DNA of 62,941 nucleotides, the filler included. It is 4 parts of 4 records of this genome, joined end to end, with 100 filler letters (N's around TTAATTAATTAA, not from the genome) between each part and the next. Parts side by side here need not be neighbours in the genome. Positions count along the whole stretch, not along the records: positions 39,662 to 57,807 come from SRR31156797_11951; 3 more parts are not named here. One strand, given 5' to 3'. The position numbers and the translations under genes are program-made. Every line of letters begins with the position of its first letter. Within the stretch, counting starts at the first letter, position 1. The notes below the pieces were generated by a model, which made no database searches, was not told where the DNA came from, and was given only the letters and a program-made list of their open reading frames with translations. This document shows, piece by piece, positions 1 to 62,941 of this stretch.

Positions 1-901
1 CCATCTTGTACCAAGTTTCGAACATTTCACGACCGTAGATACCTTTGATCACTAAACCTTTGAAGATCACCTGGTTCCAGTCGATTGCCATGTCTGAAGG
101 TGGAATACCTAACAAAGCAACACGACCACCGTGGTTCATAGTGTTCAGCATAGAGCTAAAAGCGCTCGGTACACCTGACATTTCAAGACCGACATCGAAG
201 CCTTCTGTCATACCAAGTTCAGCCATTACGTCATCTAGCTTTTGCTCGGCAACATTAACAGCGCGAGTTACGCCCATTTTGCGTGCAAGCTCTAGGCGGT
301 ACTCGTTAACATCAGTAATCACAACGTGACGAGCACCAACGTGTTTTGCAACAGCCGCAGCCATGATACCGATAGGACCAGCACCAGTGATGAGCACATC
401 TTCACCAACAAGATCGAAAGACAATGCTGTGTGTACTGCGTTACCAAATGGGTCAAAGATAGAGGCTAAATCGTCAGAGATTTCATCTGGGATTTTAAAC
501 GCGTTAAACGCTGGAATAACCAGAAACTCAGAGAAAGAACCCGTACGGTTTACACCCACGCCAACCGTGTTGCGGCATAAGTGCGTGCGGCCACCGCGAC
601 AGTTACGGCAGTGACCACAAGTAATATGGCCTTCACCAGAAACACGGTCACCCAGTTCGAAACCACGGACGCCTTCGCCGATACCAACAACTTCACCCAC
701 GTACTCATGGCCGACAACCATAGGTACAGGAATGGTTTTTTGTGACCATTCGTCCCAGTTGTAGATGTGAACGTCAGTACCACAAATAGCGGTTTTCTTA
801 ATTCTGATCAGAAGGTCGTTATAGCCCAGTTCTGGCTTGTCGACTTCTGTCATCCAAATGCCTTCTTCAGGCTTTAGCTTAGCTAGTGCTTTAATTTTCA
901 T
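1..901 (-). CDS. tdh: L-threonine 3-dehydrogenase (3' end outside window)
   Basis: Missing from the ORF track. Manual translation from ATG at 901 gives [17 protein letters not shown]..., with ICGTDVH, GHE and the Zn-binding CGHCRNC motif. Lies directly downstream of kbl. Confidence 0.96.
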
Positions 902-946
902 AATGCTCACCAAATGAATCCCCCGTTATGGCGGATTCAAAAATAC

Positions 947-2140
947 TTAGATAATGCCCATGTCTTTGCCCACTTCGATAAAGGCATCAATCGCTTTATC
1001 CAGTTGCTCACGAGTATGTGCTGCAGACATTTGGGTACGGATACGCGCTTGGCCTTTTGGTACCACTGGGAATGAGAAACCAACCACGTAAATGCCTTTA
1101 GCTAAAGAACGCTCTGCAAATTCAGCAGCAACTTTTGCGTCACCCAGCATGATTGGGATGATTGCGTGATCAGCACCAGCCATAGTAAAACCAGCATCAG
1201 TCATACGAGAACGGAAATGCGCAGCGTTATCCCATAGGCGGTCACGCAGTTCGCCACTTTCAGCAAGCAGATCAAGCACACGTATAGAAGCTGAAACGAT
1301 TGCAGGAGCAACAGAGTTAGAAAATAGGTATGGACGTGAACGCTGACGCAACCATTCGATCACTTCTTTCTTACCAGAAGTGTAACCGCCTGAAGCGCCA
1401 CCCATGGCTTTACCCAGTGTACCTGTGATGATGTCGATACGATCAATCACGTCATGGTATTCGTGAGTACCACGGCCGTTCTCACCCATAAAACCGACAG
1501 CGTGAGAGTCATCAACCATGACTAATGCATTGTATTTATCAGCTAGGTCACAAATCGCTGGAAGGTTAGCCACGACACCATCCATTGAGAACACGCCATC
1601 CGTTACGATGAGCTTATGGCGAGCACCCGCTTCGTCAGCGGCGATGAGTTGCTGTTCCAACTCTTGCATATTGTTGTTTGAGTAACGGAAACGCATTGCT
1701 TTACACAGACGAACACCGTCGATGATAGAAGCGTGGTTCAGTGCATCAGAGATGATTGCATCTTCTTTATCAAGCAGAGTTTCAAATAAACCTGCGTTTG
1801 CATCGAAACATGAGGTGTAAAGAATGGTGTCTTCTTGACCCAAGAAACTAGACAGTTTTTCTTCTAACGCTTTGTGAGAATCTTGTGTGCCACAAATAAA
1901 GCGAACAGAAGCCATACCAAAACCGTGAGAGTCCATGCCCTCTTTTGCAGCTTCAATCAGCTCAGGGTGGTTAGCTAGGCCAAGGTAGTTATTAGCACAA
2001 AAGTTTAAAACATCTTCGCCGGTTGAGATGTGCACAGAAGCTTTTTGCTGAGAGGTGATAATACGTTCTGATTTATAGAGACCTTCAGCTTTTACTTCGT
2101 CAATTTGATCACGAATTTGCTGGTAAAAAGCAGTCGACAT
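947..2140 (-). CDS. kbl: 2-amino-3-ketobutyrate CoA ligase (glycine C-acetyltransferase)
   Basis: Motifs [22 protein letters not shown] and [12 protein letters not shown] (PLP lysine). Start placed at ATG 2140 (MSTAFY) after a GAAGGA RBS rather than the track's 2176. Confidence 0.96.
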
Positions 2141-2354
2141 TGCATTTTCCTTCTTCGTTTTAGGTAGGGTAAACAACCTTGTTATTTACACTGTAAAAAG
2201 AGTGTCCTGAGTAACGACAAAGGTCGAATTTTCGTCGTTACTGAAATATCTTCTAAGTGTAATCCACCAAACGAAAAGGGATTATCCATCTCCGTGGAAA
2301 AACATTAATGAAACTGAGGCACAAATAGAACTTATTAAGTGTGAGACTTCAAAT

Positions 2355-2381
2355 AAAACAAAAGCGCCCCTTGGGGCGCTT
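2355..2381 (-). terminator. Rho-independent terminator of the aldehyde dehydrogenase gene
   Basis: AAGCGCCCC-TT-GGGGCGCTT inverted repeat followed by a T-rich run on the minus strand. Confidence 0.8.
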
Positions 2382-2399
2382 GGATTGAGCTTGGTTTGT

Positions 2400-3920
2400 T
2401 TAGAAGAAACCTAATGGGTTCACATCGTAGCTCACCAACAGGTTCTTCGTATTTTGGTAGTGATCCAGCATCATTTTGTGGGTTTCACGACCAATACCTG
2501 ATTTCTTATAACCGCCGAACGCCGCATGCGCAGGGTAAGCGTGGTAACAGTTAATCCATACACGCCCAGCTTCAATGTTACGGCCCATTCGATACGCTAA
2601 GTTAGTATCACGCGTCCAAACACCGGCACCCAAGCCATACTCTGTATCGTTAGCAATTTCCAACGCTTCGGCTTCATCTTTGAAACTGGTAATTGCGATC
2701 ACTGGGCCAAAGATTTCTTCCTGGAACACACGCATCTTATTGTGGCCAGCCAGCATAGTTGGTTGGATGTAGTAACCGTTGGAGATATCGCCCTGCTGCG
2801 CTGACACTTCACCACCAAACACCACTTGAGCCCCCTCTTGGCGACCAATCTCCAGATAGCTTAAGATCTTATCGAACTGCTCTTGAGACGCCTGAGCACC
2901 GACCTGAGTGTCCGTGTCTAACGGGTTACCCTGTTTGATGGTTTGCGCACGTTCACTGAGCTTGGCCACGAACTTGTCGTAAATGGATTCATGCACCAGT
3001 ACACGTGATGGACAGGTACACACTTCGCCTTGGTTGAAGAAACCAAGCAAAGTACCTTCGATACATTTATCCAGATAAGCGTCTTCGTAATCGAAAATGT
3101 CACCGAAGTAGATGTTGGGTGATTTACCGCCAAGCTCTACAGTCGAAGGAATCAGGTTATCTGCTGCACATTTCAGAATGTGGTTACCCACTTCGGTCGA
3201 ACCGGTAAATGCCAATTTAGCGATACGGTTACTGGTTGCCAAAGCCTGACCCGCTTCGCTACCAAAACCATTCACCACATTCACTACACCAGCAGGGATA
3301 AGATCGCCGATGGTTTCCATCAAGATCAAAATAGAAGTTGGAGTTTGCTCTGCTGGCTTTAATACCACGCAGCAACCTGCCGCCATTGCGGGTGCAATTT
3401 TCCATGCTGCCATCAACATTGGGAAGTTCCATGGAATAATCTGACCTACGACACCAATGGGTTCCGGGAAGTGGTACGCTGCGGTCGTTGCGTCTATCTC
3501 AGCGGCGCTGCCCTCTTGCGCACGAATACAACCAGCAAAATAGCGGAAATGGTCAACCATCAACGGAATATCCGCCGCTAACGTCTCACGAATGGGCTTA
3601 CCATTTTCCCAAGATTCCACGTAAGCAAGCTTTTCTAGGTTCTCTTCAATTCGATCAGCAATTTTCAACAACAAGTTTGAACGTTCCTGAACACTGGTTT
3701 TCCCCCACGTTGCGCGAACTTGATGGGCAGCATCTAACGCAAGGTTAATGTCCTCTTCCGTTGAGCGTGCCACCTGGCAGTAGGTTTGACCATTGATAGG
3801 GGAAGAGTTATCAAAATACTCGCCACGAGTGGGCTTTACCCATTCACCACCAATAAAATTATCGTACTGATTTTTAAAATTAAAAATGGCTTTTTCTGTT
3901 CCTGGTTGCGCATAAATCAT
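2400..3920 (-). CDS. aldB: NAD-dependent aldehyde dehydrogenase, AldB/ExaC type
   Basis: Motifs [22 protein letters not shown], catalytic NQGEVCTC and EEIFGPV; 506 aa. Confidence 0.92.
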
Positions 3921-4022
3921 AGTTCAGTCCTTGTTACTTCACATTCACGTTATTGTTATGGTCGGTTGACCTTTAGATGATTCTCGCAGTGAGACACATG
4001 CACACTGTCTAAAGTCCTTAAC

Positions 4023-4037
4023 GCAAATCACAAGCCA
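4023..4037 (-). promoter_or_regulatory. sigma54 -24/-12 promoter of aldB
   Basis: The minus strand reads TGGC-TTGTGAT-TTGC (TGGC-N7-TTGC spacing), about 100 bp upstream of aldB and next to a sigma54 activator gene. Confidence 0.8.
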
Positions 4038-4128
4038 AACTGATCAGCCTTGTTGTTAACAAATTGTAAAGCTATGATTAACAAAATGATAAACAGCACT
4101 TAGTGGCGACGGAATGGATGTTTGGGTA

Positions 4129-4189
4129 CTGTCACCCAATGTTCCAGTGTCCCAAAATGGCACACTGCTACTGTGACAACATGGAACAG
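4129..4189. promoter_or_regulatory. Probable enhancer (UAS) array for the AcoR-like activator
   Basis: Three related imperfect TGT-N11-ACA-type sites, the best being CAGTGTCCCAAAATGGCACACTG (4145-4167). They lie about 90-150 bp upstream of the sigma54 promoter. Confidence 0.6.
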
Positions 4190-4191
4190 TT

Positions 4192-5946
4192 ATGCAAATT
4201 CAATCAGTTAAAGATTGGCTATCGCTCTCATGGAATCGAAGCCAAGAAGCAGGACTGACGCAAAGAAGTCGTCCTGACCACATAAAGCTGCCTAATTATG
4301 AGCTGAAAGAACGTAAGTGGCTCGCCACTTCGTTGCTTTCTGCCGTTGAGAAATATGCTCTACCGCTGTTTAATCAAATGTGTGCCCACAGTGACAGTCA
4401 TTTGGTGTTAACCGACAAAGAAGGGGTAATTTTAGCCACATGGGGACAACCTCGCTTCAAAGAGCGTCTGACTGAAATCGCATTGGAGTCCGGAGCATGC
4501 TGGCAAGAGAAGCTCAAAGGAACCAATGCCATCGGTACCGCCATCGTAGAGGCTCGTCCAGTAACCGTTGTCGGCGACCAACACTACATTCGCCAACACC
4601 ACTTTATTAGCTGTTCCTCATGCCCTATTTTTACTCATCAGGGCCAACTACTGGGCATTCTTGATATCACCAGCGAACAGCAAAAACACGATTTGTCTAC
4701 ACAAGTACTGGTGCAAAACATGGTGCAGTTGGTTGAAAACCACTTACTGACTGAAATTCCTCAAGGATCCACTCGTTTCGATCTTGCCTGTGAGCGTTCG
4801 CTATTGAACAGCGGCTGGCAAGGCATCGTTATCGCTGACGATAGCGGAAAAATTCTCGCCCATAATCACATCGCTGCGCAACTATTAGCTCAACCTTCCG
4901 TGGTAGGCCACTCTGTTGAAGAGGTGTTCAATCAACGACCAGCGAACTTTGTGTTTGAAAGACGAGAAATTAACAGCAAGCCACGTAAAACCCACCACTA
5001 CACCGCGTCATGTGAGCTGCATTATGGAGATACACAAATTGAACAGGCATGGCAGCAAGCCAATAAGCTGATAGATAAAGATGTCACCATGATGATTCTC
5101 GGAGAAACCGGCGTTGGTAAAGGTGAATTTGTTAAAGCTCTGCACAAACACAATACGCGTAAAGAGAAACCTTTGGTTAGCGTGAACTGTGGTGCTCTCC
5201 CTAAAGACTTAATTGAGTCTGAGCTATTTGGTTATGTTGGCGGCGCGTTTACAGGAGCGAACAGCAAAGGCTATCAGGGTAAAATTCGCCAGGCTGATCA
5301 AGGTATTCTGTTTTTGGATGAAATTGCCGACATGCCGCTGGATGCGCAATCGCGTCTGCTGCATGTTATTCAGGATAAGGTAGTGATTCCCGTCGGATCT
5401 AACCAGAGCTATCCGGTCGATATTCAAATTATCGCTGCAACCCATAAAGATTTGGAGCGAGCGGTTGAAGACGGTTCATTCCGTCAGGATCTCTACTACC
5501 GATTAAACGGTGTAATTTTGCATCTACCCGCGCTGAGAGAAAGACAAGATAAAGAAGCCTTAATCGACAGTATCCATAAAGCCTATCGCATTGGTGCCCA
5601 GTCGTTATCACCGGCTTTGAAATCGCTGCTTGCGCAATATCACTGGCCTGGCAATATACGTGAGCTCGATAACCTGATGAAAGTCTCTTGCCTGCTGTCT
5701 AGCGATGATCCCGAACTCAATCTTGAACATGTACCCGGGCATATTAGTAAATCACTGTTGAGCACCGCACCCGAGACTCACGGTACAAGTGCTGTCGACC
5801 TTAAAACAACCGTCGAAGATAAGCTGTTACAAACCTACCAAGCGAATCAAGGTAATATCAGTCGAACCTCCAAGATGCTTGGCATCAGCAGAAACACCCT
5901 TTACCGCAAACTCAAGGCTATAGGTGTTCTGCATCAGGCGAGGTAA
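4192..5946 (+). CDS. sigma54-dependent activator, AcoR-like (GAF + AAA+ + Fis HTH)
   Basis: GTNAIGTA GAF signature, Walker A GETGVGK, GAFTGA, LFLDEI, WPGNIREL and a C-terminal LGISRNTLYRK HTH. Confidence 0.92.
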   Translation: MQIQSVKDWLSLSWNRSQEAGLTQRSRPDHIKLPNYELKERKWLATSLLSAVEKYALPLFNQMCAHSDSHLVLTDKEGVILATWGQPRFKERLTEIALESGACWQEKLKGTNAIGTAIVEARPVTVVGDQHYIRQHHFISCSSCPIFTHQGQLLGILDITSEQQKHDLSTQVLVQNMVQLVENHLLTEIPQGSTRFDLACERSLLNSGWQGIVIADDSGKILAHNHIAAQLLAQPSVVGHSVEEVFNQRPANFVFERREINSKPRKTHHYTASCELHYGDTQIEQAWQQANKLIDKDVTMMILGETGVGKGEFVKALHKHNTRKEKPLVSVNCGALPKDLIESELFGYVGGAFTGANSKGYQGKIRQADQGILFLDEIADMPLDAQSRLLHVIQDKVVIPVGSNQSYPVDIQIIAATHKDLERAVEDGSFRQDLYYRLNGVILHLPALRERQDKEALIDSIHKAYRIGAQSLSPALKSLLAQYHWPGNIRELDNLMKVSCLLSSDDPELNLEHVPGHISKSLLSTAPETHGTSAVDLKTTVEDKLLQTYQANQGNISRTSKMLGISRNTLYRKLKAIGVLHQAR

Positions 5947-8813
5947 TCTTCGATGTTGATCTCGTCAATCTGTTCGGGTAACAAGAACTGCTTCGCGTAG
6001 TTCATGTAAACACCTGAGCTCAAAAACAGTGCAAACAGATCGGCATCGATATGCTTGTCTTTCACCATGAAAGACATGATTTTTAGCGATTCAGACAAGG
6101 TTTTCGCTTTCTTATATGGCCGATCAGAACTGGTTAACGCCTCAAAAATATCCGCGATTGCCATTGCTTTGCCCGCCAGCGGAATATCGTGCTCTTCCAA
6201 TCCTTGAGGGTAACCTTGACCATTCAGTTTTTCGTGATGACTGCCGGCAATCAGTGGGATGTTTTTCAGGTTGGTTGGGAACGGCAAAGACTCGAGCATA
6301 CGCATTGTTTCGACAATATGGTCATTAATGATAAAACGCTCTTCTGTGTTAAGAGTGCCTCGTTCGATGCATAAGTTATACACTTCGCCCAAGTCATTTT
6401 TATACTGTTCCGCTTTAAGATTAAAGCGTTCATCACTGGTTTTATCTAACACCCAAGGAATTTTATGCCATGGCTTATCGGTCAATACATTTTCTGTGAC
6501 GGGAAGTGTTACGGGTTGTTGTTTATGCCGCAAGGTCTCTTCAGGCCCCAAGCCTAGCGAAGAATCCAACGTTCTTTGCCACGTTCTGGAAGCAATGTCT
6601 TTTATACGTGCTTTAGAATCGTCACTTAAAAATTCGTTGCCTTCGTTCATCTGGGCGACAAACGCAAAATCATCGTCAAGCTCGCGCCACTTCTCATCTA
6701 CTTGGGTTTGAATCGCTTCGGGTAACTCACCAAAATGTGCTTGATATGCTTCTATTTGGGCATCTCTCTTCAAAACTTCGAATCGAGTTCTCACTTCATG
6801 AATACGATTGTAAATCGTCTCTAGTTTAGTCGATTTATCAACCACATATTCAGGTGTAGTGACTTTCCCACAGTCGTGCAACCAAGACGCGATGTGTAAC
6901 GCCTCTTGATCGTCTGACGAAAGCTGAAAATCTTTAAACGGAGTATGTTCAGAATTCGACGCGGCTGTGACGAGTTGTTCCGTCAATACGGGGACGCGCT
7001 GACAATGATTGCCAGTAAAGGGAGATTTCGTATCTATAGCGCCGGCGATGACACGAATAAAGGCTTCGAGTAACTCTTTTTGTTCTCTCAAACGGGTTTT
7101 GGTTTCAATCGCCAGCGAGGTGTATCCTGTTAGCACCACCACCAGAGGCAAAACTTCATCAAGAATTTTTTGTTTTTGCGGCTCTTTGTAAGCCAAATTC
7201 AAACAGCCAATACAAGTTTTTTCACGGTCATACAATGGCACCATCAACCACCAGGTATCATCGGTCAAACGTAGCTTGTGCGAAAATTCCTTACTATTGT
7301 GGTAAATCACATATTCTTCATCGGTAACACTCGCAAAAACCTGTTGCAGAACGTCATTATCATCAATATACGACAGCGATACATCATGCTTATCTTTGGT
7401 TTTTGCGTCCCAATAAACATGCGTGCCTAAGGTGCGTGAATGAGGATGGACTATCGACAAAAATGCCCCTTGCGCTTCTGTCGCTTTAACCAAGCCCTCA
7501 CTGATCACTTTTTGAATTCGGTCCATATCCTTCTGTTGTGAAATGGTCCGTGTCAGTTCAAAAAAGTTTCTAATTGTTATGTTCATCCCACTCAATGCAG
7601 AGTTCAAATCCACAATTTCTTTGATTCGGCTTGGTTTATAGTTTGGTGAATCAAACTTAAAATGGCTGATGGATTGAGCATTCATTGTGGCATGGCGAAT
7701 AGGACGACTAATAAACTGCGCCGCTACATAAACGATAGGCAGTACAATCAACGCCAGAATAAACGCCGTGGCTATTGCGTGGGTTCTAATCGCGGCAGCT
7801 TTATCGAGTAACTCACTATCTTTTATTGCAAACAGTAAGTAGAAATCTTTATCACCGATTCGAGAGACAGGAAACACTTCGCCGAACCACTTATGACCAT
7901 TAACGATTTCCGTCCTTAAACCATTACCAATCATCGATTCATCGAGCGCGACTTCTCTTAAGCGAGGGAATGGTAAGTCATCGATCCTTTCTAACTCATC
8001 CAATGACAATCGATGTGCAGTCCCTTCACTGTAGGCATAGATATAGCGTTGATTCTTTTCATACAACAGACGAGTGGAAGGATGATCTGAAGCGGTTCGA
8101 GACAAGATGTCAGACACACTTGAAAGCAATATTTCAGCAGCGATAACAGTACCGGTTGATGCTTTTTTCTGAACGGTCACGCCAATTTCTTGCTGTACTC
8201 GGAAAAAACGCGGCTCTGCAAGCGTCAGTTCACTATTTTTAGCCGAGGTAAACCAAGTTTCTTTGCGCGCATCCAGATCGGTATTGTCCAGCATCTGGGA
8301 TCCAATCAACTTACCCTGCTCAGAGAAGAAAAATAACGTTGCGTAACCTTTACCGAATGATGAAACAACACCAAACAATTCAGCATCATCAGGAACAGGA
8401 ATATCTTTCATCCACGGCGAATTGGTATTTTTCATCGCGGCAATCAAGTCACCATTACTGTATCCAATAAAGTAGGCGTTAACACCGGACTGAGTGTGCA
8501 ACATTTTCTGCAAAATAGTGATGTAAGAAATTCTGTCTTCTTCAAGTTGAGAATCGACAACGGGCGTTAATTCTAAAGTGCTAAGCGCATCCATTGCGGG
8601 TTGAAAGACTTTTTCAAAATCGCCTGTGGTGGTATCAGCGATCTGTTCAAAAAGCGTTTGATTTGCTTCGAAAATAATTTCATCAATACTTCTAGAAGAT
8701 GCCCAGATCTGCAACAGGCAAGACCCAGCAACCACTGAGACAAATAAAACAGACAGGTGAATGTGAAGCGGCATGACAAATGATGAATACCACTTTTTGT
8801 TTGGTTTATTCAT
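5934..8813 (-). CDS. Membrane-anchored HD-GYP phosphodiesterase with periplasmic sensor and GAF-like domains
   Basis: Two TM segments flank a periplasmic domain. Motifs HCQRV, LHDCGK, HHEKLNGQGYP and ADIFEAL...RPYK. Confidence 0.85.
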   Translation of the reverse strand: MNKPNKKWYSSFVMPLHIHLSVLFVSVVAGSCLLQIWASSRSIDEIIFEANQTLFEQIADTTTGDFEKVFQPAMDALSTLELTPVVDSQLEEDRISYITILQKMLHTQSGVNAYFIGYSNGDLIAAMKNTNSPWMKDIPVPDDAELFGVVSSFGKGYATLFFFSEQGKLIGSQMLDNTDLDARKETWFTSAKNSELTLAEPRFFRVQQEIGVTVQKKASTGTVIAAEILLSSVSDILSRTASDHPSTRLLYEKNQRYIYAYSEGTAHRLSLDELERIDDLPFPRLREVALDESMIGNGLRTEIVNGHKWFGEVFPVSRIGDKDFYLLFAIKDSELLDKAAAIRTHAIATAFILALIVLPIVYVAAQFISRPIRHATMNAQSISHFKFDSPNYKPSRIKEIVDLNSALSGMNITIRNFFELTRTISQQKDMDRIQKVISEGLVKATEAQGAFLSIVHPHSRTLGTHVYWDAKTKDKHDVSLSYIDDNDVLQQVFASVTDEEYVIYHNSKEFSHKLRLTDDTWWLMVPLYDREKTCIGCLNLAYKEPQKQKILDEVLPLVVVLTGYTSLAIETKTRLREQKELLEAFIRVIAGAIDTKSPFTGNHCQRVPVLTEQLVTAASNSEHTPFKDFQLSSDDQEALHIASWLHDCGKVTTPEYVVDKSTKLETIYNRIHEVRTRFEVLKRDAQIEAYQAHFGELPEAIQTQVDEKWRELDDDFAFVAQMNEGNEFLSDDSKARIKDIASRTWQRTLDSSLGLGPEETLRHKQQPVTLPVTENVLTDKPWHKIPWVLDKTSDERFNLKAEQYKNDLGEVYNLCIERGTLNTEERFIINDHIVETMRMLESLPFPTNLKNIPLIAGSHHEKLNGQGYPQGLEEHDIPLAGKAMAIADIFEALTSSDRPYKKAKTLSESLKIMSFMVKDKHIDADLFALFLSSGVYMNYAKQFLLPEQIDEINIEDYLA

Positions 8814-8954
8814 TCTGGTTTTCCTAGCACAACATCCTGTAAAGATAGACTATTTTCCCTTCTCATAAGTAGGAATAATGTCAGTATCGAAAATGTTTAT
8901 TGTGCTAGAGTACTGTTATCCGTCTAAGATGCTCACCCATTAGTTTGAAATGAT

Positions 8955-9878
8955 ATGTTGAATCCAAAGCTCATTGCCCTACTGCCTGATTTAGCCACCT
9001 TTATTTTGGTGGTCAACGAAGGCAGTTTTACTGCTGCGGCACAAAAACTAGGCGTAACACCTTCTGCTTTGAGCAAGCTGATTACCCGCCTTGAACAAGC
9101 GCTGAGTGTTAAGTTGTTTGAACGCACCACTCGCAAACTGGTGATCACTCAGGCGGGTCAAAAAATTTATGATCAGTGCTTAGTGATGGTCAACGCTGCT
9201 CAACAAGCCGTAGACCTTTCCAGTGCTGACCATACCGAGGCTTCAGGTACGCTAACCATTGCTGCGCCAGAAGCATTTTTAAACTCGGTATTACAACCTC
9301 TGGTGGTACCGTTTTTAAAGCAGTACCCTCATATTCAACTCAGGCTGCGGGGTGCTGATGGTGAAATTGACTTGCTGAAACACAATGTCGACGTGGCGTT
9401 TAAGCTCACCGATAAGCCTGACGAAAACCTTGTGCTCAAAGAACTCGGCAAGACAAACTTGGTGCTTTGTGCCAGCCCGGATTATCTGGTCGAGCGTGGA
9501 ACCCCCGTGCACCCTACAGAGTTGGCAAATCATGACTGCCTTTACTTAGCAGAAACCGAATATGACCATATCTGGAGCTTCTTGAAAGACGATGAGTTTC
9601 ATACGGTTGCGATAACAGGCCGATATGCGGTGAACCAATCGCAAATGCGCCTAAACGGTACTAAGAATGGTTTGGGTATTGGAATATTCCATGATTTTGT
9701 GGTGAAAGATGCCATTGAAAAAGGTGAAGTGATCCAGCTACTGGATGATTGGACCATCAAGAGTAACTATCATGGTGCTATCGCGATGCAGTATGCTCAA
9801 ACCAAATATATGCCAGCACGATTACGGGTGTTTATCGATTACGCGCTGAAGCATTTGGGATCTAAACTCAATAGTTAA
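8955..9878 (+). CDS. LysR-family transcriptional regulator
   Basis: N-terminal GSFTAAAQKLGVTPSALSK...LFERTTR HTH; 307 aa. Confidence 0.93.
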   Translation: MLNPKLIALLPDLATFILVVNEGSFTAAAQKLGVTPSALSKLITRLEQALSVKLFERTTRKLVITQAGQKIYDQCLVMVNAAQQAVDLSSADHTEASGTLTIAAPEAFLNSVLQPLVVPFLKQYPHIQLRLRGADGEIDLLKHNVDVAFKLTDKPDENLVLKELGKTNLVLCASPDYLVERGTPVHPTELANHDCLYLAETEYDHIWSFLKDDEFHTVAITGRYAVNQSQMRLNGTKNGLGIGIFHDFVVKDAIEKGEVIQLLDDWTIKSNYHGAIAMQYAQTKYMPARLRVFIDYALKHLGSKLNS

Positions 9879-9910
9879 TGTCATCTAACCAAATAAAATA
9901 AAGGACCATC

Positions 9911-10297
9911 ATGTTAAAAGGAATTCATCACGCTGCCATTATTTGTTCTGATTATTCACGCTCAAAGTCCTTCTATGTTGACGTTTTAGGTTTAACGGTT
10001 GTGGCGGAAAATTATCGACAAGCGAGAGACTCGTACAAGTTAGATTTAGCCCTTCCTGACGGGGCTCAAATAGAGCTGTTTTCTTTTCCGGAAGCACCAC
10101 AACGACCAAGTTATCCAGAAGCTCAGGGGTTACGCCACCTCGCTTTTTGTGTAAATGATGTAGAGCAGGCAAAACGTCATTTAGAGAGCCAGGGCGTTGA
10201 GGTAGAGCCTATACGCATTGATGAATTTACCGGTAAAGCGTTCACTTTCTTTGCCGATCCTGATGGTTTACCTTTGGAGTTGTACCAACACGCATAA
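9911..10297 (+). CDS. VOC/glyoxalase-family protein (YaeR-like)
   Basis: Motifs IHHAAII, IELFSFP, GLRHLAF and FFADPDGLPLELY. Confidence 0.9.
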   Translation: MLKGIHHAAIICSDYSRSKSFYVDVLGLTVVAENYRQARDSYKLDLALPDGAQIELFSFPEAPQRPSYPEAQGLRHLAFCVNDVEQAKRHLESQGVEVEPIRIDEFTGKAFTFFADPDGLPLELYQHA

Positions 10298-10329
10298 AAA
10301 AACGCCAAGTGTTTAGACTTGGCGTTTTT
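10296..10329. terminator. Bidirectional terminator
   Basis: AAAAAAACGCCAAGT-GTTTAG-ACTTGGCGTTTTT between convergent genes. Confidence 0.85.
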
Positions 10330-10345
10330 ATCATCAATGAAAGAG

Positions 10346-11773
10346 TTAAGCCGCTTTGACTGCTGGCTTCGCTTTCTCGGATTTACCGGTAATGAGCAAC
10401 TCATGCAGCGCACAAATCGCGGCGTTGTAATCACTATCTTCAACAACAAACTGCACGTTTACATTTCGCATTGAAGAGTGTGCCGCCATAGGAGTAACGT
10501 CAGCTTTATCCAGTGCTTGCATACCATGGCTTAATGCTTTGTTGGTATTGATTTGCGCACCGATAGCTGAGATCAACGCAACCATTTTTCCTGAAATAGA
10601 TGCGTTCGGATAACGTTTTTCCGCTTTATAAAGCACTTCATTGAGGTTTTCAGTGCTGCCGCTCAGGAAGTAGGTCATTGAGTTCGCGTTCATCTCTTTT
10701 CCAACCAAATGAACCTGAGCTTCAGCGATAATTTCCATAACGTCATAGCTTACGTTATCAACATTACCCACCATACTCTGATCGAACATGTGCAAAGCGA
10801 AAACCTTGTTACGACCAGCGATAATCTCAACCTTGTCAGCTTCTGGCTGATGCTCGTTAGAGATCAGCGTACCTTCATGATCCGGTTCGAAGGTGTTCTT
10901 GACACGAAGCTCAATACCTTTGTTACGTAAACCCGCAGCTGCATTCGGGTGAATCGCTTCCATACCAAGGTTAGCAAGCTGGTCTGCCACATCAAAGTTA
11001 GTTAAACCCATTGGGCGTACTTTATCCGGGCCAACAACACGAGGGTCAGCAGAACTTAGGTGGTATTCTTTATGAATGATCGCTTGATCAGCGTTTGTCA
11101 GTGCTGCAATACGACTAAACGTCATCTCACTGTAGCCACGATCATAGGTTTTCATTAAACCTTCATCACAATACGCGTAACCAGTAACGATTGGCAGTTC
11201 TGTATTAACATCAATGTCTTCAAACGCACGCAGAATCACTTCATCAAGAGAACCACGGGTATCTTCGTTCCACCCAGATAGGTCAACAAAACGTGCATTC
11301 ACACCCAGTGCTTTTAATTTTAGAGACGTGTTGTAGGCACTGTGCGCTTCACCAATGGATGAAAGAAACTCTCTTACCTGTGGTAAGTAATGACGCAGAG
11401 AAAACTGTCCATACTGACACGTTTCTAAAATGTTGTTGATGCAGTTTACGGCTTCAGAAATACGTGAGCGAATAAACTTATCTGCGCGAATACGGCTCAT
11501 TGGGTCAGCAAATAAGTTTTCGTTAATCATCAACATACGTTGTTCAAGCTCGTACATTGCTTCACGCCAATCATCATCTCGCTTGGCGATCATTTTGTAG
11601 ATACCTGCTTTGCCTGTGCGTTTACACTCCAGCAGTGCATCTGTCATTCCAGAGTAAGCCGATACAACAAACACTCGGCCATACGGGTTACTCGGTTTTA
11701 GCAGAATATTATCAAGGACTGCATCGAATGCAGACATAGAAGTACCACCGATTTTCTCTACGGTGTAATACAT
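10346..11773 (-). CDS. ask: Ectoine-pathway aspartate kinase
   Basis: Motifs VEKIGGTSM, VVSAYSG and DRGYSE, plus C-terminal ACT-like regions. Last gene of the ect operon. Confidence 0.93.
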   Translation of the reverse strand: MYYTVEKIGGTSMSAFDAVLDNILLKPSNPYGRVFVVSAYSGMTDALLECKRTGKAGIYKMIAKRDDDWREAMYELEQRMLMINENLFADPMSRIRADKFIRSRISEAVNCINNILETCQYGQFSLRHYLPQVREFLSSIGEAHSAYNTSLKLKALGVNARFVDLSGWNEDTRGSLDEVILRAFEDIDVNTELPIVTGYAYCDEGLMKTYDRGYSEMTFSRIAALTNADQAIIHKEYHLSSADPRVVGPDKVRPMGLTNFDVADQLANLGMEAIHPNAAAGLRNKGIELRVKNTFEPDHEGTLISNEHQPEADKVEIIAGRNKVFALHMFDQSMVGNVDNVSYDVMEIIAEAQVHLVGKEMNANSMTYFLSGSTENLNEVLYKAEKRYPNASISGKMVALISAIGAQINTNKALSHGMQALDKADVTPMAAHSSMRNVNVQFVVEDSDYNAAICALHELLITGKSEKAKPAVKAA

Positions 11774-11874
11774 GATTTCTCCTCTTTCTTTAAAAGAAAA
11801 TAGTTTTTGAATTTATACCCTTCCTACATACAGCTTTCTGCAGAAAGGGTATCGACAAGCGCGATTTTTGCTTG

Positions 11875-12261
11875 TTATTCCACGATTGGGTAAACACCAT
11901 CTTTATCGTGAGTTTCTGCGCCTGTTAGCGGTGGATTAAATACACACGCCATCACCATATCAGCACCTTCGTATGCACGTAGGTAGTGCTCATCGTGCTT
12001 ATCCAGAATATACAAAGTGCCTGGTTTAATTGGGTAAGTCTCACCACCAACAACTTCAATTTCACCTTCGCCAGACATGCAGTACACAGACTCAAGGTGG
12101 TTCTTGTAATGAATGTGAGTTTCTGTTCCTTTATAGATAGTCGTGATATGGAACGAGAATCCCATTTGATCATCTTTCAATAGCATGCGAACGCTTTCCC
12201 ACGTTTCTGCTACTACACGACGTTCACTTTTTTGACATTCTTCTAATGTTCTTACAATCAT
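11875..12261 (-). CDS. ectC: Ectoine synthase
   Basis: MIVRTL...GFSFHIT...[11 protein letters not shown]...[12 protein letters not shown] cupin signature. Confidence 0.96.
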
Positions 12262-12270
12262 GACTTTTCC

Positions 12271-13536
12271 TTATGAGGCTTTCTTGATGAATAGCGGTGC
12301 AACATTTTCAACCGCTTGAGAGAAAATACTTAAGCCTTGTTCTAGCTCAGACTCACTGATGGTCAGTGGGCAGAAAAATTTAACCACTTCATCATCTGGA
12401 CCCGCAGTTTCAATAACCATACCCAGACGGAAACACTCACGAGCAATCTTGTCTGCGATTTCACCGTCTTGACACTCAATACCTTGCATCAAGCCACGGC
12501 CTTTCAACTGTGTAAACATGGTTGGGAAAGTACGCAGCGACTTTTGAATGGTTGCTGTTACTTGGTCTGCGCGCTCTTTGATGTGGTCAGAGAACTCGTC
12601 GTTTGCCCAATAGGTTTCAATTGCTTTAGCGGCCGTTACAAACGCATGGTTGTTACCACGGAAAGTACCGTTGTGCTCGCCTGGCTTCCATTGGTCTAAC
12701 TCAGGTTTAAACAGCACAACCGCCATCGGTAAGCCGTAGCCACCAATCGATTTTGATAGGGTAACGATATCGGGTTTGATACCTGCTGGTTCAAAGCTGA
12801 AGAAAGTACCTGTACGACCACAACCTGCCTGAATATCATCGACGATAAGCAGAATGCCGTGTGATTTACAAATCTTAGCCAAACGCTGTAACCACTCATT
12901 TGATGCCGCGTTTAGACCACCTTCACCCTGTACGGCTTCTATCAATACAGCGGCTGGTTTATCTAAACCAGAAGAGTTGTCACACAGCATGGTTTCAAAT
13001 AGCGCTAGGCCATCAATGTCTGCATAGCCTTCGTACGGTAAGCGAGTCACACCTGACAACCCCATACCCGCACCACCACGATGGTGTTGGTTACCCGTTG
13101 CAGCTAATGCACCGTATGAACAACCGTGGAAACCGTTAGTGAACGCAACAACGTTGCTACGACCTGTCACTTTGCGCGCAAGCTTCATTGCTGCTTCCAC
13201 TGCATTGGTACCGGTCGGTCCTGTAAACTGAACTTTGTAATCCAGAGAACGAGGCTCAAAAATATGTGTTTGTAATGCATTTAGAAATTCAGCTTTCGCT
13301 TCTGAATGCATATCTAGGCCGTGGGTAATACCATCGCGATCGATGTACTCAAGCAGTGCCTGCTTGAAGATGGCATTGTTATGACCATAGTTAAGTGAAC
13401 CAGCGCCCGCTAAGAAATCGAGATAAGCGTCGCCATCTTTGGTGTATAGCCAGCTACCTTTCGCTGTCGAGAAGACAACTGGGAAGTTATTAGCATAAGA
13501 TTGAACGTTCGATTCTTTTTTCTTAAAGATATCCAT
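12271..13536 (-). CDS. ectB: Diaminobutyrate-2-oxoglutarate transaminase
   Basis: Motifs ESNVQSY, LNYGHN, GPTGTNAVEAA, DDIQAGCGRTG and GEHNGTFRG. Confidence 0.96.
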   Translation of the reverse strand: MDIFKKKESNVQSYANNFPVVFSTAKGSWLYTKDGDAYLDFLAGAGSLNYGHNNAIFKQALLEYIDRDGITHGLDMHSEAKAEFLNALQTHIFEPRSLDYKVQFTGPTGTNAVEAAMKLARKVTGRSNVVAFTNGFHGCSYGALAATGNQHHRGGAGMGLSGVTRLPYEGYADIDGLALFETMLCDNSSGLDKPAAVLIEAVQGEGGLNAASNEWLQRLAKICKSHGILLIVDDIQAGCGRTGTFFSFEPAGIKPDIVTLSKSIGGYGLPMAVVLFKPELDQWKPGEHNGTFRGNNHAFVTAAKAIETYWANDEFSDHIKERADQVTATIQKSLRTFPTMFTQLKGRGLMQGIECQDGEIADKIARECFRLGMVIETAGPDDEVVKFFCPLTISESELEQGLSIFSQAVENVAPLFIKKAS

Positions 13537-13585
13537 AGCGAGGAATATTATCCTTTTGGTTAGTTCTTGACTAAATATCAGTATG

Positions 13586-14128
13586 TTACTGATTTCGTTT
13601 TAGGGGGATACGATACAAATATTCGGTGTCGTGTTTACCTTCAAAGTGACGCGTTTCATCGAGAAACGTTGACACTTCACCACGTTCACCATGAGCTTTA
13701 TCTAATTTCTTAAATAGGCTCCATGACCCCTGATTGTCTTTAGTAATGGTTGTTTCCAACACGTTGATGTCTTGAAGATCATCACGTGTGAGTATTTCGT
13801 TCAGCATATGGAAAGCCAGACCCATACCTCGCGCACTTTCATGCACTGCGACTTGCCAAATGAATAACTCACTTGGCTTATCCGGCTTGCGATAGGCTGA
13901 AACGAAGCCCACGATTTCGCCATTGCGCTCTGCGGCCACACAAGTACTTTGGAAATGTGTTGATTGCAGAAAGTTGCAATAAGCGGAGTTCTCATCAAGA
14001 GGTGAGCATTGGGCGATAAGTTCGTGCACTCGCGTTCCATCATTTCTTGTTGGTACTCGAAATACCCACTCATCCTGAGACTTCTGCATAGTTTCTGGGT
14101 ATGCGACCCAAGGTGCTGCTGTAATCAT
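13586..14128 (-). CDS. ectA: Diaminobutyrate acetyltransferase
   Basis: Motifs LDENSAYC, FIWQVAV, ETTIT.DN..S and HF.G.HDTE. Start is uncertain (14128 or 14146). Confidence 0.94.
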   Translation of the reverse strand: MITAAPWVAYPETMQKSQDEWVFRVPTRNDGTRVHELIAQCSPLDENSAYCNFLQSTHFQSTCVAAERNGEIVGFVSAYRKPDKPSELFIWQVAVHESARGMGLAFHMLNEILTRDDLQDINVLETTITKDNQGSWSLFKKLDKAHGERGEVSTFLDETRHFEGKHDTEYLYRIPLKRNQ

Positions 14129-14145
14129 TGCCTGCCACATAATCA

Positions 14146-14159
14146 TTTAGAACTCTAAA
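14146..14159. promoter_or_regulatory. Palindromic operator upstream of ectA (CosR/EctR-type candidate)
   Basis: TTTAGA-AC-TCTAAA palindrome, with a weaker copy TTAGA-AG-TGTAA at 14298-14309. The regulator assignment is inference. Confidence 0.5.
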
Positions 14160-14393
14160 CAAATTCGGGACACAAACTAACAGCTCTAAATATTTTTTCA
14201 ACCTAAAATCTTTAAGTTTTTTACAAAAATAACGCTAACAGTATGTTTTTACTAATTTTATTAATATATTATTAATTCATGACAATTAAATTAATCTTTA
14301 GAAGTGTAAGTATAATTTGATTTATTTGTTCGGAAATAAACTATTGAACTAGTGTTTCAATTATCACTAGCAAATTAGACAACCTTTCGCATA

Positions 14394-14412
14394 TTGCATT
14401 TGCAAAATGCAA
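14394..14412. promoter_or_regulatory. LuxO-binding site(s)
   Basis: TTGCAAAATGCAA at 14400-14412 matches TTGCA-W3-TGCAA and overlaps TTGCATTTGCAA. It lies about 75 bp upstream of the qrr sigma54 promoter. Confidence 0.8.
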
Positions 14413-14483
14413 CTACTCGATGTTTTTTTAAGCAAAAAGTCACAAATACGGCTATTTTTATCACAAATCAGCACGCTAAAAAG

Positions 14484-14500
14484 TTGGCACGTAACATGCT
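14484..14500 (+). promoter_or_regulatory. sigma54 promoter of qrr
   Basis: TTGGCACGTAACATGCT, with -24 GG and -12 GC correctly spaced before the Qrr 5' end. Confidence 0.88.
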
Positions 14501-14510
14501 TAATATTAGT

Positions 14511-14558
14511 TGACCCTTATTAAGCCGAGGGTCACCTAGCCAACTGACGTTGTTAGTG
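14511..14558 (+). ncRNA. qrr: Qrr quorum regulatory sRNA (3' end truncated by contig end)
   Basis: TGACCCTTATTAAGCCGAGGGTCACCTAGCCAACTGACGTTGTTAGTG contains the conserved Qrr core GGGTCACCTAGCCAACTGA. Paralog number not assigned. Confidence 0.93.
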
Positions 14559-14658
14559 NNNNNNNNNNNNNNNNNNNNNNNNNNNNNNNNNNNNNNNNNN
14601 NNTTAATTAATTAANNNNNNNNNNNNNNNNNNNNNNNNNNNNNNNNNNNNNNNNNNNN
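14559..14658. other. Artificial contig linker
   Basis: N44-TTAATTAATTAA-N44 (stops in all six frames); base composition changes across it. Confidence 0.98.
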
Positions 14659-15077
14659 TTCCCTAAATGGGGTCTGACCCCTATATTTTTTTTTGGCATT
14701 TAGTACTCCTATTGTGTTTATTTCTACTTTAACTTTAGGATAAAAGTGGTAAGAGGATTATGAGCTAAAAAAGCTCTTTCATCTACGAACTACCTACAAG
14801 GGTGTTTACATATAAAACAAAAGAGTATCCCATAAGTTTCTATAGCTTTTTGGGGCAGTTATATGGTAGATAGATAGTAAGATGAGAGGTTATTTAGCTT
14901 CTATTGAGATATAAGAAGATATTGACCTAGATGGTGTTTATTATTGGATTGGTATTCAAGAATTTTTAAGAGTATGGGGATTTATTGGGGAGTGTAGGTT
15001 TGTATCATATTGGGTATGAATATACTAATCAGTTTTATTTAAGATTTATTCCCTCAATGCGATCTGACCCCTATATT
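14659..15077 (+). repeat. 29-bp imperfect direct repeat pair (14659-14687 and 15049-15077)
   Basis: TTCCCTAAATGGGGTCTGACCCCTATATT vs TTCCCTCAATGCGATCTGACCCCTATATT, 26/29 identical. The first copy holds the palindrome GGGGTC-T-GACCCC. Confidence 0.75.
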
Positions 15078-15084
15078 ATTTAAT

Positions 15085-16803
15085 TTATGATGTAGGTTTA
15101 GATAAAGACACTGTTTTATACTGTGAAAAATCTATTTTATCACTTACTAGTGCTTTACTTTCATTTGATATATTTGTCTCTGGTTTAATGAGCCATTTGT
15201 CTGCTTCAACTGCATAAAAAACAGGACTCAAATGATATCCATCAAGATGCCATTTTTTATTAGATTTACCATCATCACCAACTGTTGCAGAATATACATC
15301 AAGAAAGTTCCAATTACATTTGATTACTAATTTTTTAAGTTTATGATTAATCTCTTTTATCATATTTAAAAAGAGAGAAATCTCTTTTTTTTGTAAATTT
15401 GTGGATAAATTATATCTAGGAGCAGGTATACCTTGTATAATAATACTTTTAAATGAACTATTATTGATATTAGACTTTAAAAAATCAATATAGCCTTTTA
15501 GTGTTTTATCTAGAATACCAAATATATCTGTATTATTTTCTTTTGAGTATTTCCAAATTCCTTCATCTGGTCTTGTATCTATTTCACCTATTGCTATAAA
15601 TAATGACTTATTCTTATTAGAAGATTCTATAATATAATTTTGAAAGCATTTGGAAAAATAATTATTTTCAGGATTTACTAAATGGTACATTTTAATACCC
15701 ATTAAAAAATTTGTTTTTCCACAATATACACTATTGTTTAATTTAAAACTAATATTAGATAAAGCAAGTGCATGACTTTCTCCAATAACTGTCAAAGGCT
15801 CACCCTTATTAGTATATAAATTTTTATTGTGTTGCCATGTAATACATAGTGAAATAATATAATTAAAAAATATAATAGGTATTTTTATTAAATTATGATG
15901 ATATTTTATATCCTTAAATTTAATAAAGGAGTTAGCAACCTTGTAGCAATTCTCAATATCTCCCTTTATCCAATAATAAATCAATGTAAAACTAGCTAAA
16001 GTACCATTGTAAACTATATTATTTATACCTTTACCAAGTGCATAATTAATCCTAGAAATTGTTGATTCAAAAGTTTGTGACATTGATATAGAGAGTGTGA
16101 GCCAAGATTGAATAGTACTAAAGTTAAAAAAGCTTTCCTTTACTTTTTCATCTGAATAAAATATTGCTTTTTCTATTAAGCTTTTGTCAATTAGTTCTTT
16201 AAAGACAGTTGCTTGTCCATGCATCCCTATTTGTTTAGAATCTATAAGTTTCAATTTATAAAATAAAAACCTATGCAGATCATCCCAATGTGATTCTAAC
16301 TCAAAATACTTTATTTCTTTTAGCCAGTTGGTCATATAACTATAGTTTACATGCTTATATTGAGTAGATGTTATAAATGCAATAATTGCATAAGATGGCA
16401 TAAGTGAGTTTTTTGGAGTTATTGACTTTATAAAGTTTAACTGTGTATCCATACTTTGACTTCTACCAGAGTACTCAATATTTAGCCACATCTTTATCCA
16501 TTTATCAGTTTTTATTGGAAGTTTTGATTTTATTTGTTTATATTTTTTTTCATTTCCTAAAGAGATCCACACCATTGAATGGAAAAAGAATTCTAAAGTG
16601 GTAGTAGGTAAACAAAGTTTACTGATAATTTGTTCAGCAGAATAATGTTCTTGCCACCATACAGTTAAAAGAAATGCTTTTAAAGCAAACTCTTCATTGT
16701 ATGCTGACAAATCCATTAATGATTCATCATAGTTTTTAACTAGTTCCCACAGTTGATTCCACTTATATGTTTTAAGATATTTTATTACTTGTTTTTGATT
16801 CAT
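15085..16803 (-). CDS. Hypothetical protein with helical N-terminus and C-terminal SGNH-like domain
   Basis: VIGESH (block I-like), IGEID and DGYHL (DxxH); 572 aa, very AT-rich. Confidence 0.6.
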   Translation of the reverse strand: MNQKQVIKYLKTYKWNQLWELVKNYDESLMDLSAYNEEFALKAFLLTVWWQEHYSAEQIISKLCLPTTTLEFFFHSMVWISLGNEKKYKQIKSKLPIKTDKWIKMWLNIEYSGRSQSMDTQLNFIKSITPKNSLMPSYAIIAFITSTQYKHVNYSYMTNWLKEIKYFELESHWDDLHRFLFYKLKLIDSKQIGMHGQATVFKELIDKSLIEKAIFYSDEKVKESFFNFSTIQSWLTLSISMSQTFESTISRINYALGKGINNIVYNGTLASFTLIYYWIKGDIENCYKVANSFIKFKDIKYHHNLIKIPIIFFNYIISLCITWQHNKNLYTNKGEPLTVIGESHALALSNISFKLNNSVYCGKTNFLMGIKMYHLVNPENNYFSKCFQNYIIESSNKNKSLFIAIGEIDTRPDEGIWKYSKENNTDIFGILDKTLKGYIDFLKSNINNSSFKSIIIQGIPAPRYNLSTNLQKKEISLFLNMIKEINHKLKKLVIKCNWNFLDVYSATVGDDGKSNKKWHLDGYHLSPVFYAVEADKWLIKPETNISNESKALVSDKIDFSQYKTVSLSKPTS

Positions 16804-16813
16804 ATTTAAAATT

Positions 16814-16843
16814 AAAAATCCCTTGAAGAAAACTTCAAGGGAT
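16814..16843 (-). terminator. Terminator of the S-layer-type gene
   Basis: ATCCCTTGAAG-AAAA-CTTCAAGGGAT with a T-run on the minus strand. Confidence 0.85.
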
Positions 16844-16881
16844 CTTATAGAACTTATTATATAAGTCTATTTTGAAAGTTG

Positions 16882-19800
16882 TTATGCAATATCTGCAGCA
16901 AGAATAGCTGAGTCTGCAACAACTGAACCGATAAGTGTAATATCACCACCATCAATTTGGTTAGTAGTAGTATCTACGGCATCAACATTAACGTGATAGA
17001 TATATGCAGTACCTGCATTACCTGCATCATTAATAATAGCAATATAATCTTCTGCAGAAGCTGAAGTTAATGCACCTTCTAAGAATGCAGCAACATCTGC
17101 AGTATCTGTAAATGAAGCAATTGTATTAGCACCATCATCTGGACCATTATCATTACTTGAAGCAAATACATAAACCTCACCATCAGTAGCATCTGCAACT
17201 TTAGTAGCACCCGTAGCTTGATCTGCACCTGTTCCAGAAATTTCTGTCATACCAGTAAACGTTAGTTTATCTGTACCTTGTGTAAATCCAGTAATAGAAA
17301 CACTTGTATCAGCATCAGCGAATGAGAATGAATCAACAGCAGTTGTACTTGCAACTGTAGCACCAGTTAAAGTATCAATATTAATAGTTTCATTACCATC
17401 TAATGCAACATGAGCTGTAGCATCACCGTAAATATTATCAAAAGCATTCTTTTGTGCTGCAGTGATTGTAACATTTGAGCTATCATTTACAATTAAATTG
17501 TAAGTAGTTGTTGTAACTTTAGCTAAATCTGCCACTTCTGTTGCACCAGTTAAATCTTGAGCTGCAGTTGCAACAATATCAACTGTACCAGCACCACTAA
17601 TTGTATCAGCATCTAATGTGTTTAAGTTAGCAGTAGTAGTAGTTAAAGTTTGTCCTGAAGCAACAGCAACATTTACTGTACCATTTGTAGCTGTACTTAA
17701 GTCAGCTCCAGCTAATGTAAGGTCTCCAGCTAAAGCAACAGAAACAGTTCCTGATGCAGCCATATTTGTTAAATCTGTATTATTTGCTAATGCAGAGATA
17801 GAAACATCACCAGTAATATCTACATGATCACCTGTAAAGTTAGCAGCTGTACCTTGTAATGTACCTGTGTTAACAATTGTTAAATCATTATCTTCATCAT
17901 GTGCAGTTGTACCGTAAGTAACAGTATTACCTGTTCCAATATATACTTTAGTTGTATCTGTATTTGTTTGAACAACACTATCAGATCCTGTGAAAGTGAA
18001 TACATCCGTACCAGCTCCAACAGCAGTAGAAGTTAATGTACCATCTGTTAATACAACGATGTTAGCATTTTGATCTGCAGCTTTGTTAGCAGTGTCAATT
18101 CTAGTTAACTCTGTAGCAGCAGCAGTAGTTTGGTTTGCAGTTCCTGCAACTGAAGTATCAGTTAAATCTGCAATTGTAGAATACATATCAGCGAAGTTTA
18201 AAGTACCTTGCTCAGTTACTGTAAATGTTAAGTCATTTGCAGAGTCAGATGTACCATCAAAAGCTGTAACAACACTAAATACAGTTTGTGTAGCATAATC
18301 TACGTTATCACCTAAAACATTAGTTCCAGCAGCATTCTTTTCAATTTGTCTGTCATAAACAACATTTACAACAAATTTTGTTCCATCATGATCATCTTCA
18401 GTAATTGCACCACCACCATTTGGATCAGTATTTTCAAAATCTGTATCAACTAATTGTGCTTCTAATGCAGCATCAACCATTTCAGCAGTTAAATCAGAGA
18501 AATCATCAAGAGCAGCAATTTGAGTAGCGTTTAATGAAGAATAAATATCAGAGAACTCAATAGTTAATACTTGGTTGTGATCTAATGAACCAGCAGCGAT
18601 ACCACCTAAGTGATCAGCATCACCAGAACCATCATTAGCAGCTTCAGCAGTAACTAAATTTTGGAATGTATAAGCAACATACATTTCATCTCTATCACCA
18701 GTTATGTAAGCAGCATCAGCAGATGTACCTCTTGCAGCAGCAGTAGCATCTAAGAATACTGAGTAATCAATAACATCAGCTGTACCAGCTACATTTCCTG
18801 TGTTGTAGTTAAGGATTGTATCTGTACCAAAGCTTTCAGTAAGTACAAGTGTTTCAAAACCTGCACCAGCAGCATTGTTAGAGTTAAGAACAAATAAATC
18901 ATCACCTGCACTACCTGTAAGTTTAGAGATAGAGATATCAGTACCGTTAAGACCGTTAGTTACTAATCCTAATTTGTTGTATGAAGTTGCAATTGCAGCT
19001 GATGCACCATCAGTATATTGCATATTTTCATCATTATCAATATCATCGAATGTAGCTGTATCAACTCCACCTTCTTCTCTAGATGAGTTAACATCATCAG
19101 AGTCAGCAGCGTCAAACATTGCATTATAAACATCTAAAGTTGTACTTGCAGCAGTAAGTGCAGAATAGATTCCTGTTCCAGAATCATAATTTGCATTTGA
19201 TCCACCATCAGAATCACTATACCAAGCAGCCCATGCAGATTCAATTTCAGTTTGACTTGTAACAAGTCTTGCTGTAAAGATTGCATCTGAATCATTTGCA
19301 TATTGTGCATTATCAGCTTGTTCTAAAGTACTATCAGCATCACCAGTTGCATCATGCTCTGTATATTTTGGAGCTAAGAATTTGATGTTTAAATCTTCAT
19401 TGTTAAGATCTCTATCAACTAAAGAAGTAATTTGAAGACCATTATCTCTTAAGTCACTTGTAGATAACAATTTAGATAATACTGCATCATTTGCAATCGC
19501 TGATTTAATAGCATCATTGATTTGTTTTGAATCAGTTGTATATGTAGCTGTATCATAACTTACTGTTACCCATTGAGTTTCAAGACCTTGGAACTCAACT
19601 GCAAGTTTAAGTTTGAATACTTTATGCTCAACGTCACCTCTACCAATGTATGAAGCACCAGATGCATCTGCATTGTAAATCCAAGAAGATTTAGTAGCAT
19701 CATTTGAAACGATAAATGTATCATTTCCAGCACCAAGATCTGCTTGAACTGTAGAATAAGTATCACCAGAACCTAAATTTAATGTATCATCACCAGCACC

Positions 19801-21948
19801 AAGGTTAACATTAACTTGGTTAATTTGGTTAGTGTTAGTCATATTAGTTGCTGTTTCAGTTGAATAAGTTAAGTTAACTGTATCATTTCCACCAGCAGTA
19901 TTAATTGTATTTGAGTATGTATGGATAGCTGAATCTGACATATCAATATCAGTAGTAATAGTATCAGCACCTGCTCCAGTATCTACTGTAAATACACCAT
20001 CAACAGTTGTGTTGTGTACTAAAGTAACATTTCCACCACCAGCAGCATCAATATCATCAATGTTCTGTGCAGCAACTTCTGCCCCAATTGAAAGTGCTCC
20101 TAAGAACGCATCAGCTTCTAATGTAGATAAATCTCCACCAAATGGAGCTGTATTAGCTGTATTTCCATTACCTAATGCTGCAGCATCACCAGTTACAGTT
20201 AATGCAGCATAAGAAGAATCAGTTCTAGTTTCAGAAACAATATTTACAGTGTTAAGCTCAGCATTTGTTGATTGAATAACACCTAGGTTTGAAGGCTTGT
20301 TTGTATCACCTTTAACAGTAATATTAAAGATATCAATACCATCATTTTGGTCTACATCAGTATCACCATCTACGTTTGATCTATCTTTACCACCAATTAC
20401 AAGGTTACCACCTTCACCATCTCTACCAACTTTTTCAAGTTCTACATTTGTAGAAATTGGTAATGAAGTTGTTGTAGCAGAAGTTGAATTCCAAGTATTA
20501 TTGATATCCCCACTGATTGTACCTTGAGTAAGATCAATAGTACCAGCTGTTAATGCTTCAGAACCAGTGTTTGTAATAACTATTGGATTAAATGTACCTG
20601 CAAATGAGTTAGCTGCATATGTGTTTGTCCCAGAAACTGTAGTTTGTGAGAAGTATACATTTTCAGCTGTAGCTTTTGCTGCAGATACAGAAGTTAAACC
20701 TTGTGCAGTTAATTGTGCATTAATTTTTGTAACGATATCATCATATGAAGTTGACCCAGTTACATCAACAGCTACCGCTGTAGTTCCAACTGTAAAATTA
20801 ACTGTTGCAAATCCATCTACTGGGTTATTTCCCTCTTTAATATTAACTACATTGTTCATTCTTAAAGTTAATGAAGCTCCTGCAGTCGAAGTAGTTTGAT
20901 TAATGTAATCTTCATCAAAATATACTGTAAGATCAGCTGCATCATTATCTGAATCAAAGTTATCAGTATGATCCATAGTAATTGTCATCTCAGATGTATG
21001 TCTAATTGCACCAGCATCAGTTAATGTAGTTAAGTTTTCAATTACTAAGTCACCATCAGAATTTTTAGATCCAATGTGAGTAACACCTGTCATATCTTTA
21101 GCATCTAAAGTTACAACACCATCATTATCTCTTGCTTCAATCTCAATTTTTTCAATTGAAGTAGTTCTAGCTTGAACATCAATTTGATCAGATGAATCAG
21201 TTCCAATGAACTCATTTACTAATTGTGCGAAAAGTGTATCAACACCAGCTCCACCATCTAATTTATCAGCTGAAGATAATGTATTTGACATTCCACCTGC
21301 TGTAGCATTTTGAGCTAAATAAGCCTCAAAAGTGTCTGCAATAGATGTACCAGTTTTAATATCGATTCCAGAAGTTAAAGAGATAGTTTCACCTTCAACT
21401 GTACTCATGTTATCAATAAGTGCTTTTGCTGTATCAACTGAAGTAGCAACTTCTGTAACAGAAGATAATGCCTCTGCAGAATCAGAAGTCATAGCTTTAT
21501 CAATTGCATAGTAAGAAGCAGTTGCAGTAGCGTTCGCTAAATAAGCAGTTGCTTTTGGGAATTGAGCTTGAATAGCTGTTTGACTAGCATCTGTTAATGC
21601 ATAGTTAGCAATTGTTACAAGTTCACCAGCAGAATAAGTTGCTAAGTTTTGAACAAAGAACGCTTTAAGGTTTGTAGCCTCTGTAAGCATAGTGATATCA
21701 CCAATACTTGTAGTATTAGTAGTAAGTCCATAGTTTCCGATTAATGCCTCAGCAATTTCTGCATCTGTTTTTCCTGCAAATTGTGAAGTGAATAAATCAT
21801 GATTAGAAAGTGCGGCTGCGATTGCTCCTACTGACATTCCTCCGTCGAATGCAGTTTCTAAGAAATCTAAGCTCGATTTTCCGAAAGCTTTTCCGAACAT
21901 ACCAATACCAAGTTGTAAAAGTTGTTCTTTCTCTGTTTGTGTAGCCAT
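16882..21948 (-). CDS. Large acidic S-layer-type, type I-secreted surface protein (SapA/RsaA-like)
   Basis: 1688 aa, Ala/Thr/Asp-rich, no Cys and no signal peptide. Helical N-terminal domain, LDGGAGVDTL and GAGDDT RTX-like repeats, highly biased codons, strong RBS and its own terminator. Confidence 0.78.
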   Translation of the reverse strand: MATQTEKEQLLQLGIGMFGKAFGKSSLDFLETAFDGGMSVGAIAAALSNHDLFTSQFAGKTDAEIAEALIGNYGLTTNTTSIGDITMLTEATNLKAFFVQNLATYSAGELVTIANYALTDASQTAIQAQFPKATAYLANATATASYYAIDKAMTSDSAEALSSVTEVATSVDTAKALIDNMSTVEGETISLTSGIDIKTGTSIADTFEAYLAQNATAGGMSNTLSSADKLDGGAGVDTLFAQLVNEFIGTDSSDQIDVQARTTSIEKIEIEARDNDGVVTLDAKDMTGVTHIGSKNSDGDLVIENLTTLTDAGAIRHTSEMTITMDHTDNFDSDNDAADLTVYFDEDYINQTTSTAGASLTLRMNNVVNIKEGNNPVDGFATVNFTVGTTAVAVDVTGSTSYDDIVTKINAQLTAQGLTSVSAAKATAENVYFSQTTVSGTNTYAANSFAGTFNPIVITNTGSEALTAGTIDLTQGTISGDINNTWNSTSATTTSLPISTNVELEKVGRDGEGGNLVIGGKDRSNVDGDTDVDQNDGIDIFNITVKGDTNKPSNLGVIQSTNAELNTVNIVSETRTDSSYAALTVTGDAAALGNGNTANTAPFGGDLSTLEADAFLGALSIGAEVAAQNIDDIDAAGGGNVTLVHNTTVDGVFTVDTGAGADTITTDIDMSDSAIHTYSNTINTAGGNDTVNLTYSTETATNMTNTNQINQVNVNLGAGDDTLNLGSGDTYSTVQADLGAGNDTFIVSNDATKSSWIYNADASGASYIGRGDVEHKVFKLKLAVEFQGLETQWVTVSYDTATYTTDSKQINDAIKSAIANDAVLSKLLSTSDLRDNGLQITSLVDRDLNNEDLNIKFLAPKYTEHDATGDADSTLEQADNAQYANDSDAIFTARLVTSQTEIESAWAAWYSDSDGGSNANYDSGTGIYSALTAASTTLDVYNAMFDAADSDDVNSSREEGGVDTATFDDIDNDENMQYTDGASAAIATSYNKLGLVTNGLNGTDISISKLTGSAGDDLFVLNSNNAAGAGFETLVLTESFGTDTILNYNTGNVAGTADVIDYSVFLDATAAARGTSADAAYITGDRDEMYVAYTFQNLVTAEAANDGSGDADHLGGIAAGSLDHNQVLTIEFSDIYSSLNATQIAALDDFSDLTAEMVDAALEAQLVDTDFENTDPNGGGAITEDDHDGTKFVVNVVYDRQIEKNAAGTNVLGDNVDYATQTVFSVVTAFDGTSDSANDLTFTVTEQGTLNFADMYSTIADLTDTSVAGTANQTTAAATELTRIDTANKAADQNANIVVLTDGTLTSTAVGAGTDVFTFTGSDSVVQTNTDTTKVYIGTGNTVTYGTTAHDEDNDLTIVNTGTLQGTAANFTGDHVDITGDVSISALANNTDLTNMAASGTVSVALAGDLTLAGADLSTATNGTVNVAVASGQTLTTTTANLNTLDADTISGAGTVDIVATAAQDLTGATEVADLAKVTTTTYNLIVNDSSNVTITAAQKNAFDNIYGDATAHVALDGNETINIDTLTGATVASTTAVDSFSFADADTSVSITGFTQGTDKLTFTGMTEISGTGADQATGATKVADATDGEVYVFASSNDNGPDDGANTIASFTDTADVAAFLEGALTSASAEDYIAIINDAGNAGTAYIYHVNVDAVDTTTNQIDGGDITLIGSVVADSAILAADIA

Positions 21949-21988
21949 TAAATTTTTCCTTTCTTTGTGTTTAATGTTTTGTCTAGGT

Positions 21989-22041
21989 TTTTGACGTGCG
22001 CACGCCGAGTACCGACTCGACGTTATGAGAATTTTATTATA
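21989..22041 (-). promoter_or_regulatory. sigma70-type promoter and structured 5' leader of the S-layer-type gene
   Basis: Minus-strand TATAAT at 22036-22041 with upstream TTAAGTT, then the GC-rich hairpin CGTCGAGT-CGGT-ACTCGGCG (22003-22022). Confidence 0.6.
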
Positions 22042-22227
22042 TATATCTTTAGAATTAACTTAATAAGCCTTTATTCATAGAGTTTTCATTAAGTTTATTA
22101 CAATTGTGTAATAATTAAAGCCGTTTATTTTGTATACTATTGATAAAATAAGTTAGATTAATGTTTAATTTATTTTTAGTGTGTTAATATTTGACATATA
22201 AAGTTTTTATATATTTACAATTTACTT

Positions 22228-22277
22228 AGACACTATTCCCATCTATTTTGATGTGCGCAGATGGGAATGATGTTTGA
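22228..22277 (+). ncRNA. Candidate small hairpin RNA or structured leader
   Basis: ATTCCCATCT-N14-AGATGGGAAT stem just after TACAAT (22216-22221). Its loop is complementary to the S-layer leader. Confidence 0.4.
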
Positions 22278-22364
22278 GTAGATTGTTTGTGTTAGATTTT
22301 AGTATCTTATTATGTAAGTTATACTATAATAAATACTATTATCTAATACAAGGTACTCACAAAG

Positions 22365-23159
22365 ATGAATTTTATTTTTAATCGCTCTTCTTTTTTTCTT
22401 ATCAAAACATTTTTAATAAGAGATATACAAAGTCGATATAAAGGTTCTTATTTTGGGCTTGCTTGGAATATCTTGACTCCAGTGATGATGTTGCTGGTAT
22501 TTAGTTTTGTCTTTCAAGAGATATTTCAAGCAAAATGGCCTGCAAGTGATGATGGTCTCAATATAAACTTTACATACAATCTTTTTATAGGTCTTAGTGT
22601 GTTTTGGCTCTATGCTGATGTGCTTGGCAAAGCTCCAGGCGTTTTCTCTTCATCTCCTAATTATATTAAAAAAGTGATTTTCCCTCTTGAGATATTGGTC
22701 TTGACCTTAGTACTTAGCAGCTTATTTTATTTTGCTATCAATCTTTCTATCATACTTGTTTTTTCTTTTATATTAGGTATTGATATTTTTCCTTCTATTT
22801 TTTTCCTTGGCTTTGTGATCGGTGTCTCTATCCCTTTTTTATATGGAGTGGCACTTCTTTTAGCTACACTTGGAGTCTATATAAAAGATATTGGTGTAGT
22901 GATTGGTGTGATTCTGAACCTTTTGATGTTTTTATCACCTATTTTTTATCCTTTGAGTGCTATTCCTGAGCATTTGCAATTTCTTTTTCATATGAATCCA
23001 CTCACTCTTATTATAGAAGAGCTAAGGGCTATACTTGTATATAATAGTTTGCCAGATATATTGAGTTTGTTTTATTATCTTCTCGTAGCTTTATTTGTGT
23101 TTTTTCTATCAAAAAAAATATATAAACCACTTCAAAGAGGTTTTGCTGATGTCATATAG
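22365..23159 (+). CDS. wzm: Polysaccharide ABC transporter permease
   Basis: Motifs RDIQSRYKGSYFGLAW, YIKKVIFP, LSPIFYP and NPLT; about six TM segments. Confidence 0.9.
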   Translation: MNFIFNRSSFFLIKTFLIRDIQSRYKGSYFGLAWNILTPVMMLLVFSFVFQEIFQAKWPASDDGLNINFTYNLFIGLSVFWLYADVLGKAPGVFSSSPNYIKKVIFPLEILVLTLVLSSLFYFAINLSIILVFSFILGIDIFPSIFFLGFVIGVSIPFLYGVALLLATLGVYIKDIGVVIGVILNLLMFLSPIFYPLSAIPEHLQFLFHMNPLTLIIEELRAILVYNSLPDILSLFYYLLVALFVFFLSKKIYKPLQRGFADVI

Positions 23160-24375
23160 TAAAGATATAGCTGTAGAGCTTCATGGTATAGAAAAACATT
23201 ATAGACTTTATAAAAAACCTATAGATAGACTTCTACAGTTTTTACCATGGAATAAAAACAAAGCTCTTTATGATGAGTTTATAGCATTACAAAAGATCGA
23301 TCTTACTCTTTATAAAGGTGAGGTTTTAGGGGTCGTAGGACAAAATGGTGCAGGAAAATCTACCCTACTTCAAATCATATGTGATACACTAGAGGCTTCT
23401 AGTGGAACACGATATGTCAATGGTACTATTACGGCTCTATTAGAACTTGGAAGTGGATTTAACCCTGAATTTACAGGACATGAAAATATCTATATGGCTG
23501 GAGCAATATCTGGTCTTTCTAAAGAACAGATCGATGAGAAGTATGAAGATATTATAGAGTTTGCAAATATAGGGGAACATATATATCATCCTGTAAAAAC
23601 ATATTCTAGCGGTATGATGGTAAGACTTGCATTTTCTGTTGCTACATCTGTGATGCCAGATATACTTGTGGTAGATGAGGCTCTCTCTGTAGGTGATGGG
23701 GCATTTGCTAAAAAATCTTTTGATCGTATTATGGAGCTTAAAGAGGCTGGTTGTACTATACTGTTTTGCTCTCATAATACTTATCAGGTTGAAGTGTTTT
23801 GTGATAAAGCTATTTGGTTAAAAAATGGTCAAATTGCAGCCGAGGGGAGCCCTGCAAATGTGGTGGATAGCTATCTTAGATACCTTGAGGGCTTACAAAC
23901 TCCACCAAAAGAGCCCTTAGAAGCTCAAGAAGAAACATCTAAGAGTATAGATTCTAGCTCTATTAATAAAAATAGAATTTTAAAAGTTGATATCACAGTT
24001 AACCAAAAGAAAAGTGAAGTCTTAGAGCTTATTAGTGAAGTGGATGATTTGGACTTGAATATAAGATACAAAATTGACACATCACATGCTATTCCTACAA
24101 TTGCTGTGGTTTTTACAGATGAAAATATGAAAAATATCTCAAGTTCATTGACCTATTATGATAATATACAATTAAAATATGATGAAAATGGAGAGGGAGA
24201 TATCCATATCACCTATCCTAAGATATCACTTCTTCGAGGAAAATACCTTATCCATGTATTACTTATGTGTGAAAATGCTATTCATATATATAATAGTGTA
24301 GAGTGTGGTGTACTAAATATTACTCAAAAAGGTTCAGAGGTCGGAATAGTATCATTAAATAGGAGTTGGAGTTAA
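23149..24375 (+). CDS. wzt: Polysaccharide ABC transporter ATPase with C-terminal carbohydrate-binding extension
   Basis: Motifs GQNGAGKST, YSSGMMVRLAFS and VDEALSVGD, plus a ~150-aa beta-rich C-terminal domain. Start placed at ATG 23149, overlapping the end of wzm. Confidence 0.92.
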   Translation: MSYSKDIAVELHGIEKHYRLYKKPIDRLLQFLPWNKNKALYDEFIALQKIDLTLYKGEVLGVVGQNGAGKSTLLQIICDTLEASSGTRYVNGTITALLELGSGFNPEFTGHENIYMAGAISGLSKEQIDEKYEDIIEFANIGEHIYHPVKTYSSGMMVRLAFSVATSVMPDILVVDEALSVGDGAFAKKSFDRIMELKEAGCTILFCSHNTYQVEVFCDKAIWLKNGQIAAEGSPANVVDSYLRYLEGLQTPPKEPLEAQEETSKSIDSSSINKNRILKVDITVNQKKSEVLELISEVDDLDLNIRYKIDTSHAIPTIAVVFTDENMKNISSSLTYYDNIQLKYDENGEGDIHITYPKISLLRGKYLIHVLLMCENAIHIYNSVECGVLNITQKGSEVGIVSLNRSWS

Positions 24376-24384
24376 TATAAAGAT

Positions 24385-26205
24385 TTATTTTTCATCTAAT
24401 AATTTTTTTATTTCTAACATGACTATTTCTTTTAAATTTTTGATCTCACTTCCTTCAATTAATTGAAGTAAAAACCCTAAAACTAAAGTATTGTCACCTT
24501 TTAACAACAAACCACCTTTGGATCTAGTACGTTTTGAGGGGAGAATTACTTTATAATTAGGTGATGGGTAGAGATGAGCATGGGAAAAATAAAGATTTTT
24601 TTGTTTTTCAATTTGTATTTTTGTACTCTTATAAGTAAATATTTCATTTTCATTTTTCCAAGAGATATGAGAGATTCCAAATATTTTGTTTTTCCAGTCT
24701 CCTTCAAAACTCCCATCAGGCTTAAATGTGGAGAATCTAACATCTTGTATTAACTTTAAACCTCTATGATGGTAGTTTATTAAAACATTTTCTGTATTTT
24801 CATCAATTGTTGTTTGATGGGGGAGATAGAGTGCGTCAAGATTTGACATTATATCAGGACGAGAGTGTATTGTTTTTTCTCCTATTACTGAAACTTGAAA
24901 TTCACTATCTTTTAGAAAAAATTTATACGCTTCAATAAGGGCATCAGAGTGAATATTTCTCTCATAGCTTCTTTCACCATGCCATAAATAATAATTGCTT
25001 TTTGCCGCTAAAATACCTATATGATATTTCTTTTTAGGAATAGATGCTTTAGTAGGGGGGGTTAAGCCATGAAGTTTTTTCATCTCCTTTATATCGAGAG
25101 GGAAACCTCCTATTTCAATCCCATCGCTATGTTTATCAAAATTTAGATTTTCAATAGAATTCGATAATATTTCAATAACATTATCATCTATAAACTCTTT
25201 ATTCTCTTTATTTTTATTGATCCACCTTTCTATATACAAGCCTGTGATTACTTTAGGGTATCCTAGATTTTTTGCATAATTTGTTAATAAAGAAGGGATC
25301 CAAACTCCATCTACTCTATTGTATCCATCAAAAAAATTATAATCAACTACAATCTCATCTAAACAGCTTACAACCTCTTCAATGACGCCTGTAGCATAAA
25401 TGGCATCATGAGATGTGAATGTTTCTGCAAAATAACCACTTGCTTTTCCTCCATTTTCTCGAATAACATTACTTAATCTACAAATATGGGTTGCTAAGCT
25501 ATCTTCACGGAAACTCATAAATGAAGGAAAATGTTTTTCTACATTGGCTAGACCATTTGCTATATTATTGTTATAGTTGATAATTGGGAGTTTTGTATAT
25601 TGGTTCATACTTTTAGAGTAAGAATCTTGTGCATTTTGAGAATAATTTCTCCATACATACCCATTTTGACCATATTTAAGTTCAAATTCTGATTGAATAC
25701 CTAGGGCAAAAGTGTGTATATTGTTTTTGTATTTGGAGATATAATATTTGACAGCTTCTTTGTAGAATCTAAATAGGTATTTATTGTTTGTTTTATTGTA
25801 TAAATCTAATTCATGTACGAGAGCTTGTGTATGATCTTTTACAAATGCATTTGAATTTGATGTATAGACCCAATCTGGTATACTGTATCTATTGTATTGT
25901 GGTGTACCAGAGAGATTATCAAACTGAAATCTCCCACTTGTGTCTAGTATTAAATTTAATTTAAAACCATTTTTTACTAAAATATCCAAATACTTATCAT
26001 ATATATCAAAACTATATACTTTATTTTTCTTTTCTACTTCTGCCCAAACGATTGGAAAGGTAACAGTTGTAACACCTATCGATTTTAGTTCTTTTATTAT
26101 CTTATCAGGTTTATTTAAATGAAAAGGTTGTAAAAATGTGGAAAACTCACTAGATTTGCAATATAATATTTCTATGATGAAAAAGATAAGAATAAAAATC
26201 TTCAA
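24385..26205 (-). CDS. Secreted glycoside hydrolase-like protein (GH42/GH14-like TIM barrel plus GATase-like domain)
   Basis: N-terminal signal peptide, WAEVEK...YSFD.YD, IPDWV, and a C-terminal LDALYLP trimerisation-like segment. Confidence 0.6.
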   Translation of the reverse strand: MKIFILIFFIIEILYCKSSEFSTFLQPFHLNKPDKIIKELKSIGVTTVTFPIVWAEVEKKNKVYSFDIYDKYLDILVKNGFKLNLILDTSGRFQFDNLSGTPQYNRYSIPDWVYTSNSNAFVKDHTQALVHELDLYNKTNNKYLFRFYKEAVKYYISKYKNNIHTFALGIQSEFELKYGQNGYVWRNYSQNAQDSYSKSMNQYTKLPIINYNNNIANGLANVEKHFPSFMSFREDSLATHICRLSNVIRENGGKASGYFAETFTSHDAIYATGVIEEVVSCLDEIVVDYNFFDGYNRVDGVWIPSLLTNYAKNLGYPKVITGLYIERWINKNKENKEFIDDNVIEILSNSIENLNFDKHSDGIEIGGFPLDIKEMKKLHGLTPPTKASIPKKKYHIGILAAKSNYYLWHGERSYERNIHSDALIEAYKFFLKDSEFQVSVIGEKTIHSRPDIMSNLDALYLPHQTTIDENTENVLINYHHRGLKLIQDVRFSTFKPDGSFEGDWKNKIFGISHISWKNENEIFTYKSTKIQIEKQKNLYFSHAHLYPSPNYKVILPSKRTRSKGGLLLKGDNTLVLGFLLQLIEGSEIKNLKEIVMLEIKKLLDEK

Positions 26206-26299
26206 AGTTTATTTTCCTTACATGGTAAATCTTTAAAATAATACCTTAGTAAGTCTTTAAAAAAGTTGTATTACATAGAACTTTTGTTATAATAACTCA

Positions 26300-27211
26300 A
26301 TGAAAGAGAGATTACATAATATTTATATATGGCTTGATTATACTTTAATATTGCCATTATTAAGCATATTACCAATTAAGTTTGGTAGGTTTTTTGCTAG
26401 TTTACGCGGAGTATGTTACTATTATTTAAAAAGGGACTGGCGAAGCTTTACTTTTAATGATACTCAACTACATGAAAGAGTATTAATGTCTTATAAAGAA
26501 ATTTTTCCTGAAATCTCTTTGAAAGAATTAAGTCAACTTGTAAAAAAAAGATATATATCTCAATCTCTTGAAGAATATGAAGCAATGCTTGTGATAAAAA
26601 ATAGATTTCATAAAATTGCAGTGGAGTATCATAATATTGAACCTCTATTAGATTTTTTTAAAACTAAAAAAAACAATATTTTTATCACTTCGCATTTTGG
26701 AAGTAGTATTGAGGGATTTATTCATCTGAATATATTTAAAACCCCAGTAATGGTTATGACTTCAAATGTTACAAAACATCCACAAGTGCATAAAAGTATT
26801 TCAAAGTTTTATGATCAAAAGTATAGACATATTGATCCATTTTTAAATGGTGGAAAGATGGTAGATGTAGAAGGTAATATGAAAAAATTTTTTAGGTTCC
26901 TTAAAAATGATGGTTCTTTAGCTATTGTTGCCGACTTACCACCAGGGAACCCTGATGATAATGCAACTATTAAAAACTTTTTTGGGAAAAATAGAGCTTT
27001 TGCAGCAGGTGCTGAAAAACTGAGTACTATAGATAATAGTAAAATCATCCCTTATGTTTGTTATTACGAAAACAATACATATCATATGGTTTTTGGATCA
27101 TTAGAGGAAGATCCTTATCATTTCTTAGAGAAAGAAATAAAGAAAAGACCCCATTTATGGTGGGCAAGTGATCTTCTTTCTTGTTATCCCATCAAAGAGA
27201 AGGTAGAATAG
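26300..27211 (+). CDS. Lysophospholipid / lipid A-type acyltransferase family protein
   Basis: ITSHFGS, LAIVAD, FFG and P..W.W motifs resembling the LpxL family. Confidence 0.65.
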   Translation: MKERLHNIYIWLDYTLILPLLSILPIKFGRFFASLRGVCYYYLKRDWRSFTFNDTQLHERVLMSYKEIFPEISLKELSQLVKKRYISQSLEEYEAMLVIKNRFHKIAVEYHNIEPLLDFFKTKKNNIFITSHFGSSIEGFIHLNIFKTPVMVMTSNVTKHPQVHKSISKFYDQKYRHIDPFLNGGKMVDVEGNMKKFFRFLKNDGSLAIVADLPPGNPDDNATIKNFFGKNRAFAAGAEKLSTIDNSKIIPYVCYYENNTYHMVFGSLEEDPYHFLEKEIKKRPHLWWASDLLSCYPIKEKVE

Positions 27212-28207
27212 TTGAACTACGATTTTAAATTAGATTTAGAGAATAAAAATCCATTATCATTAATCATTAATAGAATAAAACCAAATAGTACCATTTTGGA
27301 ATTTGGTCCTGCTAATGGAAGACTTACGCAATATTTAAAAGAAACCCTTGAATGCAAAATATATTGTGTAGAGATTGATGAAGCAGCAGCAGAGTTTTCT
27401 AAAAAGTACTCTGAAGATATACTTGTGGATGATATTGAAACTTTTAGTTGGATAGAAAAGTTTGCATCAATTGATTTTGATTATATTATTTTTGCTGATG
27501 TTTTAGAGCATTTAAAATTTCCAGAACTTGTACTTACTAAGGCTCAAAACTTACTTAAAGAGAGTGGAAGTATTTTAATATCTATTCCTAATATTGCACA
27601 TAATAGTGTCATTATCAATTTATTTATGAATCAATTTGAATACCGAAATACAGGTATACTTGATAATACTCATTTAAGGTTTTTTACAAAAGAGTCTTTT
27701 GATATGCTTCTAGAGAAATGTAATCTTTATAGACACTATGAAGATGGTATTATTGTAAAGCCATTAGATACAGAACTGAATAACTCTTATAATATGCTCC
27801 CTAAGGATGTGGCTAATTTTATGCAAAATTTACCTTTTGGGGAAGTATATCAGTTTGTTTATGAAGTTAAAATGTATAAAGCTAAAGAGATTATATCTTT
27901 TTTTGATAAAAAGTTTTATACAAAGAAAAATGATGATAATGACTTTCGCCATCTTATAGAGCTTCAAAAAAATCTCCAGAGTGAGAATAAACAATTATGG
28001 CAGCGTGTTTTAGATAATGAAGAAAAAATTTTTTCATATATAAATGAAAACAATCAATTATGGAAAAGAGTTGCAGATAATGAAAGCAAAATCGATCTAT
28101 ATGAAAATGAAAGAAATGGACTTCTTGCTGAGATTGAAAAACTTAAAAACCCAGAATCAAAACTTGCAAAGTTTCTTAAAAATATTAAAAAAGGCTTTTG
28201 TAAATGA
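27212..28207 (+). CDS. SAM-dependent methyltransferase with C-terminal coiled coil
   Basis: Motifs ILEFGPANG, FADVLEHL and GILDNTHLRFFT; tandem 21-aa repeats near the C-terminus. Confidence 0.85.
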   Translation: MNYDFKLDLENKNPLSLIINRIKPNSTILEFGPANGRLTQYLKETLECKIYCVEIDEAAAEFSKKYSEDILVDDIETFSWIEKFASIDFDYIIFADVLEHLKFPELVLTKAQNLLKESGSILISIPNIAHNSVIINLFMNQFEYRNTGILDNTHLRFFTKESFDMLLEKCNLYRHYEDGIIVKPLDTELNNSYNMLPKDVANFMQNLPFGEVYQFVYEVKMYKAKEIISFFDKKFYTKKNDDNDFRHLIELQKNLQSENKQLWQRVLDNEEKIFSYINENNQLWKRVADNESKIDLYENERNGLLAEIEKLKNPESKLAKFLKNIKKGFCK

Positions 28208-29178
28208 TTATTGCTTCTATTATCATCCCTACAAAAAATGGTGGTGAGCTTTTTAAAGAGGTTTTACAAAAAGTTTTAACTCAAAATATGATACACGAAT
28301 ATGAAGTTATTGTGATAGATTCAGGCTCTAAAGATGATACAGTAGCATATGTAAAGCTGCAAGCTCAAAAACATGATAACATAGTCTTAAAAGAGATCCC
28401 CGCTGAAGAGTTTGGTCATGGAAAAACAAGAAACCTTGGAGCAAGTATTGCTAGGGGAGAGTTCTTAGTATTTATTACTCAAGATGCACTTGCTTTCAAT
28501 GATGATTGGCTAGAAGAGATGATCAAACCTTTTAGTATAGATACTAATATTGTAGGAGTATTTGGAAAGCATTTACCTTATGAAGAGTGTGATATTTTTG
28601 AAAAGCATAATCTCTATTGTCATTTTGAGAACTTTGGAAAAGATATCGTTATATATAAAATGGAAGATAAAAAACGTTATGATACCGATGAGGGATATAA
28701 ACATCTTTTATGTTTTTACTCTGATAATGCATCTGCCATGAGAAAAAGCATTTGGGAAAAGATACCATATGATGATGTGAATTTTGCCGAAGATCAACTT
28801 TGGGCAAAAAAAATCATTGAACTAGGTTATAGTAAGGCATATAATGCTAATGCAATTGTCTATCATTCTCATAACTATCCTTTTAAAGAGCTATTGATGC
28901 GTTCATTTGATGACCATAAAGGACTTTATGAAATTTATCAATATAAATCTGTGAAAAATATATTTATGCTTCCAATAAAAATAGTTTATCATATTTTAAA
29001 TGACTATAAATATCTTAAAACTATTTCTATCCCTAGAGATGAGAAAAAAAAGTGGTTTATATTTTCAATAAAAAAGAATATATGCCAATATACCGGTGCC
29101 TATTTTGGCCCAAAAGGGTATTCAAATAAATTTTTGGAAAAGCTTTTTTCAAGAGAAAGATTATTGAGGAAAAAATAA
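28204..29178 (+). CDS. GT2 glycosyltransferase (rhamnosyltransferase-like)
   Basis: Motifs IDSGSKD, FGHGKTRN, TQDA, FAEDQ and VYHSH. Confidence 0.88.
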   Translation: MIIASIIIPTKNGGELFKEVLQKVLTQNMIHEYEVIVIDSGSKDDTVAYVKLQAQKHDNIVLKEIPAEEFGHGKTRNLGASIARGEFLVFITQDALAFNDDWLEEMIKPFSIDTNIVGVFGKHLPYEECDIFEKHNLYCHFENFGKDIVIYKMEDKKRYDTDEGYKHLLCFYSDNASAMRKSIWEKIPYDDVNFAEDQLWAKKIIELGYSKAYNANAIVYHSHNYPFKELLMRSFDDHKGLYEIYQYKSVKNIFMLPIKIVYHILNDYKYLKTISIPRDEKKKWFIFSIKKNICQYTGAYFGPKGYSNKFLEKLFSRERLLRKK

Positions 29179-30398
29179 TGAAAAAAAAAATACGTAAAGC
29201 AATAAACATTTTAAAAGAGAATGGTCTTTATAATGGCTCTAAACTTGTTTATCATAAAATTAAAAAGAACAATACCCATGCCACAAATGATCTAGAAAGT
29301 TTTTATCAATTTATCAATTTTCCACAATGTGATGCAAAGATCAAAAAATCGAAACATAAAAAAATAAAAATTCTTTGGTTTATTCCTGATTTTGGAATAG
29401 GTTCGGGGGGACATCTAAATATTTTTCGTATGATTTCTAATTTACATAAACTTGATATAGATTCAGATATTGCTATATGTGGTGGAACCCAATGGAATAA
29501 TTCTACTGATGCAAAAAAAGTTATTGATAAATTCTTTTTCAAACTAGATGGCACAATAGAAATCATTCAAAATGAACATGATATTACAAAGCTTAAAGAA
29601 TATGACATAGCGATGGCGACCTCTTGGCAAAGTGCATATTATGTACGAACTTTTGCAAACTGTATCAAAAAAACATATTTTATACAAGACTATGAACCTT
29701 ATTTTTTTGCACATGGAAGTAACTATTTCTTTGCAAAAAACACTTATGAATTTAATTTTCTAGGTGTATCTGCTGGAGATTGGATAGCAAAAAAAGTGAA
29801 GAAAAAATTTGGTATGCAATGTGAAAGCTTCTCTTTTTCATATGATAAAACACTTTATTCCAAACATCCAAAAGAACATTCAGATAGTATAAAAAGAGTA
29901 TTTTTTTATGCTAGACCACCTACTGAGAGGAGAGGGTTTGAGCTAGGGTTAATGGCACTAGAAAAGCTTTATAGTCTTAATAAAAATGTAGAAGTTATTT
30001 TTGCAGGTTGGGATGTATCTGGATATAAGATAAGAGTTCCCCATCTTAATGCTGGTGTTGTATCTATTGATAAACTCTCCCATCTTTATGCTCAATGTGA
30101 TGTGGCTTTAGTATTATCCTATACTAATCTCTCTTTACTACCATTAGAACTTTTAGCATCTGGCTGTCCTGTTGTAGTAAATAAAGGATTAAACAACAGC
30201 TGGATCGATCCAGAACATAAACTATTTGTTTATGCAGAGAATACACTAGAAGATACTACTAAAAAACTCAATGATGTATTGCACAATAAAATATCTTTTG
30301 ATCACAAGTATATAGAAAAATTCTTAGAAGACTCCTCTTGGGAAAATGAAGCTTTCAAGGTAAAAAATATATTAGTTAACTATTTAGAGGATCACTAG
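29178..30398 (+). CDS. GT-B glycosyltransferase, WsaF-like
   Basis: Motifs SGGHLNIFR, ATSWQSAY, YFIQDYEPYF, FFYARP..ERRGFELG and SLLPLE, as I recall them from WsaF-type rhamnosyltransferases. Confidence 0.75.
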   Translation: MKKKIRKAINILKENGLYNGSKLVYHKIKKNNTHATNDLESFYQFINFPQCDAKIKKSKHKKIKILWFIPDFGIGSGGHLNIFRMISNLHKLDIDSDIAICGGTQWNNSTDAKKVIDKFFFKLDGTIEIIQNEHDITKLKEYDIAMATSWQSAYYVRTFANCIKKTYFIQDYEPYFFAHGSNYFFAKNTYEFNFLGVSAGDWIAKKVKKKFGMQCESFSFSYDKTLYSKHPKEHSDSIKRVFFYARPPTERRGFELGLMALEKLYSLNKNVEVIFAGWDVSGYKIRVPHLNAGVVSIDKLSHLYAQCDVALVLSYTNLSLLPLELLASGCPVVVNKGLNNSWIDPEHKLFVYAENTLEDTTKKLNDVLHNKISFDHKYIEKFLEDSSWENEAFKVKNILVNYLEDH

Positions 30399-31082
30399 AT
30401 GGTTATAGGTAGGGGTATGTTGGCAAAAGCATTTAACTATTACACAGATGACCCTAATATTATTATATTTGCCAGTGGAGTATCAAATTCGCAAGAAAAA
30501 GATCCCCATGAATTTGAAAAAGAAGAAAAGCTCTTAAGTGCAACTATTGATCAGTATCCTCATTGTTTATTTGTGTATTTTAGTAGTTGCAGTATTGAGG
30601 ATAACTCTTTAATAAATTCCCATTATGTAAAACACAAAAAACAGATGGAAAACCTTATTAGTAAAACTTGTGAAGATTACTATATTTTTAGACTTCCTCA
30701 AGTAGTTGGGATAAGTAAAAGCCCTACAATTATAAACTTTTTTGCTCAATCTATAATGGGTAACACACACTTTTTTATTTATGAAAATGCTACTAGAAAC
30801 TTAATTGATGTGGAAGATGTATTTAGTATAATTAAAAAGATCATTGACAATAAATACTTCCAAAAAGAAATAATCAATATTGCTACTCCTTATAACACTC
30901 CTGTATTAAAAATAGTTAATCTTATTGAGTCTATTTTAGAAAAAAAAGCAAACTATACCTTAAAAAACCTAGGAGAGAAGCAAGAGATTAATATTGAAAA
31001 AATCTTGGAACTAGATTTTACTTTTCCTTCTAATTATACTGAGAATATTTTATCAAAATATTTAAAACAAAAAAACCAATAA
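30399..31082 (+). CDS. Short NAD-dependent epimerase/dehydratase-family protein
   Basis: Motifs IGRGMLA, FASGVSNS, YFSS, YVKHK (YxxxK) and FRLPQVVG. Confidence 0.8.
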   Translation: MVIGRGMLAKAFNYYTDDPNIIIFASGVSNSQEKDPHEFEKEEKLLSATIDQYPHCLFVYFSSCSIEDNSLINSHYVKHKKQMENLISKTCEDYYIFRLPQVVGISKSPTIINFFAQSIMGNTHFFIYENATRNLIDVEDVFSIIKKIIDNKYFQKEIINIATPYNTPVLKIVNLIESILEKKANYTLKNLGEKQEINIEKILELDFTFPSNYTENILSKYLKQKNQ

Positions 31083-31166
31083 AATAGTTTTTTTGTTGTA
31101 TACTCTTTGATATAATAAAAAGTTAGTTATACTTCCAATAAAATTAATGCACACAATGGAGTTAAA

Positions 31167-32591
31167 TTGTTATTTAACAGTTTTGAATATATTTTTTTAT
31201 TTCTTCCATTTACATTCTTTATCTATTTTTTTCTTAATAAAAAAAGAGTTCCTGAAATATCAAAAGCCTTTTTGATCTTCGCTTCATTGTTTTTTTATAG
31301 CTGGTGGAATATAATATATTTACCACTTATTTTAAGCTCTTTATTCATCAACTATGTTATTGGTCTTTCACTTATAAAAGATATGACAAATAGTAAAATT
31401 ACTAAAAAACAGTTGTTAATATTTGGTATTTTATTTAATCTAGGATTATTAGGGTATTTTAAATATGCTGATTTCTTTTTAATAAATGTCAACTTTCTTT
31501 TTGGAAGTGATGTTGAGCTTCTCCATTTAGTTCTTCCATTAGCTATTTCTTTTTTTACATTCCAACAAATTGCATATTTAATAGATTCTTACAGGGGGGA
31601 AACTAAAGAGTCGGATTTTTTAAACTATGCAATATTCGTAACATTTTTCCCTCAATTAATAGCAGGTCCAATAGTCCATCACAAAGAGATGATGCCACAA
31701 TTTGCGAATATTAGAACTAAAATAATCCATTATAAAAATATTGTTTTAGGTCTTTTTATTTTTTCAATTGGACTTTTTAAAAAAGTTGTTATTGCTGATA
31801 GTTTTGCAGTTTGGGCAAACCATGGGTTTGATGTGGCAACTAATCTAAACTTTTTGGAAGCTTGGGGTGCTTTATTAGCTTACTCCTTCCAGCTTTACTT
31901 CGATTTTAGTGGATATACGGATATGGCTATTGGGGTAGCACTGTTATTTAATATTAAACTTCCTATTAATTTTAATAGTCCATATAAATCAACTTCTATA
32001 ATAGAGATGTGGGAAAGATGGCATATTACATTATCTAGATTTATCAATAAATATGTTTTTAAGTCTATTGTAAAACTTTTTACAAAATACACTTTTGCAA
32101 AAGGGATGCTTGCTGTTTTTTTAAGTATGATCATATCTGGTTTGTGGCATGGTGCTAGTTGGATGTTTGTTTTTTTTGGGGCAATTCATGGATTTGCTTT
32201 AGTTACTAACCATTTGTGGAAACGAAAAATAAAAATAAAGCTACCTATTTATCTAGGTTGGTTTTTGACTTTTAATACGTGGAATTTTGCTTTAATATTT
32301 TTCCGATCTAATAGCTGGGAAGATGCAGAAAAAATGCTTAGAGGTATTTTAGGATTCAATGGGATATCAACAGATGCTGAGTTTATAACACTAATGAATT
32401 ATATTGATATATTACCTGCAACTATTGTGGCATTTATTATCATACTTTTGACTAAAAATAGTAATCAATTAGTTGATAGTTTTGATAAACATAGAATTAG
32501 ATTTTATTTTTTAAGCATATTTTGTTTTGGTGTATCATTGGTTATCATGTCTTTACAAACTGGAACAGAATTTTTGTATTTTAATTTTTAA
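31167..32591 (+). CDS. MBOAT O-acyltransferase (AlgI/PatA-like)
   Basis: Motifs LPLAISFFTFQQI, FFPQLIAGPI, DFSGY.DMA, RWHITLS and GLWHGA. Confidence 0.92.
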   Translation: MLFNSFEYIFLFLPFTFFIYFFLNKKRVPEISKAFLIFASLFFYSWWNIIYLPLILSSLFINYVIGLSLIKDMTNSKITKKQLLIFGILFNLGLLGYFKYADFFLINVNFLFGSDVELLHLVLPLAISFFTFQQIAYLIDSYRGETKESDFLNYAIFVTFFPQLIAGPIVHHKEMMPQFANIRTKIIHYKNIVLGLFIFSIGLFKKVVIADSFAVWANHGFDVATNLNFLEAWGALLAYSFQLYFDFSGYTDMAIGVALLFNIKLPINFNSPYKSTSIIEMWERWHITLSRFINKYVFKSIVKLFTKYTFAKGMLAVFLSMIISGLWHGASWMFVFFGAIHGFALVTNHLWKRKIKIKLPIYLGWFLTFNTWNFALIFFRSNSWEDAEKMLRGILGFNGISTDAEFITLMNYIDILPATIVAFIIILLTKNSNQLVDSFDKHRIRFYFLSIFCFGVSLVIMSLQTGTEFLYFNF

Positions 32592-32600
32592 GGCTATGTA

Positions 32601-33929
32601 GTGACAAATAAAAAATTTATCTTTTTCTTTTTTCTTGGTTCATTATTAATTTTTTCAATTTTACCCATATTTAACTATACAAATGACCAATGGAGAGTTT
32701 TACATAAAGATTATAATAATTATTATGAAGGGATTGAACCCAATAAGCATTATCTAAAAATTGCTTATTTGTTAGAAAATAAGAATACATATCATGCTTT
32801 TGCGTTTGGTTCTTCTAGACTTGGAAATATAGATTTAAGAAATCACTTCAAAAATATGTATAATATGACCTATTCAAAAGGACATATTAACTCTCACTTA
32901 GAAAACTTAAAAACTTTATTGGATAATGGAATAAAAATCAAACAGGTTTTACTGGGAATTGATGATTTTTTTATATATGATGCAGGGGAATTTGAGAATG
33001 ATTATCTTCGAAGGTCTTACAAAAATTCAATTGTAGATAAAATAGATTTTTATAAATTTTATTTATTTAAAAAGCCTCAAAAAAGAGACTTTGATATTTT
33101 TTTTAACAAATATAAACTAATACCTTCCCCTCAAATTGTAAATCCAAACAATATTACTATAAATAAAGAAATGGAACAAAAGGTTTCAAATGATCCAAAT
33201 CATGTAAAGAGTTTATCTAATACACTTGTTGAACCTATTAAAAACCAAAATTTTTCTACCAATCTAATTCTAGATAAGATTAGAGAATTTAAAGACATAT
33301 GTGACAAAAATAATATAGACCTTGTCATATATTTTAATCCAGCCTATTATAAACTTTATTTGTCTTATGATCAAAATGAAATCGAAAGATTTAAAAAAGA
33401 GTTGGTCACAATTAGTAGTTTTCATGACTTTTATAGACTAGATCCATATACACTTGATGAAAAATTTTGGTTTGATTTAGTTCATTTTATTCCTATAAAA
33501 GGGAATGAGCTTATGATAAAACTTAAAAGTAATAAATATTTAGTCACAAAAGACACTATCTCTGAAGATTTAAAAAATGTTAGAAAAAGCATCAAAAATA
33601 TTATAGAAAAAGATGAAGACAATATCATACTATTGAATCAAAATATTAATTTAAGTGCTTTAGAGAAAGAATTTATATCTGGTATACAAAGTTTAAAGAA
33701 CAAAACTTATGACAAAAACAGTATTGTCTCTTTTAATATTATATCATCAGTGGCATGTAATTTTACGTTAAAAAATAGCAATCAAGAACTTTTCTCAGTT
33801 GCTATATCTAAAGGTGACAATAAGTTTAAATTATTAATTCCATCTAAATATCTCAATAGTACCTTTGATATAATATTAGATACTAATGCATATAACTATA
33901 CTTTGAAAGATTTAATTTTATATAAATGA
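32601..33929 (+). CDS. Periplasmic SGNH/DltD-like partner of the MBOAT
   Basis: N-terminal anchor, GSSR motif and DLVH (DxxH); immediately follows the MBOAT. Confidence 0.6.
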   Translation: MTNKKFIFFFFLGSLLIFSILPIFNYTNDQWRVLHKDYNNYYEGIEPNKHYLKIAYLLENKNTYHAFAFGSSRLGNIDLRNHFKNMYNMTYSKGHINSHLENLKTLLDNGIKIKQVLLGIDDFFIYDAGEFENDYLRRSYKNSIVDKIDFYKFYLFKKPQKRDFDIFFNKYKLIPSPQIVNPNNITINKEMEQKVSNDPNHVKSLSNTLVEPIKNQNFSTNLILDKIREFKDICDKNNIDLVIYFNPAYYKLYLSYDQNEIERFKKELVTISSFHDFYRLDPYTLDEKFWFDLVHFIPIKGNELMIKLKSNKYLVTKDTISEDLKNVRKSIKNIIEKDEDNIILLNQNINLSALEKEFISGIQSLKNKTYDKNSIVSFNIISSVACNFTLKNSNQELFSVAISKGDNKFKLLIPSKYLNSTFDIILDTNAYNYTLKDLILYK

Positions 33930-34876
33930 ATTTAAAAAACTTATATGGAAACGAGACTAATAAAATGGAAGATGAAGTTATAATACTGTTATCTACGTAT
34001 AATGGAGCGCGTTTTTTAAAAGAGCAATTAGATTCTTTAATGCTTCAATCATATACACATTTTAATATTATTGCTAGAGATGATGGAAGTAATGATGATA
34101 CTATTAAAATACTTAGTTCTTATAACATTAAGATTATTCCATCAAACTCTAATCTTGGTGCTAAACTTAGTTTTGGGAAACTACTTCAATATGCACTAGA
34201 AAATACACATGCAAAATATTTTATGTTTTGTGATCAAGATGATATTTGGGAAAAAGATAAAATTGAAAAAAGTTTATATGCTATGAAAGAACTAGAAAAT
34301 ACTTATGGGAACATTCCTCTTTTGGTGCATAGTGATCTCAGTGTTGTAGATCAAGATCTTCATCTTATTAATAAATCTTTTTGTAATTATGAAAATATAG
34401 ACCCTACACGAAATCATTTTTCAATGCTTATGATGCAAAATACTGTTACAGGCTGTACCATGATAATCAATAAACAGCTTGCCCACAAGTCTATACCAGT
34501 TCCTTCGGAAGCAATAATGCATGACTGGTGGATAGCTCTTATTGCTAGCTATTTTGGTAAAATTCATTTTATCAATACTCCAACTATTCAATATCGCCAA
34601 CATGATAAAAATGAGATAGGGGCAAAAAAGAAAAACCTAAAATATTATATAAAAAAGTTTTTTACTACAAATGATTTATTATCTTCAAACTTTATTCAAG
34701 CAAATAAATTTTTGAATAGATTTGATTCTAAGATTGATATTAAAACAAAAAAAACTCTTGAAGAGTTTCTTACAATTTCTAAAAAAAACTTTTTTCAAAA
34801 ACGATTTACTCTTACCAAATATAAACTTTATAAACATGGTTTTATTAAAAACCTAGGACTATTTTTTAAATTATGA
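33926..34876 (+). CDS. GT2 glycosyltransferase (RgpB-like)
   Basis: Motifs STYNG..FL.EQLDS, RDDGS, FCDQDDIW, VTGCTM, MHDWW and YRQH. Confidence 0.9.
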   Translation: MNLKNLYGNETNKMEDEVIILLSTYNGARFLKEQLDSLMLQSYTHFNIIARDDGSNDDTIKILSSYNIKIIPSNSNLGAKLSFGKLLQYALENTHAKYFMFCDQDDIWEKDKIEKSLYAMKELENTYGNIPLLVHSDLSVVDQDLHLINKSFCNYENIDPTRNHFSMLMMQNTVTGCTMIINKQLAHKSIPVPSEAIMHDWWIALIASYFGKIHFINTPTIQYRQHDKNEIGAKKKNLKYYIKKFFTTNDLLSSNFIQANKFLNRFDSKIDIKTKKTLEEFLTISKKNFFQKRFTLTKYKLYKHGFIKNLGLFFKL

Positions 34877-35715
34877 AAATACTAGTGATAATACCTATAC
34901 TCAATCCTCCAAAAACTTTTTTTGATACTTATATACCTAAACTAATGCAACAAACTAAAAAAGTAGATATTCTTTTAATAAACTCCGGAGCCGATATTCA
35001 AGACTCAGTAAATTATCAGGTTATTAATATAAAAAAAGAAGATTTTAATCATGCAAATACTAGAAATATAGCTTTAAAATTTCCTACTGACTTCTATCTT
35101 TTTATGACACAAGATGCACTTGCATTTGATTTGTCATTAATAGAAAACCTTTTAAAACCATTTGAAGATGAAGCTGTCGTTGTCACTTATGCAAGACAAA
35201 TTCCATATGAAGATGCCCATATAATAGAACAATTTGCGAGAAATAAAAACTATCCTGATTTATCTATTATAAAGTCTAAAGAAAATATTTCTAATATGGG
35301 TATTAAGACCTATTTTACATCTGATTCTTGTGCAATGTACAGAGAAACATATTTTAAAAAAGTAGATGGATTTAAAAAAGATTTAAATACTAGTGAAGAT
35401 ATGGAATTTGCTGCAAGAGCCATATGGGACAATAAAAAAGTAGCTTATAATGCTGATGCAAAAGTGTATCACTCCCATAATTATACTGTAAAAGATCTCT
35501 TTAAGCGTTATGTACAAATAGGCAAATTTTTTAAAGAGAACCATTGGATAGAAGAGAGTATTAAAGATATAAAATCTACTGAAAAAACAGGTTTTGAATA
35601 TGTAATAAATGAATTAAGATATATTATTAAAAATAACCCTTTAGCTTTTTTTCGAAGTTGTATCTTTATTCTTACAAAATTTATTGCTTATAAAATTGGA
35701 AAATATTGTCATTAA
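34873..35715 (+). CDS. GT2 glycosyltransferase (rhamnosyltransferase-like)
   Basis: Motifs FNHANTRN, MTQDA, YARQIP, SED and VYHSHNY. Confidence 0.88.
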   Translation: MKILVIIPILNPPKTFFDTYIPKLMQQTKKVDILLINSGADIQDSVNYQVINIKKEDFNHANTRNIALKFPTDFYLFMTQDALAFDLSLIENLLKPFEDEAVVVTYARQIPYEDAHIIEQFARNKNYPDLSIIKSKENISNMGIKTYFTSDSCAMYRETYFKKVDGFKKDLNTSEDMEFAARAIWDNKKVAYNADAKVYHSHNYTVKDLFKRYVQIGKFFKENHWIEESIKDIKSTEKTGFEYVINELRYIIKNNPLAFFRSCIFILTKFIAYKIGKYCH

Positions 35716-37586
35716 ATAAAACTATCTGCTGAAAAATTTAAAATTGTACTCCCTGTTATATCAATTACTAAATCATTTTCATCAAAACTATTATTTGCAT
35801 TATAGTCAATGGCTAAATACTTATTTCCTTCCAAATCTCCACCTATTGCTTCAACAATTGCTGCTGAAATATCACCACTTACTGATGTATTAAATCCATT
35901 GGTACTTACTGATAATAAAATGTTCATATTTGTAATAAAAGTATCTTGATTTATATTTCCAGTTACACTATTATTTACAGCTGTTACATCTACATCTAGA
36001 TCAATTAAATCTTCATTATTACTATTGATTTTTAAGTCTGTAATTTTATCAATACCAAAGTTTACTGAAAATATTGGTTTTGAATCTCCTTTAACAAATA
36101 CAAAGGTATCATTACCTGCATCACCTGTTAAAGTATCTATTCCAGTTCCTCCTTTAATAGTATCATTTCCAGAACCTCCATTTAAAATATCATTTCCTTC
36201 TAAACCTACTAAATTATCATCTCCATCTGACCCAAGAATTGTGTCTTTATTACTACTACCATACAGTATATCATTACTTAGACTTCCATTTATATTTCCA
36301 TCAATACCTAAAATCAAGTCATCTACTAATGCAACTTGTGAAATATTTCCTGCTTTATCTAATACAAAACCAACTTCAATATCTAAACTATCACTGCCTA
36401 ATAAATCTCCATAATTCTCATCAGTTTCTAATTCTAGAGCATCACTTATAACAATTGAAATATGGTTATTAGAAATTATCTTTGCAGAGGTTATATTTGA
36501 ACTTGTCAATTCATATGATGTAGTATAAGTGGTATTTTCATCTGAGTTAAAATCCCAGATAAGTTTTGTAAAATCAATTCGATCAACTATATCTAAACTG
36601 CTATTCTCATTGTATTCTAAAATAGTTGAGAAACCTGAACCATAAATATTTAAAATATTTGAATCGGTATCATAATGTGCGTTATATAATGAATATACAG
36701 GTGCTTTAGTATCATTTATTAAAGCTAAAGAGTTTTGCTCTGAATCAAAAGTTATATCTACATCTAATCCTATTTCATCTGTTAATGTCGATTCTCCTAA
36801 ATTTATACTATTTGCTAGTACTCCCACATCTGCACTTTCACTAAAATAACCATCTTCTACTTTATAATTAAAAGTTAAAGAGTTGTCAGTATAAGAATAT
36901 AATGTAGCTTCTTTTTGTACAGCACCTAGTGTTAATGTAAGAGTAATATCGGTTCCATTTATATAAATATTATCATTAAATAAAAGAGTAATGTTTATAT
37001 CTGCACCATAAGTATAATTTCCATCAGGAATTATAATACTATCTATAGTTGCAGTAAGTGATACTTGTAAATCTTCAATTGCTTGTGTTACACTAGAATC
37101 ATCATATGTTACATCACTTAATATCGCTTGCATTTTATCTAATGATATTGTTGATCTTTCCTGTTCAAGAGTATAATATTGAGATACTTCTATTTTATTA
37201 TATATTGTATTTTTCATATTATCAAAAGAAGAATCTAAACCATCTGAAGCTAAGAATAATAAAATATTAAAAATGATTTCACCTTCTGAAGAACTATTGT
37301 CTAACTCACTAGTTATGAATGTATGAACGAGTTCACCAGCTTCGTCTGTAGTATCTGCACCAAAAATATTCATTATTATGTCAGTTTTAGTACTATTGTC
37401 TAATCCTGAAAATTGCGCTTTAAAAATATCACTTGAATACACTAAAGAAGCCAATGAAAAAATATTTTTGTTTAAAATATCATAAGTCTCTTGTAAAGAT
37501 TGAAAAAACTCTTTACCTGGTACAGCATTAAACATCACTACGTTTAATGCCATTATTAAAGAATCATCAGAATTTATTGTTGCCAT
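35712..37586 (-). CDS. Acidic RTX calcium-binding protein with an S-layer-like N-terminal domain
   Basis: GGxGxDxL-type nonapeptides (GSDGDDNL, GLEGNDIL, GGSGNDTI, GGTGIDTL) near the C-terminus; no signal peptide. Confidence 0.8.
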   Translation of the reverse strand: MATINSDDSLIMALNVVMFNAVPGKEFFQSLQETYDILNKNIFSLASLVYSSDIFKAQFSGLDNSTKTDIIMNIFGADTTDEAGELVHTFITSELDNSSSEGEIIFNILLFLASDGLDSSFDNMKNTIYNKIEVSQYYTLEQERSTISLDKMQAILSDVTYDDSSVTQAIEDLQVSLTATIDSIIIPDGNYTYGADINITLLFNDNIYINGTDITLTLTLGAVQKEATLYSYTDNSLTFNYKVEDGYFSESADVGVLANSINLGESTLTDEIGLDVDITFDSEQNSLALINDTKAPVYSLYNAHYDTDSNILNIYGSGFSTILEYNENSSLDIVDRIDFTKLIWDFNSDENTTYTTSYELTSSNITSAKIISNNHISIVISDALELETDENYGDLLGSDSLDIEVGFVLDKAGNISQVALVDDLILGIDGNINGSLSNDILYGSSNKDTILGSDGDDNLVGLEGNDILNGGSGNDTIKGGTGIDTLTGDAGNDTFVFVKGDSKPIFSVNFGIDKITDLKINSNNEDLIDLDVDVTAVNNSVTGNINQDTFITNMNILLSVSTNGFNTSVSGDISAAIVEAIGGDLEGNKYLAIDYNANNSFDENDLVIDITGSTILNFSADSFI

Positions 37587-37714
37587 TACATAATTTCCTT
37601 TTAAAACTATTTTATTAAAATTTTGGATATACGTTATTCTACTAATTATATTTGACTAATTGATACGATTTTAGCTAAATCATTTTGTATATTTGCTTTA
37701 TTAATCAAAACTCT

Positions 37715-38293
37715 TTAAAACAACCCACTACCAATCACATAATAAGAGATATTATCCACTTCATCTTCAAGCTTTACTCCACCAATTAAGCCAACAGGAT
37801 ATTTTGATATCTTTGCTAGATAGCTGGCTCGTTCACCTACAATATTTGCAACATCTTTTGTAGATGTATTTCTAAAAGCTCCTAAGCCTATATAATCTAC
37901 AGATAAACTATTCGCTTGTAATATCTCTTTTTCATTATGCGTTGAAAGGCCTATGATCTTATTTTGATTTGTTTTTTTAATAAAGTGAATAGTATTTTCA
38001 TAAGAGAGTTTTAGTTTTTGTGATAACTCTTCTAAATCTTCTTGCCCAATATGTAAACCGTCTGCTACTTTTAAAAGTTCTAGATTGTCATTGATAATAA
38101 TAGGTATATTTGTATGAGTTTTTAAAAACTCTACATTTTGTTTTTGAACCTCTATTGAGTTGATCTTATCACGATATTGGATATATACCACATTGTGATT
38201 TTTTAGATTATCTAGATACCCAGAAAGAGTAAAATTGTATTTTTGTAAAAGCTCAAAGTCGCATAAAGCATAGATACTTTTTTTATGCGACAT
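37715..38293 (-). CDS. thiE: Thiamine phosphate synthase
   Basis: Motifs [25 protein letters not shown] and TSTK. Confidence 0.88.
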
Positions 38294-39158
38294 TTTGATT
38301 ATAAAAAAGCTTTAAAAGATCGTGAAGAGTTTTTTTCATTGAGTTTCGCTCAACCACCATATCGATACTTCCATGTTCAAGTAAAAATTCTGCTTTTTGG
38401 AACCCTTCTGGAAGATCTTTTCCAATTGTTTGTTTAATAACTCTTGCTCCTGCAAATCCTATTAAAGCACCTGGTTCTGCCATAATAATATCACCTAAAA
38501 AAGCAAAAGAAGCACTTACTCCTCCAAAAGTTGGATCAGTTAGAACTGAGATAAAAGGAAGACCCTCATTATCTAATTTTCTAAGTGCAGCACTTGTTTT
38601 TGCCATCTGCATTAAAGAGTATGTAGACTCTTGCATTCTAGCCCCACCTGAAGCACTTACAATAATCACACCTTGTCTTTTTTCAATAGCACGATTACAA
38701 GCTCTTACTATTTTTTCACCCTCAACAGATCCTAAAGATCCACCTAAAAATGAAAAGTCAAATACAACAAGCTGTACTCCAATGCTATCAATGGTACATT
38801 CACCACTTACAACTGAAGAGGTTTTCCCAGTTTTATGCATCGCTTCTTCTAATCTTTTTTGATACGATTTACTATCTACAAAGCTTAATGGGTCTGTTGG
38901 GTGTAATTCACTATCAAACTCCACAAATGATCCCTCATCTGCGATCATTTCGATCCGTTTTTTAGCCCCGATTCTCATATGAAAGTTACATTTAGGGCAT
39001 ACATGATTTAAGTTCTCTACTTCTTTAAAGAACATCAATGCCTCACAAGATGGACATTTTACCCAGTGACTTTGATTCTCTACTACTTTTTGATCATCTT
39101 TTGTAGCTTTTTCTAAATACTCTGTTTTTATCTTTGTAAAAAATTGTTTTATATCCAT
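38283..39158 (-). CDS. accD: Acetyl-CoA carboxylase carboxyltransferase beta subunit
   Basis: C4 zinc finger (WVKCPSC...CPKC), SGGARMQE and IGFAGARVI. Confidence 0.96.
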
Positions 39159-39191
39159 CTATTGCATCCCTATCTACTAAATTGCAGTATT

Positions 39192-39561
39192 TTATCCTAA
39201 TTCTTTGAATTTTTCAATATCATCAAGTTTTTCCCAAGGATAATCAGGCTGACCAACTTGTCCACGCGCTGCCACATCTGCATATAAAAATGTCTCTAAA
39301 CTTGGTTTATCAAGATCAAATTTTCTTGTGATCCAGTTTGGAGTCAGTGGAAAATTTTGTTCTACAAAGGTTGAAAGCTTATCATCATTGAGTTTTGTAT
39401 ATGTTCCGTAAGTATCCACTGCTACTGACGTTGGTTTTGCTACACCAATTGCATAAGAGATCTGTACAACACATTTTGTAGCAAGTCCTGCTGCTACAAT
39501 ATGCTTTGCGATATATCGTGCAGCATACAAGCCACTTCTATCAACTTTTGTATAATCTTTT
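39192..39561 (-). CDS. metK: S-adenosylmethionine synthetase, C-terminal part
   Basis: KDYTKVDRSGLYAARYIAK...QISYAIGVA...PWE; the frame is open to the contig edge. Confidence 0.93.
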
Positions 39562-39661
39562 NNNNNNNNNNNNNNNNNNNNNNNNNNNNNNNNNNNNNNN
39601 NNNNNTTAATTAATTAANNNNNNNNNNNNNNNNNNNNNNNNNNNNNNNNNNNNNNNNNNNN
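39562..39661. other. Artificial contig linker
   Basis: N44-TTAATTAATTAA-N44. Confidence 0.98.
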
Positions 39662-39759
39662 TTTAAGTCAAAACGAATTAATTTGACTTTGTAGTAAAAA
39701 ATATTCTATATATATTTTACTTCAAATATAATTCTTAGACTAAAAAAGTATGATAATAG

Positions 39760-40770
39760 CTAAACAGATAGAATGATCCCATTATTAATCATAAAAGCCG
39801 CAAGTAATTTAAAAAATTGTATTGAGAAATGAAAACCAAGTGCTGCTTCAAGATTTTTATTAAACATAAGTGTTGCTATAGGCATTGCAAATAATATTAC
39901 AGCTACCGGTGTTTGAATAAACATATTAAAAGCAGTATTTGACAGGCTCAAATATGTAGCCCAATATGCAACAATTAAAGTTGAAGCTCTGAAAATATTA
40001 CCTGTATTAGAAAATCTTGAAAGTATAAAAAAGAATATCGGTACCCATAGAGCTCGTCCCCATCCTTCACCACTTACTCCTATATTAAATGAAGCAAATA
40101 TATTCCACCAATTAGTAACCCAGGTGAATTCGGGAGTTGATCCCATTAGAACTTTACCAAAAGCCCAAGGTAAACCTAAAAACATTCCATCAAAAAATGT
40201 CTTCAGTGCTCTATTAGAACCCTCACTTACAAATATTGATCTCCCAACACCAAGATAACCGTAACCAGATCCATTAAGTAAAGCCCAACCTGCTAAAAAA
40301 CCAGGTAGAACTAGAGCAAGTTGCAGTACAGCCCATTTTGTTTGGCTTATTCCGTTCCATTCTCCCAGGAATGCAGTTAAAACTGATAAAATTGTTATTA
40401 TTATTGCTAATATAAAATGCCTTCTGTTTAAAAAGTGTCTATAAACTATTAAAAAAATAATAGCAACAATAGGAATAATATCATACAATAAACCACCAAT
40501 TATCGATTTTGCAATACAGAGGATTACAAGAAAGAGAAAACCCAATAGTAGTGTCTTTAATTGATTTCCTTTCGTGCAAACTTTAGGAAGAGGTGATGTA
40601 TAGTGTTTTATTAGAAAATAACTACAGGGAACAAGTAATATATTATTAATAGGCCTGCTGAAAAAACCATTTGGTATTTTGAAAAATAATATTTCAATTA
40701 AAAAAATTAATGAAACTAATATCCATGTTATTCTAAATGAAGGAGTATAATTATATTTTTTTATAATCAT
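39760..40770 (-). CDS. Polytopic membrane protein, possibly a degenerate CPBP/Abi (CAAX protease) family member
   Basis: About ten TM segments. GEGWGR sits where EExxxR is expected, and there is a C-terminal ALGFH. Confidence 0.5.
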   Translation of the reverse strand: MIIKKYNYTPSFRITWILVSLIFLIEILFFKIPNGFFSRPINNILLVPCSYFLIKHYTSPLPKVCTKGNQLKTLLLGFLFLVILCIAKSIIGGLLYDIIPIVAIIFLIVYRHFLNRRHFILAIIITILSVLTAFLGEWNGISQTKWAVLQLALVLPGFLAGWALLNGSGYGYLGVGRSIFVSEGSNRALKTFFDGMFLGLPWAFGKVLMGSTPEFTWVTNWWNIFASFNIGVSGEGWGRALWVPIFFFILSRFSNTGNIFRASTLIVAYWATYLSLSNTAFNMFIQTPVAVILFAMPIATLMFNKNLEAALGFHFSIQFFKLLAAFMINNGIILSV

Positions 40771-40829
40771 ATGAACACCTCACTTACAAGTGTTTTTATT
40801 ATTTATTAAGGTTAAGAAAACTAATATTT

Positions 40830-41669
40830 TTATGCTTTGGTATTACTAGTTCCGCCAGGATTAGTCATTCCACCGATTCCAAAATAACTTAATGAATCAT
40901 ATACAGGTTTAGTAGGAACTAACCAAACAGTACCAGTTCCCCTGTAAACATTAAGTAATCCTTCTCCGCTGGTAGCTGATCCTATTAAAGATTTAGTTGA
41001 TTTTTCTACTGTAAAATCAATATTACCATTTCTTAAAATTGCAAAATTCCCATCTACTTTTAAAATATCGTTATCTAGTTTATATTCAATAATTTCAGTT
41101 TGAGGAACGGGTATTTCTAATAATACGATTCCTGATCCGCTTAATTTAGTTTGAAATAGGCCTTCTCCACCTAAAGCAGCGGATGAAATATTTTTCATTG
41201 CAGCTGCACCTACTTCAACTCCTGCTTCACATGCATAGAAAACTCCATCATCAACAATTATAGTTTCGTTTTCCAGTTCGATTAATGCGTAATGTCCAAA
41301 AGTTGGCTCGAGAGTGATCTCACCACTTCCGGTATATTTTGGCTTAAAAACTGTTTCTCCGGTAGCCATAGACTTAAGAAGTTTTTTACCAAGTCCGAAT
41401 ACTCCCCCAGCTTTACTTTCGATTTCTAAATCACCTTTTTGGTAATATAATGCTCCTGCCTCCAAATGAACAGATGAGTTATTCAAAGTGAGTTTTGCCT
41501 CTTTAAGTGTAACTTTCCCCTCTTTTAAAAAGAATAAACTTACTGAGTCAGTGATGCTTCCTCCACCTTTTAATTCCTCCCATTCAAAAATTTCAAACTT
41601 TACATTTTCGTTTCCCATTTCCATTATCAATTTTTTTGTATTTTTGGAAAAATCTAAATTCGTTTTCAT
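40830..41669 (-). CDS. AIM24-family protein
   Basis: Repeated GEGLF.TKL.GSG / GEGLLNVY.GTG.V motifs and VDG.F. Confidence 0.85.
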   Translation of the reverse strand: MKTNLDFSKNTKKLIMEMGNENVKFEIFEWEELKGGGSITDSVSLFFLKEGKVTLKEAKLTLNNSSVHLEAGALYYQKGDLEIESKAGGVFGLGKKLLKSMATGETVFKPKYTGSGEITLEPTFGHYALIELENETIIVDDGVFYACEAGVEVGAAAMKNISSAALGGEGLFQTKLSGSGIVLLEIPVPQTEIIEYKLDNDILKVDGNFAILRNGNIDFTVEKSTKSLIGSATSGEGLLNVYRGTGTVWLVPTKPVYDSLSYFGIGGMTNPGGTSNTKA

Positions 41670-42361
41670 ATCGCCTCCTAATTTTTATTTTTTAATTCAA
41701 AAAATATTCTGTATATTACTTTATAAATTAAAACTTTTCTTTTGATTTTATTTGTTTTATTTATTATTCAATACTAATCTTAATATCCTCTTATTTTGAT
41801 AAATTTCACTACAAAAACACCTGTGTGATCATTTTTTAATCTTTTGTGGTTAAAAAAAGTTCAAAAAACTTGACTTTTTCACTTTTTTAATTTAAAATTA
41901 AATTAGTTAATCATTATCAAACACACTTGCCATAATATTTTGCGTTCATATATTTATTAGAAATTTCAATAAATATAATAATAAAAGTATCGCCTTTTTG
42001 TCAGGTAAATTTAGAGTTAAAGTTAAGTAAATTAGATTTAAGTTATAAATATTATATAGAAATACCATAGATTAAAAATATCATAATCTATATTTATGAT
42101 ACAACTATATAAAAAAAATGGACATTTTTTCAAAAATCAATTGAAAAATTATCTTATTTAGAGTATACTATATAAAATCGAACATGTCTTATTATTGAAC
42201 TTTTCTTAAAAAATATTAATAAATTAGGTTTATCTTAATTATTTTAGTATATATAGATAGAAAGCAAAAATACTTAACAGCAACTACGTATGGCTTGTCC
42301 TACGTATTAATTATATTAAAATTTACTAATTGATGTTAGTTAGAAAAGGAGGATTATAACT

Positions 42362-45300
42362 ATGTCAAGAAAATTCAAGAGAGTTTTAATTGCAAACCGG
42401 GGGGAAATTGCAGTTAGAATAATCAGAGCTTGTAACGAATTAGGAATTAGAACTGTAGCAATTTATTCTGAAGAGGATAAGAATGCTCTATTTAGAACCA
42501 AAGCAGATGAAGCATACATGATAGGTAAAAATAAAGGGCCTATTGAAGCTTATCTGGATATTGATGAAATAATCAAAGTAGCATTAAAAAAAGGTGTAGA
42601 CGCAATTCATCCTGGTTATGGATTCCTATCGGAAAACGCTGACTTCGCAAAAAAATGTGAGGAAGCAGGAATGGAATTTATCGGACCAACAGCTGAAATG
42701 ATGGATCAACTTGGTGATAAAATCAAGTCGAAAATCGTTGCTGCAAAAGCTGGAGTAGCTACTATTCCAGGTGTAGATAAGCCTGTTGAATCGGAAGAGG
42801 ATGCTAGAGAATTTGCTGCAAAATGTGGATATCCTGTAATGTTAAAAGCTGCTGCCGGTGGTGGTGGAAGAGGAATGAGAATCGTCCGTACAGAAGAGGA
42901 ATTAATCCCACAATTTAAAAGTGCAAAAAGTGAAGCCAAAAAAGCATTTGGAATCGATGATATGTTCATTGAGAAATATCTTGAAGATCCAAAGCATATC
43001 GAAGTACAAATTATTGGAGATAAATTTGGTAATGTAGTTCACTTATATGAAAGAGATTGTTCAGTACAAAGAAGACACCAAAAAGTAATTGAATTTGCAC
43101 CTTCTTTAACACTTTCTCAAGATCAAAGAGATAAAATTTGTGAAGATGCTTTAAAAATCGCAAATACAGTAAAGTATAGAAATGCAGGAACATTAGAATT
43201 CTTAGTAGATAAACATGGAGATCATTACTTTATTGAAATGAATCCTAGAATTCAGGTTGAGCATACAATTACAGAAGAATTAACTGGAATTGATATTGTT
43301 CAAACTCAGATATTGGTTGCAGAAGGATTCCCTTTAGATTCACCACAAATTGGTATCGACTCTCAGGAATCAGTTCAAGCCAGAGGTTTCTCTATTCAGT
43401 GTAGAATCACTACAGAAGATCCGTCGCATAATTTCATGCCGGATACTGGTAAAATTGATATCTATAGAACTGGATCAGGTAACGGTATCAGACTAGATGG
43501 TGGTAACGCATATGCAGGAGCCATTGTTAGTCCTTATTATGATAGTTTATTAGTAAAAGTAATCTCATACTCAAATCATTTCCAAGGAGCTATTAATAAA
43601 GCTTTAAGAGCGATTAAAGAACTTGAAATAGTTGGAGTTAAGACTAATATTGATTTCATAGTTAATGTATTGAATCATCCTGTTTTCCAAAATGGTGAAT
43701 GTGCAACTAATTTCATCGCACAACACCCTGAGTTATTTGAAATTAACATGAAAAAAGATCAAGAATATAATATCATTAGTTATATAGCTGAAAAAGTGGT
43801 AAATGAAACTCATGGATTTAAACAAGAGTTTGATGTACCGGTAGTACCAAAATTCCCTAAACCTGCTGATTTCTCAGGATCAAAACAGATTCTAGATGAA
43901 AAAGGTCCAGAAGGTGTAGTTGAATGGGTTAAGAGTCAAAATAAATTACTATTAACAGATACAACTATGAGAGATGCACATCAATCATTGATGGCAACTA
44001 GAATGAGAACAATTGATATGGTAAAAATTGCGTCTGAAACTGCTTACGCAGGTAGAGACTTATTCTCATTTGAGATGTGGGGAGGAGCAACATTTGATGT
44101 TGCTTACAGATTCCTAAAAGAATCTCCATGGAAAAGATTAAGAAAAATAAGAGAAAAAATGCCTAACGTCATGCTTCAGATGCTTATCAGAGGTTCAAAC
44201 GGTGTAGGGTATAAAAATTACCCTGATAATGTAATCAGAGAATTCATTAAAGAATCGGCTGATAACGGAATTGATGTATTTAGAATATTCGATTCGCTAA
44301 ATTGGGTAAAAGGTATGGAAATAGCTATAGATGAAGTTAAGAAGCAAGGCAAAATCGCTGAAGCATGTCTATGTTACACTGGAGATATCTTAGATAGCTC
44401 AAAAAATAAATACACTTTAGAGTACTATGTCAAAAAAGCAATTGAAATAGAAAAAACAGGTGCTCATATCCTTGGAATTAAAGATATGTCAGCACTATTA
44501 AAACCTTATGCTGCTTATAAATTAATTAAAGCGCTTAAGAGAGAGATTTCTATTCCGATTCACTTACATACACATGATACTACTGGTAATGGAGTTGCAA
44601 CTCTTATGATGGCAGCAGAAGCCGGAGTAGATATCGTTGATACTGCATTCGCTTCAATGTCGGGATTAACTAGTTCTCCATCACTTAACTCTGTTGTAGC
44701 AGCGTTAGAAAATACTGATAGAGATACTGGAGTAGACTTAGACGAAATTCAAGAGATTTCAGATTACTGGGCTGCAGTTAGACCTGTTTACGCTCAATTT
44801 GAGTCTGGATTAAAATCTGGATCAACTGAAATTTATAAATATGAAATTCCTGGAGGACAATATTCAAACTTAAAACCACAGGTTGAAAGTTTTGGACTTG
44901 GACACAGATTTAATGAAGTTAAAGAGATGTTTAGAGAAGTTAACCAGTTAGTTGGAGATATCGTTAAAGTTACACCATCATCTAAGATGGTTGGAGATAT
45001 GGCAATATTTATGGTTCAAAACGATCTAAACTCTAAAAATATACTAGAAAAAGGTAAGAATTTAGCTTTCCCTGATTCAGTAGTAGCATACTTCAAAGGT
45101 ATGATGGGACAACCGGAAGGTGGATTCCCAGAAGGTCTTCAGAAAATAGTACTAAAAGGTGAAGAACCAATTACATGTAGACCAGGTGAACTTTTACCTG
45201 CTGAAGATTTTGATTATATCCTTGAAGGTTTGGTTAAAAATTATCCAAATATGAAATTCAATAAACATCATGTGCTAAGTTATGCTTTATATCCGGATGT

Positions 45301-45799
45301 ATTTATTGACTACTTAGAATATGTAAATGTTAATGGAGATTTAGGAAAACTAGGAAGTGACATCTATTTCCACGGACTAGCAGAAGGAGAAATCTGTGAG
45401 ATAAAAGTTAAAGAAGGTAAAACATTAGTTGTTAAACTTTTATCTATGTCAAAAGTTGACGATGAAGGCTTCAAAGCTGTTACATTCGAAGTAAATGGAA
45501 ACAGAAGAGAAGTTAGAATTAAAGATAAAACTTCTTTATCTAAAGGAAATGCAATGAATCAAGTTCAATTAGCTGATCCAGATAATGATAATGAAGTTGG
45601 TTCAAGTATACCAGGTACTATCGTTAAGATATTAGTTAACGAAGGAGACGAAGTTAAAGAAAATGATAGTTTAGTAGTAATTGAAGCTATGAAAATGGAA
45701 ACAAATATTACTGCTAAAATTTCTGGAAAAGTTTCAGCTATTCATGTAAAAGAAGGACAAGAGGTTAAATCTGGAGAACTTTTACTTGAGATAGATTAA
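42362..45799 (+). CDS. pyc: Pyruvate carboxylase
   Basis: Biotin carboxylase ANRGEIA, carboxyltransferase RDAHQSL and HLHTHDT, and biotinyl EAMKME; 1145 aa. Confidence 0.97.
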   Translation: MSRKFKRVLIANRGEIAVRIIRACNELGIRTVAIYSEEDKNALFRTKADEAYMIGKNKGPIEAYLDIDEIIKVALKKGVDAIHPGYGFLSENADFAKKCEEAGMEFIGPTAEMMDQLGDKIKSKIVAAKAGVATIPGVDKPVESEEDAREFAAKCGYPVMLKAAAGGGGRGMRIVRTEEELIPQFKSAKSEAKKAFGIDDMFIEKYLEDPKHIEVQIIGDKFGNVVHLYERDCSVQRRHQKVIEFAPSLTLSQDQRDKICEDALKIANTVKYRNAGTLEFLVDKHGDHYFIEMNPRIQVEHTITEELTGIDIVQTQILVAEGFPLDSPQIGIDSQESVQARGFSIQCRITTEDPSHNFMPDTGKIDIYRTGSGNGIRLDGGNAYAGAIVSPYYDSLLVKVISYSNHFQGAINKALRAIKELEIVGVKTNIDFIVNVLNHPVFQNGECATNFIAQHPELFEINMKKDQEYNIISYIAEKVVNETHGFKQEFDVPVVPKFPKPADFSGSKQILDEKGPEGVVEWVKSQNKLLLTDTTMRDAHQSLMATRMRTIDMVKIASETAYAGRDLFSFEMWGGATFDVAYRFLKESPWKRLRKIREKMPNVMLQMLIRGSNGVGYKNYPDNVIREFIKESADNGIDVFRIFDSLNWVKGMEIAIDEVKKQGKIAEACLCYTGDILDSSKNKYTLEYYVKKAIEIEKTGAHILGIKDMSALLKPYAAYKLIKALKREISIPIHLHTHDTTGNGVATLMMAAEAGVDIVDTAFASMSGLTSSPSLNSVVAALENTDRDTGVDLDEIQEISDYWAAVRPVYAQFESGLKSGSTEIYKYEIPGGQYSNLKPQVESFGLGHRFNEVKEMFREVNQLVGDIVKVTPSSKMVGDMAIFMVQNDLNSKNILEKGKNLAFPDSVVAYFKGMMGQPEGGFPEGLQKIVLKGEEPITCRPGELLPAEDFDYILEGLVKNYPNMKFNKHHVLSYALYPDVFIDYLEYVNVNGDLGKLGSDIYFHGLAEGEICEIKVKEGKTLVVKLLSMSKVDDEGFKAVTFEVNGNRREVRIKDKTSLSKGNAMNQVQLADPDNDNEVGSSIPGTIVKILVNEGDEVKENDSLVVIEAMKMETNITAKISGKVSAIHVKEGQEVKSGELLLEID

Positions 45800-45825
45800 T
45801 TAAATAATATTTTGTTTAAATATTT

Positions 45826-45859
45826 TCAGCCTGATTTAATTAAATCAGGCTGATTTTTT
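45826..45859 (+). terminator. pyc terminator
   Basis: 28-bp palindrome TCAGCCTGATTTAATTAAATCAGGCTGA followed by T6. Confidence 0.85.
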
Positions 45860-45908
45860 ATAATACCAGGAATTTGATTATACTCATATAATTATTTTAT
45901 AATATTAA

Positions 45909-46424
45909 TTAGTACTCTCTTCGTTTATCAATAATAATTTCATATAGATATTCATCATAATATTTTCCATCCCCTAAAAGTGCGGAAAATTTTCTTAGAC
46001 CTATAATGTTACCATTATAAATCTTGATAACATTTTCATATAATTTTGTTGCAGGATTTTGCGCAATAGAACACCATTCTATTTTTCTAATTTTAGGCAA
46101 CTTAGTTAGTTCAAAGAAAAAAGTATGCATGTCCTTAGTTGCAATTTTATTTTTATCTAAATTTTCCTTACTAACGAATTTAATAAAACTTAATCCTTCG
46201 ATTTTGTCATTGTATCTATCAATTCTAGCTAGAAAAAATCCTAAATAATTTCCATTGTTATCCGCAGAAACTCTTGCATACGAATTCCAATCTCTTTCTT
46301 CAATTTTTAATCTTCTATCATTAAAAAAATTACCTTGATAGTATTTATTCTTTTCATTAAGTGATGCTTCATATAACTGCTTTTTTAATTTATCGGTATT
46401 AATAAAATCCAAAGGTAATAACAT
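45909..46424 (-). CDS. Hypothetical protein, possible RimJ/RimL-type GNAT fold
   Basis: 171 aa with a C-terminal N.A..LYE...G..IG......DGKYYDEYLYEI pattern. Confidence 0.5.
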   Translation of the reverse strand: MLLPLDFINTDKLKKQLYEASLNEKNKYYQGNFFNDRRLKIEERDWNSYARVSADNNGNYLGFFLARIDRYNDKIEGLSFIKFVSKENLDKNKIATKDMHTFFFELTKLPKIRKIEWCSIAQNPATKLYENVIKIYNGNIIGLRKFSALLGDGKYYDEYLYEIIIDKRREY

Positions 46425-46573
46425 TTTTAATCGACCCCCATTGTTATAATTTATTGAGTTTTGTAAAATAATATAGTTAATACATCAAATCCCAAAAGTA
46501 TGTATATTTAATTACGGTCATTTTCTATATATACCTGTAGTTTTATTTTTAGTTTTTCATTTTCACCTTAATT

Positions 46574-46630
46574 AAAAAACTGACCTAAAAATCTATTAAT
46601 TAAAATAAATTCTAGGTCAGTTTATTTTTT
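46574..46630 (-). terminator. Probable terminator downstream of marC
   Basis: AAACTGACCTA...TAGGTCAGTTT inverted repeat with flanking A and T runs. Confidence 0.6.
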
Positions 46631-46640
46631 GAATTTTATT

Positions 46641-47288
46641 TTATCGTGATAAAATTTCATTAAACTGTGCTACTATCTCAAGCATGCCTTGACTAAGTAA
46701 CTTTATACCTGTTGCCATAATAAATATTTGCATAACACGTGCTAATACAAATAGTGCTAATTTCCCAAATATTTTTTCTATTATATGTGAATGTGCGAGT
46801 AAAATCTTAATTATAACAAATGCAAGTATTGCAGATAAAATAACCATTATAACTCCACTCTCTTTTTTAATAATTAAGATAGTCGCCATTGATCCGGGAC
46901 CTACTAAAATTGGAAATGCCATTGGTATTATACCTTTATGTAACTCATCTTCATCAGACAATTCCTCTTTCTTTTCCTCGCTTTTCTTTTTATTCTTTCT
47001 TGGTGCTAATAGATTTTTAATTGCAACTATTACTAATAGTAAACCTCCTGCAACTTTGATCTGCGTCATTTCAACTTTAAATAAATATTTCAACATCAAA
47101 TCTCCAACAAGTCCAAATAACAGAACAATTGAAAAACCAGTGTAAACAATCAAGTTAAAAAGCTTCCCCCTTACCTTCTTATCCATGTGTTCCGTCATAC
47201 TAACAAAAAGTGATACATTTCCAAATGGATTCATGATAGCAAGTAATGTTGTTGCATCCATTATGATGTGAGCCAATGATAGCTTCAT
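46641..47288 (-). CDS. MarC-family membrane protein
   Basis: Motifs IMNPFGN, VAGGLLL and IPMAFPILVGPGS; about six TM segments. Confidence 0.9.
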   Translation of the reverse strand: MKLSLAHIIMDATTLLAIMNPFGNVSLFVSMTEHMDKKVRGKLFNLIVYTGFSIVLLFGLVGDLMLKYLFKVEMTQIKVAGGLLLVIVAIKNLLAPRKNKKKSEEKKEELSDEDELHKGIIPMAFPILVGPGSMATILIIKKESGVIMVILSAILAFVIIKILLAHSHIIEKIFGKLALFVLARVMQIFIMATGIKLLSQGMLEIVAQFNEILSR

Positions 47289-47627
47289 TTTATTTCTTTC
47301 CTCCTAAATTTTTAATGGTAATAGTGCCTTCAATTCCAAATTGACAACAAATAATAACACATTTATGTGCTTTTGTCCCGTTATATCTCAAAATATTTAT
47401 GTGTTTAAGGATATTCAGAAGTATATCTATTTTGTGAATTAAACCCGAATGTTCTGCTTTATTTAAATGCAAATATTTGCTCAAGGATGGAGAATGAAAC
47501 TCAACCGGAATTAAAAGGTCCTATAATAATATCTTAGAAATACAGCCTAGATACTTAACTTATTCTTCACTGAAAATTCTTAGCCGCGCTAATATTTAAT
47601 CGAAATTTAATTTATTAAAAATTCTAT

Positions 47628-47650
47628 AAATAGATATAATTTACATTATA
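47628..47650. repeat. Left attachment site: dif-like 23-bp core
   Basis: AAATAGATATAATTTACATTATA, identical to 55677-55699. The minus strand reads AGTATCTATAA-TGTAAA-TTATATCTATT (11-6-11). Confidence 0.85.
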
Positions 47651-47814
47651 GATACTTTTTTGGAAGACTTTTAGAAGGAAAGACGGAATAGAACTACTAT
47701 AAATTGTGAAAAAAGAATACAACTTTAATTATTAAGCTACTTGATGTTAATGGCATTTGTAACAAAAGTAAAATTAAACTTGTAATATAGCTTAAAATTA
47801 AGTATAATAAAAAT

Positions 47815-47901
47815 GAGCAGATTAAAGACGCACTTAGGGCGTAGTTATTCTGTGAAATCATATACCAAATTTAGAGGGAGTGCGCCAACACTCTCTTTTT
47901 T
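47815..47901 (+). ncRNA. Candidate ~87-nt sRNA inside the left end of the element
   Basis: TTGTAA-17-TATAAT promoter (47780-47808), an internal ACGC..GCGT hairpin, and terminator AGAGGGAGTG-CGCCAA-CACTCTCTTTTTT. Confidence 0.6.
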
Positions 47902-48112
47902 GTTCCTCTAAATCTAGTATACTCCTATAAAAGTTTTTTTGCAAGAAAATTTTACCAAATATAATCACATTAATAAATAATAATATTATAATTGTTCTAA
48001 AATTAAAGTAAAATATCCTAAATCATTTAATTTTTCTAATTGTTCTAAAATCATTTGCCAACTATAATAGTATATAGTATAATTAAACAACTAACTTTAA
48101 GGAGCTGATAAT

Positions 48113-48508
48113 ATGGATTTTATCAAATATTTATTTAAAAATTTAGCAAAACTACTATTAGGCTTAATATTACTATTAATAGGTCTTTTTATTATTACAG
48201 AATTTCCATTAATCGCGTTAATCATTGGAATAGTTTTATTTTATTACGATAAATATAAAAGAGAGAAGTTTGGCAAATCCATTTTTAAAACAAAGTTCAT
48301 TTCTAAAAATAATAACGAACTTAATAATATTATTCATGTAGTTCTAAAAAATAAATTTAAAATAACCAAGGAACAATATAGCAAGTATCAAGCTTCGAGT
48401 TTTTACAGTTATTTATACAGTAATAACATAAACAAAAAAGAAATTGATTACAGTTTGGAAAGTTTGATTATCAGTAACTATAAAGCTTACCTACAAAATC
48501 AAAACTAA
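48113..48508 (+). CDS. Accessory membrane protein of the element
   Basis: 131 aa with two N-terminal TM segments, an AAGGAG RBS and its own TTGCCA-17-TATAAT promoter (48055-48083). Confidence 0.75.
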   Translation: MDFIKYLFKNLAKLLLGLILLLIGLFIITEFPLIALIIGIVLFYYDKYKREKFGKSIFKTKFISKNNNELNNIIHVVLKNKFKITKEQYSKYQASSFYSYLYSNNINKKEIDYSLESLIISNYKAYLQNQN

Positions 48509-48518
48509 TATTTTAAAC

Positions 48519-48542
48519 AAAAAAGGAGCCTAGGCTCCTTTT
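48519..48542. terminator. Bidirectional terminator
   Basis: AAAAGGAGCCTAGGCTCCTTTT palindrome between convergent ORFs. Confidence 0.8.
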
Positions 48543-48555
48543 ATTATTTAACCTT

Positions 48556-49029
48556 CTAAGCTTCGGCTGTCGTAGACCCAAGAGAAACACTAGAAGACAT
48601 TTTAACATCTTCGATCGTAGCCTCTCCGATCTTCTTACCTTTTAATGCATTTACAAGAGCATCTACTTTAGTATCATTATCTGATAACGGTAAAGGTAGA
48701 TATAAAGTTTGAAGTTTAACATCCTCTTCTCCGATCTTTGCAGTTCTAGTTAATCCAATTTTTTTAAACTTAGTATTATCAGCAGTTCCTGCAACTGGTT
48801 TAAGAGTTCCTTCTAAATAAGTTTCTAGTCTCATTACTGGTGCAAATCCTGTTACAGTAAATTCTCCTGTTGATTCAATAGCATCAGAAATTACCTTTAC
48901 ATCAGCAGGTTTGACACCGGGATAGAAATATGATTTTGTTTGATCTCCTTGCGCAACCTGAATATTAATCCCCACACATTTAAAATTATCAACAACATAA
49001 TTAGCAATTGTAGCATTTGTAATAGCCAT
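48556..49029 (-). CDS. Hypothetical protein; candidate major virion protein
   Basis: 157 aa, soluble, with a full AGGAGGT RBS, high-expression codon pattern and its own terminator. Function is inference. Confidence 0.55.
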   Translation of the reverse strand: MAITNATIANYVVDNFKCVGINIQVAQGDQTKSYFYPGVKPADVKVISDAIESTGEFTVTGFAPVMRLETYLEGTLKPVAGTADNTKFKKIGLTRTAKIGEEDVKLQTLYLPLPLSDNDTKVDALVNALKGKKIGEATIEDVKMSSSVSLGSTTAEA

Positions 49030-49175
49030 ACTATTACCTCCTATTTTTTATTTATTTATAACAGTCAACTATTAATAATTGACAGGTTATTTACTATTTT
49101 ATTTAATAAAGGGTATTGCCCCCTCCGTCTCCCTAATAATTTATTATTTAATAAAATATCAAGTGGGAGCCTATG

Positions 49176-49290
49176 ACTATTCAAGCATTTTTAAGAAAAC
49201 CACTTAAAAACACTAGAATAGTGAATCGATATCAATACTTTTTCCGGCTGAGTATGGTGCACAGCACCTGTACAGCCTCTAAAAAGTATT
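49176..49290. other. Two long imperfect hairpins (candidate single-strand origin or packaging signal)
   Basis: ACTATTC..TTTTTAAG/CTTAAAAA..GAATAGT (49176-49222) and AATACTTTTT..GGCTG..GGTGC-ACA-GCACC..CAGCC..AAAAAGTATT (49234-49290). Confidence 0.55.
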
Positions 49291-49667
49291 TAATCCATTC
49301 TACAAGTTTTTAACTGAAAGCTATCTCCAAATAGAATTTTTAAATCATTCTGCAATTCAATTTGACTTGATTGATATAATGGATTAAATGTAGAATCCTT
49401 TAGTAATGGTAAAATTTTTCGAATTACGGGAATAGTTTTACCTTGATACTCAAAAGAACCTCCAAATGTTAAATTTTCTTTAGGTAAACTCATTTCTGTA
49501 TCAAAATAAGTCACTTCCGCAAAACTTACTACCAGAACATTACATCGAGTTTCATAAAAATTCTTTACAATAGAACTAGTTAGAACTTTAGAAGTTTTAA
49601 TCTCTTGTGTAAAGCTTCTACCATCAGTAGTACTTTTAAAACTTAATTTATAATAATTTAAAGACAT
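49290..49667 (-). CDS. Hypothetical protein; candidate minor virion protein
   Basis: 125 aa, start overlaps the upstream stop (TAATG); weak resemblance to the 157-aa ORF. Confidence 0.6.
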   Translation of the reverse strand: MSLNYYKLSFKSTTDGRSFTQEIKTSKVLTSSIVKNFYETRCNVLVVSFAEVTYFDTEMSLPKENLTFGGSFEYQGKTIPVIRKILPLLKDSTFNPLYQSSQIELQNDLKILFGDSFQLKTCRMD

Positions 49668-49957
49668 TATTTCACCTGCTTAGCATTAATAAAAGTCCAA
49701 TATAAACGTTCAAGCCAATTACCATTACTCATTGGTTTATTTAATCTAGCATTTTTATTTAATCCAACTAAAGCAGTAGTGCCTAAATAATTTCTAGTCA
49801 TTGCATTACTTAACATATATTTCTTATAATTTAATTCTACTTCTTTTAAAGATAAATCAACCGATCTTTCAATTATTTCCATTGAATCACTAGTAGTATC
49901 AACAATTAAATTAGCACCTACTAAAGTAGCAGCAGCACCAACAACTAAAGCACCCAT
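49667..49957 (-). CDS. Hypothetical protein with hydrophobic N-terminus
   Basis: 96 aa beginning MGALVVGAAATLVGANLIV; translationally coupled on both sides. Confidence 0.65.
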   Translation of the reverse strand: MGALVVGAAATLVGANLIVDTTSDSMEIIERSVDLSLKEVELNYKKYMLSNAMTRNYLGTTALVGLNKNARLNKPMSNGNWLERLYWTFINAKQVK

Positions 49958-50292
49958 TAAGTAAACAACCCCTTTATTGTATTAAACACACCTTTTACAG
50001 AACCCCACATATTCTGAACAAAAACTCTAGGGTCTTTAATAAGGTCCTCTACAGCTTCATCCATTGCCTGCATTACTAAAATAGTCATAAAAGTATCATT
50101 ATTATTTACATAAGATTTTATTAACTTTTCAAGCCAATCAATAGGAACAGTCAAACCTGTTTTCTTTTTTAAAAACTCCTGAAAAGCTTGCATATTGAAA
50201 TCATTTAATCCATCAAGAGCCATTTGAGTCATAAAATCTTGTAAAGTAGGTAAAATAACAAACATAATATATTTCGCCTTTAAATTTGTCAT
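49957..50292 (-). CDS. Hypothetical helical protein
   Basis: 111 aa, ATGA overlap with the 557-aa ORF, amphipathic C-terminus. Confidence 0.65.
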   Translation of the reverse strand: MTNLKAKYIMFVILPTLQDFMTQMALDGLNDFNMQAFQEFLKKKTGLTVPIDWLEKLIKSYVNNNDTFMTILVMQAMDEAVEDLIKDPRVFVQNMWGSVKGVFNTIKGLFT

Positions 50293-51962
50293 GAACCTTC
50301 ACCTTCCTCAGACTCAAAAGAAAAAGAATTAATTAAGTCAAGAATTTCATTTTCTTCCTCTGTTAATTGTGATTTATCTATAGTTCCGTATTTTACTTTC
50401 TTATCACCACTTAATTTCATACTATCAATATCTAAGTCTTTAATAATCTTACTAGTTTCTTTTTTAGACAAGTTACTAGTTGCCGATTTCAAATATTCTT
50501 CATGAGCTTTTAGTTTTCCCTGAGAATTAGCATAAACACCTTTATGCATTTTTATTTCATTTCCAAAACTATCAGTATAATCTTCTGTTAAATCACTATG
50601 TAGCTGTTCATGAGCTTGTTTTTCTCTTCCTTTTCTATCAAGCCCTTGCTCATCTTCCATTGCATCGACTTCCGTTTGATACTTATTTTTTTTATTCCAG
50701 ATGTCTTGATATCCGGTTCCATCTTCTTTATAATCTTTGTTATATTTTGCTTCTACAATACCTGCTATTTTGTCAGTATGAGTTTTGTATAAGTCTTTGA
50801 ATACTCCAAATACATCTTTAATTCCGCTAAATGCTGTTGTTAATCCATCAGCTACCAATTCTATACTAGTTGGTACACCTTCAACTTTTGCGGTTGCAAT
50901 TATATTACCTGAAATACTAGTTTCAATAGTTTTTCCATCTAGTCCAGAACCATCTACAGTAAGAATTTTGTCAAAAGAACCGTTATCAACTAGAAGTTTC
51001 ATTGCTTCCAATTCCTGAATACTAAGTGGTTTAATACCCATTTGAGCATTTGCAAGACTGTCTTTTGCATCTTGAGACAATTCCAGATTTCCTGTAATTG
51101 GTTGTTCTGGTGCAACTACATTCATAGTAATAGGATTCTCTGAAAAATTAGGTTGTTCAACTGTCATTTTAGCGTTACCGCCACTTAACCAATCTTTGTC
51201 AGCCTGTGGCATTTCAAATAGTACTTTTTTATTATCTAAATCTCCAGTATCAAGTTTTAATTCTGGAGGAGTTCCCCAATTTACATTCACTTCACCGCTC
51301 ACTGTTGAACCTCCTGTATCAGATGGTATGTTATAAGGATTGAGTGTTTGCTCTCCTGTGATAGTTCCCTCAGAATTTTCAAACCATGTATTTAAATAAT
51401 AGTAAAATTCATTATTCGAATCTATTCCCCAATCAAGATTATATCTAAATTCAGGATTAGTTGCTTGTTGCATCTCTAAATTAGAAAGGGTTCCTGAACT
51501 ATTAAGCCAAGCCTCGAAGGCTTCTTGTTGTTGTTTTGCTAATTCTAGTTTCTGAGCTTCTATCTCTTCTTGAGATTGTGGAAATTCCAAATCAACATCA
51601 AGTTCACTTCCTAAATTAATTGAAGTTTCTCCAACAGAAATATCAGTATATTGTCTATTAGTACCGATTATTCGAAATGAATTATCATAATGTACTAACT
51701 GATCTGAGTAACTTATTAGACACGAAGTATTAGAAGTATAACCAGAACCTTGTGTAATATAAGCAATTAGTTCCAAATTCCAATCAAAATTATAACGTAA
51801 TTTAATGAGTAAAGTATAATCACCAGAATAACCCTTACTAGTAAAAATATCCTTGAAATACGAAGTTTCACCAAGTAAACTAGAATAAAGTTTTGATCTA
51901 AAAGCACTTTCCCCCATGCCTTCTGCTTCATTCTTTGTAACGCTCATTTTAATAATTGCCAT
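50289..51962 (-). CDS. Large hypothetical protein; candidate adsorption or DNA-pilot protein
   Basis: 557 aa, modular: beta-rich N-terminus, short coiled coil, Pro/Gly linker and charged helical C-terminus. No signal peptide or TM segment. Confidence 0.6.
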   Translation of the reverse strand: MAIIKMSVTKNEAEGMGESAFRSKLYSSLLGETSYFKDIFTSKGYSGDYTLLIKLRYNFDWNLELIAYITQGSGYTSNTSCLISYSDQLVHYDNSFRIIGTNRQYTDISVGETSINLGSELDVDLEFPQSQEEIEAQKLELAKQQQEAFEAWLNSSGTLSNLEMQQATNPEFRYNLDWGIDSNNEFYYYLNTWFENSEGTITGEQTLNPYNIPSDTGGSTVSGEVNVNWGTPPELKLDTGDLDNKKVLFEMPQADKDWLSGGNAKMTVEQPNFSENPITMNVVAPEQPITGNLELSQDAKDSLANAQMGIKPLSIQELEAMKLLVDNGSFDKILTVDGSGLDGKTIETSISGNIIATAKVEGVPTSIELVADGLTTAFSGIKDVFGVFKDLYKTHTDKIAGIVEAKYNKDYKEDGTGYQDIWNKKNKYQTEVDAMEDEQGLDRKGREKQAHEQLHSDLTEDYTDSFGNEIKMHKGVYANSQGKLKAHEEYLKSATSNLSKKETSKIIKDLDIDSMKLSGDKKVKYGTIDKSQLTEEENEILDLINSFSFESEEGEGS

Positions 51963-52096
51963 ACTATCACCCTAAACTTAATATAATTTTCTTGATATTA
52001 ATAAAACATTTATTTAAAAATAATGAATATATTTAAATTTTAATGTAATTATGATATAATAAAAAGATTCAAAATCTAAATAAGAGGTGGTTTTTT

Positions 52097-52267
52097 ATGA
52101 AATGTCAAATTTGTTCTGCACCAAATGCTATAATAACATATGACAGCGAATTTTTATGCGAAAATTGCGCAGAAAAAAGCGGCTATGAAATATGTACAGA
52201 CTCAGGAGAATACTGTAAAGACGTAGGATCATCAGTCTGTTTTAATTGTGATCACTATTCAGGATAA
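52097..52267 (+). CDS. Small Cys-rich (zinc-finger-like) protein, 56 aa
   Basis: Below the track cutoff. MKCQICSAPNAIITYDSEFLCENCAEKSGYEICTDSGEYCKDVGSSVCFNCDHYSG, with AGAGGTGG RBS, TGATATAAT extended -10 and a downstream terminator. Confidence 0.8.
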   Translation: MKCQICSAPNAIITYDSEFLCENCAEKSGYEICTDSGEYCKDVGSSVCFNCDHYSG

Positions 52268-52272
52268 CAACT

Positions 52273-52294
52273 AAGTCCCTTAATTGGGACTTTT
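52273..52294 (+). terminator. Terminator of the Cys-rich ORF
   Basis: AAGTCCC-TTAATT-GGGACTT followed by a T-run. Confidence 0.7.
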
Positions 52295-52503
52295 AAATTT
52301 ACATATTTCTTTAAAGTTTATCTAATCACAACTTATTTAATTTAAACTTATCTCTTTAATATTTCAAATAATTTTCTTTATACTAATCTTTTTTATCTTT
52401 TTTCTTAAATATGTTATATATCAACCTACATAACATAATAATTCTTAATATTATAAGTACATCTCTGATATAATCCAAAAAGTGAATAATACTATGTCTA
52501 ACA

Positions 52504-52650
52504 TTACTCATCATCACCGAATAGTTCATGAACTAAACCCTCAAGTCTTGATGCAACTGTTAAAACTTCTTGAACTGTAATTTCTCCATCTTTATCGATA
52601 TCAAAGATTTTTTTACATACTTCTTTTACTTTATCAGCCTTTAATACCAT
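52504..52650 (-). CDS. 48-aa EF-hand-motif protein overlapping the lysin 3' end
   Basis: Below the track cutoff. MVLKADKVKEVCKKIFDIDKDGEITVQEVLTVASRLEGLVHELFGDDE, with an AGAGGTG RBS. Confidence 0.7.
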   Translation of the reverse strand: MVLKADKVKEVCKKIFDIDKDGEITVQEVLTVASRLEGLVHELFGDDE

Positions 52651-53023
52651 ATTTTTCACCTCTTAGTTCTATATGCGGACTATCTAATAAAGTTTTCCAG
52701 TCACCGCCCCATGATATTTCTATTTTCAATATTTGAGCACATTTTTTTATATGCTCTCCGACAATTTTTAGTGTTTCCGGTGTAACTGGATATGGCAGAA
52801 AGTCCACTGCCAGTGCTGGAACTTCATTATGTAAAGAATAAGGAAACATCCTTTCGCTTTTTCCATTTTTGAATAATTCATTTTGTTGTTCTTCATTACG
52901 ATAGCCAGATACAACAGCGAAATCAATCGGTGTAGTGGCTAAAGCATACGACATCAAAATTTTTAAATCATCATGGCAAGTTTTAAGATATTTTAAACTA
53001 TTCTCTCCAAAATGATACTTCAT
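52634..53023 (-). CDS. M15-family peptidoglycan endopeptidase (endolysin, L-Ala-D-Glu peptidase-like)
   Basis: SGYR...Q..L...GKS, SLH......AVD and WGGDW....D.PHIE zinc motifs. Confidence 0.88.
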   Translation of the reverse strand: MKYHFGENSLKYLKTCHDDLKILMSYALATTPIDFAVVSGYRNEEQQNELFKNGKSERMFPYSLHNEVPALAVDFLPYPVTPETLKIVGEHIKKCAQILKIEISWGGDWKTLLDSPHIELRGEKYGIKG

Positions 53024-53238
53024 TATTTTGCCTCAGTAATATTTTTTAAGTTTCTGTTTTGCCATCCATCAAGTTCAATTTCTAACATATATTCTTTTCC
53101 TTCAACTAGTTTTTCATTTCCAAAATAAGATAACCAATAATTCCCACCCATGAAATCAAATCTAAGTTGTAAATAAGGTTTATCCTTTTTTGTCTTAGCT
53201 TCTTTTATATACCCTAATGTTCCTACTCCTGCAAACAT
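53023..53238 (-). CDS. Small beta-rich protein; candidate ssDNA-binding (OB-fold) protein
   Basis: 71 aa from ATG 53238 after a GGAGGA RBS. KTKKDKPY basic/aromatic hairpin, and positioned downstream of rep as in small ssDNA phages. Confidence 0.6.
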   Translation of the reverse strand: MFAGVGTLGYIKEAKTKKDKPYLQLRFDFMGGNYWLSYFGNEKLVEGKEYMLEIELDGWQNRNLKNITEAK

Positions 53239-53335
53239 AAAAAATCCTCCCATCACGTTTTATTTGATAAGAGGATATCATATATTTTATTAAAGTACCT
53301 AATCCATTTGTCTAGTTTGTCCCTAATGTCCCTAA

Positions 53336-53539
53336 TTAGTTTAATGGACTTGTATTTTTTTGAAAATTATTGCAACTTACACCATAAATTCTTATATTTT
53401 TTCCTACATAAAATCCCTTTAATTCTTCATTATCAACATATCTTCTAATAGTTTTAGAACTCAATTTCCATCTTTTTGCTACCTCATCACAAGTATAAAC
53501 TTCCTTATCTTCAAATAATTTCCCAGTATTTAAATCCAT
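53336..53539 (-). CDS. Excisionase-like HTH DNA-binding protein
   Basis: YTCDEVAKRWKLSSKTIRRYVDNEELKGFYVGKNIRI winged-HTH pattern. Confidence 0.85.
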   Translation of the reverse strand: MDLNTGKLFEDKEVYTCDEVAKRWKLSSKTIRRYVDNEELKGFYVGKNIRIYGVSCNNFQKNTSPLN

Positions 53540-53681
53540 TAAATTTTCCTCCTTATAAATTATGCATATAATTATTAATTGAAATAAAAATTATTGTTAC
53601 ACCGTGTAATTTTAAATATAAAGAATTGTAATATATAAATGTAAGCATAAAATTTCACATCACAAAATTAGTAAATCGCTC

Positions 53682-54788
53682 TTACAAAAACATAAATAGC
53701 TGATTAAACTCAGTAAAATCAAAGTTATAGAGCAGTTGTATATTATTTACCTTCATTAATTCATTTTCATACTCAAATTCATTTACTCTGGTGTAATACA
53801 TTCTGATTAATTCAATAAATTTTTCAAATATATTTAATTGAGCTACTATATAGTAATTTGATTCTTTTTTTAAATCTTTACTACATTGATAAATTTTTGC
53901 ATTCTCTTGCATTATTACTTCAATGGATTCTACAGTATTAACATTCTCAGCATTTGTAATAATATCATCTATTGATTTTGTCATATATATAATAGTTTTT
54001 GTTACATATGCCCCTACATTTTCTACTACATCTGTAACATCATCATTAATAATAAAGTCTCCATCCTGACAATTAATCTTAACTGATTTACCTGTTTTTT
54101 TATTTAAGAATGATTCAATATAAACCCCACCTAGTCCCCAGATATCTAAATATTTATCAAAAGGGATATAAGGACAATTGAATAATAATACATGATAGTG
54201 AATTGCTCCTCTCTTTTGATTTTCCAATACTGCTAAATATTTAATTTTTCCTGTATTACTATTTGTTTCAACATAATAATTCAATCTTTTCATGAATTTT
54301 TTAAACTCATCATTAGCAGTAGCAACACTAGTAATATTCTCTTTAAATGTAAGAGTAAGGAATTTAATAGAATCTTTATGTCCAGGTAAATTAGCATTAA
54401 TTAAATTCTTAATCTTATTTTTTGCTCTCTGCAATGATTTTTTCTTATTGAATAACTTTTTTTCCTGTTCAGACAGTTTCATGTATTTAATTTTTTCTCT
54501 ATAAAAGAATACTTGCTCTTTACTGAAGTCACCATTCTCAAGTTTTATATCAAATAAATCCTCATGAATTGACTCTCCAGTAACCAGATCTACTACAAAA
54601 TAATCCTTTTCATCATAAAATATATCATATCTTTTTTCCTTCAATGCTTTTTTTCTTAATTGGATAGTGTCATACGTTTTAATATCTAAATTATTTCCTG
54701 CTAAAGTTAACTTAACATTGAATTCATTTTGATTTACCTTGTTGATTGCCTGATTTGCTAATAAAAAGTACTTCATATCTAAAGACAT
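53682..54788 (-). CDS. rep: HUH rolling-circle replication initiator
   Basis: Motif I FLTLTF, motif II ENQKRGAIHYHVLL, WGLG, and motif III GAYVTK..YMTK; GGAGGTGG RBS. Confidence 0.9.
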   Translation of the reverse strand: MSLDMKYFLLANQAINKVNQNEFNVKLTLAGNNLDIKTYDTIQLRKKALKEKRYDIFYDEKDYFVVDLVTGESIHEDLFDIKLENGDFSKEQVFFYREKIKYMKLSEQEKKLFNKKKSLQRAKNKIKNLINANLPGHKDSIKFLTLTFKENITSVATANDEFKKFMKRLNYYVETNSNTGKIKYLAVLENQKRGAIHYHVLLFNCPYIPFDKYLDIWGLGGVYIESFLNKKTGKSVKINCQDGDFIINDDVTDVVENVGAYVTKTIIYMTKSIDDIITNAENVNTVESIEVIMQENAKIYQCSKDLKKESNYYIVAQLNIFEKFIELIRMYYTRVNEFEYENELMKVNNIQLLYNFDFTEFNQLFMFL

Positions 54789-54904
54789 TTAAAACCACCT
54801 CCCCGAATTTATTAGCATTGCATAGGTTTCGCCTTAAGTGTGAGTAAGGATAAATAAAGTTCCCTGCGGGGCAAAAACCCCGCTTTTAATTTTGTCATAC
54901 ATAA

Positions 54905-55159
54905 TTATAAAAACTTCAAAATAAACTTCATAAATAGTAAATCAATTAAAGAAATAGTGTCCATTTTTACAGATAGTAATTCACTTCTTACATGTTTTTC
55001 AAATTTACAATAAGTCTGGTAGTATGATAAATATTCTAAATTGCCACTTTCCTTATACTCATCATAACAGCCTAACTTATATTCATTTACATCTATTAAC
55101 AGACATTCTAAATCGTTCTCTCTTTGTTTTCTTAAATTCTCTTTGAAATTTTTAAGCAT
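54905..55159 (-). CDS. Hypothetical protein of the element
   Basis: 84 aa, overlaps the upstream ORF, AGGAAG RBS. Confidence 0.6.
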   Translation of the reverse strand: MLKNFKENLRKQRENDLECLLIDVNEYKLGCYDEYKESGNLEYLSYYQTYCKFEKHVRSELLSVKMDTISLIDLLFMKFILKFL

Positions 55160-55412
55160 TTGGAACTTCCTGCATTAATAAAAACACTAAAGGTAATTTA
55201 GAATCTTTTAATTTTTTCTCAGTATTTTTATCAAAATATAATTTGTCAAATACATGACACAAATCAACATCTTTATTATTAGAAATTGAAAAAATTTCAT
55301 AAACAATACAATCACCTTCTAAATAATTTCTCTCAAAATATGTACCACCTGTTACACCCTCAGTGATAAATCCTTTTTCAAGCATCTGTTCTTTAAACTC
55401 TTCATATAACAT
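55152..55412 (-). CDS. Hypothetical protein of the element
   Basis: 86 aa from ATG 55412 after an AAGGAGTGG RBS. Confidence 0.6.
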   Translation of the reverse strand: MLYEEFKEQMLEKGFITEGVTGGTYFERNYLEGDCIVYEIFSISNNKDVDLCHVFDKLYFDKNTEKKLKDSKLPLVFLLMQEVPNA

Positions 55413-55676
55413 AAATACCACTCCTTTTTAAAATTTTTTTAATTATTTTTTTGGTCAATCATTGTGAATTTTGTATTTTAGAGCAATCAAGCTAAATATT
55501 AACAAAAATCAAATAAAAATTATTTAGACTAATAAATTATTCCGAATAAATATAAAATTTCCGTGTAACTATATTTTTAGAATTTTTATATACTCTTACA
55601 GCCTAATAAAATCAATACTTACTTTTCATTATTTGCGCTAATTTTTATCCCGATTCTTTTTTACTAAAAATTTCCA

Positions 55677-55699
55677 AAATAGATATAATTTACATTATA
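55677..55699. repeat. Right attachment site: dif-like 23-bp core
   Basis: Identical to 47628-47650. The minus strand reads ATTCAATATAA-TGTAAA-TTATATCTATT. Confidence 0.85.
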
Positions 55700-56083
55700 T
55701 TGAATTTATTTTTTCAGAAAAATAGAGCTATTTTTTAATTAAGTAATATTTAATTTTTAACTCTATAATTTAGAGTATAAAGAATTCTATTATATAAATA
55801 CTCAAGTCATAAAGAAGATCTAAAATTTATAATGTACAGTATATTAGTATTAAGATAGTAATATATCAGTCTTTTGAACAGTGAAAGTGAATTCTGAATT
55901 TAAATTTTTAAGATCAAAAATAAATAGATAGATTCAGCAGAAAGAAGAAATTGATATGGGAACTAGAGTAAGAGAGATAATTAATTTAGATAAGTTAGTG
56001 GAATTAGTTCATGCAGAACATTAGCTAATAGAATTATTAATTAGGTAAAAATCCTAAAAATTAAATAAAGAAGCGAAGAGAAA

Positions 56084-56809
56084 TTATCTATTTTCTCTTC
56101 GCTTCTTTAAGAATGAATCTAATTTTTTAAAACTAGAATTTACTATTTGTTCATCTCTTATGTCCAATTTATTTAAAATTTCTTCTGCTTTTTCTAAATT
56201 CCCTATATTTGGAGAGATATGTGTGTCACTTCCTAATGCTATAAAAGTATTGTATTTTTTGCACAGTTCCATAATTTTTAAACAGTTATCAATTGAACCT
56301 GCTCTACTTTTTAAAAATGAACTATTATTTAGTTCAATAGCTACACCGTGTAATGTTGCAGCTTCAACAACAGCTAAGTAATCTACTTCAAATTGTGGAT
56401 TTCCTAAATGAGCAAGTACATCAACATAACCTTTTTTGATACAATTAATTACTGCATTTGTATTTCGTACAGTATCTTTTCCATCTCCATAAGGGGTTCT
56501 AGAATGAAAACTTGCAAGGACCACTTCCAGATATTTATCATAAATTAATGGCATGTCAGTTGTTCCATCTTCATCTATAATATTTGCTTCAATACCTCTA
56601 TAAACTCTGACATCATCAATAACATCAGGTAAAATTTTCATATTTCCAAAATGATATTCATGAGGAGAATCAGGCATTGACGGACCATGATTAGTTAGTG
56701 CGAATCCTTTAATTCCTTTTGTTTTTGCACGAGTTATTAGTTCTTCTAATGTACTATATGCATGAGTCGATACGTTTGAGTGAACATGTAAATCTATTAA
56801 ATACTTCAT
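56084..56809 (-). CDS. ycdX: PHP-family phosphatase (YcdX-like)
   Basis: Motifs DLHVHS, HAYST, TNHGP, GIEANI, HLGNP, ELNNSS and GSDTH. Confidence 0.85.
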   Translation of the reverse strand: MKYLIDLHVHSNVSTHAYSTLEELITRAKTKGIKGFALTNHGPSMPDSPHEYHFGNMKILPDVIDDVRVYRGIEANIIDEDGTTDMPLIYDKYLEVVLASFHSRTPYGDGKDTVRNTNAVINCIKKGYVDVLAHLGNPQFEVDYLAVVEAATLHGVAIELNNSSFLKSRAGSIDNCLKIMELCKKYNTFIALGSDTHISPNIGNLEKAEEILNKLDIRDEQIVNSSFKKLDSFLKKRRENR

Positions 56810-57069
56810 AATATTTCCTTTCTATAGTTAACTGATTAAATTTTTACACCATCTACTTAAAATTAAGACGTTCCAATCAATCAAAATTACCAATGATTAA
56901 ACTTGAGTTCTTACATAGTATGGTGTTTTCGATTTATTCGTTCCCTACGCTTCATATATTTTAGCTATATTATACTATAATATATGATTATTGTAAAATT
57001 TCTAAAGTTAAAACAAAGTAAAAAAACGGAGCTTTTGAGACGTTACATATTTATAGTTTCATAATACAT

Positions 57070-57099
57070 AAAAAAAAGAGAGTAGATTTCTCTACTCTC
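57070..57099 (-). terminator. Terminator after livF
   Basis: GAGAGTAGA-TTTC-TCTACTCTC with T8 on the minus strand. Confidence 0.8.
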
Positions 57100-57107
57100 A
57101 AAATATT

Positions 57108-57807
57108 TTATCCTAAATATGCTTCTCTTACTGCATCATCTTCAAGAATGTCTTTAGCATTTCCTTTCATGATAACTTTACCAGTTTCGATTACATACGC
57201 TCTGTCAGAAATTTTTAAAGCCATGTTTGCATTTTGTTCTACTAAAAGAACAGTGATTCCCATATCTTTATTAATTTCTTTTACTATTTCAAATACTTCT
57301 TTGATTAATAATGGAGCAAGTCCCATAGATGGTTCATCTAGAAGTAATAGTTTTGGAGATGCCATTAATGCTCTACCCATTGCAAGCATTTGTTGTTCTC
57401 CTCCACTTAGTGTTCCTGATAATTGAGCTCTTCTTTCATATAATCTAGGAAATCTATTAAATATTCTTTCCATATCTTCAGCTATTTGCTTTTTATCAGT
57501 TCTCAAATAAGCACCTAACTCTAGATTTTCCATAACAGACATATTAGCGAAAACTCTTCTACCTTCCGGTACTTGAATTAATCCCATTCTAACAATATCA
57601 GTTGCAGTTTTACCTGTGATATCCTCACCTAAAAATTCAATATTACCATCAGATGGAGAAATTAATTTTGAAATTGCATGTAGTGTTGATGTTTTACCGG
57701 CACCATTTGCACCAATCAAACTAATAATCTCTCCTTTATTTATTTCTACATCCATTCCTTTAATGGCATGAATATTACCATAATGTACATGTAAATTATT
57801 TATTTTT
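57108..57807 (-). CDS. livF: Branched-chain amino acid ABC transporter ATPase (5' end truncated)
   Basis: Motifs GANGAGKTS, VPEGRRVF, LSGGEQQMLA and LDEPSMGLAP. The frame extends to the contig edge (KINNLHVHYGNIHA). Confidence 0.92.
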
Positions 57808-57907
57808 NNNNNNNNNNNNNNNNNNNNNNNNNNNNNNNNNNNNNNNNNNNNTTAATTAATTAANNNNNNNNNNNNNNNNNNNNNNNNNNNNNNNNNNNNN
57901 NNNNNNN
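57808..57907. other. Artificial contig linker
   Basis: N44-TTAATTAATTAA-N44. Confidence 0.98.
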
Positions 57908-59104
57908 ATGTTCATTGCTTTTGTTTGGCTTTTTGGATGTTGCGGGCAGGAAGATGGTAAAGGTGCTGCCAAACCCGGGTTCTGACTCTACAGTCATACA
58001 TCCATCATGTCTTTTTATAATCGAATATGAGGTTGCCAGCCCAAGTCCGGCACCTTTGGGCTTAGTAGTAAAGAATGGGTCAAATATCTTTGGCAGGACA
58101 TCTTCAGGAATTCCTGAGCCTTGATCTTTTACAGTTATTTTTACGAACATTCCAGCTTTTAGTTCAATGTTTTCATTGTCAGAATTGTCAACGTTTTCAG
58201 CAAAAACATCTAGCTTTCCGCCTTCCGGCATTGCCTGCTTAGCGTTTATTACAAGATTATCCAGAACCTGGCTTATCTGATTCTTATCGAATTCACATAG
58301 AGACAGATCGTTGGGTATGATAAAGTTGCACGATACTTTTGAGCCACTTAGAGCAAAGTTTACTGTTTTTTTAATAAATGAGTCTAAAGGTTCGATCTTC
58401 TTCACGGGTTCTCCGCCTTTTGCAAAAGTCAGCAGCTGTCCGGTGAGACTGCGCGCTCTTTCAATTGCACAGGATGTTTGCAAAAGATGTTCGGTCAATT
58501 CATTGTTTTCTGATAGCTCTGTTGCAATAATAATATTGCCGAAAATTCCTGATAGTAGGTTGTTGAAATCATGCGCAATTCCACCTGCCATAATTCCTAA
58601 CGATTCAAGTCTCTGATTTGTCTGCAATGCATCTTCAGCGTGCTTACGACGTGTGATATCAATGTTATACTCAGCCACAAGCCATTTTCCATTTGAATCA
58701 AGAAAAGGTATTGTGTGGACCTCAACAATACGGTTATTCTCAGATGGGAGGATCTCTTCATAAACAATAGGTGCTTTTTTCTTTAAAGCTTCAGGGATGC
58801 CGCACGTTTCACAGGGACTATCTTTGTTCATAAAATATTCATAGCATTTTCTTCCTGCCGGGTTTCCATAGATCTTTTGCCAGCTGGGATCAACATATTG
58901 AAGATTAAGTTCGGTGTCTGAAATATTAATATTAGTTTTAGTAGCCTCAAGAACATATTTAAGAAACATTCTTTCATCGTTAAGTTGCTTTGTTTTTTCT
59001 TTAGACCGCTTGTTCAACAATATGTTGTAGGCTAATGTGACTGATAAAAGTATGAGGCTGATGATCAGAGCTGTTATAAGTCCATAGACACTCATTGTTG
59101 ACAC
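57908..59104 (-). CDS. PAS-domain sensor histidine kinase (3' end truncated)
   Basis: N-terminal TM segment, a PAS domain, and motifs GIAHDFNN, NLVINA, DQGSGI and FFTTK..G.GLGL. The stop given in the track comes from the linker. Confidence 0.9.
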
Positions 59105-59177
59105 CCGTAACTTATTTAAAACAGGTGGATTATATCAGTTTTGTAAAAATTTAGCAAAAAGAGAGGGGTTGCCCTTG

Positions 59178-59414
59178 CTACTTCTTGGGGGCCTTTTTTG
59201 CAGAAAAGCATCTTTTACAGAATTTATAGCCTTTCTTTTTTGCTGTTTCTTCGCTTTTTAAAACAACTGTTGCACTTTTGGAGTTGTAATAACGACAGCC
59301 CTTTTTGTGGCAAATCTTGGTTTTAGGGTTACAGTGAAGGTTGCTTGCTGCAACTGATGAAAACATAAAGATGATTGAGATAACCGCAAAAAATCTAATT
59401 AAACTTCTTTTCAT
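59178..59414 (-). CDS. Small secreted protein with an Ada-like metal-binding motif
   Basis: Signal peptide from MKRSLIRFF, then H...C......A...GY..C..C. Confidence 0.65.
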   Translation of the reverse strand: MKRSLIRFFAVISIIFMFSSVAASNLHCNPKTKICHKKGCRYYNSKSATVVLKSEETAKKKGYKFCKRCFSAKKAPKK

Positions 59415-59529
59415 AATGCTCTCCAAATAAAAATTAATAACGGACATTCGAAGTGTAGTGCAAAAAATGCCAGTGTCAAGAAAATCTAATCAGAAATAAA
59501 CTGTATGGATTCTGGTTTAACGCATGTTT

Positions 59530-61437
59530 TTATTGTTGAGGTGTATCCTGAAGAATGATCGAGTAAAAAGCTTCAATAAGATCAGAGTGTTTTTTTGATT
59601 TTGATTTTCGTCTAAATCTTAGTTTCTTATTAGAGGTCCTATACTCTATTATTCCACGATTGTATCCGATAAATTGTGGTTTCTTCTCTTTAGAAAACAA
59701 ACTGTTGCCCCAGTATCCTTCAGGGATATCAATATTTAAAAGATGCAGAATGGTAGGAGCAAGATCAAGTTGTCCTGAGAGAATAGTCGTATCATAATCA
59801 GGAAGATCTGCTGCTGATAGAAATGAAAGAGGAGTTCTTCCAAGATTTGTATTTTTGATTCCCGGGATGCGTTTTACAACATTATTAAAAGGACATGAGT
59901 GATCTGCAGTTGCAATGAAAAGGGTGTCAGGCGTGTAAAGTCCTTTCTCTTTTATCTTCTTCATTGTCAAAGCCATATCATGGTCATGATTGTAGACTGA
60001 TTTCATCCAGCGGAAAGCACCTTTGAAGTTTTTATACTGCTCTGGAGTTTCAGGATATTTTGTAGTCCGGAAACCATATTCTGCACGTCCATGAGGTGGG
60101 TGAGTGTCAATTCCCAGAACAACAATGAAAAGTTTTTTATCCTTATATTCTTCAAGAAGGTCAACAAGTTTTCCAAGCATTATCCTATCGCTAACTCCCC
60201 AGTCATAGATATATTCATCATTTTCAGGAAACTTAGAAAAATATTCTCGTGCAAGAATCTGTTTAAATCCGAATTTCTGAAAAATAATGTTTTCTCCAGC
60301 GTAATATTTTGAAGCACTGCGAAGAAAGATCGTTTCATAACCTTGTTTTTTAAGAATATTCGCTATCGAATTCTGATCGTAACCAGCAAGGATCATATCA
60401 TAATTAGGATGGCTGCTTAAAGTTGATGTAAGTCCTTGAAGTGTTGGCGATGCAGCAGAAAAATAATTTGTCATCATTTTAGCTGACATTTCATCATTTT
60501 CATAAAACCGGGTTTCTGTTTCAAGAGGAATTTTATCGTTGTATTTTTTAAAGAAATCCAGAGAGATCGATTCAGATGCAAACCATACTATTTTATTGAA
60601 GGGTTCAAGCTCCAGGGTTTTATAATTTCTTTTTCCAAGAGGAAGGTCATACTTTTTTATAACCTTCTTAAGAGGTTTTACAGACTTGAGGAGTTTATAT
60701 TTTCCACTGCCTTTAGAAAGAAAGACTTCTTCAACAAAGTTAACCAGGCTGTTTTGAGATGCGTATCTGATCTGCTGGTTTTTACATCTAAGAATATAGT
60801 GAACGTTTTTGTCTTCGTTACCTTTGAACTTTCCGCTATGTTCCTCACTTTTTTTTATAAACATTTCTGTAGGGTTTACTAAGAGTATACATGTTGCAAA
60901 AACGGCATACCTGAAAATATCTGCAAACCTGAAGTCGATGCTTGTCTTTTTAAAAAGCCGGTACGCTCCAAAAGCTGCTCCTAGAAAAGCAAAAAGCATA
61001 AGAACGGAATATATGTTTACAAAACCTGCAATACTGTACCAGGAGATAAGGTTCAGGAAATGGTCTTCAAAAAGAGTGTTGCCGAAAAAGTAGACAGTCA
61101 TATCCTGTCCGATCAGATAAAGATAAATGACCATAAAGGTTACGGCAGGAAAGTTTATTCTGAAAACAAACTTTAAAAACATGATCGAAGAAAGATAAAT
61201 AAGAATATCAACACTGAGTTTCTCAAGCATGCCTGAAAGAAGAATATGGTCGCTAAGAGCAAAATCATGTTTGTACTGAATGATACCGAAATATGATATC
61301 TCAAGGAACATCAGCGGGATGACCAAAAGCCATGGTGAAGCTTTAAAAGGCTTAAAAAGCGATTTAAACGCAACCCGTATCCATGAAAGGGCTTTATTAG
61401 ATACTGTCTTGAATTTCATAACTTTTTCCTCAAACAA
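59530..61437 (-). CDS. LTA synthase / sulfatase-family membrane protein
   Basis: About five N-terminal TM segments; motifs ESIS, candidate catalytic T in SPTL, THPPH, TADH and QLDLAPTIL. Confidence 0.82.
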   Translation of the reverse strand: MFEEKVMKFKTVSNKALSWIRVAFKSLFKPFKASPWLLVIPLMFLEISYFGIIQYKHDFALSDHILLSGMLEKLSVDILIYLSSIMFLKFVFRINFPAVTFMVIYLYLIGQDMTVYFFGNTLFEDHFLNLISWYSIAGFVNIYSVLMLFAFLGAAFGAYRLFKKTSIDFRFADIFRYAVFATCILLVNPTEMFIKKSEEHSGKFKGNEDKNVHYILRCKNQQIRYASQNSLVNFVEEVFLSKGSGKYKLLKSVKPLKKVIKKYDLPLGKRNYKTLELEPFNKIVWFASESISLDFFKKYNDKIPLETETRFYENDEMSAKMMTNYFSAASPTLQGLTSTLSSHPNYDMILAGYDQNSIANILKKQGYETIFLRSASKYYAGENIIFQKFGFKQILAREYFSKFPENDEYIYDWGVSDRIMLGKLVDLLEEYKDKKLFIVVLGIDTHPPHGRAEYGFRTTKYPETPEQYKNFKGAFRWMKSVYNHDHDMALTMKKIKEKGLYTPDTLFIATADHSCPFNNVVKRIPGIKNTNLGRTPLSFLSAADLPDYDTTILSGQLDLAPTILHLLNIDIPEGYWGNSLFSKEKKPQFIGYNRGIIEYRTSNKKLRFRRKSKSKKHSDLIEAFYSIILQDTPQQ

Positions 61438-61575
61438 ATTTCATGCGAAATTAGCAGAGTGTCCTGTTTTTGTCAACTCATCTTGGATTTTAATCGCATT
61501 ACATTGATTCAATTTTCAAAACAAGTAAAATATCGTTGTTAATTTCCCGTTAAGTTAATAGAGGGGGTTCGTAAA

Positions 61576-62941
61576 GTGGCAAGATATCTCATGAAAGATG
61601 CAGTTGTAATGACGTTGCTGAAAGATTCTCTTAAAGAGTATGAAGAGGGATACATCCTTTTTGAAAATGAAGATGAATGGCGCAAACTGTTTTTTAAAGA
61701 TGGAAAGATAACAAGTGCCTCTTCAAGCAGCAAATCTGATTACCTCGGGCAGTATATGATATCTTTTGGTGTCATTAACATAGAGCAATTCGAAGATGCA
61801 TATAAGGAAGGGCATGAAACAAAGGAAAACATGGAAGCGGTAATTCAGTATGCCACTCCAGAAGTTCTGAGAATGTTAATAATTGAGAAGGTCGTAAACT
61901 CAATCTTTGTCGCTACCAGATGGCCAGAAGGTGAATATTCAGTAATTTGCGAGAAACAGGAAAAATACTTTGATGTTGATATAGAGCTCTCATTAAAAGA
62001 TGTAGAGTCAGGATTGAAAGAAAGAATAGTGGAGTTTCAGGGAATACTTGAAACGGTCCCTGAGCTGGGTGGAAGACCGAAAATTGACTACATGGAGTCA
62101 AGAGGGTATGAGATTTCTCACCAGAAAGAGATAATTTTAAACCATCTAGTCGCAGGTAAAACTTTGGTGGAGATCTTGGAGATCCTGCCTGCTCATAATT
62201 ACCTCCTTTTCAAGTGTATATACAAACTTATTCGAATGGGGATACTTTTAAAAGGACCAGGGGTTCCACTTTCAAAAGAGGACGTTCTTGAGTTGGTTAA
62301 TAGATCTGAAAAAAGTAAGAGACCTGCTCCTCAGGTGACCGACTTTTCTCTTGATGCCTCAACGGTTGAAAAAGCATATGTGGAAATGGGAGAGAACAAA
62401 TATAGGACAGCTATTGCAAGGTACCAGAAGCTGACAGAAGTTTATCCTGATAATCCTCTGTACGCACATATGTGTGATCAGGCCAAGTCTTGTTTTATTG
62501 TTCTTTTTTATAATAATAGACTTTCTCCGTTTTCTGTTGTGGAACTTGTTGGAGATATCAAGGATGTTCCTGATGTGTCTCAACTTGATACCGAACTGTT
62601 CTATGAACTTCAGAAAAATGAAGATAAAAAGTCGTCCGTTAGACGTCTTATAAAGTCTATGGATGACAGAAATGAGATCGATATTCTGACATCTCTCAGC
62701 AAATTAATGGAATCCAGTTTTATAAAGGAATCAGAGCCTGACACCCTTATAAACGCAATAAAACTTGGAAGAAACGATATTTATGAGGATCTTTTTAATA
62801 AAAAAGAGAAAAACACGCTTTTTGATGTAAATATTACAGATAATCTTACACCCTTAATGCTTTCCTCTGTTACGGGAAACTATCCTGAAGAAATTGCTGA
62901 GGAATTTGGTGTCCAGAAATTTGAAAAGGGTGCTGAACCAG
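61576..62941 (+). CDS. DUF4388 (PatA-N)-like protein with TPR- and ankyrin-like segments (3' end truncated)
   Basis: Missing from the track because there is no stop in the window. Starts at GTG 61576 after GAGGGG. Contains LFFKDGKITSASS...YLGQYMI...WPEGEY and TPLML near the edge. Confidence 0.7.
   Translation, partial: MARYLMKDAVVMTLLKDSLKEYEEGYILFENEDEWRKLFFKDGKITSASSSSKSDYLGQYMISFGVINIEQFEDAYKEGHETKENMEAVIQYATPEVLRMLIIEKVVNSIFVATRWPEGEYSVICEKQEKYFDVDIELSLKDVESGLKERIVEFQGILETVPELGGRPKIDYMESRGYEISHQKEIILNHLVAGKTLVEILEILPAHNYLLFKCIYKLIRMGILLKGPGVPLSKEDVLELVNRSEKSKRPAPQVTDFSLDASTVEKAYVEMGENKYRTAIARYQKLTEVYPDNPLYAHMCDQAKSCFIVLFYNNRLSPFSVVELVGDIKDVPDVSQLDTELFYELQKNEDKKSSVRRLIKSMDDRNEIDILTSLSKLMESSFIKESEPDTLINAIKLGRNDIYEDLFNKKEKNTLFDVNITDNLTPLMLSSVTGNYPEEIAEEFGVQKFEKGAEP

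What the first reader, a model, noticed from the sequence alone, without database searches (positions are those of the whole stretch)
47628..55699. Intact-looking 8-kb rolling-circle prophage with an endolysin but no integrase, Zot ATPase or recognisable capsid
Seen: an 8,049-bp unit between 23-bp direct repeats. The minus strand carries two small ORFs, an HUH Rep, an HTH protein, an SSB-like protein, an M15 endopeptidase, an EF-hand peptide, and then ORFs of 557, 111, 96, 125 and 157 aa with no obvious frameshifts. I find no Walker A motif, no short TM coat proteins and no tyrosine or serine recombinase. Known: inoviruses need a pI/Zot ATPase and TM coat proteins and do not lyse cells, while microviruses have a large jelly-roll capsid protein. 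Inference: this is a temperate, lysis-competent ssDNA-type virus (or a satellite) with an unclassified virion module, in a low-GC anaerobe.
Basis: partly seen in the sequence, partly recalled or inferred. Interest (0 to 1): 0.92.

Follow-up and report, generated by a model that had tools for sequence, protein, structure and literature searches.

The report
Xer-integrated rolling-circle element, likely novel phage
An 8-kb self-replicating DNA element sits in a Fusobacteriaceae chromosome between two copies of the cell's own chromosome-resolution site, carries a cell-wall-lysing enzyme and a set of genes unlike any known virus coat, and belongs to a small family of such elements that may be an undescribed kind of bacterial virus.

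Summary
A 23-nt perfect direct repeat lies 8,049 bp apart, and between the copies are intact minus-strand ORFs: an HUH Rep, an HTH protein, an M15 endolysin, and ORFs of 557, 111, 96, 125 and 157 aa. There is no integrase and no Zot ATPase.

Three things are new.

1. **Family.** The element belongs to a conserved family of 8–10 kb elements. Relatives occur in four other Fusobacteriota genomes (one assembled as an 8,832-bp circle) and in metagenome fragments. They keep the same late-gene order but swap Rep, lysis enzyme and integration module.

2. **Integration site.** The repeat is a dif-type Xer site. Its core ATATAA-N6-TTATAT matches the site found downstream of a single-copy Xer-like recombinase gene in 26 of 30 Fusobacteriota loci. 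A transposase-less relative is inserted at such a terminus dif, and a sister genome supplies the empty site. The window element is therefore best read as a TLCφ/GGI-type IMEX.

3. **Late proteins.** None has a known family. The 157-aa protein folds confidently into a tandem β-β-α-β domain with no significant structural match. The 557-aa protein could not be modelled.

A virion is not shown. A temperate ssDNA phage of a new family is the leading reading; a satellite or a non-viral island remain possible.

The parts
47629..47656 (+). attL: dif-type 28-mer AATAGATATAA-TTTACA-TTATAGATACT. The left arm and spacer are shared with attR; the right arm comes from the element and is imperfect.
   Evidence: core compared with Xer-linked sites
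47873..47898 (+). terminator-like hairpin in the 460-nt non-coding left end of the element
48113..48508 (+). 131-aa membrane protein on the opposite strand, function unknown. Relatives also carry a small opposite-strand TM ORF in or after the late module.
48521..48542 (.). bidirectional terminator-like hairpin between the converging ends of p131 and p157; end of the late operon
48556..49029 (-). p157: tandem beta-beta-alpha-beta protein, candidate structural protein. It founds a small family with 9 metagenomic homologs and corresponds to the tandem paralogs in relatives.
49290..49667 (-). p125: conserved late-module protein of no known family, not detectably related to p157
49667..49957 (-). 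p96: late-module protein with a hydrophobic N-terminus; homologs in metagenome fragments L008 and L009
49957..50292 (-). p111: late-module protein, homologous to the N-terminal part of the ~200-aa proteins of relatives
50289..51962 (-). p557: largest late protein, acidic, with a predicted long helix and a conserved C-terminal region. It is distantly related to the 629-718-aa proteins of relatives. Fold not determined.
52097..52267 (+). 56-aa Cys-rich ORF on the opposite strand, converging on the early operon; no family hit
52273..52292 (.). bidirectional terminator-like hairpin separating the early and late operons
52383..52529 (-). 48-aa ORF with one TM-like segment and a basic C-terminus. 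It is the positional counterpart of the 65-75-aa TM ORFs that precede the large protein in relatives. It may be a holin or a membrane/coat protein (inference).
52504..52659 (-). 51-aa acidic ORF with an EF-hand-like loop (seen in the translation only)
52634..53023 (-). M15 peptidoglycan peptidase (endolysin)
   Evidence: homolog in L016
53023..53256 (-). 77-aa ORF after the HTH gene; the 'SSB-like' label is unsupported
53336..53539 (-). 67-aa HTH_17 / excisionase-like DNA-binding protein. It is a candidate regulator or recombination-directionality/Xer-activating factor (inference).
53682..54788 (-). HUH rolling-circle Rep (G2P/VP4-like), with motifs FLTLTF, HYHVLL and YVTKTIIY
54866..54883 (.). 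perfect GC-rich hairpin GCGGGG-N6-CCCCGC just upstream of rep; candidate origin element (inference)
54905..55421 (-). two small acidic ORFs (84 and 89 aa) with no family hit
55635..55705 (+). attR. 55635-55676 is about 75% alike to the host flank left of attL. 55678-55705 is the dif-type 28-mer AATAGATATAA-TTTACA-TTATATTGAAT, which holds the only exact ATATAA-N6-TTATAT in the window.

Best explanation
The region is an intact, integrated copy of an ~8.05-kb rolling-circle replicon. It belongs to a conserved, apparently undescribed family of 8-10 kb elements of Fusobacteriota.

It has no recombinase of its own. It entered the chromosome by host Xer recombination between a dif-type site on its circular double-stranded form and a chromosomal dif-type site. 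That leaves two hybrid sites sharing the Xer-gene-proximal arm and the spacer. This is the TLCφ/GGI style of IMEX.

After excision, the HUH Rep would nick at an origin (possibly the GC hairpin upstream of rep) and drive rolling-circle replication. An early operon carries rep, the HTH gene, the 77-aa ORF, the M15 endolysin and small ORFs. A late operon carries p557, p111, p96, p125 and p157. The late operon is most likely a virion module of unknown type, assembled without a packaging ATPase, with release by lysis through the M15 peptidase.

Shown: the anatomy, the family, the dif-type nature of the site, and Xer-site insertion of a relative. Inferred: Xer dependence of this copy, ssDNA packaging, particle formation, and the roles of the late proteins.
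For: Anatomy and intactness.

Family. The late-gene order is conserved in 3 metagenome fragments. It is also conserved in elements of 4 of 190 Fusobacteriota genomes: G104 (3 copies), G123 (2 copies), G128 and G130. The G130 element is an 8,973-nt contig with a 141-nt terminal overlap, i.e. an 8,832-bp circle. Variable modules surround the constant late block: two Rep types; M15, GH24 lysozyme or DUF1353; Mutator transposase or none. This is the pattern expected of a virus-like modular genome.

Xer/dif.
- A Xer-like tyrosine recombinase is present in 116 of 190 genomes, nearly always as one copy.
- In 27 of 30 fetched loci a 28-bp site lies about 100-310 nt downstream of it, and 26 of those carry an exact ATATAA-N6-TTATAT.
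- The window core ATATAA-TTTACA-TTATAT differs from the commonest version at 1 of 18 positions. It is the only exact match in 62.9 kb (expected 0.05).
- The transposase-less G123 element lies between two such sites right after the xer gene, with the same layout of shared arm plus spacer. It sits at a GC-skew sign change of a 2.33-Mb contig. G128 has the identical unoccupied site.
- Literature passages: TLCφ and GGI attP sites share the XerC arm and centre and diverge in the XerD arm (PMC5357621). Integrase-less microvirus proviruses are flanked by dif-like repeats (PMC3091885).

Late proteins unknown.
Against: - No particle, ssDNA form, circular junction or empty site was seen for this copy. 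Only source-run contigs were available, and they show the integrated form.
- No member was found in IMG/VR or in deposited phages.
- The window's site is not next to a xer gene, and no xer homolog lies in the window.
- Genes left of attL are mostly on the same strand as those to the right. The contig therefore does not show a terminus-like convergence at the site.
- The host's closest held relatives (G001-G004) show no xer-adjacent site, and their contigs end beside xer.
- The circular relative L020 has no convincing dif-type site.
- p157 at 17 kDa is small for an icosahedral shell holding 8 kb, and its fold matches no known capsid.
- The fold of p557 is unknown.
Confidence: 0.6

Rival explanations
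1. The element is a satellite. It replicates, integrates through Xer and lyses, but relies on a helper phage for its capsid. The late module would serve hijacking or adsorption rather than building a shell.
For: No recognisable capsid, portal or packaging protein in any family member. TLCφ, the closest attP type, is itself a satellite (PMC5357621 passages).
Against: The late block of five to six genes is the most conserved part of the family, while Rep, lysis and integration modules are swapped. That is more typical of a virion module. No helper was identified. The elements carry their own lysis gene.
Confidence: 0.15
2. The element is a non-viral integrative rolling-circle plasmid or island (a plain IMEX). 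Its late genes would encode surface, secreted or competition factors, and the peptidase would be a wall-remodelling or killing enzyme.
For: No virome or phage-database hit. p157 has a simple alpha/beta fold with no capsid likeness. The circular contig is equally consistent with a plasmid.
Against: The late proteins lack signal-peptide-like or TM features apart from the p96 N-terminus. The interchange of three unrelated lysis-type enzymes at different positions (M15, GH24, DUF1353) fits phage lysis cassettes. The Rep's nearest relatives are microvirus and plectrovirus Reps.
Confidence: 0.15
3. The element is a divergent filamentous (inovirus- or plectrovirus-like) phage. The 48-aa TM ORF would be the coat, p557 the adsorption protein and p111 a pVI analogue, with assembly proceeding without a recognisable Zot ATPase.
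For: G2P-type Rep, with a plectrovirus Rep hit of 34-37% over 74-117 aa. The order small TM ORF, then large protein, then ~110-aa protein recalls coat-pIII-pVI. Xer integration is classic for inoviruses. Relatives use a transposase, as I recall for plectroviruses.
Against: No P-loop ATPase in any of three elements scanned. p557 has no signal sequence or C-terminal anchor. An endolysin argues for lysis rather than extrusion. No protein other than Rep matches SVGII3.
Confidence: 0.08
4. Integration was not by Xer. The 23-bp core would be the att site of a tyrosine or serine integrase supplied in trans, or integration was Rep-mediated. The dif likeness would then be convergent or coincidental.
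For: The site is not beside xer here. There is no terminus signature in the contig. The 42-nt extra homology on one side is not a feature of the minimal dif.
Against: The exact core occurs once in 62.9 kb against 0.05 expected. It matches 17 of 18 positions of the Xer-linked sites. It has the same hybrid-site layout as the G123 element, whose empty site is known.
Confidence: 0.2

Closest known systems
IMEX of the TLCφ / gonococcal genetic island type (integrative mobile elements exploiting Xer)
   Same: No own recombinase. It is flanked by two dif-type sites that share one arm and the spacer and differ in the other arm (PMC5357621 passages). A relative sits at a terminus dif.
   Different: The host phylum is Fusobacteriota. 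There the partner appears to be a single Xer-like recombinase, usually encoded beside its site, rather than XerC/XerD. The element carries a lysis enzyme and an unknown late module. Xer dependence is untested.
Temperate Microviridae of Bacteroidetes (BMV proviruses; Krupovic & Forterre 2011, PMC3091885)
   Same: A small rolling-circle Rep element with a VP4-like Rep and no integrase, flanked by imperfect dif-like direct repeats (passages).
   Different: No F/VP1 capsid, VP2 or VP3 homolog by Pfam, PHROGs or tblastn. The genome is 8.05 kb, larger than the 6.3 kb quoted for BMV1 in that paper. It has its own M15 endolysin.
Plectroviridae (Spiroplasma phage SVGII3, NC_073761.1)
   Same: Genome size of about 8 kb. 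Rep similarity of 34-37% over 74-117 aa. Small TM ORFs are present. Transposase-bearing, multi-copy relatives exist, which resembles plectrovirus behaviour as I recall it.
   Different: No other protein is similar. The host has a cell wall. A lysis enzyme is present.
XerS/difSL and XerH/difH single-recombinase systems
   Same: In relatives a single Xer-like gene is genetically linked to its site (abstracts and passages of PMC5357621 and PMC2731167).
   Different: The Fusobacteriota protein scores best with the XerA/XerD/XerC models, below their equivalog cut-offs. The site is 28 bp with near-palindromic arms. In the window's contig no xer gene is adjacent.

Membership tests
IMEX (Xer-exploiting integrative element) | no self-encoded integrase or transposase | tested here: met
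   13 element ORFs of 56 aa or more were scanned in Pfam (10 of them also in PHROGs) with no recombinase hit. The three ORFs under 60 aa were not scanned.
IMEX (Xer-exploiting integrative element) | flanked by dif-type sites that share one arm and the spacer | tested here: met
   attL and attR 28-mers. The core matches 17 of 18 positions of the Xer-linked sites present in 26-27 of 30 loci. The exact core is unique in the window.
IMEX (Xer-exploiting integrative element) | target is the host chromosome's dif at the terminus | tested here: inconclusive
   No host genome is held. The contig shows no convergence at the site. The feature is met for relative G123, with G128 as the empty site.
IMEX (Xer-exploiting integrative element) | integration and excision depend on the host Xer | not testable with these tools
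   needs genetics or in vitro recombination
HUH rolling-circle Rep (REP_ORF2-G2P, PF23343) | family profile plus motifs I, II (HUH) and III (Tyr) | tested here: met
   PF23343 at 4.1e-17, 62.7 bits against a cut-off of 27.8. Motifs FLTLTF, HYHVLL and YVTKTIIY are present.
Inoviridae / Tubulavirales | pI/Zot morphogenesis ATPase | tested here: not met
   No family hit. The only Walker-A pattern is a non-conserved GSGLDGKT inside p557.
Inoviridae / Tubulavirales | small hydrophobic major coat protein | tested here: inconclusive
   A 48-aa ORF with one TM-like segment and a basic tail exists. It has no family hit or demonstrated homology.
Microviridae | F/VP1 jelly-roll major capsid protein | tested here: not met
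   No Pfam or PHROG hit for any late ORF. tblastn of p557 against 50,697 phage records gave no match. p157 is alpha/beta, not a jelly roll. The fold of p557 itself is unknown.
Plectroviridae | shared structural gene set with SpV1/SVGII3-type phages | tested here: not met
   Only Rep matches SVGII3. All other comparisons gave E of 0.065 or more.
Double-jelly-roll phages with Rep (Corticoviridae, Finnlakeviridae) | DJR capsid protein (plus packaging ATPase in corticoviruses) | tested here: inconclusive
   No sequence hit and no P-loop. The p157 fold search lists no capsid. p557 could not be modelled.
Peptidase M15 endolysin | family profile | tested here: met
   PF13539 at 1.5e-5, 25.9 bits against a cut-off of 25. 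phrog_465 'endolysin' at 3.3e-34.

The most novel reading that the evidence does not exclude
These elements are a new family of temperate, lytic ssDNA viruses of Fusobacteriota. The particle would be built from proteins of previously unseen type, with the tandem beta-beta-alpha-beta p157 family as the shell or sheath subunit. It would be assembled without any packaging or extrusion ATPase. Different lineages would lysogenise either by hijacking a single-recombinase Xer/dif system or by a captured Mutator transposase.
Probability: 0.35. Interest if true: 0.88.

Novelty: new variant of a known kind. Interest (0 to 1): 0.72.

Why it matters
Few families of ssDNA phages are known, and none is described for Fusobacteriota in the searches I ran.

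If particles are made, the late module would add a new virion architecture to the small set known for prokaryotic viruses. It would also show ATPase-free assembly outside the Microviridae.

Independently of that, the comparison exposes what looks like a phylum-wide single Xer-like recombinase with an adjacent 28-bp dif, together with mobile elements that exploit it. This extends the IMEX strategy to a new phylum and gives a simple sequence handle (ATATAA-N6-TTATAT) for finding such elements.

Fusobacteriota include medically relevant species. Small elements that replicate, integrate site-specifically and lyse cells could also become genetic tools.

Tried and rejected
- **p557 and p157 against sequence databases.** tblastn against phages found no match for p557. 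IMG/VR scans with p557, Rep and the p157 alignment found no relatives. The word-seeded search of 5.8 billion clusters found none for p557, p157 or the four-sequence large-protein alignment.
- **ESM Atlas.** No usable hit for p157 or p557.
- **p157 fold searches.** Foldseek PDB and BFVD gave best E about 0.06 and TM about 0.2. VIA-wide gave best Z 4.6 over 51 residues of one half-domain. Low-Z rows to BMC shell proteins and ribosomal L6/uL6 were considered and set aside as a generic alpha/beta arrangement.
- **Large proteins P0010-P0012.** These are unrelated repeat proteins, so I dropped them from the alignment.
- **AF2 of p557 with 7 sequences.** Mean pLDDT 35, not searched further.
- **Complex prediction of three p157 copies.** No verdict.
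- **Sequencing runs.** Only the probable source run holds the element, as contigs in the integrated form, with no joints. That says nothing about a circle.
- **Empty site in relatives via MarC.** Seven loci were found, with no synteny and no site.
- **Firmicutes-type dif control motif (recalled).** 55 of 190 genomes matched, with reversed-control hits at a similar level, so it is uninformative.
- **Full 28-mer with up to 3 mismatches.** Only 2 of 190 genomes matched. The outer arms vary between genera, so the inner core was used instead.
- **Rfam.** Nothing above noise. No tRNA in the window.
- **Profile comparisons.** p125 against the p157 family gave 1% probability. p96 against the C-half of the ~200-aa fusion gave 0.3%. 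p77 against the relatives' post-Rep ORF gave 0.1%.
- **L020 circle.** No convincing dif-type site.
- **Earlier scan notes.** None.

Full report
**1. Observation**

The window is four contigs joined by N44-TTAATTAATTAA-N44 linkers. The element lies in the 18-kb contig at 39662-57807, between ordinary chromosomal genes: pyruvate carboxylase and a MarC-family protein on the left, and a PHP phosphoesterase and an ABC ATPase on the right.

A 23-nt perfect direct repeat lies at 47628-47650 and 55677-55699, spaced 8,049 bp. A further ~42 nt at about 75% identity continues on the left side only.

Family searches confirm three of them:
- an HUH Rep (PF23343, 4.1e-17; motifs FLTLTF, HYHVLL, YVTKTIIY);
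- an HTH_17 excisionase-like protein;
- an M15 endolysin (phrog_465, 3.3e-34).

No recombinase, Zot-type ATPase or capsid family is hit.
- The 'SSB-like' label has no support.
- One Walker-A-like string exists inside p557, but it is not conserved.
- Small TM-like ORFs do exist.

Terminator-like hairpins are enriched (7 found against 2.0 ± 1.3 expected). Two bidirectional ones lie exactly where converging genes meet, which splits the minus strand into an early operon (rep to the 48-aa ORF) and a late operon (p557 to p157).

**2. Host**

MarC's nearest relatives are MAGs labelled Fusobacteriaceae, at 58-60% identity. No whole genome is held for the window.

**3. A family of elements**

The 157-aa protein has nine small homologs among 1.84 billion representatives, at 35-44% identity. 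Three further hits were unrelated repeat proteins, which I dropped.

An alignment of the family retrieved three short metagenome contigs. They conserve the order p111-p96-p125-p157.

Profile searches of 190 Fusobacteriota genomes found the p157 family in 3 genomes. The large protein was found in 4 genomes with strong scores; two further marginal hits with internal stops were not counted. The loci are complete elements of the same plan:

| Genome | Locus | Content |
|---|---|---|
| G128 | L016 | Rep, small ORF, TM ORF, 690-aa protein, 197, 131, 133, 140 aa, M15, Mutator transposase |
| G104 | L017-L019 | three ~9.6-kb copies, 93-96% identical over most of their length (a ~1.5-kb left segment is 99.7-99.9% identical in two of the three comparisons); a different 445-aa replication protein, a GH24 lysozyme and a Mutator transposase |
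| G123 | L031, L032 | two copies whose structural blocks are 90% identical but whose Rep types differ |
| G130 | L020 | an 8,973-nt contig with a 141-nt terminal overlap, i.e. an 8,832-bp circle |

The window's p557 is closest to G123's 629-aa protein, at about 26% identity over about 400 aa. The p157 family is homologous to both tandem paralogs of the relatives (hhalign 94.8% and 91.5%). p125 forms its own family.

So the late block is the constant part, and replication, lysis and integration modules are exchanged around it.

**4. What the repeat is**

The core reads as an 11-6-11 site: AATAGATATAA-TTTACA-TTAT.... A search with the full 28-mer found an almost identical, single-copy site in 2 of 190 genomes, against 0 for the reversed control.

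In G076 that site has three properties:
- It lies between converging genes.
- It lies where strong positive GC skew collapses.
- It is 187 nt downstream of a Xer-like tyrosine recombinase. The best NCBIfam models are XerA, XerD and XerC, all below their equivalog cut-offs.

That recombinase is present in 116 of 190 genomes, almost always as one copy. In 27 of 30 fetched loci a 28-bp site follows it, and 26 of those have an exact ATATAA-N6-TTATAT. Of the three loci without a site, one had only 84 nt of downstream sequence available.

The window's core differs from the commonest version at one spacer position. It is the only exact occurrence in the 62.9-kb window, with 0.05 expected and 5 of 100 shuffles reaching one.

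The G123 copy without a transposase (L032) lies directly after the xer gene. It sits between ACTAAATATAA-TAACTG-TTcataaaagt and ACTAAATATAA-TAACTG-TTATATTTAGT. The local GC skew flips from +0.32 to -0.28 there, and the 2.33-Mb contig changes skew sign in that region. G128 has the same xer gene followed by the identical, unoccupied site with homologous flanks.

That relative is therefore an insertion at a Xer-linked terminus dif. It has the same 'shared proximal arm and spacer, divergent distal arm' layout as the window's attL and attR. Passages of PMC5357621 describe this layout for TLCφ and the gonococcal island. PMC3091885 describes integrase-less microvirus proviruses between dif-like repeats.

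Weak points for the window's own copy:
- No xer gene is adjacent to the site or elsewhere in the window.
- The contig does not show convergence at the site.
- The nearest held relatives (G001-G004) show no xer-adjacent site, and their contigs end beside xer.
- The circular L020 has no convincing site.
- A control with a recalled Firmicutes-type dif motif was at noise level.
- Kono et al. (PMC3025954, passages) list no Fusobacteria.

**5. The late module**

None of p557, p111, p96, p125 and p157, nor their counterparts in relatives, hits Pfam or PHROGs meaningfully. Profiles of the p157 and large-protein families find nothing in PDB sequences.

AF2 on the ten-sequence p157 alignment gives mean pLDDT 81 and two tandem beta-beta-alpha-beta units. 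Foldseek against PDB and BFVD gives nothing below E 0.06. An exhaustive aligner against 48,161 chains gives a best Z of 4.6, on one half-domain only. So p157 is not a jelly-roll, HK97 or inovirus-type coat by any test available here.

The p557 model was unusable (pLDDT 35), so its fold is open.

No P-loop ATPase exists in three elements scanned. Only Rep resembles a plectrovirus protein.

**6. Mechanism proposed**

- Integration and excision use the host Xer at the two hybrid sites. The HTH_17 protein may influence this (inferred).
- The HUH Rep drives rolling-circle replication. The GC hairpin at 54866-54883 is a candidate origin (inferred).
- Late-operon products form or complete a particle without an ATPase, as microviruses do (inferred).
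- Release is by the M15 peptidase. The 48-aa TM ORF may act as holin or membrane component (inferred).

**7. Novelty**

Four full-text searches found no description of this element family, of an IMEX in Fusobacteriota, or of a Fusobacteriota Xer/dif system. The searches combined Fusobacterium/Fusobacteri with dif, Xer, IMEX, ssDNA, prophage, rolling circle, Mutator and related terms. I saw only listings, abstracts and the passages named above. Supplements were closed.

The kind of element is known: a small rolling-circle element that lysogenises through Xer. The gene content, the host phylum and the putative virion are not.

**8. Verdict**

The feature is real, intact-looking and mobile in its relatives. 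It is best read as a Xer-integrated member of a new family of probable ssDNA phages.
- Confidence in the whole statement: 0.6.
- Confidence that it is a genuine member of a conserved mobile-element family: about 0.9.
- Confidence in Xer-type integration: about 0.75.
- Confidence that it makes its own virions: about 0.5.

Noticed in passing
window 1-14558 versus 14659-57807 and 57908-62941: The window is four contigs joined by N/stop-codon linkers. Their GC content is very different: about 0.45 in the first, about 0.28 in the middle two, and about 0.36 in the last. The bin may mix organisms, or these may be very different genomic regions.
   Followed up: partly
L066-L095 (30 Fusobacteriota loci); G076:C1:286447-287638: A single-copy Xer-like recombinase gene occurs in 116 of 190 genomes. 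In 27 of 30 fetched loci a 28-bp near-palindromic site lies about 100-310 nt downstream. This looks like a phylum-wide single-recombinase Xer/dif system, which my literature searches did not find described.
   Followed up: partly
table of places (e.g. G081:C196, G080:C50, G018:C223, G030:C219, G129:C184): Many draft contigs begin or end within a few hundred bases of the xer gene. This would be expected if repeated or variable elements sit at the adjacent dif.
   Followed up: no
L017 ~3189-12828; L018 and L019 equivalents: Three ~9.6-kb copies in one genome share identical termini (CCAAAGTATGG... to ...GACTTGG). Each is inserted inside a different host inverted repeat resembling a terminator stem. 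These copies encode a Mutator-family transposase.
   Followed up: partly
L031 versus L032 (G123): Two elements in one genome have 90%-identical structural blocks. They carry unrelated replication proteins and different integration modes (Mutator transposase versus Xer site), so module exchange is recent.
   Followed up: partly
L016 11672-11900; L032 ~6900-7100: A relatively GC-rich, apparently structured non-coding stretch follows the last late or lysis gene in relatives. It could be a single-strand origin or a small RNA. It was not analysed.
   Followed up: no
L077 (G080:C50), about 100 nt downstream of xer: A site whose xer-proximal arm AATAGATATAA is identical to the window's shared arm, but with a different spacer and distal arm. 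It lies next to a contig end in a genome with two xer matches. It may be a hybrid site of another integrated element.
   Followed up: no
L020 6279-7652: A 1.37-kb stretch of the circular relative has no ORF of 45 aa or more.
   Followed up: no
L033 1459-1488 and 1546-1577: Two ~30-nt direct repeats bracket the dif-type site of G076. Their meaning is unknown.
   Followed up: no
window 53571-53640 versus 55730-55799: A 70-nt stretch between the HTH gene and rep is 73% alike to host sequence just outside attR. It may be chance in AT-rich DNA or a shared promoter-like region.
   Followed up: no
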